DNA of 60,715 nucleotides, filler included, from Stramenopiles sp. TOSAG23-6 (lineage: Eukaryota), in NCBI GenBank assembly GCA_900128565.1. It is 15 parts of 15 records of this genome, joined end to end, with 100 filler letters (N's around TTAATTAATTAA, not from the genome) between each part and the next. Parts side by side here need not be neighbours in the genome. Positions count along the whole stretch, not along the records: positions 16,255 to 20,214 come from LT637312.1; 14 more parts are not named here. One strand, given 5' to 3'. Positions 1 to 60,715 of this stretch are shown one piece after another. The position numbers were made by a program, and so were the translations under genes. The number at the start of each line of letters is the position of its first letter. Positions within the stretch are counted from its first letter, which is position 1. The notes under the pieces were generated by a model. It saw only the letters and a program-made list of their open reading frames with translations, ran no database searches and was not told the DNA's origin.

Positions 1-3000
1 AATAGGCTTTACTTNAGAGTATATATATCGTGNAAGTGCNCGTATTGTACTATGCTCATATACAAGTGTTGCAGACATTTTCATTCCTGTTAAAGATCTT
101 AGCTTATTACGCAACTCAACTGAACCCAGAGAACCAAGACCCATGCTATCTAATGGAGAGTCGGGATCAATAGAAGTTGTAGATTCAGTTATATCATCAA
201 AAATAGATACTATATTCTTGACCAATTCAATTTCAGCATCATTTTCACTCATATTCAATAAGGAAGATATAAATTTATTGTTTTGTGCCTTACCTTTATT
301 GTTATCTTTTTTCGTACTTGATGATTCGATTTCTGTAACAAGATCTAAGTGCAAACGTAAATGTGTATTTGTTTTCTCGTAAAGGTTACTATGTAGCTCA
401 TGAAATTGAAAGTTTGACGCCGCAACTACACTTGGCGATAATTTCCCGGCTGACATAATATTCCAGAGTAGCTTTAGCCCTTCATCATTNGTCAATCCTC
501 TAAAACCTGTTCCATCAAAGTCGATATTCGATGCCATTCCAATATCTGCCCAAGGTCCCCACTGTATNCTTGTAGCACACATGCCNCCAAGTCGTAAACG
601 TGATGCAATATTATCCAGTTGAGCATTTGCTGCAGCGTAATTACTTTGTCCAATATTACCAAATAAAGCTGATGTTGAAGAAAAGAGAATAAAGAAACAC
701 GGCTTTAAATCAAGATCTGTGAAAACTTTTTCAAGGTTTTCAGCACCTTCTATCTTTGGCTTCCATACTTTGTAAAATCTATCAGATGTTTGATTCTCTA
801 TTTTACCATCATCAAGCACTCCAGCACAATGTAATACACCAGCAATATTCCCATACTGTTTAGTGATTCGTGCAAATGTGTGTTGCAATTTGCTATAATT
901 ACATATGTCACACACCACAATTTCAACTTTATCCCCATATGTATCACGAATTTCATTCCAAATATTTGTTATCTGAGGTTTTCCACTTCTTGAGAGTAAA
1001 ATTATATGAGATGCACCATGCATAAGTAACATTTTTGTAGTTGCTAAACCCAATGCACCAGTGCCACCAGTTATAATAACTGTATCCTCAGTCAATGATT
1101 TTTGAAATATTATTTCAAATGGTGTACTAAGTTGTACTACAATTTTACCAATTTGCTTAGCATTTCGCATATAGTCAAATGCCGTATGAATACTTTTCTT
1201 TGAGAAACATGTGGTTTTCAGTGGATGTAATTTGTTCAACTCAAAATTTTCATTTATTATCGAAAGTATCTCATTGCCGAATTCTGGGCGTTTTGAAAGA
1301 CGATCATCCAATGCTAATATGTTGTATGCTACATCGGGTCTTTCAATTTTCATTTTCTCCGAGCTCCATATATTTCGTTTCCCAATCTCTACAAAGCGAC
1401 CTCCTTTTTTCAAAACACTCAATGATGCAGATACAAAACCTTCACTGGTAAGACTATTTAGAATAACGTCTACCCCTTTTCCATTGGTTACTTTCATCAC
1501 ATCATTTGCAAATGATAAATCACGAGAATTAAATACAAAACTAGCTCCTTCAGATTTTACAAAAGTCCTCTTGTTTTTACTCGCAGTGCCAATAACGACA
1601 GCACCAAGTGATAGAGCTATTTGCATTGCTGCAAGACCTGTTCCACCCGATGCGGCGTGTATTAGAATATATTCTCCTTTCTTTAGTTTGGATAATTCAT
1701 GCAAAGCTACATATGCTGTTCCGAAACAAGTCGGGATTCCAGCTGCAGCTTCCCATGAGATGGAGTTTGGTATTTTTGCAAGTGATCTTGGATCTGCGAT
1801 ACAATGCGTTCTAAAGCTTCCAGGAATCCAGCCATACACATTATCACCTGGGCATAATGATGTTACATTAGTACCAGTGGCTACAACAACTCCAGATGCA
1901 TCACTTCCTACCATAATAGTTCCATCATTGTCTCTCTCGACGTCTCCAGGATACATACCAAGTGTCATCAGCACATCCCTAAAGTTCAATCCAACAGCAT
2001 GAATGCGTACAACGACATCATTAGGCTTCAAATTATGAAAAACAAACGAAGTTTTTGATAATTTCAATAAGTCTAATGGCATATCATCTGTGATTGATTC
2101 TAACTTTAAATCTGCTTCTGCAATTTGATCTTCGCCGATTGATTTTAAAGTAGCACATAAGCGTCTTCCATTTTGCAGAACACAGCTGATAGAGGAATTG
2201 TGTATTGCACGCGCAACAAGTTTCCCAGTCAATGTATGATCACTGTTGCTACTGATATCGAGACACGCAATATGAGCCCATGGCATTTCCATATCAGCGC
2301 ATTTCAACAATCCCCATAGACTAGATCCTCGCACATCATGAGAAGTTTTTTGCTCAAGTGATGATACTTCATTGACATCTTGAGTAAGTACAAATAGATC
2401 CGGTACCTTATTTCCAGAGGAATGTAAATTTTGAATACATTGTAGAATATCTAGAAGATATATAGTATCTTCAAATGATTGTGGATTTTGTGTAAGTGTT
2501 TTGCTATATATTACGGTATCGTATCCACGTAATAATTGCAAAGTATCTGTATTCGTTTTGTCATTGTCCATCATATCCGGGAAATCTTCGGTGTATTTTA
2601 CAGTACCTTTATGAGAAGTTATGACATTAACTTCATTTTCAAATGATTCGAATAGACAGTGATATCCAGATGATTGGATATCATCGCAAGNGTCGTTTTT
2701 TCTTGAACCGATAACGAGAACTTTTGTGATATTNTTTTCAGANTNAGAAACCGTTGANGGNATTNCNTCTTCTACCCANTCAACTTTCAANAGATTTNTN
2801 TNCATNTCATAAGTANTATCATCNTCANTGTTTNCANTNGNCAAACCTTTCAAAAGNTGCNTACTTACTGGTGCAGTTGAAAATGTTTCTAAATTCACAA
2901 TAGCCTTNCCNGATGAATCCCGTAATACCATCGAAGATATGCCGTTTGTAGATGGTACCATTTGACAAATCCATTGATCCGTATNATTATTNGNTANTTT

Positions 3001-3971
3001 ACCCAANANAGTCATTTTCTTGATATATCGAGGTACGTAGACTTCTATATTGTCGTGATCTTTGACTATATCTGATAAACTACGAATAATACTTGCATGT
3101 ANACANGCATCNAGTAATCCAGGATGTATNACATCATCNATTATGTCNCTTTGNATNGAATNTTTNTTTGACGACTGACCAAGTAATATTATTTGCTCAT
3201 TTGATTCTGATTTTGTCATAATTTCTTCCATCCATTGAAATGAAGGACCATATTGGAANCCTGCGATTTCAATANTTTTATACATATCAAGTTTATCACT
3301 AGATGATCTGACAAACCCTTCCTCTATGCAATTATCAATGCTTCTTTTAGGTATATTGGTATCATTCTTTTCTATTGAAATAATATATTGACATGAAAAA
3401 TGATCCGTCCATTCTATATTTTTCATGTCATCATTACTAACAATATGAATATATCCAAATTGTACAGTTGAATCCNCTTCGGNAAATGAAGGTGTTACAA
3501 TGATATTAATTTCNGTAGATCNACCAGATATATTAGTTTCTGGNATAACAAGAGCTTCTTTAAATTCAATGTCTTCAAGTTCACATACTGAATTGTTACC
3601 ATAGAGATTCTGCAATATTCCAAAGGCCGTGGATATATAATACATTCCAGGACAAACAGATATATCAAAAATACAGTGATCCGAAAATAACTTTCTCAAA
3701 TATTCGTCTACAGTTATTTTAAATATAACTTTTCCTGTGCTTAGTGGAATATTCAAANGAGTTCCAATTAATGGATGCTCATTTCNATGGACTACATTGG
3801 TANTNANTTCNTTCTTTTCATACCAATACNTTTGNCCGCTCAATACAGTAGTAGGTAAACGAACNCGCTTGGCTCCTTCGATTAGTTGATCCCATTNCAA
3901 AGNTACACCACTCACATGAAGCATTGCNGCTGTTTTACANATATTCTTCCAATCNTTTCCATCTNTCTTCA
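1..3971 (-). CDS. Type I polyketide/fatty-acid synthase fragment (post-AT linker, DH, ER, KR, ACP), intronless, open at both contig ends
   Basis: Manual minus-strand translation: post-AT 'LHVSGV..W..LPTT', DH 'HPLIG...SDHCIFDISVCPG', ER 'VRIHAVGLNFRDVLMTLGMYPG', KR 'VIITGGTGALGL...YAAANAQLD', ACP 'DSPLDSMGLGSLGSVELRNKL'. Absent from the ORF track, probably because it is open at both ends. Confidence 0.9.
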
Positions 3972-4015
3972 NNNNNNNNNNNNNNNNNNNNNNNNNNNNN
4001 NNNNNNNNNNNNNNN

Positions 4016-4027
4016 TTAATTAATTAA
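4016..4027. other. Artificial contig linker N-TTAATTAATTAA-N (stops in six frames); first of 14
   Basis: Same 12-mer between N runs at about 4016, 8078, 12139, 16199, 20259, 24319, 28378, 32437, 36493, 40546, 44595, 48644, 52685, 56725; contig length decreases slowly (size-sorted). Confidence 0.97.
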
Positions 4028-4070
4028 NNNNNNNNNNNNNNNNNNNNNNNNNNNNNNNNNNNNNNNNNNN

Positions 4071-4180
4071 NTTTACTACAAGATTATCATCATTTACTAC
4101 AAGATCATCATCATTTACTACAAGATCATCATCATTTACTACAAGATTATCCTCATTTACTACAAGATCATCATTTACTA
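4071..4180 (-). repeat. 21-bp coding tandem repeat (DDLVVND)
   Basis: About 5 copies of tttactacaagatcatcatca. Confidence 0.85.
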
Positions 4181-6211
4181 TGATACTTTCATTTGTAGTC
4201 GTAACATGTAAAGCATGAGATTCATTCTCAAGTATTTTATCGGGCCTACTTTGACACAATTCCTTCCATGTAATCATACCATCATCATTAATATCATACG
4301 AGTCAAATAAAACACGCATCTCATCTTGAGAAGGAATTGGTCGTACACCCATGTGTTTTGGAAAAATATTTCAATTTTTTTTTTCAATTTGTTAGGTACA
4401 AAATTTCGTACGAAAAAAAAATTGGAATTCGAAAAAAAAAAATAAAACATACATCATAGCTATACCTCGACTAAATTCATTAAACACAAGTTTATTATTA
4501 CGATTTTTATCAGCTGCAAAAAATAATTGACTATCCGTGACACAACGCCGGCGAAGTTGCTTTTGTATTTTAATAAGTTCTGGTGTTGCAAAATTGTTTG
4601 TACTTGAAGAGAATTTTGACTTTTTTTTTGTTTTTTTTTTTATACTTTTTTCCTTTTGGTGTACGGAAAAATGAAATTTTTTATTGAATTCATTTTCATG
4701 ATTACTTTCGTCATTTTTCATTACTTTTTGATTAGAGTTATTCTTTGTTTCATCTATAATTTCTTTATCATTTTTGATAGTTTGCTTATTAGATTCATCT
4801 ATATATTCTCTGGATTCAGAAAACAAAGGATATTTGGTCATATTGATTAGAGCATCATTATTTTGTTGAGTAAAGGATGGATAGCTTCTTATAAGAGATG
4901 GATTCACTCCAAATTCTTGATCTCCATCATCATATATTATATCATATACATTGTTACCATGGACATCAGCAATGAGCCCGAGATACCATTCATGTTTTGT
5001 GATTTTTTTTAAAGTAAAAAAAATCATTAGGTACAAAATTTCGTATAAAAAAACTAAATTTGAAATGAATGATGAAAACGTACATGACCACCGCCATATC
5101 TTGCTTCTATTCGTGAACCTACAGCAAAGTGTTTACAATCAATTATGACATCATTTTGCATAATTACTTTTTCTATTTTCTCTATTTTGCCACTACTTTT
5201 ATTTTTAGACCACCAAGTATTGTAAAAAATATTTCAAAAATTTGATTTTTTTTTTAGGTATGAAATTTTGTAGCAAAAAAAAAAAAAATTCGAAATTAAA
5301 GTGGACAACGTACAAAATGCATCCTCTTTGTCAAATCCAATATTACTTTTACTTTCATGCTTTCTGCGGGATGCTGGACTTGTAGGTTTTGCCGTACGAA
5401 AACGTTCAATCAAAGTCGCTATTGTATTTCCTTTTCGCATGGTTTCATGTTTTATAGATTTCGTGTTTTTATTTTCTTTTTGAGACATTTTTATTCTTGC
5501 TGACCGAGCCAATGCTGCTGTACCTGGTCTGACAGCAATACTATTCTGTCTATTAACTGGACGATATGTCTGATTCTTCTTATTATTTTGAAATTGTTTT
5601 GCTGAAGCTCTTCCTGGAACAAGATACATTGACTCAATTTGTTTTTGAAGAGGGAGTGAAATCCAATCAGCTCCAGTTACCTCAGTTTGATTTGAAGCAT
5701 ATTGTGCTCTTGGTACAAATGTACTTTCATAGCTTGGTTTAGTTTTTTTAACGTGTTGTATATGATCCTGTTTTGTATTTGTTTCACCTGGAAAAGACAC
5801 AGGAAAATGCTTTTTTTTCGTATTACACTTTGTACGTAAAGAATGTTGAATTTGATTTTGTTTGACAAAAGTATTTTGAAGTGTACTATCACCATGTATT
5901 TTAGATTCAATGTTTTGAGTAATTTCTTCTACATTTTCCGTATTACTATCAGTATCACTATTGATGTCAGTAGAGTATCCTCGCTTTATTCCTCCCGAAA
6001 AAGTTTGTGTAAGACCATCCACTCGAAAAAAACCACCACTAGGATTTGTTGGACTTCGAGGAGGAGCAAGTACTCTAGCCCAAACTGGAGTTCTAGACTG
6101 TGCACGAGAACCTCGCGCAAAGCTTCTCTGGCGAGCAATAGTCGTTGGTATATCTCGTTTTAGTATATTCTGACTTGGTGGTTCTTGTGACGGAAATTTT
6201 ACAACGTGCAT
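4071..6211 (-). CDS. Multi-exon protein with Tudor-like domain and EF-hands, 3' truncated
   Basis: Removing introns 5215-5313, 4992-5083, 4351-4452 joins 'ARYGGGHEWYLGLIADVHGNNVYDIIYDDGDQE', 'ADKNRNNKLVFNEF...GIAMMGVRP' and 'YDINDDGMITWKEL'. Confidence 0.7.
5215..5313 (-). mobile_element. Introner-like intron, GT...TT, preceded by exon TT
   Basis: TT|GTACGTTG...ACAATAC-TT|; splicing gives DAFWWSK in frame. Confidence 0.7.
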
Positions 6212-6610
6212 TGTAGCCTTATAAGGTTGCGATGAATAAGATATAATACCCCACGAAATAAACGTATTAGTTTGAGCAATTGATTATCGAAATCTGTATA
6301 ACATTAAACATACCTAACAAGGAATAAATTGAGTGAATACCTTGGAGCCACGCTGTTTTGATTTGAAATTGTAATCTCGAAATCTAATCAAAGAGGATTA
6401 GAATTTTTAGAATTTTAGAAATTCTCTTTCATTCTCGGAAATCAAATCTAAATCTAAATCCCTTTCGAATTTTTTGAAAAAAATACTAAATTTCGTGCTT
6501 TTTTTCAAAGGTAGCAAATTCAAAGATTTGCTATAATTCATAGGTACCAGACTGTACAGTAGATATTTCGAGATTGATAGTGTAGCTTTTCTATTATAAA
6601 AGAGTAGACA

Positions 6611-7943
6611 ATGATGCGATCTGCCCTCTTGAGAGAGAGTGGTAGTGAAGAAAGTATTGTAGATAAATTACAAATTCGTTTATATACTAATCGATGGCAT
6701 ATGTTGGCGATATTTTCTTTCCTTACATTTTTAAATGCACTTCTCTGGATTACATTTGCACCAGTAAACGAATACGTAAGTTCAAAATATGCAGTAAGTA
6801 CGAGTAGTGTAAATATGCTAAGTCTTGCATTCATGATATTATATGGTCCTGGCACATATGTATCGTCGCTAATAATAAATATTTACGGGCTAAGATCAAA
6901 TATTGTTATTGGTGCTATTCTCATGGCTGTAGGCTCTTGGTTACGATATATTAGTTCAACAGACCTGCTATCTTTACGAATTGGACCGACAGCATCATTC
7001 GGAATTTTACTTACTGGACAAGTCATGGCTGCATTTGCCCAGCCGTTTTTTACAAATACACCTGCAAAACTAGCGGGTGAGTGGTTTTCAATAAATGAGC
7101 GAGACATTGCAACAGTTTTAGCTTCAATGTTTAATTGTCTTGGAAATGTTTCAGGTCAATTGTTTCCTGCAATAGTAGTTGGTTGTGCCGATAGTACAGC
7201 TACAGATGCATCTTCTTGTCCAGGTAATATGATCAAAGGATTATCCATTATTTTACTTATTCAAGCTATATGTTGTTCTTTTGCATTACTTTGGAGTTTG
7301 TGTTGTTTTAAAGACCTTCCTATATTACCCCCTAGCATATCAGCGTTGCAAAGACGCGCAGTTCGTATTCGAAATGACAATGTACAGGTAATAACGTCTC
7401 CTGTAGACATTGATGAGATGATAACTAACGAACAAGGATTATCATCACCAATCCCTGGAACCAATAGACAACTGCTTGTGCGTCAAGCTTCATTTACGAT
7501 ATATAATGAAATTCGGTCTCTATTTCGAAATTGTGAATTTTTAAAGTTATTAGTTAGTTTTGGTTTGGGTCTTGGTATTTTCAATGCATTTTTAACAATG
7601 CTTGAACAAATAATTCGCCCAGTTTATTTTACTGTAGATAGTCAAGGTAGTCATGTGCTGACAAGAGGAGATGAAGCTGCTGCTGCTACAGATGCTGGGA
7701 TATATGGAGGTGTCTTTATAGGAACTGGCCTTGTCGGCGCAATTCTTGCTGGGTTCGTAATGGATAAGACTCATAAATATAGACAAGTAATTAAGACTGG
7801 ATTTATTGCGACGTTTGTTGCCGTCTTACTCCTTTTTGCAAACGTAAAGCCTGGTAATAAGATTATACTTAAAGTTTGTTTTGGTGTTTTAGGCTTTTCA
7901 ATGTTACCCATGTTACCAGTATCTTTAGAATGCGCTGTAGAAT
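6611..7943 (+). CDS. MFS transporter, FLVCR/SLC49 family, 3' truncated at intron 7944
   Basis: 'LYTNRWHML..FLNALLWITFAP', 'GQVMAAFAQPF..PAKLAGEWF..ER..AT', many TM segments, 'LECAVEC'. Confidence 0.88.
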
Positions 7944-8219
7944 GTATGTTTTATTTTTTTTCAAATTCGAAGTTTTGTTTTCGTACGAAATTTTGTACCT
8001 AACGATTTTTTTTTTGAAATATTTTTCCAAAATNNNNNNNNNNNNNNNNNNNNNNNNNNNNNNNNNNNNNNNNNNNNTTAATTAATTAANNNNNNNNNNN
8101 NNNNNNNNNNNNNNNNNNNNNNNNNNNNNNNNNAAAATATTTCAAAATAAAATCGTTAGGTACAAAATTTCGTACGAAAAATAAATTCGATTTTTTTGTT
8201 AAAAAAAAATAAAACATAC

Positions 8220-9128
8220 ATATCCATCAGGTCCAAATCCAACTGAAATGTTTGTTTCTGGACGCTCATCATCAGGAGTACCTAATCTTGCAACATCGGA
8301 TTTCAAATTATTGTTATCATTTAAATTTAACCATTCTTCGTTCATTTGATTCATGTAGCGCTGTACATGGCCATTTCTTCTTTCTAAAACAGTCTTTTTG
8401 TCTATTATTTCATTATCACCAATATTCCCAGTAGCATTTTCGTCTTCACTGCTACTACTCAAACTATTGACATTTATACGAATACGCATGCTTCGATCAC
8501 GTCTAGAGTCTATTCCCACTGAAATACCATTTTTTTGTAGTCCGGTCCATGTAGATCTATCTTCTGATACAGATTCTCTCTCTAAAGAGCGGGTTTTCTG
8601 CATTACTTGTCTGTGACGAGTATTATTAACTATTTGTGTTTTGTGAAGTAATTTCGTCTCTTCAGAAAAAGCTTCTTTTAGATCATTTTCTCTATTTATT
8701 TTGTCCAATACACGTAACTGTTTTGCCTTCCTCTCTTTTAGCTGACGTGCAAGCTCACTTTCACGGAAAGCACGGATAGATTCGATGAAAATATCGTAAT
8801 CGATTCTTCCAGGGTTAGAAGGATCTTCTAAGACTTCACATATATCCTGACGTTTTTTTCTATTTATACCAAGTTTAAGCCCTATAATGCCCAAAGCAAA
8901 ATCATTTGTTGGCAAACGTCCAAGTCCACGTTCATCATTGGCCTGAAACTTATCCCACATCATTGATAAGTCTGACGCCCCGGACTTTCCCATTAGAGTT
9001 TCTTGGACAGATTCAGCACAAGAAGAAAAGATTCTTACAACTGACTGGATCTGTCTCAGCACCATCCGATCATACTCTGATGTTACATCGTCCAACCCCA
9101 TGGTTTCACCCATAGCTGCATCAACCAT
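8220..9128 (-). CDS. Hypothetical EF-hand-like/coiled-coil protein, exon 1
   Basis: 309 aa ORF with 'DPSNPGRIDYDIF'; runs into intron donor at 8219. Confidence 0.6.
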
Positions 9129-9324
9129 GTGAATTCTCCTTTCGAGAATTTCGGCAACCTTCCCTTTCTTAATACATAAATAAATTGACCGCGAAACCGT
9201 TGTCGTTGTTAGTTCTACAGTTACACATTGAAAAGATAGCGAATCAACTAAGAAAAGAAGCCTTTATTTTTCATTATTTTTCATTATTTTTTTCTTTTGT
9301 TTAACCCAAACATTGTCCGTGTAG

Positions 9325-11116
9325 ATGAGTCATCTTGTTACCCCTGATGAGCAAGACTTTGGAATCTATTTGCAGCTTGTGGAAGAAACTGTTACCTTAC
9401 AGGCTCATGCTTTAGGTATTGATGGTAGCATATCACCTTCACGATCTCAAGTCAGTCCCACGGGTGAAAGCTTAACAAGACGCTCTATGAGTAATAGTGT
9501 ATCAAAAAAGAAGGCAAAAACACAAAAAAATGGTCGACGAGGTTCTAGTAGTAGCCGCAGTCCGAAAAAGGGAGGCCGTAAGAATGGTGTTCTTCGTCTT
9601 TCACATACTGAAAAGATGGTTCAGAGTAAGTATAAAGTATTTTTTGAAGTGTTGCGTTTAGAAAAAAATGCAGAACTTCGTCGCCAGCGTAACATAGCAA
9701 AGTGCGATCCAAATCACGTTAAATCAATGGTTCGTAAAATGGAGAAAGCTCGCGCTATAGCGAGAAAAGAAGTTCAAAAATGTTTACTACAATTAGGAGG
9801 TCAGGGTCAAACCACAACGAACACTGAGAAGCAGCAAATGCGTAATCAAATGTTGGCAACAATGCCCGATTACACAAAGCATGACTTATTGAACGATTGT
9901 ATGAATCAAGAGCACCCAATACTTAAAGTGAGTTATTCTGCCTTATCGCGTAGCTATACCCAAATATGGAAATGTCTCAATGACTGGTTATACAGCAATA
10001 TCAAAGAGGGTCGAGGCGTATTTATGTATGTTTTATTTTTTTTTTAACAAAAAAATCGAATTTATTTTTTATACGAAATTTTGTACCTAACAAATTTAAG
10101 TTTTTTTTTTTTGAAATATTTTCCCAAAATACATACCAATGTTTGCTACTATAGGTTGGTATTGGCCACGCAAACAATCACCAGCAATGAGTCTAACAAA
10201 TAAAAGTAGTACACATAAAATAGATTCAAAAACTGGAAATGATACGAAAAGTAACAAGGAAACTATATTACTTTCCGAGCCCTTGTTTTTCCTCAGTGAG
10301 AGATTTGCATCGAGATTAGAAATGAAGGAGCCAGTGCAACCTTCTGGTAGTTTTTGTGAAGATATTTTAACGATGGCACCTTCGACACTTAAAAGCTATT
10401 GTCCAGATACTCTCTCACCAGATCAAGTGTATGCAGGTGCTCTTGATATTTTTACATGTATGACAAAAGTAATGCTCATTGGTCGTAGAATTGTTCTAGA
10501 TTTTAGTGTTGGTACTCTCAAAGCTAAAATAGGATCTAGAAAGAAAAACGTAATATTCGATTTTAAGGATGATATCAAGGACATGGCCCCAAAGCGTACC
10601 ATTCTATCGAGAAATGAACGTCGCAATCGTATACAGAAAAGTCTTTTAAGTAACCAAAATTTAACATACAGTTCAAAGCCTAAAAGTCCGGCAACGCTGA
10701 AGCAATTAGAAGCAAATGATGCGTTTCATCGCAAAGATTTTGACTCTTGTGTGAAAGGATACAAGGAAACTCTCAGAATGTTAAAGAAAAGAGGCCGTGA
10801 AAGATCTCAATTTATTGATGCGACTGAAAAGAAAATCGAAGGAAATAACAAATCAACTGATTTCAAATTGAGCGATACCGACATATCTGCTCAAAAAAGT
10901 TCAAAGATTGCTACAAGTAATCATAAAGTCAAAGTAATACATCGAGATGGTGATGGGTCACAAGAGATGGATGAGCTTGCAAAGGCAACAATGGGTCCTT
11001 TAAATCCTGAAAATTCACATGAAATTACAGTTCCCGGTCTCGGGACTTTAGAATTCGAACCAGGAGAACACAAAATGTTGATGGATCAGCTAGAAGACGA
11101 AATGAAAGCAATATAA
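9325..11116 (+). CDS. Two-exon protein, possibly CCDC81-like (HU-like domains)
   Basis: Intron 10026-10134 removal gives 'IWKCLNDWLYSNIKEGRGVFIPMFATIGW'; later 'PLFFLSERF' and 'LDFSVGTL'. Confidence 0.5.
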
Positions 11117-11287
11117 AAAAATATTTCAAAAAAAAAAATTGAAAAATTTGTTAGGTACAAAATTTTTATAAAAAAAAACATCGAATTTGAAAAAAATGTT
11201 GATGGTTTTCAGATTAGCTAGAAAAACCAAAAAAACAAAAAAAATACAATATAAAAACGTTTACTAATGAAAATTTATTATTATTTA

Positions 11288-12032
11288 CTACAATTTATGT
11301 GTACCTTTTTCTGCCGAGACATGAATCGCTTTACTTCCTTCATTAACTTCACTGGCGCATGTATTTTGGAAAAATATTTCAAAAAATCTAAAAAAAATTG
11401 TTAGGTACAATATTTCGTACGAAAAATAAATTCGAAATTTAAAAAAAAAAATATACATCTTCTGGAATATTATGTCCACAATCTCTAAATACACTCATTT
11501 CGAATACACCTTGCATCTGGGCAACTGTTAGTGGAGTATCTAATCGATCTACACCCGCAATGACTAATAAGATAGGAATACGATATTTGTTTTTTACTAT
11601 TTGTCTATTAGTTGCAGTATCGGAAATTTTCTCTGAAATTGGAATTCCAGTCGCTACAGATATGAATAAGCTTGATAAATTATCATACCATGGATTATGA
11701 AAAAATATTTCAAAAAAAATCGTTAGGTACAAAATTTCGTACGAAAAATAAATAAATAAATCCGAAATTGAAATTGAAATGAAAACGTGCATCCATGCCA
11801 GTATTTTTTTGTGCTTAACAGTGGTGTTTTCCATTCAAATCTAATCATTTTATCTTTATCCGAGGTTGGAGGTGGCACAAAAGGTGGAGGTGGCATTAAA
11901 ATATTCGATGGTATCGGAGTTGTCGTTGAGATTGATGCCTTTCTACTATCATTTATCTCAACCTGACGCAGTTGAGCGGGAACAGATACTCTTGCACTAG
12001 CAACATTCTTTACAAATCCATTCGATAAACTC
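11288..12032 (-). CDS. PPME1: Protein phosphatase methylesterase 1, C-terminal exons
   Basis: Spliced: 'SARVSVPAQL...KYWHGWYDNLSSLF...LVIAGVDRLDTPLTVAQMQGVF...CGHNIPEDAPVKL'; introns 11690-11790 (GC donor) and 11359-11456. Confidence 0.9.
11690..11790 (-). mobile_element. Introner-like intron, GC...AT
   Basis: AT|GCACGTTTT...CATAATCC-AT|; restores PPME1 'YWHGWY'. Confidence 0.8.
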
Positions 12033-12194
12033 ATGCATTGTAAAAAAAATTAAATTCGAAATTTGTTAGGTACAAAATTTCGTACGAAAAAAAANNNNNN
12101 NNNNNNNNNNNNNNNNNNNNNNNNNNNNNNNNNNNNNNTTAATTAATTAANNNNNNNNNNNNNNNNNNNNNNNNNNNNNNNNNNNNNNNNNNNN

Positions 12195-12249
12195 TAAGCC
12201 TGCAGACGGGACATCACGAAGCAACGTGACATACCATCCTCGGTAAAGG
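12195..12249. repeat. 55-bp direct repeat identical to contig end 16100-16154
   Basis: taagcctgcagacggg...cggtaaagg at both ends of the same contig. Confidence 0.97.
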
Positions 12250-12902
12250 CCACGGATTCCACCATTTCTTAATACTTGCTGTGCACAATGAAAAGAGCTC
12301 TTAAACTTTGATGTCTGAACACTTCCAGTCTGTACTTGCATTTGAATTTTAACAAAGTCACACGGTGTGGTTACGAGAGTTGTCATAAAACCTGCCACAA
12401 GTCCAGCTGTAGTTTGTTTTATAAGACTGTTTGAACTACTCATTGATTCCGATGACCCATATTTTGATAAAAAATTATTTATAATTGGCATTGAACCATT
12501 GTATGAAGCAAATAAAACAGCTTGATATGCTCCGATTCCACATAGTGGAGCAGATAAACCACGCCAAAATGATCGAAACCCCTCATTTTTCAACATTGAC
12601 GAAACGCATTGCCGAGTACTTGGAGAAAAATTTGATCGCGTAGTATCCTGTAGACGAGTCTTTACAACGTCTATGGGATGTCCNGCGATGCAACCTGTGG
12701 CACCCGCTAAAGACCCTGCGATTAAATCGAGTAAAACAACTTTGGCTGTTTCTGTGGGTTCTGCGATTTCTCGGGAGGTTTCTCTTTGTTGCTTTAGATT
12801 TGGACTGCCATGTTCGCGGCATGTGTTTGATGTTGAAGAAATTCCGTAAGTTTTTGATTGCATGCAATTGCGTATGTGTGTTTTTATGTCACAATGCCGC
12901 AA
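12195..12902 (-). CDS. Mitochondrial carrier (SLC25, carnitine/basic amino-acid carrier-like), N-terminal part
   Basis: 'GHPIDVVKTRLQ', 'TPCDFVKIQMQ', 'GLYRG..TLLRDVPS'; continues at 15701-16154 through a 55-bp terminal overlap. Confidence 0.92.
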
Positions 12903-13283
12903 TAATTTGTTTGTTCAAACTGGGTTATGGCCGAATTCTGTGCAGAGTGAGTGTAGTCCTTCCGTTACCCTGATTAGGTAACCGTACACTACGACCACAA
13001 TAAATGTAGGATTTTTCATCTTATATGGAGCAAACCTGTCCGTATTAAATTTTATTTAATATAAAACAAACCTGTTTTTTTTCAGTACGTAGAGCCGGTT
13101 CGTTCGTTATCCGCCCGCCTCTACTCGCCCATGTCGACCTTGGAAATCCAGATCTCCAAGATCGTCAGTGGTGTGTAGTTTTCTAAACTACATTACAATT
13201 AGTTGGACCTTTAGACATTTAGTTGTTATTAGTTCTCTTAAGTGTGGGCATCAACGTGCTGTGGATTTTCATACTGTACTTGA

Positions 13284-15388
13284 TTGATTTTGTCACTTGA
13301 GAAGTCGCGTGGTAACTCAAGTATGGGTCTTTTGGCGGCTTTGGGGACGTTTGGTCTATGTCTTCTATATGTTCTTCTATGGCAAATTTTCCTTTTGACA
13401 ATAGTATTATGTACTCTCAACTTTGCATCTCGTCTCATTGTGTACTTACGACAGTATAATACTAAGTATTATCCCAACGAAAGTTCAACTGACAGTTGGA
13501 ATCTTACAAAGTTCGTGAGCGCTTTTGAAGGAAAGCTTATTAGATTCCTTTGGTTGTTAGCTAGCTTTGTCCCAATGAACCTATTGTTCTTTTTATACCC
13601 TCAAGAGTATCTACAACTTGGCGGTACATCAAAGAAAAATGCGAAATATTTTTTAGTGGAACATCCGAAAGAGACTAAACAGCAGAGTATTGTAGATCAC
13701 GGTGTACGTAAAAGAGTTTCCTCGAAAACATCCATATCTGCTCTAGTTGACGATAATTTAAGCATTGGTAAAAAATCCTCATATGCAAATGCTGATATTC
13801 ATGTAACGAACGTTTCAAAGTTACGCCGTGTGAGAGAATTTCGAAGCCCAAGTTTGTATTCTACTGGTTCTACTGGTCAACTACCAATAGTATCTGCTGA
13901 TACTGAAAATGTACGGCATGATATGAGATATCCCTCAACAAAGAAGAATATGTTTTTTCATAGTTTGGGTGAGGAGCATCGTTGTTGTGATAGAAGGGAT
14001 TGTTGCACTCAAACATGTTTTAAGTCAAAATGTTGCTGCAGTTGGGCAAAGTTTATACTAATTCTTGTATTATCAACTTTTGTTTTAAGTTTTGTATACT
14101 GTGTATACTGTGTGAAATATCCAAGAGGAGTTTCACCGTTCCCTCCCTCATTAGTTCAGTCTATCTCTGGTGAAAATGAAGTATGTCAACAGAGTATACA
14201 TAATAATAATAATAAGTATAGACAACATTCAAAGATACAATTAGATCGAGAGTTAAATCATACATCTTCTGAAGAAAATCCTTTTACAAGAGAGGCTTTT
14301 CGAATACATGTCATTATTTCATCGATTCATCGAATTTCAGATGGACCGTTGAATGCTCTAGCTAAGTCTCTCAAAAATGCAGGAAAAATTAGAAGATTGG
14401 AAGAAACTAGGGCGAAAGCTTTCAATTTGTATCCATTTCCATTACTGATGAATGCAGATATAAAATTTAGTGTGTATAATGCTGAACAAAGTAAAGCTAA
14501 GAGTCATGGACTGAAATTAGAAACTTTTTGTAAAGAAATATTAGAAGATTGCCAAAATTATAAAACACCTGTACATTTGAGTAACGAAGCAATTGAAAGT
14601 AATAATAGTCGTGATAGTTTTGTTGAAACTTCAAGAAAAGCACAACATGTGAAAATTAAATCGAAAACGGATTTGCAAAGAATGTGGAAACAAAAACAAA
14701 AATTTGATACTGCCTATGCGCTGAGGGATACATTGCGACGCAATAAGAAAACAACACATATTTTGTGGCATGAGGATGATACAATTGTTGCAGATCATTT
14801 ATGGAAACGTCTTGGTCCAAGTATTTGCTCATCTAGAATTGTTTGTTTAAGAGCTACGGTGAGTGGTGGTCAGTGTGGTAATGTTGCATATTTGATGCCT
14901 CGAGCATTTGTGTTGCATTTCATTAAAATGCTTGATGTTCATAAGAAATCAGATGTATGTTTTATTTTTTTTCAATTTCGATTTTTTTTCGTACTCAATT
15001 TTGTACCTAACGGGTTTTTTTTTTGAAATATTTTTCCAAAATACATATGACTAGTGATTTTATTCTAATTGCTGCCGCTAGAGAATTTTATAATAATGAG
15101 TTATTGTTATGGGATCCAATAGTTCGCCACGGTGCAGCAAAGAAGTTTTCTTCTCGACCTCATAATACCATCAAACAAATACGTGATGCTAAAAAAGGTG
15201 AGAAACAAGGTTGGTTTGGAGCTCCAGTAGACGGAACAGAAGGTGTTGATGAAACTTTGGGTAATGCATTAGATCGTGAAAAGTATGTTTTAATGAACAC
15301 TGTGAGAAGTGGGTGGTTTTGGTATACTTTCTGGATGCCTGACTTTATAAGGTCAGTGTTTTTCAGAACCCAAATTATCATTTACTAG
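13284..15388 (+). CDS. Membrane-anchored putative glycosyltransferase (GT-A-like), two exons
   Basis: Several TM segments; luminal 'FDTAYALR...HILWHEDD...GNVAYLMPR...DFIL...IVRH'; intron 14955-15046. Start uncertain. Confidence 0.5.
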
Positions 15389-15700
15389 TTATTATTTCAA
15401 TGTAATTTTTTTAGTTATAAATTCTTCTTTAGATAGTTTTTTAAGCTTTTCAATATTAACATTTTTCGTCTGTCAATCTAGGAATATATATCTATAATAT
15501 AAAAGGTACTATATGTAATAAATCCTTGATTTATATAATTAAAGTAGATTGTTACAAATACCAATATATGTGTTGTTTCGTTAAAAAAAATATTATACCA
15601 GAATAACAGACACAAAATAAACCCAAACGGTAGACGTGCAATTTGCAAAGTAGATGAATAATTTTACCAGTGTATTTGAAATCACAGATATTATATATAT

Positions 15701-16154
15701 TCATACACCCAAGTGATCTAAATGTAAATGTATTTTCAAATGCTCATAAGTATAAAATGTAATTGCATTTACCCAGAACCCCCTTGTAGCAACAACAAAT
15801 CCGCCTCTGAAAAAAACCCGCCATCCATTACTCCGTGCCAAAAGACTTTTATAAACAACTCTAATTCTATACAAACATTTTGCAGAGTTCATTGGAGAAG
15901 CCTGGATATTCGTCTTCACAACGTCAATTGGAAGAATACTTAACCACGACATAGAACCAGCAAGGCCCCCTGCTAACATTTCTGGTAGTCCTGGTCTCAT
16001 AGAGGCATTGTTTACTATACTACTATCACTATTATATTCGACTTGTTTTCCCATGTATTTTCTGAAAAGTTTCTTGCATTCTTCATAGATAACAAAATAT
16101 AAGCCTGCAGACGGGACATCACGAAGCAACGTGACATACCATCCTCGGTAAAGG
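15701..16154 (-). CDS. Mitochondrial carrier, C-terminal part of the 12195-12902 gene
   Basis: 'LRDVPSAGLYFVIYE..AGGLAG..LPIDVVKTNIQ..FYTYE'. Confidence 0.92.
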
Positions 16155-16307
16155 NNNNNNNNNNNNNNNNNNNNNNNNNNNNNNNNNNNNNNNNNNNNTT
16201 AATTAATTAANNNNNNNNNNNNNNNNNNNNNNNNNNNNNNNNNNNNNNNNNNNNTACGAAATTTTGTACCTAACGATTTTTTTTTCAAATATTTTTCCAA
16301 AATACAT

Positions 16308-16893
16308 ACGGCTTGCGGAAGCACATGCGCGTTTTATGTGCCGCCACGAAGTTACTGTAGATGATGCTGTAGTGGCTGTACTGCTTGTAGAATCATCTAA
16401 AAACACTCATGATAGTTTAAAAAACTCAACATTACACAATGTATATTTTATTTTTTTTCAATTTCGAATTTATTTTTCGTACGACATTTTGTACCTAACG
16501 AATTTTAGTTTTTTTTTTTTGAAATATTTTTCCAAAATACCTGACTTCCCGGATGATCTTTTAGCAGACACGCAATTTCGTACTACACGAAATATAATAC
16601 TGGATAGATTGAAAGTTCAGTATTCAAAGGATAATAATAGTGTATGTTTTATATGAATTTCTAATTTAAGGTTTTTTTTTTCACACGAAATTTCGTACTT
16701 AACGATTTTTTTTGAAATATTTTTCACAATACGTTCTTCACATGTAAATCAGGAAAATTATTTCCCCCAAAATTACCAGTCTTATCCTCATGATAGTAAT
16801 AGCGATAGTAGATATAGTAGACATCAAGGTAGCATGTTATCTCAAAGTAATAGTGATACTCAACGAAGTTGGGCTTCTTTTCTCGATGATTAA
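16308..16893 (+). CDS. MCM9: MCM9-like helicase, C-terminal exons
   Basis: 'IRLAEAHARFMCRHEVTVDDAVVAVLLVESS...LH.DFP'; introns 16441-16542 and 16642-16734; stop at 16891. Confidence 0.8.
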
Positions 16894-16895
16894 AA

Positions 16896-16986
16896 ATGTA
16901 AAAACAATTTAGGTACCACATTTCGTAGGAAGAAACAATAAGATGTAAAAACAATTTAGGTACCACATTTCGTAGGAAGAAACAAA
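16896..16986. repeat. 47-bp tandem duplication carrying a minus-strand fragment of the intron element
   Basis: atgtaaaaacaatttaggtaccacatttcgtaggaagaaacaa twice, downstream of the DRC7 stop. Confidence 0.75.
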
Positions 16987-17110
16987 AAAATGTAGTTTGT
17001 TTTTTTGAAATTTATGTAAAATGTATAAAGAGAGTAGATGTAAATCATTTTTATAATATATTGTATTGCATAATAACAACCACTAAAAATATATAAATCA
17101 TGTAAATAAA

Positions 17111-19987
17111 CTATGCATGCATATTCGCTAACCGGACATCATCTTTCAATTTCTTAATCAATGCTTCGTATTTGTCCATTGCAGATTCTTCATGCTTCTG
17201 TAAACGTTGCTCCAGGATTTGAATGCGAAACATCATATCCATACAAAACTTCTCATATTCTTCATCTGCTCCTTGGTCTTGATCACGACTTCTTTGGAAC
17301 GCGGCTTGTCGTTTGGCTAATTTAGCATTTTCTTTATCCAATCGGTCCTGTATTATATTTGCCCTTTCAACTAATCTTTCTTTTAAAGCTCGAAGACAAA
17401 GATCGTTTACTTTGAGCGCTTCTTCCTTACTTAGCTCAAGCTTTCCTTCTTCCAAATATGGCGATAAATAGTCAAGGTTTTCGTCCTTGTCTTGTCCAGA
17501 TTCTACGGATGTATTTCCTTTACTAGATTGAGTTTTATCCAAAACTTTGTCAAAAATTGACTTTACAAGTTCAACATTGGCATTTTCTCTTCCACGTACT
17601 GACAATATCTCTCCTAATTCTCGCTTCGATTCACGAATGGCCTGGTAACATTCTTTTTCAGCTTTTAACATAGCTTGAAACTCAGGACTCAATGTCGTTT
17701 CGTTTTCTCCATCACCACCAAATGCTTCTGCACNNNNNGCATTCTCTTTATTGAATGTTCGACTTTTTTGAGTAATCATACCTTTCGCATTAAAGAAAGT
17801 TTCATTAATTTTAGCATCACCTCTTGGCTGTAAATAAAAAATACGCTCATTAATTTGATTCTCAGGTGACACAGAGTTGTCCATTTTTTTGTATTTTTGA
17901 CTCATTTTATTTATAATTAGTTCACTACTGCCTCCACCCCCAGGTAATGTAAAAGTCTGAGGCGACTGTCCTCCATTTTCATCTTTTTTTACCTCAACAA
18001 ATCTTGATAATAATGTATTGTGAAAACTATTTTAAATTCGAAATTCGTTAGGTACAAAATTTTCAATGAAAAAAAATAAATTCGAAATTCCTTGATAATA
18101 ATGTACATCTATCTTCTCGCCAACCAAATATTTCAGTTATTTCTTTGCCAAAAATCTCTTCTATATAATCAAGTCCATCAAAGCGAGCGGCAGAAAAAAA
18201 TTTCAGTTTTGCCCACTGGCCCATTTTTGTTTCAAGTTCACGTAGTTTATTTGGTCTTCCGGGTGAAAATTTTTCATGTTTTCTTGCTTCGAGCGGAAAT
18301 GAAGTTCTTGAATCAAGTTTATCCGAACGATGTTTGAATAACTCGGTTATTTTTATTGGGACAGTCCTGGCAGAATCTTCAAATTCTGTAATGCGGGATA
18401 CAAGCCCTTTAGGGTGTAAATATTCAGCAAAAAGCTCCACTTTAGATTTTCTGTATAGTACTGTGTGGTCACGTACTGTTTTGCCATACTTTTTTGCATA
18501 TGCAGTTTGAGTAATGACAGGTTTGTTACTCCAGGACACTGGACAAGCTAGAAAATTATCTGGTTCTTTCGGTGTATTCGTACCTTCATCTCCACTTCCT
18601 TCATCCATGATTTCCATATCATTTTCATCGCCTTTGACACTTGATGCGTTGGAATTTGATTCAACTTCCAACAAAGCATTTATTTGTGCTTTGATTTCTT
18701 TTGTAGTAAACACGAATTCCCAATGTTGAGAATTGGCAAAATCCCATTCAACATTGAGTACATCAGAAGTATATTTTATTTCATCTGATTTATCCTGATT
18801 ACTTTTCTTTTTTCCCTTCTTCTTTTGTGACTCAGCTTTATTTAAATCAGTCGCTGATGTTGAATCTGGAGTTTGCATATTCACAAAATAATTCGAATCA
18901 TTCCACACAGATTCTATACCATAATATGGACAATTCGTACCACTTACGGGATAGAAACGACCTGTAGTAGGTTCAATAAAAGNNNNNNNNNNNNNNNNNN
19001 NNNNNNNNNNNNNNTTTCGTTTACCTGGACAGAGTACATGTACTGTAAAAAAATATTACAATTTTTTTTTATTAGGTACAAAATTTCAAACGAAAAAAAA
19101 AAATAAATTCGAAAATAAAAAAAATATTGAAAACATACCACCCAACAATGGACACGTCGGTAATCCTTTGAAAGTTTGTCATTTTCAGATGATAGTGTGT
19201 CAGAGTCGTCTTCCATTAAAAGTTCATTAGCTTTTTTCAAAGCTAGTTCGGCTGCAGCTGCTTTACGATCCTGAGCTAACAAAAATTTTGATTTAAAATT
19301 GAAACGAACAGGTAACTTATATGGAGAATTCTCCCCCACAGTGCCTTTAGTTTGGTCATTAGATGATTCTGCTGAAGATTCTCCTTCAGATGTAGTATCT
19401 AAATCAGGTCTCATCATAGACGATTGATTCAATTTGCAAATATCTTCACTGGCATAGCCATACACACAATATGCATCATAACCGGCACCAAGTAGAAACG
19501 AACACAACAAATTCGAAAATTCAAAAGAATCAGCGATTTGCCAATTAACCACTCTACTTGGCGAAGCAATACAATTTGGTGGCTCATTGGCATCTTCTAG
19601 GGGCTCATATTCTAAGAAGCCAGACACAAAGGTAGCGAGTTCCTGTGCATAGTATAACTTCTCCCAACAAAGTAATGTTGGTCGTAATGTAGTACAAACA
19701 AATTTTGGAATGTCACACTCATTAACCGGGTTAAGAAAGAGTTTTCGTCGTAACGGGTAGAGTTCTTTGAAACGTGCTTGAAATTTTTTCACGTGTGCAA
19801 TACAGTTCTTCTCTTTTGCATTGTTAATTCCGTATTTTTTTGGTAGAGCTGTTGCATCCCATTGGCTTCGACCTTTCAACCTAGCAAGTCGCTCTGTTTT
19901 GGTATTGAACACCCCAGTCCCTAGACAATTTTTCTTATCAATCATCACTTCGGGTAATTCCTCATTTAGAACTACTTCAGATGACAT
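17111..19987 (-). CDS. DRC7: Dynein regulatory complex subunit 7 (CCDC135)
   Basis: 'PVNECDIPKFVCTTLRPT', 'LLCSFLLGAGYDAYCVYGYA', 'RVHCWV', 'WNDSNYFVNMQ', 'LVERANIIQDRL', 'MFRIQILEQRL'; introns 19038-19138, 18013-18106. Confidence 0.93.
19038..19138 (-). mobile_element. Introner-like intron GT...AT in DRC7
   Basis: GTG|GTATGT...TACAGTAC-AT|GTA gives HCWVVLCPGKR; the nearby CAG would frameshift. Confidence 0.85.
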
Positions 19988-20400
19988 ATTAGAAGTATCA
20001 CTGGCCTCCTAAACTAAAGGAAGCAATAGATTAGGTGCTCACAAGGCTACTAGATACTGTAGACTACACTCCAAAACAAGTTCCAAAATGTAACGTTTTT
20101 TCATACGCGGTCAAAAAACGAAAAGATTTGCCAAATAAGTCAATAAGATCTGTCATCCTCCAGAAGATATAATTAAAGCTAATCATCCATGACATTGTCT
20201 GCAGAGAACAACATNNNNNNNNNNNNNNNNNNNNNNNNNNNNNNNNNNNNNNNNNNNNTTAATTAATTAANNNNNNNNNNNNNNNNNNNNNNNNNNNNNN
20301 NNNNNNNNNNNNNNAAAAAAAATCTAAAAAAATTGTTAGGTACAAAATTTCGTACGAAAAAAAAAACTAAATTCAATTTCCAAAAAAAAATAAAACATAC

Positions 20401-23311
20401 ATGAACTTTTCATAAATGCAATTTCAAAATAGTTTGAGGACGGATTTTTCGACGCGACAGCTTTGGCTAAGATGGATTGCCGAATTTCAGCATTATTTTT
20501 GGATCTTATATTTACACGAAATATATGTCTATCAGAATAAGCCCAAATAATATCACCATTACATGTAGTACTCGAATGGAATGGTACGTTGCCATATTGA
20601 CTAGAATTCATATAATTATTAGATTTGACCATACATAAGTTACCTTTGCTAATATCACCATTAATATTTTTTTTTGTACCTTTTTTTGTAGCCTTATTTT
20701 GGTCATACACATCAATCCGCCCGGAGCGTAGACATACAAAATATTTCTGAGCTGGGATAAATGATAATACTACACTATCGACTATATTATTTTGTTTCGT
20801 CGAAATTGAATCTTTAGTAACTTTCGTATCAACTTTCGTATCAACTTTCATACCTAACGAATTTTGAAGTACAGCGTCCCCATGGAAAAACATTTTAGAA
20901 TCTACCATAACAACATCTCCAGGGTTTTTCATACCTAATGATAACTTTCCATAGTAAATACCTACGCCTGTCAATACTGCAAATGAATCAATGTTTTTCT
21001 CTGTAGAAGAAAATACTCGAAGTTCAGGAGTGAACCCGGTACCCCACGATTCCATTGGTGTATGAATTTCAGTAAATTCTTCAGAAGACTTTTTTATTTG
21101 ATGTACAGAGCCACTGTCTGCTGTTTTGTAAAGAAAATTAAAATTTGAAATTGGTCAAAAAAAAAGTTGGCTTACATCTAAAAAAAATCTTTTTTGTTTA
21201 GGTACAAAATTTTGTATGAAAAAAAAATAAATTTGAAATTCATGATGAAAACGTACAAGAATAAAACCGAAACATTTGGCTGAAATCGGGCCCACCAATT
21301 GTGTCAGAATGTAAACCAATAAATTGATAAATTCGATTTGACTCTGGGACGAGGGATTTCCCTTTATTTTGTATTGCATTCTTTTCATCTCGATGCGATA
21401 CCATTGCAAGTACTAAATATCGTATATCACTAGGGTTAGGGTTTGTGTTATTCATTTGTGAAAATCGTGTTTCATTTGAATTTGAAAAAGACATATAATA
21501 CAAACCCATTACTAAACCACCATCTATAATTGAATGAACTTTGTCAAGTCTTTGGGCTCCCGTCAAAGAAAAGATATATTGTGAAAAGATTTTTTTTTAT
21601 ACAAAAGAAATTGTTAAGTACGGAATTTTCATAGTAAAAAAAAATTGTGAAAAGATTTTTTTTTATACAAAAGAAATTGGTCAGTACGGAATTTTCATAG
21701 TAAAAAAAATGAAATTTATTATGGAAACGTACACAGCTTCATAAATATCTCCACTACGCATGCCCAAAAGTACCGAATCTGAAATCTGTACATTAGAATT
21801 TATTCTAAAACTATTTTTTTTCTTACATTGTTCCGACCCCCATGAAATGTGAAAAAATATTTTTTTTTTGTAATTGTTTTGTTAGGTACAAAATTTGGTA
21901 CAAAATTTTCATAGTAAAAAAAAATTGAAAACATACATGCGACACTTTCTACTATTTCAGACTGTATTTTTCTTAATTCTTCAAATTCATTGCGATCTCT
22001 ATGCAAATGATACGTTGTACCACTTGACATAGCAATGAGTACATGAATTCCTGTTGGATCGATAAATACTTTATTGACCACATGCTTAGGAGGACTAGGG
22101 TTAGGGTTTTCANNNNNNNNNNNNNNNNNNNNNNNNNNNNNNNNNNNNNNNNNNNNNNNNNNNNNNNNNNNNNNNNNNNNNNNNNNNNNNNNNNNNNNNN
22201 NNNNNNNNNNNNNNNNNNNNNNNNNNNNNNNNNNNNNNNNNNNNNNNNNNNNNNNNNNNNNNNNNNNNNNNNNNNNNNNTTTTTTTTTTTTTTTTTTTTT
22301 TTTTTTTTGGGTCAAAATTTTCTCAAAAAATTAAATTAATTAAATTCGAAATTCATAATAAAAACGCACTTGAGTGATGGGATGACGAACCCCACGACGG
22401 AGAAGAGATTCAAACAATTTTGATGTATTCACTCGCTGTACAGAAAATAAAGCATTCGAGTAGACTTTACTATTGGCTTCAATATGGAGATATTTTGTAG
22501 AGGTATGAGATAAATTGTAAACAAATTTTGTATTCAATTTCTTCTTTTGTGTCTTTTTTTTCCTTTGGAGTGAAAATGTTTTATTCGTATTCACAGAATT
22601 TCTTGTGTCTGCTAGGGCATCCTCATCCTCACCCATAGAGAGTCGTCTACGTCTTTCCTCATTAGTGTTTGTTATATAATTAATTGTGCCAAGAACGCTT
22701 TGACGTTGTGGATAGTCATCTGGTTGTGTCTGAAAAGGGTTAGTAGTTTTTTTTTGAGAGACAATACCTCTATCATTTTTGAAAGTCTTTACTGTAGTGA
22801 ACGGAGTCATCTCATCTGAAACGCTTTGCGATTTTGACAATTCATGATTTTTAGGTCCGGCATATTGAGGATGCATACTTTGTTTAAACGGATTTGAAAC
22901 ATTTGATCGCAATGTATTATGGTTACTAAAGGGATTCAATTCCCCAGAAACCGGTGCATGATTACGTATATCATTTGATTGTAATGCATTGGGATTGCTA
23001 AACGGATTTGTAGCCCTGGTAGTTGGCACATGATTAGGTACACTAGGAAGTGACATGTCCACTGTATTAGTATTAGTATTACTAAGAAAAGGATTACGTC
23101 TATCCATCTTATTACCTCCCTCAACAGTATTCGTTTGATTTGACATAACAGTGTTAATGGTGTGACTAGGTACACTTGGTAAGGACATATCCAATGCAGG
23201 TTTGAAGCCACGCGAAAAGGGATTAGTTGCTTTAGCTACATTTGCATTATTATTTCCCGGAATATTCTTCTTCGCAAAAGGGTTTCCTCGATTTGGTCCT
23301 TCGGATGACAT
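20401..23311 (-). CDS. VPS18: Vacuolar protein sorting 18 (Pep3)-like, N-terminal exons
   Basis: 'VNKVFIDPTGIHVLIAM...IVESVAWG', 'VLLGMRSGDIYEA', 'IYQFIG', 'LTGVGIYYG', 'IWAYSDRHIFRV'; introns 21842-21936, 21574-21732, 21121-21256, donors at 22369 and 20400. Confidence 0.8.
21121..21256 (-). mobile_element. Same-family intron with canonical GT...AG ends
   Basis: TT|GTACGT...TTACAAAAC-AG|; AG occupies the position where most copies have AT; frame FYSSDSGSV. Confidence 0.75.
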
Positions 23312-23938
23312 TGGTATACAATTTGGCAACTCACAATGACGGCATACCTCGGAAAACTATGGGATGTATCATAAAAGCAATTATATGCTTTCTCTGTTTT
23401 AGTCTTTAGATTGTGCTTCTGTAATTATGTTAGAACTCAGGGCTGATAAGTTTACTATTCTATATAATTATAAATTGGTCTAAATGATCAATGATTGAAA
23501 GCTTGACTTGACGACGAGTCGACGACGAGTCAGCGCACGAACACGAATTCTACGACTTTGCGTTTTTTGGGATTTAAAATTTTTTTTGAATCAAATCTGA
23601 AATCTAACGTATATATGATACACTGTATACTACTACAGTACCTTGTGATAATACAGCAACTTCATTCATTGGCTTGTTACGTTTAGGACCGTTTCTTATT
23701 AGTTATATATATATATATACTGTAATTAGTATTGTACAATATACATAATGTTGATTTAAGAAATTCTTCACAGAATTCATTTCCAATTGAGTCTTTTTCC
23801 GTTCTTGTTTTGGGCTTCTAAGGTCCATTCCAAACTGTAGTTATATGCCACATCACGTATATAAACAACTGAAAACCTTAGAAATGATACTACTTTAAAA
23901 ACGCAATATTGTATAGCAAAACTGTTTTTTTAATAAAT

Positions 23939-24274
23939 ATGTTTGATACAGAACTGTCGATATCTGCTCCGTATCGTCGGCGCAATTTCGCCGCAGGAAA
24001 TAAACAAAAACAGGGCCAATCAGCCACTACTACCTCAAACCCAATCAGTAGAATCAGTAGCAGACGAAGCAGCGAGAGACTTCCCAAAGAAGAAAATCAG
24101 AAGATCAGATTCAAAGAAAAATGTTGTTTTTTTTACACAAGAAAACTCCAATATATTTTAAAAGGTATTTTAGTCGTGATAATATTCGTGGAGCTATTAC
24201 TCATCTTTAACGCAATAATTCTCTATGAGCTAAATAATGAAATCCGAATTCTTAGTGAAGGCTTAGATATAAAG
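23939..24274 (+). CDS. Hypothetical single-TM protein, 5' part
   Basis: ORF with hydrophobic 'GILVVIIFVELLLIFNAIILY', truncated by the contig end. Confidence 0.5.
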
Positions 24275-24426
24275 NNNNNNNNNNNNNNNNNNNNNNNNNN
24301 NNNNNNNNNNNNNNNNNNTTAATTAATTAANNNNNNNNNNNNNNNNNNNNNNNNNNNNNNNNNNNNNNNNNNNNTACGAAATTTTGTACCTAACAAATTT
24401 CGAATTTAATTTTTTTTACAATACAT

Positions 24427-24950
24427 GTGCAAGCAGAAGAAGCTAGTATTTTAGCACAAAATCAAAGGAGAGAAAGCAATAATGTTTTACATTACCAGTC
24501 TTCTTTTTGTGATTGTAACCCCAACCCTAACAACAGTGACGATAAAATGTTTTATTTAAATTTGTTGTCGAGTTGTAGTGATAATTCCGAATGTTCACCT
24601 GAAGATTCGATGTATGTTTTTTTTTTTTTTAAATTTGAAATTGAATTTATTTTTTCGTACGAAATTTTGTACCTAACAAATTTTAGTTTTTTTTTTAATA
24701 TTTTTCCACAGTATTTACTCTACAGAAGAAATAATGATGTATTTGAAAACGGTGATTCAAATAGTATAGATTTTAATATTTCTAATTTTCAAAAGAATTT
24801 CGAAAATTCTAAAAATAATACAACAAAACCATTTAAAGAAATTTCAGGATTCTGCCCTAGGTGTAATCGGATGATATTAAATCCATGTTCAGTTGCTAAT
24901 AATGATATTGAAAGTTTAGAAAAGGCTCTTTCAGCTGATGAGGCTATGTA
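24427..24950 (+). CDS. Internal/terminal exons of a hypothetical protein
   Basis: Bounded by family introns (ends 24426; 24612-24716; starts about 24948); 'FCPRCNR'. Confidence 0.45.
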
Positions 24951-25518
24951 TGTACGTTTTCATCATGAATTTATTAATTTATTATTGTTTTGGTATGAAA
25001 TTTTGTACCTAAACAAATTTTTGATTTTTTTTTTTTTTTTGAAATTTTTAATTTTTTTTTTATACGAAATTTTTTTCCTAAAAAATTTTTCTTTTTTTTT
25101 TTTTTTTTTTTTTTTTGACATGTACGTTTTTATTATGATTTTTTTTTTTTCAAAATGATTTATAACTAATGAATTGTAACAAATGTTTTTTCAAAAAAAA
25201 AATATTTTTCACTAAATATGGAGATCCAATTTCTCTCACAGACTTGTTTTGAAAATATTTACAATTAACATCTTTGTCTTTGGTATTTATCAATAAACAA
25301 TAAAATATTATAGATTAAAAATACAGAATCTATTTATAGTCGATTACGAAGAATATGTATATTGATTTTTTTTTTTATTTTTTTACACTCATCCTCCTAT
25401 TTATATCTATGTATTTATAATTATTATTAGATTCCATACTCAAAATATTATGTGCAAATGGAATACTAATAGTATATACAATACAGGTAAGAGAGTATTT
25501 ATAATTCCCATGACATTG

Positions 25519-26679
25519 TCATCCTCCTTTGTTTGCTGCATTTCCACGGGCGACAGCTTCATTGTTTGTTGTTGCTGCTGTTTTTGCCTTGTTTGCTCTT
25601 GCTGCATTTCCACGGGCGACAGCTTGAATTTTTNTTGCTGCTACTACTGCTGGAGAATTTGGCATGATAACAGCAGCTAATGCTGCTAGATCCTTCGCCA
25701 TCTCATAAGCAAATTTTCCCAACTTTGCGTTCATAGCTGAACACATATACGGATCAGGCACATAGTTTGCCCCATCTCGCTTGGTGCCTTTTTTGTTAGC
25801 CACATTTTTTTCGCAGTCGTCTCTCAAAGCAGCATTGATAGCCCAGCATACGCGAATAACAGCAAGTGAAAAGAGTTGTTCTTCCTTTTCACCAGCTTGA
25901 CCACCTTGTCCATTCAACACGTAATTCCAGGCTTTCTTTTCACCCCACATCCAATCGTCCCAAGAAGCAATGTAATCTTTGTTTCCAATCGCTTCTTTAA
26001 TGCATGTTTCATCTTTCTTACAGTTTCCCAATTGCGTGAGAGTTGCTGCCGTTTGAGTAGCAGCTTGTTTCAAGTCGCCGCCGTTTGGACAGTCGCTTAC
26101 ACCAAGCACCGTTTCCAAGTCCAAACGAGGATTAACCTTTAAAGTAGACAATACTTCAACTGCATGTTTCGTTGCGCCTCCCCAAGGTTTCTTTTTTCTG
26201 CAAGTGTCAGGATCCATCATTCCGTCTTGTTCAACTGAATCTTTCCACGCTTTCGTAATTGTCTCGGTGATTCTCGAGCACAGCAATTTTTTGTTGTCTT
26301 CTGTATCAGATTCGTTTTTCATTTTGCTCACGGCATGTACAAGCAAACCCTCGCCACTAGCTACACTACAGTCTCCAATAAGAATTTTGATTTGTTTTTG
26401 CAGTGTTTTCCCCTCCCATTTTCCAGCAGCTTGTACAGCAAATTTTTTCCAATCTTCCTTTTTAGCTTCCTGGACGCCGATATTTGTGGGAGGTGTGGGA
26501 GGCCCGCTTTCAGTGGGAGGTGTGGGAGGCCCGCTTTCAGAGGGAGGTCCACTAGATAAATGTTGTTGTCCTGTTTTCAAACGAACAACTCGACATTCAA
26601 CAAGTGTGTGTTTTCCGAGAGTAACAATTAAAAGAAAGCACAGCAAAAAGACATTCCTTGTGGTTTTCTGCGTATTCAT
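25519..26679 (-). CDS. Secreted hypothetical protein with Pro-rich repeats and C-terminal IQ-like motif
   Basis: Signal peptide, 'ESGPPTPPT' x2, Cys-containing body, 'KIQAVARGNAAR'. Confidence 0.7.
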   Translation of the reverse strand: MNTQKTTRNVFLLCFLLIVTLGKHTLVECRVVRLKTGQQHLSSGPPSESGPPTPPTESGPPTPPTNIGVQEAKKEDWKKFAVQAAGKWEGKTLQKQIKILIGDCSVASGEGLLVHAVSKMKNESDTEDNKKLLCSRITETITKAWKDSVEQDGMMDPDTCRKKKPWGGATKHAVEVLSTLKVNPRLDLETVLGVSDCPNGGDLKQAATQTAATLTQLGNCKKDETCIKEAIGNKDYIASWDDWMWGEKKAWNYVLNGQGGQAGEKEEQLFSLAVIRVCWAINAALRDDCEKNVANKKGTKRDGANYVPDPYMCSAMNAKLGKFAYEMAKDLAALAAVIMPNSPAVVAAXKIQAVARGNAARANKAKTAATTNNEAVARGNAANKGG

Positions 26680-27162
26680 ATTCTTGATTCAATAATAGAA
26701 TTCAGTGAGATTGTTTAGCTTTGTATTTTAGAACAAACGTCACGCGATAAGTGAAGTAAACACAGCCTTTTTCGTAGTTTCTATATCAATGAAAGATACG
26801 ATTCTAATAAATGCAAAGAAAGAATGGATATACTGACTGGATATACAACACTTGACTTGATCGACGACACAGGCAGGCTGATGTTTAAAAAGTGAACAAC
26901 ACGAAATACTGAAATTACTATGTAGAAAAAAAACGTACATTTTAGTAACTGTTCATACATACTACTACTACTATATAGTACTACTACAGTACCTATACGT
27001 AAGAAGATCTTTTTAATACTACCATTGAAAGACTGTATACGGATACTTCCCCCACTTTAAAAGATCAACAAGTATAGTCTCAAATCATGATTAAAAGATA
27101 GCNTCTTATCAGTATAGTTGTCAATTTAATGAAGCTTGAAGAATAAACTTTTTGACTGCCAA

Positions 27163-28333
27163 ATGGGAAACGCTGACTCGTCTGCGATCGGGACTTGGTC
27201 TAGTTTTGCTACTGCACCAGATCCTCGAAAGATACATAGACTCACTCCAACTATTTTGAGAAGTGTAAATAACACTCTTTTGAGAATATCTTCCAAAATT
27301 AGAAATGAATATAAGTATATAAGTCTTGAGGAGTTGATTAATATTTTGGAGAGTCAATCATCTAAAGCCTTTAATTCTGATTCAAATATCCCTGAAATAT
27401 CGAAGCAGTTATTATATTTATCTGATGTCGACAAAACTGGAAATGTAACATTTCCATCACTTTGTGCAGCAGTTCAAGCAGCACGTTACGTAGCAGATGA
27501 AATAGAACAGATTGCAAAGAATAGCAATGATGTATGTTTTATTTTTTTTCAAATTCGTTTTTTTTTTTCGTACGAAGTTTTATACCTAACGATTTTTTTT
27601 TTGAAATATTTTTCCAAAATACATACTTCAGACTTTGAGACTCGAGAAAGACGACTTTGTATGTTAGAAGTTCAAAAAGAACAGGAACAAGCACGAACAC
27701 AATTACGATCTGAGCATATTGAGGCAGTAGCAAATAAAAAATCTCAGCTAAATCATTTGTTTAATGAAGTATGTTCTCGATATAATGATAAATTTGAGAG
27801 TAAAAAAAAGACTCATGCGGATGTGATACAACGTTTGGCGGAAGAGCATCGTAATGTTATGGAGGAAGCACAGAGGGAAGAGCAAAAGGAAAGAGAGGCT
27901 GAAATTTCTGAATTGGATAAAAATCTTGAAGCTCATAAATCTATTCTACTTGAAGATCATGTAGGTTTTCAATTTTTTTTAAAATTTTTAAAATTTTTTA
28001 AATTTTTGTACGAAATTTTGTACCTAACAATTTTTTTAGATTTTTTTTGAAATATTTTCTCAAAATACATAGAAAAGCATTGGAAAAATTGTATGACCAG
28101 ATGCAAAATGAAGAAGATGAAAAAACAATACAGCTGCAAAACGAACAAGAAAAAAGATTAGAAACAATTCGTAGAAAATTAGATCAAGAACATGCTGATT
28201 CAATCGAGGATATACAACAACAGCATGTATGTTTTTTTTTTTTTAAATTCGATTTTTTTTTCGTACGAAATTTTGTACCTAACATTTTTTTTTTTTTTTT
28301 TTTTAAATATTTTTCCAAAATACATGGACTTTT
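27163..28333 (+). CDS. EF-hand-like plus coiled-coil protein, 3' truncated
   Basis: 'MGNADSS', 'SDVDKTGNVTFPSL'; introns 27532-27624, 27961-28070, 28227-28325 keep frame. Confidence 0.65.
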
Positions 28334-28524
28334 NNNNNNNNNNNNNNNNNNNNNNNNNNNNNNNNNNNNNNNNNNNNTTAATTAATTAANNNNNNNNNNN
28401 NNNNNNNNNNNNNNNNNNNNNNNNNNNNNNNNNAAAAATTTAATTTTTTTTTTAATTTTTGGAAAAAAAAAAAAAAAAAAAAAAAAAAATTAAATTCTAC
28501 TAATGAAAAACACGAAAAACATAC

Positions 28525-28953
28525 AATATCACCACCAGGAAATGTATAGGCTCCAGTGATGTTAAAAAGTGATCGTTGTTGTATAGCCATAAGCCTAGCT
28601 TTACGCCCACCTGTACCATCTGGATTTCTTGGTATATGGGGTTGAATGAAAATTGCCCCAACTTGTTCTCGAACCTCCCGGTCATTAAAAAATGGAGATC
28701 CTGTCATCTTTTCCCCCCACTGCTTCAACCTCATCTCATCAAGCTTATGCTCTCCACATGGTTTCGCCCATGTTAACCACGGTGCTGATTCTCCTGATGT
28801 ACCATCGTCTAAGCTTTCAATACGGTCTGAAAACTTTGGTGCGTTAAGAAGTCGAAGTCGTTTAGCTTCATCGAGTCTTGCTTTGACAGCTTTGTTCCTT
28901 CTCTGAGTCACAGTCAAAGCTTGTTCCTCATCAGAACTATCAGTATCACTCAT
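28525..28953 (-). CDS. Hypothetical protein, exon 1
   Basis: ATG-initiated coding-like ORF ending at donor 28524 (TT|GTATGT). Confidence 0.55.
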
Positions 28954-29313
28954 TGTATATACTACAAATATAGTTTTCCTTATTTTACCATTGCGTATAT
29001 AATAACTTTGATTGGAGAAGATTATATGTCAATCAAACTATTACTACTACCTGTAGTATATAACAATAAACATATCAATCCAATCTAAATCGAGTGACTG
29101 ACAAACCACGACAAACAACAACTGTTTGTAACTGTCAAGTTGTCAAAGTAAATTTCCAAACTAGTAGTCAAAAAGTCCTTTTGAACGATAGGGGTGTGAA
29201 CTGTAAAGGTAATACTAGCTAGATCTATCCGGGGAGTAGAACGTGTGGCTAACCGATAGCTACTTATTGAACATATCTTGGACAGTGTATGAACATCTCG
29301 AACGTTGAAAAAT

Positions 29314-30078
29314 ATGTTTTGTCCAGACAATACTAGAATATTCGGAGAAAACACACAACGCGTTGGAAGACCACTAACAGCACGTCCACTTTTTAGTAAA
29401 GAACACAACCAAGAGGTAATAAGAGTTCGTCGTTTGAAAACCTCTCAACAAGGACGATGGGGTGACTTGGATATAAATTACCAATTACGTGGGACACGTA
29501 AAAATATAGAGTATATTCCTATCTCTCGGAAACGTATACCTTCGAAAGATTGTACTAGTGATAAGAATGAGGATCATACCATGACCACCTTGACAGACCA
29601 CTCATCTTGTTTCAATACTCCTTTTTCAGAATACCAAGGTCTGGAGGAAACGAAGCATGGAACTTCAATAGATGGTGGGCCTTTGCACTTTGCTTCTGGG
29701 AAAGAATACGGTTACAAATCAAATGATTTTGATGACTTCTTTGACAGGAAACACGGGGAAAAAAATGTTGAGAGATACAAAAAGTATTATATTAAAAATA
29801 ATACCAACCCTACCACCCACAATAGTACTATTAGGCCCGTGTTTACGTCCGGTGGAGCTGGTGCACCTCGGTGTCGTCGAGTCACTAAATTAATGCAAAG
29901 TAATCAACATTTGAAACGACAAAAACCCTCGTTTGGTTCTCAACGATCTGGAAGTTTTAAGTGTAGAAAGAAAATCTTGAATAATTTTAGCCCTAATTCT
30001 AGTAAGAAAAACCTCTGCTTAGATCTACATGGTAAACAATTGGTTCTTTGGAAGTTGAATAAATGTAAACAATATAAA

Positions 30079-30081
<3 letters not shown>
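29314..30081 (+). CDS. Hypothetical basic protein
   Basis: About 255 aa ORF, no recognised motif. Confidence 0.5.
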
Positions 30082-30118
<37 letters not shown>

Positions 30119-30230
30119 ATAGTAATTGAACAAATTTATAAAATGTAAACAATATAAATGAATATATATATATATTTAAGATAGTAATTGAACAAATTTA
30201 TAAAATAATAAACTACTACGATGCTTTCTT

Positions 30231-32392
30231 TTATAAAACAGATTTGTTTGGATTCTGTTTATCAAGAATATCTAGCTCATGCTCTATTTGTTCTTCCTTT
30301 TTCACAGATGCATCATCATCTGTATTATCTGTCTTTTCATCCTTATTGGTCGGCACATGGCGCAATATCGTCTCCTCTATATTATCACCACCTTCTTCAT
30401 CAATCATTTGCATAACTTTCTTCATCAGCGACTTCATTTGCTTTTTTTTATTTGGTTTTTCTGCATCATCATCACCGTCTTCTTCATTAGCATTTTCATC
30501 TTTTTTTATAGGTTTTTCTGCATCTGCAGATATATCTTCATTGTCTTCTTCATTTTCATCTTTTTGTTTTGGTTTTTCTGTACCTTCCTCTGCAGCTGCT
30601 GATGTATCTTCATCNCCTTCTTCATCAACAACTTCATTTTCATCTTTTTGNNNNNNNNNNNNNNNNNNNNNNNNNNNNNNNNNNNNNNNNNNNNNNNNNN
30701 NNNNNNNNNNNNNNNNNNNNNNNNNNNNNNNNNNNNNNNNNNNNNNNNNNNNNNNNNNNNNNNNNNNNNNNNNNNNNNNNNNNNNNNNNNNNNNNNNNNN
30801 NNNNNNNNNNNNNNNNNNNNNNNNNNNNNNNNNNNNNNNNNNNNNNNNNNNNNNNNNNNNNNNNNNNNNNNNNNNNNNNNNNNNNNNNNNNNNNNNNNNN
30901 NNNNNNNNNNNNNGGTTTTTCTGTACCTTCCTCTGCATCTGCTGATGTATCTTCATCGCCTTCTTCATTAACAACTTCGCTATCTGGTTTATTCAATATT
31001 TCAGATTCGGAATCAGGTTCAGATTCATTTTGATTCAATATTTCAGATTCGGAATCAGGTTCAGATTCATTTTGATTCAATACTTCAGATTCAGAATCAT
31101 TTTTATTTGAAGCTGTCGCGCCTGTTTCGCAATCCTTGCATTTTTCTTTTGGAGTTTTGGGCATTTCTGTTTTTGATGGCATGATGGGTACAATGACTGC
31201 AGGGTTTCCTTTGTACTCCACAAAAGTTTTATTTGTACTTTCAGAGGCCAAAACATTATTTTCAACCTCATTTTTGATTTCATAGTGGTTTTGGACATTA
31301 TTTTGAATATTTACAGGGGCACTTGTCGCTCGTTTGCCTATTTTTGGGATACCTGATGGTCCACTAGTAGTATTACTATTAGGCATAAGCTGTGGTTTTA
31401 TTCTGATATTTGGTTTAGTCTTTTTCATATTACGAATGTGAGGATGTTCCTTCTTTTCAGTTGTAACATTTTTATTCGGTGATGAAACAGCTGAAGATGA
31501 ACCTGTATTAGATATTATTGGAGTCTTGGATATTGAATCTGGTATGGTATCATTAATCAGCTTGCAGCAATGTGTAGAATGGTCTCCAAAATCACTACTA
31601 TTACATTTGTCACTTGCACAGTATGCCGTCTTGTCTCGTACAGCTGGTTTTACACAAATATACTCAATTTTGGCAGAGGAGCATAATGCACGTAAACCTG
31701 TGCCTAATGATGGAATAACTTTCTTTTTTGATGAAGTTGTCAGTGGAGCGGTTTTATTTTGCAAATCTTCACCAGTAATCTTTTCAGCTTCACTCTGTGT
31801 AGCAGCTGCAGCTATGCCAGCATTCTTTTTCACTTCATTTGTTGGTGTAATAATAACGTCTACACCAGCGTTCTTTTTCACTTTAGCAGATGGTGTAGTA
31901 ACTGCAGAATTATCAGTAGTTGGTTTTACTTCTTTTTCGGATGTAGCAGCTGCATCTGTATCAGTAGTTGCTTTTACTTCTTCATTTGGTGTAGTAACTG
32001 AAGAATTATCATTAGTTGTTTTTACTTCTTCCTTTGATGTTGCTGCTGCATCTGTATCAGTAGTTGCTTTTACTTCTTTTTCCGATGTAGCAGCTGCATC
32101 TGTATCATTAGTTGTTTTTACTTCTTCTTTTGGTGTAGTAACCGCAGAATTATCAGTAATTGCTTTTACTTCTTTTTCCGATGTAGCATCTACATCTTTA
32201 TCATTAGTTGTTTTTACTTCTTGCTTTGGTGTAGTAACTGCAGAATTGTCAGTAGCGCCTTTTACTTCTTCTTTTGGTGTTGCTGCTGCATCATTTATTG
32301 CTTTTACTACTTCCTTTGGTGTTGCCGCTGCATCTGTATCATTTATTGCTTTTACTACTTCCTTTGGTGTTGCTGCTGCATCATTTATTGCT
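30231..32392 (-). CDS. Low-complexity repeat protein (mucin-like; acidic tail; small Cys domain), 5' truncated
   Basis: 'TDAAATPKEEVK.TND' repeats 31880-32392, Cys cluster 'CSSAKIEYIC..CASDKC..HCC', 'DEDTSADAEEGTEKPK' repeats. Confidence 0.7.
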
Positions 32393-32492
32393 NNNNNNNN
32401 NNNNNNNNNNNNNNNNNNNNNNNNNNNNNNNNNNNNTTAATTAATTAANNNNNNNNNNNNNNNNNNNNNNNNNNNNNNNNNNNNNNNNNNNN

Positions 32493-32815
32493 AGAAACAT
32501 TTGAATCCTCATTAATCCAATCTAAAAATAAGAAACATTTGAATCCTGATTAATCCAATCTCAAACTAAGAATATTTTTGAATCTTCATTAATCCAATCT
32601 AAAAATAAGAATATTTTTGAATAGAATATATAGTAGATATACTTGTATTATGGTTTTTGTATTGGAAAAGTTTTCGTGAATTGAAATGAAACCGAAATGT
32701 TCCGACTTGATGACGTCACACTCACCATTAGGGTTGGGATTGATGAAAATCATGATGACGTCACACTCACCATTAGGGTTGGGATTGATGAAAATCCTCA
32801 ACAATCCAATCTAAA
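32493..32815. repeat. Intergenic short direct repeats (about 39 bp x3; about 45 bp x2 containing TTAGGGTTGGG)
   Basis: ttaatccaatctaaaaataagaa repeated; tgatgacgtcacactcaccattagggttgggattgatgaaaatc at about 32708 and 32753. Confidence 0.75.
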
Positions 32816-32917
32816 AAAAAAGAATATTTTAAAAAACAAATCAAATAAAGAGGAAAATGAGAATCGAGTTTATTTTTTTTGCACGAAATATATTATACAA
32901 ATATACCTTTTAAAATA

Positions 32918-34451
32918 TTATAAAAGTGCACCTTCACCCAAAACATCCAGCATACTCCAGAACTTTCTATCATGTATCGGTGAAAAATATTTTTTTTTTG
33001 GATAAAAATCGTTAGGTACAAAATTTCGTACGTTTTGAAATGAATGATGAAAACGTACATGTTTCGCTTGTATAATCCGATACAAAAATTCAACTGCATC
33101 GACAGTGCCTTCTGCATAGACACCACGACCACAAACATTATGTTCAAATGCTAACTCAACAGTTCCATCTGGCGAAGTCAATTCATACCGATGGTAGGCA
33201 TGTCCATTTATATGATCAAGTAATGTAAAAAAATATATTTTTTTTTGATTTCAACTCATTCGTTAGGTACAAAATTTTTATAGTCATAAAAAAATTTACA
33301 TGTAAAACGTATGAGGAAACATGTATAATTATTTTTTGTTTAGGTACAAAATTTCGTAGAAAAAAAACAAATCATGATGAAAACATACCGCGGGAATGCC
33401 ATATTCGAGTTGAGCTGAAGGTTCACGAATCATTTCAATCTCATCTACTAAAATATCTGCATTTATTTTGTTCTTTATATCAGTATTTTCTGTATTTTGT
33501 ATATTCCCAATATTTTGCCGTTTATTTTGGAGACCTAATTGTGCTAAAGAATAAACAATAGCTTTAGCAGTATGTATTGTGAAAAAATATTTTTTTTGTA
33601 AAATTTGTTAGGTACAAAATTTTTATAAAAAAAAAATATATAAAAAATTGAAAAAAAATAAAACATACACCTGAGGTGTCAGCTTTACCAAATTGATGTG
33701 ACTCAACTACTCGCAGATTATATCCATCTAGAGCGCCTCCAAANTTCTTTGATGCAGCAGCAATCATTGCTTGCATCAAAACGATTGGTTTGCCCATATT
33801 TGGCGCGACGACAGCGTACATGTATTTTGGGAAAATATTTAAAAAAAATTGAAATTTGTTAGGTACATAATTTCCTATGAAAAAAAACTTAAATTCGAAA
33901 TTCATAACGAAAACGTGCATTTCGTTATCGTAATTATTTTCTTCACTGGAGATATCCAAGCTGGATTTTTCATCTAGAACAATTTGACGTAAGGAAGCGG
34001 CATCTTTTTCAGTGTGAAAGGTTGTACCCATGACAAAGGGTAGACGATTTTTAGTGTACCATTCTGCATTACCTAAAGCTGCAGATGGATGTGTATAGTC
34101 TACGGCTAGCAGTGTTCTGCCACTTTTTTTCACTTGACGACAAATTTCAGTCCACGCTTCAACTCTTTCAGAAGGTTTGACCAGCGCAACATTTACATCA
34201 TCTATGCAGAAACTTGATGGGTCAGTTTCTTCACCCGTAAAAGAAAATGGTAAAAGACTCTCAGGACCAAAACGGGAGAGTACTGCTTGAGATACACTTA
34301 TTCCCATCCGACCAGGAACACCATTGACCATCACGACAATCTTATCACTTGACAAAGAGAATGAACGAGCACCATCGGAAAATAAAGATAATGTGCGAGC
34401 AGAAACATTATTGAAAACAGACGCACTGCATCGCATAATCGATGAGTTCAT
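32918..34451 (-). CDS. dapB: 4-hydroxy-tetrahydrodipicolinate reductase (plant-type), 5 exons, N-terminal targeting-like extension
   Basis: 'VMVNGVPGRMG', 'VDYTHP', 'PFVMGTT', 'YAVVAPNMGK', 'ESHQFGKADTSGTAKA', 'GHAYH..TSPDGTV..FEHNVCGRGVYAEGTVDAV'; introns 33820-33918, 33572-33668, 33218-33388, 32972-33058. Confidence 0.93.
33572..33668 (-). mobile_element. Introner-like intron GT...AT inside the DapB DTSG|TAK motif
   Basis: GGT|GTATGT...CACAATAC-AT|ACT restores DTSGTAK. Confidence 0.9.
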
Positions 34452-34857
34452 TATATTGTTTATTTGAATGGAATTTTGTAAACAAACTTTCTTGCGTCGC
34501 GATGAATTCGCGAACCTTTGAAACTTTTTTTTTCGATTTGCTACTTTTTTTGATGGCCGACGCGGTCAAAAAATTGAAAAATTTATAAATTTTAGAATTT
34601 AGAACAATGTCATGCATTCATGAATTCAAATTATATCATTTAATGACCAGGTGAGGCATCTGATCTTCAAGAAGTATTAAACTGGAGGTGACATTAATTG
34701 ACCAACAGCAAACATAGTCTCTAATTTTGAGTTCTTTTTGCTCTTGAGTTTGGCACAATTTCTGCCCTTATGGTAATTGCACAAGGTTAGTATTAAATTT
34801 TCTTCTAGATTATTGCATTCAAAAACGAACTTGGCAAAGTAGTTCTTTGCTACTAGT

Positions 34858-35232
34858 ATGTCGACTGCAAGTTCTGAAACGAAGAAACCACTGAAAGACA
34901 AACGATTTTACCCCGGTTGGAAAGCAGACGAACGTCGGGCCAAAGCGAAAGCTTCAGGTGAATCGATTGATACTTTTGCTCCCGTTGACTCTCTTGGAGC
35001 GAGTAAAAACTGGCGTACTGATCTTTTTATTTATGGAGCTGTTTTAATTTCCTCTATTCTTGCTGTACTTTTTTCCTTTGCCGTTCTAGGCGGGGCAATC
35101 ATTTTTAAAGCTCATGGATTTAGCAAACTTGTTGAAGTTGTATACCTAGTAAAAATGCGCGTATTGTCTTATGTATGGCCAGATGTAAATATTTTCCCCT
35201 TTAATGAAGATTTGGTTGACAGAGAACTTTGA
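34858..35232 (+). CDS. Small membrane protein
   Basis: 124 aa ORF with a long hydrophobic stretch. Confidence 0.6.
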   Translation: MSTASSETKKPLKDKRFYPGWKADERRAKAKASGESIDTFAPVDSLGASKNWRTDLFIYGAVLISSILAVLFSFAVLGGAIIFKAHGFSKLVEVVYLVKMRVLSYVWPDVNIFPFNEDLVDREL

Positions 35233-35351
35233 TAATATTTAAATTCTCCCACAATGAAACAAAAATATTAGACAGAAAACTTTAATTTTATTTCCATTCT
35301 TGTACATTGAAACAAATAATATTTGCTATCTAGATGCTTTGTTATAACTTA

Positions 35352-36374
35352 TTACCTTTCCCCTGTCCATTTTCCTCGNNNNNNNNNNNNNNNNNNNNNN
35401 NNNTCACCGTCACTATCTGGTTGATTTCGTTTGTTAGTCGTTTTTTTTCCATCATCAACAACCAATACCTGTTTTTTTGTCTTCTGTTGAAAAAATGGAT
35501 TTTTTTTTCTCCTCTCTTGAATCAATTTTGACCTTCTTTGGCGGACAATTGCTTTACGGGCCAATTCCGATCTCGATGTCTTGGGTTTGTAGCGACGACT
35601 TCGTTTTTTTTTTCCCGTACCTTTTAAACCTATTTTCGTATTAGTTTCGTGATTTTCTCTACTGCTACTTGAAGTGTTAATGTCTTCTTTAGACGATGTT
35701 CCCGTCGTATTTGAAGCTGTTGCTACTCCCTGCTTTGCATCTGTATTAATTACTGTAGCAGTTTTACCTGTGTTGTGGACTGCTGTTGCAATCGGTAGTT
35801 TCTTCACCACCGACGCTGTTGCATTTACAGCTTCTTCTGGTCGTCCTAAAGTATCTAACACTCTTTCTCTTAGCTTTTCTACATAATCACCTGGCCACTT
35901 TTCTTTAGATGTAGTAACAACAAAAACCAGCTTTATAGAACCGGCCGTTACTAGTGCTAGAATACCTTTTTCTTCATCAACAACAGAGTCACCGAAACTT
36001 TTCACAATATTCACACAAGTTTGCTTCTCTTTTTCGTAGCTACTGTTCGCGTCGTGTTTAAAAGGAAGGATTAATTCAACTTTTCTAATTGTAGAAAGGC
36101 CATTTGATTGTTTCGATGATTGCTGTGAGAGGTTAGTAATCACCATAACGCTGACAATGGCTGCACTAATAACGAAACATATGGCTAAAGCAACAACTCC
36201 TTTCGTCCTACTACAATAGCATCTGTTGCAAAATAATTGACTTTCCTCTGAAGCTAACTGTGTTGATTTAGAAAGATCTACGTGTGGTATATACGCAGCA
36301 GGCGCCACTGACACGACCTTACTATCACTGTAATCATCGCCGTAAGTTTTGTCATATTTTGTTTCCATTTTCAA
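35352..36374 (-). CDS. Single-TM hypothetical protein
   Basis: TM 'GVVALAICFVISAAIVSVMVI', 'AGSIKLVF', basic tail; N gap near the end. Confidence 0.6.
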   Translation of the reverse strand: MKMETKYDKTYGDDYSDSKVVSVAPAAYIPHVDLSKSTQLASEESQLFCNRCYCSRTKGVVALAICFVISAAIVSVMVITNLSQQSSKQSNGLSTIRKVELILPFKHDANSSYEKEKQTCVNIVKSFGDSVVDEEKGILALVTAGSIKLVFVVTTSKEKWPGDYVEKLRERVLDTLGRPEEAVNATASVVKKLPIATAVHNTGKTATVINTDAKQGVATASNTTGTSSKEDINTSSSSRENHETNTKIGLKGTGKKKRSRRYKPKTSRSELARKAIVRQRRSKLIQERRKKNPFFQQKTKKQVLVVDDGKKTTNKRNQPDSDGXXXXXXXXXRGKWTGER

Positions 36375-36601
36375 AAGACTTGGTTAGTTGTGCCTGTTCT
36401 ATCTCAGCTCAAGTTGTCATCGTCACATGACATAAGCCAATGTCAAAANNNNNNNNNNNNNNNNNNNNNNNNNNNNNNNNNNNNNNNNNNNNTTAATTAA
36501 TTAANNNNNNNNNNNNNNNNNNNNNNNNNNNNNNNNNNNNNNNNNNNNTCGTACGAAATTTTGTACCTAACGATTTTTTTTGAAATATTTTTCCAAAATA
36601 C

Positions 36602-38495
36602 ATGAAAAGAGCCGTTGCCTATCTTTTACCATTTATGGAGAAAGAAAAACAATTAAAGCAACAAAATTCTAAGGAAATCAGTTCATACGCTGGAAGTATA
36701 TTACTCGCTACTGTCAAAGGCGATGTCCATGATATTGGAAAAAACATTGTTGGGGTTGTTCTTGGTTGTAATAACTACAAAATTCATGTATGTTTTATTT
36801 TTTTTTTTTTGTATGAATTTATTTTTTTTTCGTAGGAAATTTTGTACCTAACATTTTTTTTTTTTTTTTTGAAATATTTTTCCAAAATATATGATCTTGG
36901 AGTGATGGTTTCGTGTGAAACTATTCTATCTGAAGCTAAACGATTAAATGTTGATATCATTGGATTATCCGGATTAATTACTCCTTCATTAGATGAAATG
37001 TGCCACGTGGCAAAGGAAATGAAACGTGCAGGCCTTGACATTCCTTTGCTAATAGGTGGGGCAACTACATCTCGAATGCATACAGCTGTTAAAATCGCAC
37101 CACATTATTGTACTGTAGACCATCCCGTCCTACATGTGTTGGATGCATCAAAATCGGTTGTCGTTGTTTCTTCTTTATTAAATCCAAATAAAGATGTTAG
37201 AACAGATTTTGTGGAAGATCAAATGGAGTTATATGAAGATATGCGTGAAGACTATTATCAAGGACTTTCTGATAGATCATTGATGTCTTTTACAAAAGCA
37301 TGCAAACATCGATTAAACATCAATTGGAAGACGTGTACAGTGAATGATAATCAGTCAAACGTACCGAAAGAAAAGAATAGTAAATCATTGGAATGTGTGA
37401 TTCAGACACCTCCTCTTAACTCTGGTCAAGTTCACACTGAAATAGGAAAGGTTGAACTTGAAAGTCTTTTGCCTTTTATAGATTGGCATCCTTTTTTTCA
37501 AACTTGGGAGTTACGTGGTCGATATCCAAATCGAGGATTTCCACAAATATTCAATGATAAAATAGTTGGCGAAGAAGCAAAGAAGTTGTTTAATGATGTA
37601 CGTTTTATTTTTTTTAAATTTGATTTTTTTTTCGTACGAAATTTTGTACCTAACGAAAAAACATTTGAAATATTTTTCCAAAATACATGCACAAGAGATG
37701 ATAAAAGAAATTATTAAAGGAAAGTTATTGGAACTAAGAGCTGTACATGCTGTATATCCTGCAAATGCAGTGACTTCAAATGTTAGTCTTGTCGAGGCTG
37801 GCAATGTCACGAATGATATTGATGTGTATGCCAATGAAAATGAAAGGGAAAATGGAAAAGTTGCAGCAAAGTTTTGTATGTTACGGCAGCAACTTGATAC
37901 TGAAACTGATTCGCCAATGTTGTCTTTGGCAGATTTTGTTGCTCCCCGTAAAACTGATCAAAATGGTCAATTACTGTATAGAGATCACTTGGGAATGTTT
38001 GTAGTTTCAGTATTTGGTTGTGAAAAATTAGTTGCTCGTTATGAAGAGGAGCTTGATGATTATAAGAAGATTATGGTGCAAGCAATATCAGATAGATTTG
38101 CTGAAGCGTATGCTGAAGAATTACATCGCCGGATTAGACAAAAAACGTGGGGATACGCAAAAGAAGAGCAACTCAATCATTCTGAACTATTAAAACTAAA
38201 GTACCAAGGTATTAGACCAGCTCCGGGATATCCGTCACAACCCGACCATACGGAAAAAAAAACAATGTGGAAATTAATGGATGTAGAAGCAAAATCTGGA
38301 ATTATTTTAACTGACTCACTTGCTATGAAGCCAGCATCATCAGTTTCAGCTTTAGTGTTTGGAAATGCTGTCTCTGAATATTTTGCTGTTGGTCATATAA
38401 ATAAAGATCAAGTGGAATCATATTCAATTAGGAAGAGTATGACCGTCAGTGAATGTGAAAAGTGGTTAGCTCCAATACTAAATTACGATCCATAA
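36602..38495 (+). CDS. metH: Cobalamin-dependent methionine synthase, C-terminal half
   Basis: '[25 protein letters not shown]', '[13 protein letters not shown]', 'LIGGATTS', '[19 protein letters not shown]'; introns 36788-36892, 37598-37688. Confidence 0.97.
36788..36892 (+). mobile_element. Introner-like intron GT...AT in MetH
   Basis: CAT|GTATGT...CCAAAATAT-AT|GAT gives NNYKIHDLGVMV. Confidence 0.9.
37598..37688 (+). mobile_element. Introner-like intron GT...AT in MetH, no AG anywhere in it
   Basis: GAT|GTACGT...CCAAAATAC-AT|GCA gives [12 protein letters not shown]. Confidence 0.9.
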
Positions 38496-38673
38496 CAATG
38501 AGTATGAGTTCAGTATTGAACTGAAACAACAAGGTAGACTCCACTTATGCTGTATAATTTGTACTACATGATAACGGAAATAAACATTTTATAACATTAT
38601 TTGTCTTAAAAACTACTTTCTTATCAAAAAATCGTAGACGACTTAAATTTCTTCCATCAATAATTTAATGATT

Positions 38674-39159
38674 CTACTTTTTTGGATTGGATTTTAGTCC
38701 AGAGCCAGGTGTTTTGATGCCTTGATTCTGGGGTAATTTTGCGTTTGCTGCCATAGCTGCTGCATTAGGATACATTCCTTGACCCATCATTCCTTGACCC
38801 ATCATTCCTTGACCCATCATTCCTTGAGGCATTCCTCCGTACCTCATACTTTCCGTCGCCATCTGCGGCTGCCTCTGCATCATCTGCCTCTGCATCATTT
38901 GCCTCTGCATCATCTGCCTCTGCATCATCTGATTTTGCATCATCTGATTTTGCATCATCTGCTGCTGCGGCATCATCTGCTGCTGCTGCGGCATCATCTG
39001 TTCCATCATAGGCCGCTGCCACTGCTGCGGCATCATCGGCATCATCATCCGCTGCTGCTGCTGCGGCACCATATTTTCTAGCCCTCTACCACGAATAAAT
39101 TCTGAATGCACGAAGTGAACACATTGCAGTGACATTATTGCCGAAAGTATTACTCTCAT
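38674..39159 (-). CDS. Small secreted Gln/Met-rich repeat protein
   Basis: Signal peptide, then 15-bp repeats encoding QMMQR/QMMQN and GMMGQ. Confidence 0.75.
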   Translation of the reverse strand: MRVILSAIMSLQCVHFVHSEFIRGRGLENMVPQQQQRMMMPMMPQQWQRPMMEQMMPQQQQMMPQQQMMQNQMMQNQMMQRQMMQRQMMQRQMMQRQPQMATESMRYGGMPQGMMGQGMMGQGMMGQGMYPNAAAMAANAKLPQNQGIKTPGSGLKSNPKK

Positions 39160-39528
39160 CTTCAGTGTTGAGTTTGCAAAGATGATAATAAAATACGCGA
39201 GCTAGATAAGATCTTCTAAATTTTTTCGACGCAAAGAAGCGATTCAAAACAATTTTTGTTTTTTTGAAAAATTTTCTTCTCTTCTCACTTGGACAGACCT
39301 GCTTTTCGTTTTTTAGAGGAGCGAAAAACTTTTCTCTTCTTCTTTTTGCTTTTTCTCTTTTTTCCCACTGTTGTATATACCAGTCGTACACTGTACTACA
39401 ATACGTATATATTTTATTTTATACACACAACTCAAATTCTGATTTTTAATTTGTAGAACTAGTAAACATGCTATAAACTATTTTCTCTGGTATACAAATA
39501 TCTATAACTACATAGATATATTCCCATT

Positions 39529-40414
39529 ATGGCGAGAGAAAAGCCTAAAGGTGTAAAAAAACATCATAAAGGTGAAGCTGCAGCGCATAAAGGTGCGGCT
39601 GCAGCCCTCTCCAGTATCGTTAAAGATAGTATAATAAAAAAAGGCTCATCATCTGGACGCGTAAATAAAAAGCCGAAGCGAAAGAAGGGATTTTGGTTAA
39701 AGGCTTGGTACGATCCACTGGCAGTTACTCAAGCATATACGGAGTGTGTTCGTTTTGCAGATGTTTTAGGAAATGGCGACTATCATTTAATCGTAGCTAC
39801 GTTAGATAGAAAGTTAAAACTATTTCGTGGAGTTCAACTTACTGCAGAGCATAAACTGATGGCAATGCCTGTCGCAATGTGCACATTATATATTGATGCA
39901 CTTACGGATAAAACTCCTGCTGTTGCAGTCGCCTCTGGCCCATATGTATTCATCTATCGAAATCTTCATCCATTTTTCAAGTTTACAATTCCACCTGAAA
40001 TACTTGATGAAAAAGAAATGAAATTGTGGACTGATCTATCCACTGGAAACTCATCAGATAATGACAAAACCTTCTTTCGAAATCTGTCTAAAATAAGGGA
40101 TGATGGAGCTTCACTGTCATGTACGTTTTATAAAATTTCTAATTTAATTTTTTTCATACGAAATTTCGTACCTAACGATTTTAATTTTTGAAATATTTTT
40201 TCATAATCCATTTAGATCACTTCAATTATTAGCGATCGAAGACACTGCGGAACGGACTCTCTTTATTAACAAATATAAAAATACTCCTTTGGTTCAAAAG
40301 ACAGTTATAACTTGTATGGAAGTCCTGTCAAAAGATAGTGATGAAGAAATATGTACCAGCAGACTTGTGATTGGAACTGAAAATAAGCAAATACTCATTG
40401 TAAATCCAGTCAAT
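39529..40414 (+). CDS. BBS1: Bardet-Biedl syndrome 1 protein, 5' part
   Basis: 'WLKAWYDPLA', 'PAVAVASGPYVFIYRNLHPFFKFTIP', 'TVITCM..SRLVIGTENKQILI'; intron 40121-40211. Confidence 0.93.
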
Positions 40415-40666
40415 GTATATTTTATTTTTTTTCAAATTCGATTTTTTTTTCGTACGAAATTTTGTACCTAATGATTTTTTTTTGAAATATTTTTCCAAAA
40501 TNNNNNNNNNNNNNNNNNNNNNNNNNNNNNNNNNNNNNNNNNNNNTTAATTAATTAANNNNNNNNNNNNNNNNNNNNNNNNNNNNNNNNNNNNNNNNNNN
40601 NAAAATCGTTAGGTACAAAATTTCGTACGAAAAATAAATTCGAAATTGAAAAAAAATAAATCATAC

Positions 40667-41511
40667 ATGTTTGACACCACCAATACCTGCTACATCGTCA
40701 GATTCATTAGCGTATAAATCAATATAAGTCAAATCTTTATTATCCGCATTTTCCTTACTCCATGTGCAATGAAAAAATATTTTAGAAAAAACATCGTTAG
40801 GTACAATTTTTTTTACCAAAACAAACTAAAAACTAACTCAAAAGAAAAGCGTTAGGTACAAAATTTCGTATGAAAAAAAAATGAAATTCATGGTGAAAAC
40901 GTACATGCTTCTTTACCATTTGCTTTACCAGTTTTTAAATTTAGAGTAAATTTTATTCGAGCAGAACTTGCGTGCTGATCATATGCATCTGCATTATCAT
41001 TGCCACCATATGCAGCTAAGAGATTCATTCTTTTTAGAGAATCTATTAAAAGTGGTCGATCGTTTGAGTCATTCGTTTTCAATTTTCTACTCACGACGAG
41101 AAGAGTATACCCATCAACCTCTTGACCAAAGTGAAGCGTCCAATCTTGACAACCATCTTTTAGGGGTGTAGTATTTCCAATTGCATGATAGTCTCCGATA
41201 TGGGCTTTTCCGTTTGCGACATGACCAATAAGAATATCAGAACCTAACATACCAGCTGCTTCAGCAATACCTAAACCAACCCATCCAGTGGTTTTAGCTT
41301 CAATAGCGATATATATGTCATTCGTATCCAACGCCCACGTCATGGACCATGGGATATTTTCGGAAGGTGTAAATGAGAGCGTGCTGGTCAATCCGCTGTA
41401 TTTTTTTACTAAATCGGAAGGCGTCGAGGTGAAAGCTGGTGAAGCAGTTACGAAATGGACAACAACTGCCAATACAAACGTCCGGATTAAGAGAACAAAT
41501 TTCATGGTCAT
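40667..41511 (-). CDS. Secreted DOMON-domain protein (DBH-like monooxygenase type), 5' part
   Basis: Signal peptide; 'TTGWVGLGIAEAAGMLGSDILIG..DY..P..D..QDW..SRKL.T.D.ND'; intron 40762-40904. Confidence 0.82.
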
Positions 41512-41945
41512 TATTATTAATGAAACTTTGACGAAAACAATACAAAGTTAGAGGATCCTCACAGAGATTATATCGGTAACCTAGTCTTTGCGGGACAATA
41601 AAGAAATATTCAATTACTTACTAGGGCTAGTAAATTTCTATTTAGAAGTCAAGAGAGCGAGCCATTGATTCAACTTTTGACAAGCGGCAAGCGGTTTTGT
41701 TTTGTATCTACTAATTTTGTTAGGTACAGAATTTTATAGCAATGTAGGGTAACGGAAAAATATAAATATTATTTTGATGGCTTATGCTTAAAATATCGTT
41801 ATGGTCAACATTACACACGTCATCCCCCAGTCCCCAGGTGAAGATTCTTAAAAGATTATCAGGACTCATCAGAGATCTCATCATACTTTATAATTTATTT
41901 TCTTGCAGCCCTAGAATTAAGTATCATAATACATCACGATATAGC

Positions 41946-43351
41946 ATGCCAAAAACACTTCGTCGGTATTCTAAGCGTCGAGCAACACACGCTGGCTCCT
42001 GGTATTCGGATGACCCAGAATATTTAGTCGCTCAAATGCAGGGTTGGATAGCAGCTGCAAATGCTGATTTAACTCAAGCTCACCAAGGCTCACCTGTACG
42101 CGCAATTATCGGTCCTCATGCAGGATATACCTATAGCGGTGAAACAGCTGCTTATGCTTACAAATATATCAAACCCACAGATGTAAAGCGTGTGTTTTTA
42201 TTAGGACCCTCTCATAAATTTTATTCTGACAAGTGTCTATTGTCGATGGCTGACTTATACGAAACTCCTCTCGGAGATATTCCTGTTGATAAAGAAATAC
42301 GAGATGAACTAATGACAACAGGATTATTTGATTACATGGATCGAAGAGTTGATGAAGATGAACACAGTTTAGAATTACATTTGCCGTATATTGTATTATC
42401 GATGAAAAAACAACCATTCAAACTTGTCCCTATAATGGTTGGCAGTACTTCAACAGAATTAGAATCTATGTATGGTCATATATTAGCAAAATATCTCGAT
42501 GACCCATCAAATATCTTTATAATTAGTTCAGATTTTTGTCACTGGGGATCGCGTTTTGATTTCCAGTGGTCAGATCGATCTCTTGGACCAATTTATAAGT
42601 CCATTGAATGGCTTGACAAGAGAGGCATGGAACTTATCTATACGTTTTTTTCATACGAAATTTTGTACCTAACGATTTTTTTTTCGTAACAAATTTTTTT
42701 AATGTTTATAATGTTATCATGAATTTTTGAATTTTTACNTTTTTTTTTTTTTTTTTTTTTTTTTCGTACTTGCTATATTCTGTACCTAACGATTTTATTT
42801 TACTGAAAAAAAAATATTTTTTCACAATCAACCCTCTTGTAATGTACGTTTTCATTATGAATGTCAAATTTATTTTTTTTTTTTACAAAAAAATTGAATT
42901 TTTTTTTCGTACGAAATGTTGTACCTAACAAATTTCGAATCTAATTTTTTTTACAATGCATGTACGATCGTGGAATGAGTATCTTGTAGAATATGGAAAT
43001 ACTATTTGTGGTCGAAATCCTATCAGCATTATGTACATTTTCATAATTAATTTCAAATTAATTTTTTTTTTTTAAGAATTTTGTAAACAAAAAAGATTTT
43101 TTTTTTTGATTTTTTTTTTGATTTTTTTTTTTTTTTTGGCATGAAAATTTCGTACCTAACAAATTTCGAATTTGAAATATTGTTTTTCACAATACATGAT
43201 GAAAGCAATACAAAAAAGCTCTGTAGGATTTGATATTATTTTTGTAAAATATGCACAGTCAAATCAGTGTCTTTGTGATCAAGACACTTCTGTCTCATAT
43301 GCATCTGCTGTAGTGACTGGTAAATATCAATGTATCCCTATTAGTAAATAA
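41946..43351 (+). CDS. MEMO1: MEMO1 (AmmeMemoRadiSam protein B), 4 exons including an 11-nt micro-exon
   Basis: 'ATHAGSWY', 'PHAGYTYSG', 'EDEHSLELHLP', 'SSDFCHWG', 'NTICGRNPI', 'DTSVSYAS'; introns 42640-42832, 42844-42961, 43033-43197. Confidence 0.95.
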
Positions 43352-43623
43352 ATTTTTTTTTTTTTAAATTTTTTTGACTACTATAGATTTTTGTGCCAAA
43401 ATAAGAAAATCGAAAAATTGGCCTAAATTAAAAATTTTGCTCAAAGCTTATAGGGTTAGAGGGCTAAAAACGATTCACAACAACAACATTTCATTTGCAC
43501 GAACTGACGCCGAACTGACCGGTCTCCTAGCTAGTAGCGAAGCCTTGCTTATTAATAAACAAGTCTACCTGTGTATCTGTATTATCATTTCACTACTATT
43601 GGAGTGTGTGATATACTTTAGTA

Positions 43624-44491
43624 ATGTCTTCTGATACTGCATTAGCTGTAACAAATGAAGATCTGTATGCAATATTAGGTGTGTCTCGCAGTGCAACTCA
43701 ATCGGAGATAAAGAAATCATTTCGTAAGCTAGCTCTCAAAAATCATCCTGACAAAGGTGGAAATCCTGAAACATTTAAGAGCATTTCTACAGCTTATGCT
43801 ATTCTCAGTGATCCTGAGAAGCGACGCAAGTATGATGTGGGTGGTACAGATGCTATTGATATGGAAGGCATAAATATTAGTGAACTTGGCTTTGGTGGTA
43901 AATTAGTGACTGCCTTATTTAGTAAGGTTGGTCTTGAACTTCCTACAACCGTACCTGAGTCTATTTTACAGCAAGCTCGTGATGGACCCAAGAGTTGTAT
44001 GATTTTGGAATCTGGTGCAGATTGCGGTCATCGCAATTCTGTCGCCAAAGGTACTGCACACTTCTTTAAAGTTAGAGTGACTGCTGAGATGTTAAAACAA
44101 GGGTTTGTTGTGCGATTAACCTCGACTAATGATAGTAAGTTAAAGTTGCTTCGTTTTGCCTCTGAAGGTGACGGACGTTTGGTATGGGCTCTCAACACAC
44201 ATAAATCTAAATATCATGGTACGTATGCTGATATGCGTTTTCTTCCATTTGATCAATATGAATACGAACAGGGACTTAATCCTGCAGCCATTAGTAACAT
44301 GTATATTTTCATCATGAATTTCGAATTTATTTTTTTTTCGTACGAAAATTTTGTCGTAACGATTTTTTTTTTGAAATACTTTTTCACAGTACATGAAGGA
44401 AGAATTATTTTGTAGACTAGATTCATATCGTTTACAACCAAGATCTGAAAGAGTTCCTGGAATGTGGATGTTTGCAGCGATGGGTAATAAT
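43624..44491 (+). CDS. DnaJ protein, ARG1/ATJ15-16-like, 3' truncated
   Basis: J-domain HPD; '[14 protein letters not shown]', 'AHFF', 'SKLKLLRF', 'LFCRLD'; intron 44301-44394. Confidence 0.82.
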
Positions 44492-44650
44492 GTACGTTTT
44501 ATTTTTTTTTCAAATTCGAATTTTTTTTTCGTACGAAATTTTGTACCTAANNNNNNNNNNNNNNNNNNNNNNNNNNNNNNNNNNNNNNNNNNNNTTAATT
44601 AATTAANNNNNNNNNNNNNNNNNNNNNNNNNNNNNNNNNNNNNNNNNNNN

Positions 44651-44711
<61 letters not shown>

Positions 44712-44764
44712 AACAATTATACCTAATCATGTTCAAAATTTTAAAATATTTTTCATCAATAAAT

Positions 44765-47700
44765 GCATCAGGTAAAGAAATTGATATTAAAATTAAAATA
44801 TGTATTCAAGATCCAGTCAGTGATTTGAATGCAAGTCAAGGAGTATTCAATATTGAAAGTGTTCAAGAGTCTTTTGATAGGTTATTTCAGTCAATGCTAC
44901 GTGGAGATGTTATAATTGGTCATTTTTTTGGAAATGTGGCTTTATTTATGTCACAAACACGTAAAATTAGAATACAAAAACAACAAGAATATTTACAACA
45001 ACAACAATATTTACAACAACAATATTTACAACAACATCATATACAGCAGCAAAACTGGTACCAACAACAACAACAAGAATATTTACAAAATCAATATCAT
45101 ACAAAATACCAACAACAACAAGATGAACAACAAATTGCAATTGCAAAGGCAAAAATAGTTGCAAACGAAATAGCGACAAAAGTAAAGTCAGATAATGAAG
45201 CTAAAGCGAAAACAAAAACAAAAGCTACTGCTAGATTGATTTCAAATGCTAAAGCTATTGATCCTATTGATGCTGAGAGACACGCTTTTGAAGCAAAAGC
45301 AATTGTAGATGATGTACATGTAAAGGTAACAGAAGCGACAGTAATAGCAGAAGAAGTCGCAAAAGCAGCAGCTGTGGAAGCTGTAATACATGCAGCTGAA
45401 GCACATGCAATAGCAGTTCAAGTAGCTAAAGAAAAAGCACTTGAAATTGCTAAAGTTAAGAAAGCAGAAGAAAAAGCAAGAAAAGATCGAATAGAGAAAT
45501 CAAAAGCAGCAGAAGAAAGAGCAAGAAAAGTTCAAAGTGCTAAAGCAAAAGCAGCTGCTTTAGCAAAGTCAAAGGCAGCAAAAGCTGCGGCAATTGCAAA
45601 AGCAGCAGTTTATTCTGCTAGATCAAAAATAAGAGCAGTTAATTCGACAATACAATCCATTCAAATGGCTAAAAGAAGAGCAGCAAAACAAGCGAAAAAA
45701 AAAGCCAAAGAAGAAGCACAGGAAAAAGCTGAAGCACTTGCAATCCGAAAAGCGACATTTGAAGTTGAGTCTAAAAAAAAGGTTTTTGATGCATTAAATG
45801 AATTACCAATAATGAAAAATATTCTTGAACCTGTTGAAGAGCAACGGATTGAATTTACATTACCTACTTGGAAACAACTTTTACAGAAAGCAAAAGAAGA
45901 TATTCAAAAGGATATTGATAGTGCTGGCAGCTCACCTCATTTGGATAGGTATGTTTTTCAAATGTATTATTTTTGAAATGTATTATGTTTGAAATGTATT
46001 ATTTTTCAAATGTATTATTTTTAAAATATATCTTCATTTCTTCAACAATTGTAAACTAACAAAAAGAAATGAAATTATTAATTTATATTTTCACAATATA
46101 TTACGCGTGATATTTGCTTGTCTCTCATGGCTGGATTACCAAATATTGATATGAAACAAATAAAAAGAAATACAATATTAAATGTTTCAAGTACATCCAA
46201 ATGGTTTTGTATAAATAAACGATACTTGAAAAGGGTTGTATTGATAGAGTATTTAAACTATATTAGAAAAAGACGTATTCAAGAAACTCAAGAAAAACGA
46301 AAACAAAAACAAAAACAAAAACAAAAACAAAAACAAAAACAAAAACGAAAACAAAAACCAAGACAAAAACAAGATCAAAAACAAAAACAAAATCAGTTGT
46401 CTTCACTTGATATGTCACAGGTTACTCAAGCTTTGAAATTTGTCAATGATAAAACATTTGTTTCAGATGGAATGAGTGCAAAACAAAAAAAAAAAAGAGA
46501 GATACAAGAATTAATTAAAAGAAAAAAAGAAAGAGCAGAAGAATATCGAAGACAGAAACAAATTCTTCTTCAACAATCTGAAGCACAAGCAATCGAATTA
46601 TCAGCATTGGTAGCGAAAGCATCAAAAAAACAAAATCTTCTTGAACAATCTGAAGCACAAGCAAACGAATTATCAGCATTGGTAGCATTGGATAAAGAAG
46701 CATCAGAAGAATTGGAAGACATAGCAGAAGGAGTAGTATTAAAACAATTAAAACAAATAAATGAGTTAAAACAGAAACAAATGGAAGAATTAGAAAATGA
46801 GGGAAAATCTTTTCCAAAAGAACAAAAAGTTGTAGATGTCTCTACTCCAAGTGATACAACTAAATTAATTCAAAACATGTTATCACAACAAATGAAACAT
46901 TTACGTATTGAACAACAACGTATTAAAGATGCTTCATATGAAGCACAACAACTTAAACAACAACGTATTGAACAACAAAAACGTATTAAAGATGCTTCAT
47001 ATGAACAACAACGTATTACACAACGTATTGAACAACAAAAACGTATTAAAGATGAACAGTATGTAGTTGCATATCAACAATTAAAAAAAGATCTTTTAAT
47101 TTTATATGGTAAAATTGATACAGCTGAGAAAGAAATACAAAAATCATGTAGGTTTTCATTATTTTTTATTTCATAGACAATTGTATACCTAATACATTCT
47201 TTTTATTTTATTTTGTCTTTTTTTTTGTTTTTTGTTTTATACACATTTTCTTTATCATTTTAAAATTTAACTTCAACGTTTCGTTTTTTTATATATCTAT
47301 TATAATAATTTCAAATCCTTTCTGTTTTTTTTATATTTTCTATATTTTCTATATTTTTAATTTGTTATTATCCAACAATATGTACAAAACCAAAACCAAA
47401 AACAAAAACAAAAAAACTAACAAATATAAAATATAAAATGTAAAATATTGTTTCAAATTACATCACTTGAAGAAGAAAAACTTTATCATCAACATCAAAA
47501 AGATTCTCTAATTGACACAGCAAAACATAAAAAACGTGAATTTGCAAATAAAGACATTCCTTTCGATGTAAAAAATGCAGTATTTGATATACAATTTGAA
47601 AAAGATTTTGAATATCGATGTTTTCATTGGACTTGTGATCAATTCAAACGACGACAGATGAAATTCAATCAATCAAATCAACCATCAATGTATGTTTTAT

Positions 47701-48472
47701 TTTTTTTTTAATTTTTAATTTTTTTTTTCATACGAAATTTTGTACCTAACAAATTTTTTAAATTTTTTTTTTAAATATTTTTCTAAAATACATGATTGCA
47801 AATTGTGAGATTGATTCATTAAAAGATGAGTTTGAAAAAAGTTTTCCAAATCTTTTGGAAGAACAAGATAACAGATGGAATATACTTAAATTAGAATTTC
47901 AAGAAAACTTTTTATTGTTTACACAAAAAGAAGAAGAAATTCAAACTCAACTGTCAAGTATGTTTTATTTTTTTTTCAATTTTGAATTTATTTTTTTTTT
48001 TTGAAAATTTTGTACCTAACAAATTTTCAAAATTTTTTTTTTGAAATATTTTCCAAAGTACAAAAGTTTCAACATCCAAAGAAAAACACTTATTAGAAGA
48101 ATCATCTCAATCAAATATCACTCATTTTGAGAAATATAAAGAAGATTTTTTTAAAACACATCCAGGAGTTATTCCATATATATCAAATGAAGAAAAAAAA
48201 AATGCACAAAAACAAATAATACGTTTCCATTAGGAATTATCAAAAAAAAAAAAAAAAAATGTTTTTTCATAGTAAATTTTGTACCTAACAAAAACAAATC
48301 AATTTTTTTTTTTCATATTTTTTTACATTATTTCATACAAAAGTAAAATATTGGAATCAAATGATCATGGAACACGAAATACAATACAATTTATTATCAC
48401 GTGATAAACGAGCAAAATCATTAACAGATTATATGGATTATAATGCTGCATTACGTTCAGAAGTCGATACAT
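44765..48472 (+). CDS. Large Q/K/A-rich coiled-coil protein, internal exons
   Basis: Frame kept across introns 45949-46101, 47148-47463, 47690-47793, 47958-48063, 48219-48333. Confidence 0.65.
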
Positions 48473-48541
48473 GTTTGTTTTCATCATGAATTTCAAATTT
48501 GTTTATTTTTATTTTTTTTTTCTATGAAAATTTTGTACCAA

Positions 48542-48599
<58 letters not shown>

Positions 48600-48700
48600 N
48601 NNNNNNNNNNNNNNNNNNNNNNNNNNNNNNNNNNNNNNNNNNNTTAATTAATTAANNNNNNNNNNNNNNNNNNNNNNNNNNNNNNNNNNNNNNNNNNNNA

Positions 48701-60715: not shown

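What the first reader, a model, noticed from the sequence alone, without database searches (positions are those of the whole stretch)
10026..10134. The introns are one repeated family (introner) with a fixed internal architecture
Seen: more than 60 full or partial copies across 13 of 15 unrelated contigs share GTAYGTTTT-(T)n-TTCGAA-(T)n-TTCGTACGAAATTTTGTACCTAAC-(T)n-GAAATATTTTTCCAAAATAC. All copies inside coding sequence are sense to the host. The ends form a short inverted repeat (ATGTATGTTTT ... AAAATACAT). About 17 contig ends fall inside a copy, as expected for a very high-copy repeat. Inference: a non-autonomous DNA-transposon-like intron generator, analogous to Micromonas and Aureococcus introners.
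Basis: partly seen in the sequence, partly recalled or inferred. Interest (0 to 1): 0.9.

Follow-up and report, generated by a model that had tools for sequence, protein, structure and literature searches.

The report
Repeated introns that end without AG
A marine protist's genes are packed with near-identical ~100-base introns that look like copies of a small mobile element and, unusually, seem to be cut out at a GT...AT boundary rather than the near-universal GT...AG.

Summary
A ~100-nt element recurs across the window: the 24-nt core matches 45 times at up to 3 mismatches against 0 expected, and a profile gives 69 hits on 12 of 15 contigs. Architecture: (AT)GTAYGTTTT, T-run, TTCGAA, T-run, TTCGTACGAAATTTTGTACCTAAC, T-run, GAAATATTTTTCCAAAATAC(AT).

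Copies are sense to the local coding strand in 36 of 38 callable cases, and both exceptions dissolve on inspection.

Removing G(TAYGT)...ACA(T) restores an 80-codon frame in 19 of 26 copies, against 0-3 of 26 at out-of-frame shifts. Three MetH exons then abut exactly in a homolog.

The nearest-AG alternative works in only 4 of 21 copies. Two copies without a flanking repeat favour a cut exactly at |GTAYGT, so the termini read GT...AT.

Shared variant blocks in unrelated genes, a flanking AT(G) direct repeat (22 of 26) and a short terminal inverted repeat support an introner/MITE origin. Not shown: transposition, a transposase, or splice junctions in RNA.

A public gene model of this locus forces canonical sites and loses conserved residues.

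The parts
10026..10134 (+). Complete copy (the finding's own), 109 nt, flanks AT/AT
   Evidence: excision restores the ORF; the first AG lies 20 nt further on and is out of frame
36788..36892 (+). Complete copy in the MetH gene, 105 nt; junction validated by homology
   Evidence: flanking exons align to P0143 at 865-934 and 935-1144; colinear with 6 of 6 homologs
37598..37688 (+). Complete copy in the MetH gene, 91 nt; junction validated by homology
   Evidence: flanking exons align to P0143 at 935-1144 and 1145-1393.
19038..19138 (-). Complete copy in the DRC7 gene with unequal flanks (TG/AT); discriminates the cut position
   Evidence: two solved DRC7 homologs read RVH(C/S)WV, as predicted by a cut at |GTATGT (a cut 2 nt upstream would give D)
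33572..33668 (-). Complete copy in the DapB-like gene with unequal flanks (GT/AT); discriminates the cut position
   Evidence: the 3 printed alignments of solved reductases end the motif in ...SG, as predicted by a cut at |GTATGT (a cut 2 nt upstream would give D)
4351..4452 (-). Complete copy
   Evidence: 62.8 bits
11359..11456 (-). Complete copy (the ORF test fails at 120-nt flanks; short exons)
11690..11790 (-). Complete copy with the 3' variant TTTTTTCATAATCCAT
14955..15046 (+). Complete copy
16441..16542 (+). Complete copy, flanks AT/CT
16642..16734 (+). Complete copy, flanks GT/GT (co-varying direct repeat)
21842..21936 (-). Complete copy
24612..24716 (+). Complete copy, 3' end less certain (flanks AT/TT)
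27532..27624 (+). Complete copy
27961..28070 (+). Complete copy with 5' GTAGGT
28227..28325 (+). Complete copy 8 nt from a contig end
32972..33058 (-). Copy forming the last intron of the DapB-like gene
   Evidence: excision gives ...FLYRIIQAKH|DRKFWSMLDVLGEGALL followed by a stop
33820..33918 (-). Complete copy with 5' GCACGT
40121..40211 (+). Complete copy in the BBS1-like gene with the 3' variant TTTTTTCATAATCCAT
42844..42961 (+). Complete copy of the second subfamily (5' GTACGTTTTCATTATGAAT..., 3' ...ACAATGCAT)
47690..47793 (+). Complete copy
47958..48063 (+). Complete copy, flanks AA/AA (co-varying direct repeat)
53539..53631 (-). Complete copy
53796..53887 (-). Complete copy of the second subfamily
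54095..54194 (-). Complete copy (62.7 bits)
59589..59734 (+). Longer copy, 146 nt
60150..60289 (+). Longer copy, 140 nt, with an expanded T-run
47148..47463 (+). 316-nt intron with no family hit in its interior but the same ends (GTAGGTTTTC ... TTTCAAATTACAT)
   Evidence: the ORF is open only at 3' shift 0
45949..46101 (+). 153-nt intron whose interior is a 16-nt tandem repeat, with the same ends and a CTAAC box
   Evidence: the ORF is open at shift 0, but also at -1 and +2
7944..8033 (+). Copy cut by a contig end
8134..8220 (-). Copy cut by a contig end
12034..12094 (-). Copy cut by a contig end
16255..16307 (+). Copy cut by a contig end
20315..20402 (-). Copy cut by a contig end
24375..24426 (+). 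Copy cut by a contig end
36549..36603 (+). Copy cut by a contig end (first MetH intron seen)
40415..40501 (+). Copy cut by a contig end
40602..40668 (-). Copy cut by a contig end
44490..44550 (+). Copy cut by a contig end
52741..52807 (-). Copy cut by a contig end

Best explanation
A family of ~90-110-nt non-autonomous, MITE-like 'introner' elements makes up most or all introns in this AT-rich marine flagellate's genes, at about one per kilobase in this window.

Each element carries its own yeast-like 5' splice site (GTAYGTTTT), a branch box (TACCTAAC) 31-43 nt from the 3' end, T-runs, and a conserved 3' box (GAAATATTTTTCCAAAATAC).

Shown: the element plus one copy of a flanking AT (often ATG) direct repeat is removed exactly, so the host reading frame is restored.

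Inferred: removal happens in RNA by the major spliceosome, cutting before GTAYGT and two bases after ...TAC. The intron therefore reads GT...AT and the usual AG acceptor is not used. The last two intron bases would be the duplicated target dinucleotide, which is the same logic as introners that borrow a splice site from their target-site duplication, except that here the borrowed site is not AG.

Inferred: the family spread by DNA transposition from a few master copies. Purifying selection has since kept the three signal boxes intact while the rest of each copy drifts.
For: Repetition far beyond chance.

Exact excision:
- An 80-codon frame is open across the junction in 19 of 26 copies at the inferred boundary, in 0-3 of 26 at out-of-frame shifts, and in 3 of 26 unexcised. 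Element lengths mod 3 are 8/8/10.
- MetH exons align to P0143 at 865-934, 935-1144 and 1145-1393 with no residue lost or gained, and are colinear with 6 of 6 further homologs.

Not AG:
- Using the first AG at least 10 nt after the branch box gives an open frame in 4 of 21 copies, against 19 of 21 at the inferred end.
- Canonical alternatives with a donor 4 nt further in work in 8-10 of 21, and with the normal donor in 6 of 21.

Cut position: in the two copies with unequal flanks that sit in conserved motifs, homologs carry V (2 of 2 DRC7 alignments that reach the site) and G (3 of 3 printed DapB alignments). Both are as predicted by a cut at |GTAYGT. A cut 2 nt upstream would give D in both.

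RNA-level selection: 36 of 38 callable hits are sense, and the 2 exceptions are explained.

DNA keeps the elements: contigs of an independent seawater DNA run (X2) bridge 4 exon-element boundaries with at least 31 letters on each side: 36603|36604, 36787|36788, 37597|37598 and 40120|40121 (table 8).

Descent rather than convergence: a 28-nt 5' block and a 31-nt 3' block each occur on 4 contigs, and two further blocks on 2 and 3 contigs. There are 6 of 2154 between-contig pairs sharing at least 40 exact nt.

Transposon-like ends: flank equality in 22 of 26 copies, including GT/GT and AA/AA, and terminal ATGTAT/ATACAT.

Even phases of 7/7/5.
Against: - No RNA read or contig spanning a junction was obtained. 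The RNA contigs laid were 31-210 nt and lay within exons or elements.
- The direct repeat makes the cut ambiguous in most copies. The GT...AT reading rests on 2 copies and on conservation of one residue each. The downstream exons could not be aligned to confirm abutment.
- Of the 6 copies with a non-AT flank on one side, only 2 co-vary, so a true target-site duplication is not proven.
- No transposase was found among 20 long ORFs.
- No copy was found outside this organism's own data. The exact core gave 0 hits in the metagenome and viral contig collections, and a relaxed pattern gave 2 chance hits.
- Copies are not very young: median pairwise identity is 0.80 and the maximum 0.92.
- The three boxes are also kept on introns with an unrelated interior, so selection explains part of the likeness.
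- A GT...AT spliceosomal intron class has no established mechanism.
Confidence: 0.62

Rival explanations
1. Not a mobile family. All introns of this organism obey unusually long, strict splice signals (5' GTAYGTTTT, branch box AAATTTTGTACCTAAC, 3' box TTTYCAMAATAYAT), and the likeness is convergent or maintained by selection on old introns.
For: - The same ends occur on introns with an unrelated interior (47148-47463 and 45949-46101).
- Conservation is very uneven along the element: at least 90% in the three boxes and below 60% in the spacers.
- Median pairwise identity is only 0.80.
- No transposase was found.
- Flank co-variation holds in only 2 of 6 informative copies.
Against: - Long variant blocks outside any plausible signal are shared by copies in unrelated genes, and exact shared stretches reach 48 nt.
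- At least 10 of 30 contig ends break inside copies, as expected for many near-identical repeats.
- Phases are even.
- The TTCGAA and TTCGTACGAA spacer sequences recur.
- One relative's MetH (P0143, 1395 aa on a 4414-nt contig) has no room for introns at these sites.
Confidence: 0.2
2. The elements are removed from RNA by a non-spliceosomal route, as proposed for euglenid nonconventional introns. Pairing of the two ends would define the cuts.
For: - Non-AG 3' end with direct repeats at the junctions.
- The ends can pair (AUGUAU/AUACAU) in 4 of 6 minimum-free-energy folds. With the inferred cuts, the intron would carry a 2-nt 3' overhang on that helix (my inference).
- Euglenid 'intermediate/nonconventional' introns likewise have one conventional junction, usually the 5' one (PMC4770533, passages).
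Against: - There is a strong U1/U6-type GTAYGT, a branch box at a normal distance, and T-runs.
- The folds are not more stable than shuffles: z from -2.46 to +0.04, with 5 of 6 above -1.
- The helix is only 5-6 AU-rich pairs and is broken in some ORF-restoring copies, e.g. 40121-40211.
Confidence: 0.1
3. They are AT-AC introns (the cut shifted 2 nt upstream at both ends), processed by a minor (U12-type) spliceosome or by a major spliceosome that accepts AT-AC.
For: - In 20 of 26 copies the AT/AT repeat makes AT...AC an equally valid reading.
- TACCTAAC resembles the U12 branch consensus TCCTTAAC at 6 of 8 positions (consensus recalled).
- AT-AC is the one non-GT-AG pair known to work in both spliceosomes (recalled).
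Against: - Both discriminating junctions favour the cut at |GT.
- The 5' end ATGTATGT does not fit /ATATCCTT (recalled consensus).
- The branch box lies 31-43 nt from the end, further than the short distances recalled for U12-type introns.
- No U11, U12, U4atac or U6atac gene is in the window, but no snRNA gene of any kind is either, so that is uninformative.
Confidence: 0.05
4. The elements are cut out of DNA, like ciliate internal eliminated sequences, by a precise-excision transposase.
For: Exact removal of the element plus one copy of a short direct repeat is what precise DNA excision gives. The idea of introner-to-IES conversion is discussed in the preprint 10.64898/2026.07.09.736142 (passages).
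Against: - The sense-strand bias of 36 of 38 is not expected for DNA excision.
- DNA contigs of an independent run keep the elements at 4 boundaries, at about the depth of unique sequence.
- The standard genetic code gives ORFs of over 1300 codons.
- The boundary repeat is AT rather than TA.
Confidence: 0.03

Closest known systems
Introner elements of Micromonas pusilla and Aureococcus anophagefferens (MITE-like DNA transposons that create introns)
   Same: Many near-identical short introns in unrelated genes, all in the sense orientation. Short direct repeats and terminal inverted repeats at the ends. One splice site is carried by the element and the other lies in or at the duplicated target. 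No coding capacity.
   Different: Those use canonical GT/GC-AG sites (passages of PMC11282704 and PMC7789003). Here the 3' boundary is ...ACAT| with no AG. The repeat is 2-3 nt (AT or ATG). The element also carries a long conserved branch box and a 3' box.
Amoebophrya introner elements (non-canonical introns with inverted and direct repeats)
   Same: A marine protist with repeated non-canonical introns, short direct repeats overlapping the exon/intron boundary, inverted repeats at the ends and no transposase inside (PMC7789003, passages).
   Different: Amoebophrya shows no dominant terminal dinucleotides, has 8-20-nt inverted repeats that form hairpins, and reportedly lacks U1 snRNA. Here the 5' site is a strict GTAYGT, the 3' end is one fixed motif, and the terminal pairing is only 5-6 bp and is not thermodynamically distinctive.
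Fritillaria borealis MITE-derived non-canonical introns (AG-AC, AG-AT)
   Same: A transposon-derived intron bloom whose 3' ends are AC or AT, processed (there) by an adapted U2 spliceosome (PMC11282704, passages).
   Different: Fritillaria's 5' ends are mostly AG rather than GT. It is an animal, and it has many termini classes rather than one family with a fixed architecture.
Euglenid 'intermediate/nonconventional' introns and hemistasiid diplonemid non-canonical introns
   Same: One conventional junction (usually the 5' one) combined with a non-canonical 3' junction, and direct repeats that blur the boundary (PMC4770533 passages; PMC12621601 abstract and passages).
   Different: Those are defined by stable or extensive end-to-end base pairing, and the hemistasiid introns carry G- and C-rich inverted repeats at their ends. 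Here the ends are AU-rich, pairing is weak, and a branch box plus T-tract are present.
U12-type AT-AC introns
   Same: The AT...AC reading is possible in most copies, and the branch box resembles TCCTTAAC.
   Different: The 5' consensus and the branch-to-3' distance do not fit, and two junctions favour GT...AT.

Membership tests
Introners (intron-generating transposable elements) | Groups of introns in unrelated genes with high similarity along their whole length | tested here: met
   69 profile hits on 12 of 15 contigs. 22 full-length copies have median pairwise identity 0.80. Host genes are unrelated: MetH, DRC7, DapB-like, Memo, DnaJ, MFS and others.
Introners (intron-generating transposable elements) | They are real introns, absent from the mature mRNA | tested here: inconclusive
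   Indirect evidence is strong: frame restoration in 19 of 26 copies and exact abutment of MetH exons in a homolog. Direct RNA evidence is missing, because the laid RNA contigs did not span any junction.
Introners (intron-generating transposable elements) | Transposon hallmarks: target-site duplication and terminal inverted repeat | tested here: inconclusive
   Flanking dinucleotides are equal in 22 of 26 copies (20 AT/AT, 1 GT/GT, 1 AA/AA), but 4 of the 6 copies with a non-AT flank do not match. The terminal inverted repeat is about 6-10 nt. No empty site was seen.
Introners (intron-generating transposable elements) | Splice signals supplied by the element and/or co-opted from the duplicated target | tested here: met
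   GTAYGT and the branch box lie in the element, and the last two excised bases equal the two bases before the 5' site. However, the co-opted 3' site is not AG.
Introners (intron-generating transposable elements) | Recent gain: positions not shared with orthologs, or presence/absence polymorphism | not testable with these tools
The only hint is that P0143, 1395 aa on a 4414-nt contig, has no room for introns.
Introners (intron-generating transposable elements) | A cognate autonomous element (transposase with the same termini) | tested here: not met
   0 of 20 long ORFs in the window match a transposase family in Pfam. 60 kb is far too little sequence to exclude one.
U12-type (minor spliceosome) introns | 5' consensus /RTATCCTT, and branch site TCCTTAAC close to the 3' end (both recalled) | tested here: not met
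   The 5' end is (AT)GTAYGTTTT. The branch box ends 31-43 nt before the 3' end.
Euglenid/diplonemid nonconventional introns | No conserved U1-type 5' site, and stable pairing that brings the ends together | tested here: not met
   G3, A5 and T8-T11 of the 5' site are invariant in 22 copies. Fold z-scores run from -2.46 to +0.04, with only a 5-6 bp terminal helix in 4 of 6 folds.
Ciliate internal eliminated sequences | Removed from somatic DNA, no strand preference, usually TA-bounded | tested here: not met
   Sense bias of 36 of 38. Independent DNA contigs retain the elements at 4 boundaries. The boundary repeat is AT.

The most novel reading that the evidence does not exclude
In this free-living marine flagellate the default spliceosomal intron is GT...AT. 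An introner with an AT target duplication flooded the genes, and the major spliceosome now selects its 3' site from a long 3' box (TTTYCAMAATAC plus 2 nt) instead of AG. That would be a genome-wide change of one of the most conserved signals in eukaryotic gene expression, sitting next to fully canonical 5' and branch signals. As a consequence, the public proteome of this organism, built with canonical-site tools, would be wrong by a few residues at most intron junctions.
Probability: 0.4. Interest if true: 0.88.

Novelty: new variant of a known kind. Interest (0 to 1): 0.72.

Why it matters
Introners are the best current explanation for bursts of intron gain. Known cases either use canonical splice sites or, in Amoebophrya, Fritillaria, euglenids and diplonemids, have variable ends that are hard to dissect.

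This family would be a clean intermediate. It has a textbook 5' site and branch site, one fixed non-AG 3' end, and thousands of natural replicates.

- It makes two questions directly testable: how 3' splice-site choice can be rewired, and whether a transposon's target duplication dictates the new acceptor.
- It has a practical side. The one public gene model examined for this locus (P0148) forced GT-AG and lost conserved residues at both junctions. Proteomes and phylogenomic matrices that include this organism may therefore carry systematic small errors.
- Introner surveys that discard families with unfamiliar splice sites unless RNA alignments support them (PMC12130899, methods passage), and that need annotated introns, would miss it.

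Tried and rejected
1. RNA junctions. The listed RNA contigs were 31-210 nt (one 1040-nt record touched an element with 41 nt), and none bridged an element, so splicing is neither shown nor refuted. The summed word depth over element bins was very high (X2: about 10,000-43,000 against about 7-9 for unique bins; X7: 55-362 against about 1-7). The tool states that this is no copy number and cannot rank parts of a gene, so I draw no number from it.

2. More copies elsewhere. The exact 24-nt core gave 0 hits in metagenome contigs and 0 in viral contigs. A relaxed two-box pattern that finds 14 copies in the window found 2 metagenome contigs, but both carry one unrelated sequence with none of the family's other features.

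3. Whole genome: not held. So there is no census, no search for an autonomous element and no snRNA inventory. Rfam and tRNA scans of the window found nothing.

4. Host identity from MetH. The best full-coverage hit was 58% identical (up to 64% over part of the query), and cluster members carried no organism names. Only the label of P0148 ('GSMAST32...') hints at a marine stramenopile, and I did not test that phylogenetically.

5. Abutment at the two discriminating copies. The downstream exons did not align usefully to solved structures. The DapB-like exon hit only designed armadillo repeats, and the DRC7 exon start is hidden by an N gap.

6. RNA structure. Six copies folded no better than shuffles, apart from one at z = -2.46. 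I did not pursue a covariance model.

7. AG depletion inside copies (18 observed against 55.2 +/- 5.9 expected in shuffles) is real but could be inherited from an AG-free founder, so I do not use it.

8. Automated searches for non-family introns were too noisy, and one had an off-by-one error in the 3' pattern (its 'shift+1' column is the true boundary, 13 of 14). A guessed 3' end for the copy near 5000-5083 was wrong.

9. Earlier notes of this scan: none for this genome, sequence or these words.

10. Literature. No paper with these motifs (only unrelated primer hits). No report of introners with AT-AC or GT-AT ends beyond those cited. One search failed on a term, one returned nothing, and the 2016 marine diplonemid paper is not held.
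Full report
WHAT THE WINDOW IS. The 60,715 bases are 15 whole small contigs of 3.9-4.0 kb, sorted by length and joined by N44-TTAATTAATTAA-N44 spacers. GC is 0.22-0.44. The standard genetic code gives ORFs of up to 1346 codons. Recognisable genes are those of a flagellated eukaryote:
- methionine synthase MetH;
- dynein regulatory complex subunit 7 (DRC7);
- a BBS1-like protein (my reading of the sequence);
- Memo, DnaJ, an MFS transporter, a Vps18-like protein and a DapB-like reductase;
- a PKS/FAS-like ER-KR module.
Seawater metagenomes and polyA metatranscriptomes hold the locus, so the organism is marine.

The core TTCGTACGAAATTTTGTACCTAAC occurs 45 times at up to 3 mismatches, against 0 in 100 shuffles. 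A profile built from 23 copies finds 69 hits at E<=0.01 on 12 of 15 contigs. Contigs 1, 8 and 13 have none. A few hits are halves of one long or tandem copy, so there are roughly 60 distinct copies.

The consensus of 22 full-length copies is:
aTGTAtgTTTTattttttttaattT..aatTTtTTTTTcgtacgAAATTTTGTACCTAAC.a.tt..ttttttgAAATATTTTtccAaAaTaCAT
(upper case is at least 90% conserved).

The copy at 10026-10134 is a typical member. By a strict test 10 of 30 contig ends lie inside a copy. By eye c6-left also does and c15-left probably does, c7-right ends 9 nt after a copy, and 5 further ends lie in A/T homopolymer or A/T-rich runs. That is fewer than the 'about 17' stated, but it points the same way: the assembler broke at a high-copy repeat.

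THEY ARE INTERVENING SEQUENCES, REMOVED EXACTLY. I defined each complete copy from the G of GTAYGT to the T of ...ACAT.
- An 80-codon frame is open across the junction in 19 of 26 copies. At 3' shifts of +/-1, +/-2 and +/-4 it is open in 0-3 of 26, without excision in 3 of 26, and on the antisense strand in 2 of 26.
- Element lengths fall in all three classes mod 3, at 8/8/10.
- In MetH, the three exons separated by two copies align to a 1395-aa homolog (P0143) at residues 865-934, 935-1144 and 1145-1393. No residue is lost or gained.
- Six further homologs are colinear across both junctions: NNY..xD(L/I)GVM and F(D/E)(D/E)A(Q/T)x(M/L)L.

THE 3' END IS NOT AG. Every copy ends ...A(A/C)AATAYAT, followed directly by coding sequence.
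- Using the first AG at least 10 nt after the branch box as acceptor gives an open frame in 4 of 21 testable copies, against 19 of 21 for the inferred end.
- 14 of those 21 copies have no AG at all between the branch box and the end.
- The canonical solutions a gene predictor could choose work in fewer than half of the copies: a donor 4 nt further in (GTAY|GT) with the first AG in 8-10 of 21, or the normal donor with the first exonic AG in 6 of 21.

WHERE EXACTLY IS THE CUT? In 20 of 26 copies the two bases before GTAYGT and the last two bases of the excised stretch are both AT. In 14 of 26 the next exon base is G, so the repeat is often ATG. The readings GT...AT, TG...CA and AT...AC therefore give the same mRNA.

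Two copies with unequal flanks sit in conserved motifs and discriminate between them:
- In DRC7 (19038-19138, flanks TG/AT), a cut at |GTATGT keeps ...HCWV, while a cut 2 nt upstream would give ...HCWD. The two solved homologs whose alignment reaches the site read RVHCWV and RVHSWV.
- In the DapB-like gene (33572-33668, flanks GT/AT), a cut at |GTATGT keeps ...KADTSG, while the shifted cut would give ...KADTSD. The three printed alignments of solved reductases read ...KADVSG...KADVSG and ...KLDASG.
Both favour the canonical position of the 5' cut, and hence a 3' cut two bases after ...TAC. The introns read GT...AT, with GT...GT, GT...AA and GT...CT in rare variants. This rests on one residue in each of two genes, and the downstream exons could not be aligned to confirm it. 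I hold it at about 0.7.

RNA OR DNA? The coding strand, judged from flanks outside the element, agrees with the element's strand in 36 of 38 callable hits (31 were not callable). One of the two exceptions is a 15-bit chance match inside an exon. The other is the last intron of the minus-strand DapB-like gene, and excising it gives ...FLYRIIQAKH|DRKFWSMLDVLGEGALL followed by a stop.

Within single contigs, the element's strand flips together with the gene's strand.

Such a bias is expected if the element must be read as RNA, and not if it is cut from DNA. In addition, contigs of an independent DNA metagenome run bridge four exon-element boundaries with at least 31 letters on each side (table 8). 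The element-bearing form is therefore the DNA form in nature.

Together with a strict GTAYGT, a branch-like TACCTAAC 31-43 nt from the end and T-runs, this points to the major spliceosome. I could not show it directly, because the RNA contigs in the three runs laid were too short to cross a junction.

MOBILE ELEMENT OR STRICT SIGNALS? Both seem true.

For descent from master copies:
- Copies on different contigs share long variant blocks that no splice signal would demand: a 28-nt 5' block (GYAYGTTTTCRTYATGAATKTCRAATTT) on 4 contigs; a 31-nt 3' block (AATTTCGAATYTAWTTTTTTTTACAATRCAT) on 4 contigs; TTTTTTCATAATCCAT in 2 unrelated genes; TTTTTTTAGATTTTTT on 3 contigs.
- Exact shared stretches reach 48 nt.
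- Phases are even at 7/7/5.
- The ends look like a small DNA transposon: GTAT...ATAC, extended by the self-complementary AT repeat. The flank dinucleotide is AT in 22 of 26 copies on each side, against a background of 0.10. Left equals right in 22 of 26, including GT/GT (16642) and AA/AA (47958).

Against a simple picture:
- 4 of the 6 copies with a non-AT flank do not co-vary.
- Median pairwise identity is only 0.80, range 0.62-0.92.
- Conservation is concentrated in three boxes.
- The same three boxes frame introns whose interior is unrelated: 47148-47463 (316 nt, no profile hit, frame open only at shift 0) and 45949-46101 (interior a 16-nt tandem repeat).
- No transposase is among the 20 long ORFs, though 60 kb cannot exclude one.

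My reading is an old but long-active introner family, in which purifying selection now maintains the 5' site, an extended branch box and a long 3' box while the spacers decay.

STRUCTURE. Six copies fold no better than shuffles (z from -2.46 to +0.04). A 5-6 bp AU-rich helix between the two ends appears in 4 of 6 minimum-free-energy folds, and a small hairpin (GUACGA/UUGUAC) sits just 5' of the branch box in 4 of 6 folds. This is unlike the 8-20-nt inverted repeats of Amoebophrya (PMC7789003, passages) and the extensive end pairing of hemistasiid diplonemid introns (PMC12621601, abstract and passages).

A PUBLIC GENE MODEL GETS IT WRONG. A database protein labelled by its source 'eukprot: GSMAST32.ASY1.ANO1.1966.1 assembled CDS' (P0148, 503 aa) is identical to the window's translation in every aligned block. 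It is therefore a model of this same locus.
- At the two junctions it reads ...NNYKIH-VL-MVSC... and ...LFND-VQ-MIKE.... That corresponds to a donor 4 nt inside the element and the first exonic AG as acceptor.
- Against six homologs, the first junction has a 2-residue gap with conserved D-L-G-V replaced by VL. The second has A replaced by V and a 1-residue gap.
- It also drops two other conserved blocks, ILLATVKG and SLADFVAP....
So canonical-site tools mis-model these introns.

Two papers on single-cell genomes of uncultured marine stramenopiles say nothing about intron type in their main text. One describes est2genome and Genewise refinement of exon-intron boundaries (passages only, supplements not seen).

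COMPARISON WITH WHAT IS KNOWN. It works like an introner: the element brings the 5' site and branch site, and the 3' boundary falls in the duplicated target. This is the logic described for Micromonas (PMC11282704, passages; the 2016 primary paper is recalled, not read).

It differs from Micromonas and Aureococcus in the non-AG acceptor. It differs from Amoebophrya, Fritillaria, euglenids and diplonemids in combining a fully canonical 5' site and branch site with a single fixed non-canonical 3' motif and only weak end pairing.

U12-type and ciliate-IES memberships fail their defining features (see the membership test).

I found no paper with these motifs or with GT...AT or AT-AC introners. The 2025 survey of introners states that families with unfamiliar splice sites were kept only if transcript alignments confirmed them (PMC12130899, methods passage), so an unannotated or mis-annotated genome such as this one would be missed.

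VERDICT. The added finding is the non-AG (most likely GT...AT) boundary, which makes this a new variant of the introner kind. The missing piece is RNA evidence.

Noticed in passing
window 36605-38492 (+), compared with protein P0148: The public gene model of this MetH locus lacks four further in-frame blocks that are contiguous ORF in the window. Two are conserved in 6 of 6 homologs (ILLATVKG, and the SLxDFxAP part of a 20-residue block). The other two (22 and 9 residues) are lineage-specific insertions. They look like spurious mini-introns from homology-guided prediction.
   Followed up: partly
window 12195-16154 (contig 4): The first and last ~57 nt of this contig are the same sequence (TAAGCCTGCAGACGGGACATCACG...). 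That suggests a circular or tandem arrangement, or an amplification or assembly artefact.
   Followed up: no
window 1-3971, 28434-32392, 48700-52640 (contigs 1, 8, 13): These three contigs have no family hit. Two of them are single uninterrupted ORFs of 1341 and 1346 codons (a PKS/FAS-like ER-KR module and a Cys-rich repeat protein). Either these gene classes are intron-free, or the contigs have another origin.
   Followed up: no
window 18013-18089 (-): This DRC7 copy has a 15-nt direct repeat (TACATTATTATCAAG) at its 5' end and again just after its 3' end. That is much longer than the usual 2-3 nt, and may reflect a duplication or a shifted 5' site.
   Followed up: no
window 58247-58438 (+), 40765-40906 (-), 21577-21733 (-): Composite introns with two cores or branch boxes in tandem, as if one copy had inserted into or next to another.
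   Followed up: no
window 45949-46101 (+): The interior of this intron is four tandem units of about 16 nt (CAAATGTATTATTTTT), between family-type ends.
   Followed up: partly
element consensus, e.g. window 54095-54196 (-): The interior is built from palindromes (AAATTCGAATTT; the perfect 10-mer TTCGTACGAA; GAAATATTTC-like). The two GTAC motifs form a small hairpin just 5' of the branch box in 4 of 6 folds. These may be relics of transposase-binding sites or may help present the branch site.
   Followed up: partly
window 20819-20865: A coding stretch of the minus-strand Vps18-like gene (a ...MKVDTKVDTKV... repeat) resembles the element core in antisense at 15 bits. This is probably chance.
   Followed up: yes
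literature, PMC12768974 (passage): Marine mirusviruses of one Demutovirales family are reported to be enriched in AT-AC introns, with a WCTAAC branch consensus. A host with introns like these, which standard tools would call AT-AC, could be relevant. This is pure speculation.
   Followed up: no
window 44651-48599 and 56781-60715 (contigs 12, 15): These contigs are much more AT-rich than the rest (GC 0.22-0.26), end in long A or T homopolymers, and encode low-complexity and coiled-coil proteins. They still carry family copies.
   Followed up: no

What the first reader, a model, noticed from the sequence alone, without database searches (positions are those of the whole stretch)
19038..19138. 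Available YAG acceptors are apparently skipped
The DRC7 intron ends TTTTTACAG-TACAT. Using the textbook CAG puts the next exon out of frame; ending at CAT 5 nt later gives RVHCWVVLCPGKR, matching DRC7 spacing. The same happens at 44301-44394 (CACAG-TACAT, DnaJ) and 24612-24716 (CACAG-TATTT; the AG option hits a stop). AG seems ignored, not merely dispensable, suggesting acceptor choice by position or structure.
Basis: partly seen in the sequence, partly recalled or inferred. Interest (0 to 1): 0.8.

Follow-up and report, generated by a model that had tools for sequence, protein, structure and literature searches.

The report
Introns ending in CAT, skipping CAG
In this marine protist almost every intron is a copy of one transposon-like element that ends in CAT instead of the textbook AG, and a CAG five bases upstream in some copies appears to go unused.

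Summary
At DRC7 (19038-19138, minus strand) all 16 homologs inspected keep the tryptophan-to-KR spacing that only GTATGT...CAT gives. At DnaJ (44301-44394) both homologs run without a gap across ...[12 protein letters not shown]. The third locus (24612-24716) stays open, because canonical AG ends 9 and 12 nt downstream are also in frame.

The window is 15 short contigs of a MAST-3-like marine stramenopile. Nearly all its introns are copies of one roughly 100-nt introner-like element. It has a GTAYGT start, a TACCTAAC branch motif, a T tract and an ...ACAT end, usually flanked by an AT direct repeat. Cutting at the family end joins the longest flanking frames in 25 of 27 copies. One such junction (18013-18106) is seen directly in a seawater metatranscriptome contig.

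The "skipped" CAG is a single A-to-G variant at position -6 of the family tail, present in 4 of 24 tabulated copies. One other copy carries CAG exactly at the family end and is in frame there. So AG is not unusable; what counts is the position in the element.

No junction read counts could be obtained, so minor use of the CAG is not excluded.

The parts
19038..19138 (-). L1: DRC7 intron, family copy, GTATGT...TACAGTACAT, 101 nt
   Evidence: The junction is supported by 16 of 16 homologs.
19043..19045 (-). CAG lying 5 nt upstream of the L1 intron end, not used for the conserved reading frame
19139..20008 (-). DRC7 exon upstream of L1, ending ...RVHCWV
18107..19037 (-). DRC7 exon downstream of L1, starting VLCPGKR. 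It holds the N run 18983-19014.
18013..18106 (-). Next DRC7 intron, GTACAT...CACAATACAT, with no AG at its end. The junction is seen in RNA.
   Evidence: table 5 and table 8 record 22: run X3, a 343-nt contig whose two pieces abut, shorter side 93 nt. Ends are AT..AC on the plus strand, which is GT..AT on the minus strand, with 2 nt of ambiguity. Sequence.
44301..44394 (+). L3: DnaJ-protein intron, family copy, GTATAT...CACAGTACAT, 94 nt. The CAG is at 44387-44389.
24612..24716 (+). L2: family copy, GTATGT...CCACAGTATTT. The CAG is at 24709-24711. The true 3' end is unresolved between 24716, 24725 and 24728.
47958..48063 (+). Fourth copy with AG at the same tail position (...CCAAAGTACAA). The AG is out of frame. 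The family end, and an AG 3 nt downstream, are in frame.
37598..37688 (+). Methionine synthase intron, GTACGT...CCAAAATACAT. The junction D|AQEM runs without a gap against 6 of 6 homologs.
33572..33668 (-). Intron in a dihydrodipicolinate (HTPA) reductase gene that lacks the upstream AT. The exon ends ...KADTSG, and the alignments to the two solved plant enzymes shown (of 4 hits) end exactly there. This favours the GT..AT register over a 2-nt shift.
21121..21256 (-). Family copy whose family-end position reads CAG instead of CAT, and is in frame there

Best explanation
The three loci are copies of one introner-like (MITE-like) element that supplies nearly all introns in this MAST-3-like stramenopile.

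Each copy lies on the coding strand and carries:
- a yeast-like 5' splice site, GTAYGT;
- an internal palindrome;
- a TACCTAAC branch-type motif;
- a T-rich tract;
- a tail ending ...ACAT.

Most copies are flanked by an AT direct repeat. Removing the element plus one AT therefore restores the original coding sequence. I infer that the terminal AT is the target-site duplication co-opted as the 3' boundary.

The intron is removed from RNA as GT...AT. This is shown for one intron by an RNA contig and for four others by protein alignment. The cut falls at the family-end position whether that position reads CAT (the rule) or CAG (one copy).

The CAG in L1, L2 and L3 is an A-to-G change at tail position -6. 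It creates an AG 5 nt too early, and the productive mRNA does not use it.

How the end is picked is inferred, not shown. The likeliest mechanism is recognition of the tail motif itself. This may be helped by pairing of the tail (TACAT) with the 5' end (ATGTA), in which G at -6 would still pair with U at +4 as a wobble. It would need a spliceosome whose 3' site recognition no longer depends on AG, as described for Fritillaria.
For: Family:
- The palindromic 11-mer gives 143 matches against 23.5 expected.
- There are 58 nhmmer hits at E<1e-3 in 60.7 kb.
- Among 24 complete copies: G at +1 in 24 of 24, T at +2 in 22 of 24, last base T in 23 of 24, A at -2 in 21 of 24, C at -3 in 22 of 24, AT just upstream in 20 of 24.
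- All 24 copies lie on the strand with the longer flanking reading frames.

Frame:
- The family end is in frame in 22 of 24 copies and in 3 of 3 more.
- The two misses are a copy 8 nt from a contig end and one behind a micro-exon.

Junctions:
- The RNA contig joins 18012|18107.
- Methionine synthase: 6 of 6 homologs run without a gap.
- DRC7: 16 of 16.
- DnaJ: 2 of 2.
- The HTPA reductase exon ends exactly at the conserved SG in the 2 alignments shown, of 4 hits.

AG variant:
- G at -6 preceded by A occurs in 4 of 24 copies from different subfamilies. It is the commonest purine change in the last 10 bases, which is not what selection against a usable acceptor would give.
- At L1 the RNA contig stops matching at 19034. 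That is 8 nt short of where a CAG-spliced or unspliced molecule would still match (record 6). This is weak evidence.
Against: - There are no junction read counts, so the CAG could be used in a minority of transcripts.
- At L1 the RNA contig ends 3 nt short of the predicted junction. Its 15 unaligned letters were not shown, so a slightly different junction or a variant base cannot be told apart.
- L2 and 47958-48063 have in-frame canonical alternatives.
- In 20 of 24 copies the AT repeat leaves the register undetermined among GT..AT, TG..CA and AT..AC. Only two informative copies settle it.
- The pairing idea has no covariation support (variable positions read by eye).
- The whole genome and its spliceosome genes could not be examined.
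- Only 60 kb was seen, so 'nearly all introns' is an extrapolation.
Confidence: 0.7

Rival explanations
1. Ordinary GT-AG splicing. The real introns use the CAG with a donor 4 nt further in (GTAT|GTTTT), or an AG further downstream, and the reader's CAT ends are artefacts of frame guessing.
For: GT(+4)...CAG is in frame at L1, L2 and 47958 (and by hand). AG ends at +9 and +12 are in frame at L2, and at +21 at L3. An existing gene model for the methionine synthase locus (P0123) was built this way.
Against: - At L1 this adds 3 residues inside a motif whose length is fixed in 16 of 16 homologs.
- At L3 the +4 position is AT, not GT, and the +21 AG deletes residues conserved in 2 of 2 homologs.
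- The P0123 model loses one residue and changes another at a site where 6 of 6 homologs agree with the CAT junction.
- 11 of 25 copies scored have no in-frame AG from -14 to +30. Two of those eleven sit beside N runs, which end the frame count.
- The RNA contig junction at 18012|18107 has no AG.
Confidence: 0.05
2. The introns are AT...AC introns, of U12 type or the rare U2-type AT-AC class. The true cut lies 2 nt upstream at both ends, inside the AT repeat.
For: In 20 of 24 copies the AT direct repeat makes ATGTA...TAC|AT an equally valid description ('both 2', 50). AT-AC termini are a known, workable pair (recalled).
Against: - At L1 the upstream bases are TG. The shifted register would give W-D where 16 of 16 homologs have W-V.
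- At 33668 the shift would replace the conserved G of ...SG.
- The 5' sequence is GTAYGT, not the ATATCCTT-type U12 box. The branch-like motif lies 33-44 nt from the end rather than close to it. The U12 consensus is recalled.
Confidence: 0.08
3. Both ends are used. A share of transcripts is spliced at the CAG, shifts frame and is degraded, so AG is leaky rather than ignored.
For: Nothing here measures isoform ratios. The copy with CAG at the family end (21121) is in frame there, which suggests the machinery can cut after AG.
Against: The AG-creating change is the most frequent purine substitution in the tail: G in 5 of 24 copies at that position, 4 of them forming AG, against 0-1 of 24 at other A positions. 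It also sits in conserved genes. That argues against a large cost. The numbers are small.
Confidence: 0.2
4. The elements are removed by a non-spliceosomal route. This could be structure-guided excision as in euglenid nonconventional introns, or precise DNA excision bounded by the AT repeat as in ciliate eliminated sequences.
For: The terminal inverted repeat and 2-nt direct repeat are present, and the ends pair in 8 of 11 folds.
Against: - 24 of 24 copies are co-oriented with the coding strand, which DNA excision would not require.
- The conserved GTAYGT, TACCTAAC and T tract are spliceosomal signals.
- The element is abundant in RNA-library contigs, though DNA carry-over is not excluded.
Confidence: 0.04

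Closest known systems
Introners: transposon-derived spliceosomal introns, such as those of Micromonas and Aureococcus
   Same: Many near-identical short copies sit in unrelated genes, always in sense orientation. They have terminal inverted and direct repeats, no coding capacity, and their removal restores the frame.
   Different: The Amoebophrya paper says the Micromonas and Aureococcus introners have canonical splicing motifs (passages seen in PMC7789003). The 2025 introner survey lists only AG and AC as expected 3' ends and discarded families with unfamiliar sites unless transcripts confirmed them (passage seen in PMC12130899). Here the 3' end is AT.
Non-canonical introns of Fritillaria (larvacean tunicates)
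   Same: Most introns do not end in AG. 3' AT is the commonest end in F. pellucida (44%) and F. borealis (34%). The last three bases form a Y-A-Y triplet, and a T-rich tract is kept (PMC13326754, section 21 read in full). Here CAT is such a triplet. The MITE origin of the Fritillaria introns is recalled from the 2019 paper, which I did not read here.
   Different: The main Fritillaria classes start with AG (AG/AC, AG/AT). Here the start is GT in 22 of 24 and GC in 2 of 24, with a strong GTAYGT. The organism is a stramenopile protist, not an animal. One element family dominates.
Amoebophrya non-canonical introner elements
   Same: A marine protist whose introns carry inverted repeats at the ends and 3-5 nt direct repeats over the boundaries (passages in PMC7789003).
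   Different: Amoebophrya shows no consensus terminal dinucleotides, many families, and no U1 snRNA was detected. Here the boundaries are uniform and a canonical 5' site and branch motif are kept.
U12-type / AT-AC introns
   Same: An AT...AC description fits 20 of 24 copies because of the AT repeat.
   Different: The 5' box and the branch-site spacing do not match, and the two informative copies favour GT..AT.

Membership tests
Introner (transposon-derived intron family) | Many highly similar copies serving as introns in unrelated genes | tested here: met
   58 nhmmer hits at E<1e-3 in 60.7 kb across 15 contigs. The genes include DRC7, DnaJ, methionine synthase, MEMO1-like and HTPA reductase.
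Introner (transposon-derived intron family) | Sense orientation, with removal restoring the reading frame | tested here: met
   24 of 24 are co-oriented with the coding strand. 25 of 27 are in frame. Five junctions were checked by RNA or homology.
Introner (transposon-derived intron family) | Transposon hallmarks: terminal inverted repeat and target-site duplication | tested here: inconclusive
   An AT direct repeat is present in 20 of 24 copies, and GTA...TAC termini in most. No autonomous partner, empty site or insertion polymorphism could be examined.
Fritillaria-type non-canonical U2 introns | The last three intron bases form a Y-A-Y triplet | tested here: met
   CAT or TAT ends 23 of the 27 copies tabulated.
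Fritillaria-type non-canonical U2 introns | Non-GT 5' end (AG in the major classes) | tested here: not met
   The start is GT in 22 of 24 and GC in 2 of 24.
Fritillaria-type non-canonical U2 introns | Duplicated, divergent U2AF subunits | not testable with these tools
   No whole genome is held for this window.
U12-type introns | Conserved 5' box (A/G)TATCCTT. This consensus is recalled. | tested here: not met
   The 5' consensus is GTA[TC][GA]TTT.
U12-type introns | Branch site close to the 3' end. The spacing is recalled. | tested here: not met
   TACCTAA[CT] lies 33-44 nt from the end in 21 of 24 copies.
Euglenid nonconventional introns | No conserved borders or pyrimidine tract, with the ends held by a stem. 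This definition is recalled. | tested here: not met
   The borders, branch motif and T tract are conserved. The ends can pair in 8 of 11 folds.
DNA-level eliminated sequences (ciliate type) | Excision independent of gene orientation | tested here: not met
   24 of 24 copies are in sense orientation.

The most novel reading that the evidence does not exclude
A lineage of uncultured marine stramenopiles (MAST-3-like) has been colonised by one transposon-like introner whose 3' boundary is its AT target-site duplication. Its spliceosome now routinely ends introns at ...ACAT. It chooses the site by the element's tail context, or by pairing of the tail with the 5' end, rather than by scanning for the first AG, so a well-placed CAG is passed over. 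That would be a second, independent origin, outside tunicates, of genome-wide splicing that does not depend on AG. It would keep a fully canonical 5' site and branch motif.
Probability: 0.45. Interest if true: 0.85.

Novelty: new variant of a known kind. Interest (0 to 1): 0.66.

Why it matters
Terminal AG is among the most conserved signals in eukaryotic gene expression. The only case I found in the literature searched here where most introns lack it while a normal-looking spliceosome is kept is the Fritillaria lineage. A protist with uniform GT...AT introns, a clear branch motif, and natural variants that place a CAG 5 nt upstream or exactly at the end would be a clean system. It would allow asking how the second splicing step picks its site.

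There is also a practical side. Gene finders that assume GT-AG mis-build these genes. An existing model of the methionine synthase locus (P0123) forces a GT-AG pair at this intron. It also deletes three exon stretches that start with GT and end with AG (the third after a 1-nt shift), one of which holds residues conserved in all six homologs.

MAST-3 relatives are abundant ocean grazers or parasites known mainly from single-cell genomes. Their gene counts and functional inventories may therefore be underestimated.

Tried and rejected
Only the contig holding L1 could be laid, so L2 and L3 have no RNA evidence.
- At L1 the one contig reaching the junction (X1 record 6) aligns only to 19034, and its 15 loose letters were not listed. 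This is inconclusive.
- The huge depth over intron copies comes from the repeat family and says nothing about L1.
- Two metagenome scans found nothing: the DnaJ exon as protein and a 24-nt element core.
- The Rfam scan of the window gave 0 matches.
- The ESM Atlas search gave family but no taxon.
- No whole genome is held, so spliceosome genes could not be checked.
- Earlier findings of this scan: nothing.
- A first frame test that measured the downstream frame 30 nt past the end gave 19 of 25 in frame. It mis-set two family ends by 2 nt (42844 and 53887) and treated N as a stop, so I replaced it with the cleaner test.
- Terminal-stem covariation: the few variable positions show no compensatory changes. 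GC starts at +2 face C or A at -4. This was read by eye, so the structure idea stays untested.
- The exon downstream of 33572 did not hit the reductase in the solved-structure search. It gave only spurious armadillo repeats.

Literature:
- No paper in the searched library holds 'introner' together with 'MAST-3'.
- None holds the phrase 'GT-AT introns'.
- Three MAST genome papers were checked with 'find'. [quoted passage not shown] PMC8163842 has 'intron' 0 times. PMC12614181 has 'intron' 0 times.
- A 2026 preprint mentions introns only as a genome fraction.
Full report
**What the window is.** The 60.7-kb window is not one stretch of a chromosome. It is 15 contigs of 3.9-4.0 kb, sorted by length and joined by spacers of 44 N, a 12-nt stop linker and 44 N.
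- It is AT-rich: C plus G make up 19,666 of 58,914 called bases.
- A methionine synthase exon (36893-37597) was scored at 90% identity to a EukProt coding sequence whose source-given name carries a MAST-3-type label (P0123).
- Aligned in full, P0123 is identical to the window apart from gene-model differences.
- The best named DRC7 hits are pelagophytes and oomycetes.
- Four seawater metatranscriptome runs hold near-identical exon contigs.
- I therefore treat the organism as a MAST-3-like marine stramenopile.

**The observation.**
- L1 lies on the minus strand, 19138 to 19038: GTATGT...TTTTTACAGTACAT followed by GTACTCTG.
- L3 is 44301-44394: GTATAT...CACAGTACAT followed by GAAGG.
- L2 is 24612-24716: GTATGT...CCACAGTATTT followed by ACTCTACAG.
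- With the obvious donor, the CAG end is out of frame in all three.

These are not three odd introns. A palindromic 11-mer from their middle occurs 143 times with up to 2 mismatches, against 23.5 expected. A profile built from 11 copies finds 58 hits at E<1e-3.

I tabulated 24 complete copies:
- They start G-[T/C]-A-[T/C]-[G/A]-T-T-T: G in 24 of 24, T at +2 in 22 of 24.
- 21 of 24 carry TACCTAA[CT], lying 33-44 nt from the end. A T-rich tract follows it.
- They end ...A-C-A-T: T at -1 in 23 of 24, A at -2 in 21, C at -3 in 22.
- The two bases before the GT are AT in 20 of 24, and the base after the end is G in 15 of 24.
- None of the 24 ends in AG.
- All 24 lie on the strand with the longer flanking open frames.

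**Is the CAT end real?** There are three lines of evidence.
- *Frame.* Cutting from the GT (or GC) to the family end links the longest upstream and longest downstream frames in 22 of 24 copies. Chance is 1/3, giving a binomial P of about 4e-9. It also holds in 3 of 3 further copies on another contig. The two misses cannot be scored: one lies 8 nt from a contig end, the other behind a micro-exon.
- *RNA.* A 343-nt contig from run X3 joins 18012 directly to 18107, with 93 nt on the shorter side. It skips a 94-nt family copy in the same DRC7 gene. The skipped ends read AT..AC on the plus strand, which is GT..AT on the coding strand, with 2 nt of ambiguity from the AT repeat (sequence). That copy has no AG at its end.
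- *Homology.* The methionine synthase intron 37598-37688 gives ...[14 protein letters not shown], which runs without a gap against 6 of 6 homologs inspected, out of 120 listed.

**The cited loci.**
- *L1.* I built six alternative junctions.
  - Only GTATGT...CAT gives H-C-W-V-V-L-C-P-G-K-R.
  - Of the 16 DRC7 homologs I fetched, out of 120 listed, 14 match H.W-5-G.R.
  - The two pelagophyte sequences (WVMIRGFKR, WVLVKGFKR) keep the same W-to-KR distance.
  - The canonical option GT(+4)...CAG adds three residues.
  - A 5-nt slide to reach the CAG destroys the conserved W-V.
  - A 2-nt slide (the AT..AC type register) turns the invariant V into D.
- *L3.* The two homologs found read ...[17 protein letters not shown]... 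and ...QPEALDNLGQELFLRLN.... The window reads ...[17 protein letters not shown]....
  - The CAG end gives an early stop.
  - The only canonical pair, with an AG 21 nt downstream, would delete the conserved block.
- *L2.* This locus is not settled.
  - The family end is in frame.
  - So are AG ends at +9 and +12 and the GT(+4)/CAG pair (worked out by hand).
  - The tail there (TATTT) has lost the A at -2.
  - The protein is low in complexity, so I spent no search on it.

**Register.** Because of the AT repeat, 20 of 24 copies can be described equally well as GT..AT or AT..AC. Four lack the upstream AT, and two of those are informative.
- L1 is covered above.
- At 33668-33572 the upstream exon ends ...KADTSG. 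The alignments to the two solved plant HTPA reductases shown, of 4 hits, end exactly on the matching ...SG.
- Both favour GT..AT.

**The skipped CAG in context.** In the family tail the commonest forms are CCAAAATACAT and CACAATACAT. L1, L2, L3 and a fourth copy (47958-48063) carry G at -6 after A at -7.
- This is a single transition that creates AG 5 nt before the end.
- A possible fifth copy lies at a contig start (tail ending near 56893) and cannot be scored.
- The four copies come from different subfamilies.
- G is found at this position in 5 of 24 copies, 4 of them forming AG. G occurs in 0-1 of 24 at the other A positions of the last ten bases.
- If the AG were an efficient acceptor it would shift the frame of conserved genes and should be depleted. 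It is not. The numbers are small.
- One copy (21256-21121) has CAG in place of CAT exactly at the family end and is in frame there.
- AG therefore seems usable at the right place and unused at the wrong place. The site, not the dinucleotide, is what is recognised.

**How the site might be set.**
- A ruler from the branch motif is unlikely, because the distance ranges from 33 to 44 nt.
- 'First AT' cannot be the rule either, since AAT and TAT occur upstream in the same tails.
- The termini form an inverted repeat: (C)ATGTA at the 5' junction and TACAT(G) at the 3' junction. They pair in 8 of 11 minimum-energy folds.
- In that helix G+1 faces C-3, and U+4 faces A or G at -6. The AG-creating change would keep a wobble pair and bury the AG.
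- This is inference. The paired positions hardly vary, and the few variants are not compensated (read by eye).
- The AT direct repeat and the GTA...TAC termini fit a MITE-like origin in which the intron is the element plus one copy of its target duplication. That too is inferred.

**Comparison with what is known.**
- *Fritillaria.* A 2026 paper (PMC13326754, section 21 read in full) reports 95% non-GT/AG introns. It also reports a Y-A-Y triplet ending the intron, 3' AT as the commonest end, and divergent U2AF paralogues. That is the closest parallel in how the introns work. But those introns mostly start with AG, and the organism is an animal.
- *Introners in algae.* These are described as having canonical sites (passage in PMC7789003).
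- *Introner surveys.* A 2025 survey expected AG or AC at the 3' end (passage in PMC12130899).
- *Amoebophrya.* Its introners have no consensus ends.
- *MAST-3.* I found nothing on such introns in MAST-3 or other stramenopiles (searches; papers checked). Supplements were closed, and subscription journals are not in the library.
- *Recalled only.* The 2016 and 2022 introner papers and the 2019 Fritillaria paper are cited from memory and were not seen here.

**Limits.**
- There are no junction read counts.
- Only one RNA junction was seen, and it is not at a CAG-bearing copy.
- The contig at L1 is inconclusive.
- Only 60 kb of the genome was seen.
- The spliceosome genes were not examined.

**Verdict.** The larger finding is a stramenopile introner family with GT...AT boundaries.

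Noticed in passing
whole window; spacers at 3972-4071, 8034-8133, and so on: The window is 15 separate contigs (3971 down to 3935 nt, sorted by length) joined by N44-TTAATTAATTAA-N44 spacers. Features cannot be read across a spacer.
   Followed up: yes
18983-19014: The 32-N run inside the DRC7 exon is probably only 14 nt long. An RNA-library contig lacks 18 of these positions (table 4), and homologs have 6 residues between GKR and FIEP. That count fits 14 nt, not 32.
   Followed up: partly
36893-38492: An existing gene model for this methionine synthase (P0123) is identical to the window except in two ways. It forces a GT(+4)...AG pair at the 37598-37688 intron. It also deletes three exon stretches (37340-37405, 37770-37796, 37923-37982) that start with GT and end with AG, the third after a 1-nt shift. 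The third holds the block SLADFVAP, which all six homologs inspected have.
   Followed up: yes
12195-16154: This contig has the same 40+ nt at its head and tail, inside a mitochondrial-carrier-like gene (family named by eye only). It may be a circularised or tandem assembly artefact.
   Followed up: no
16255-16782, 17971-18102, 19027-19158: In the poly-A metatranscriptome contigs the intron-element regions have summed depths in the thousands, against single digits over exons. The element family, or unspliced or excised copies of it, is therefore abundant in these libraries. DNA carry-over is not excluded.
   Followed up: no
41952-43350: A MEMO1-like gene (E 8e-71 to solved human MEMO1) continues through exons of about 15 and 70 nt separated by family introns. 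The first of these introns starts TATACG instead of GTAYGT and seems to hold two element copies in tandem.
   Followed up: partly
18013-18106 (minus strand): The 5' part of this intron carries a 15-nt copy (TACATTATTATCAAG) of the sequence spanning its own 3' junction. It looks as if part of the target was duplicated with the insertion.
   Followed up: no
21574-21732 (minus strand): This family intron has an internal tandem duplication of roughly 60 nt, including the branch-like motif. It ends TAT and is still in frame.
   Followed up: partly
11690-11790 and 33820-33918 (minus strand): Two family copies start GCACGT, so they have a GC rather than a GT donor. Both are in frame with the CAT end.
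   Followed up: partly
1-4023 (minus strand) and 48651-52688 (minus strand): Two very long open frames of about 1340 aa each contain no family introns. One looks like a polyketide-synthase-type protein and the other like a cysteine-rich repeat protein. Both names are by eye only.
   Followed up: no
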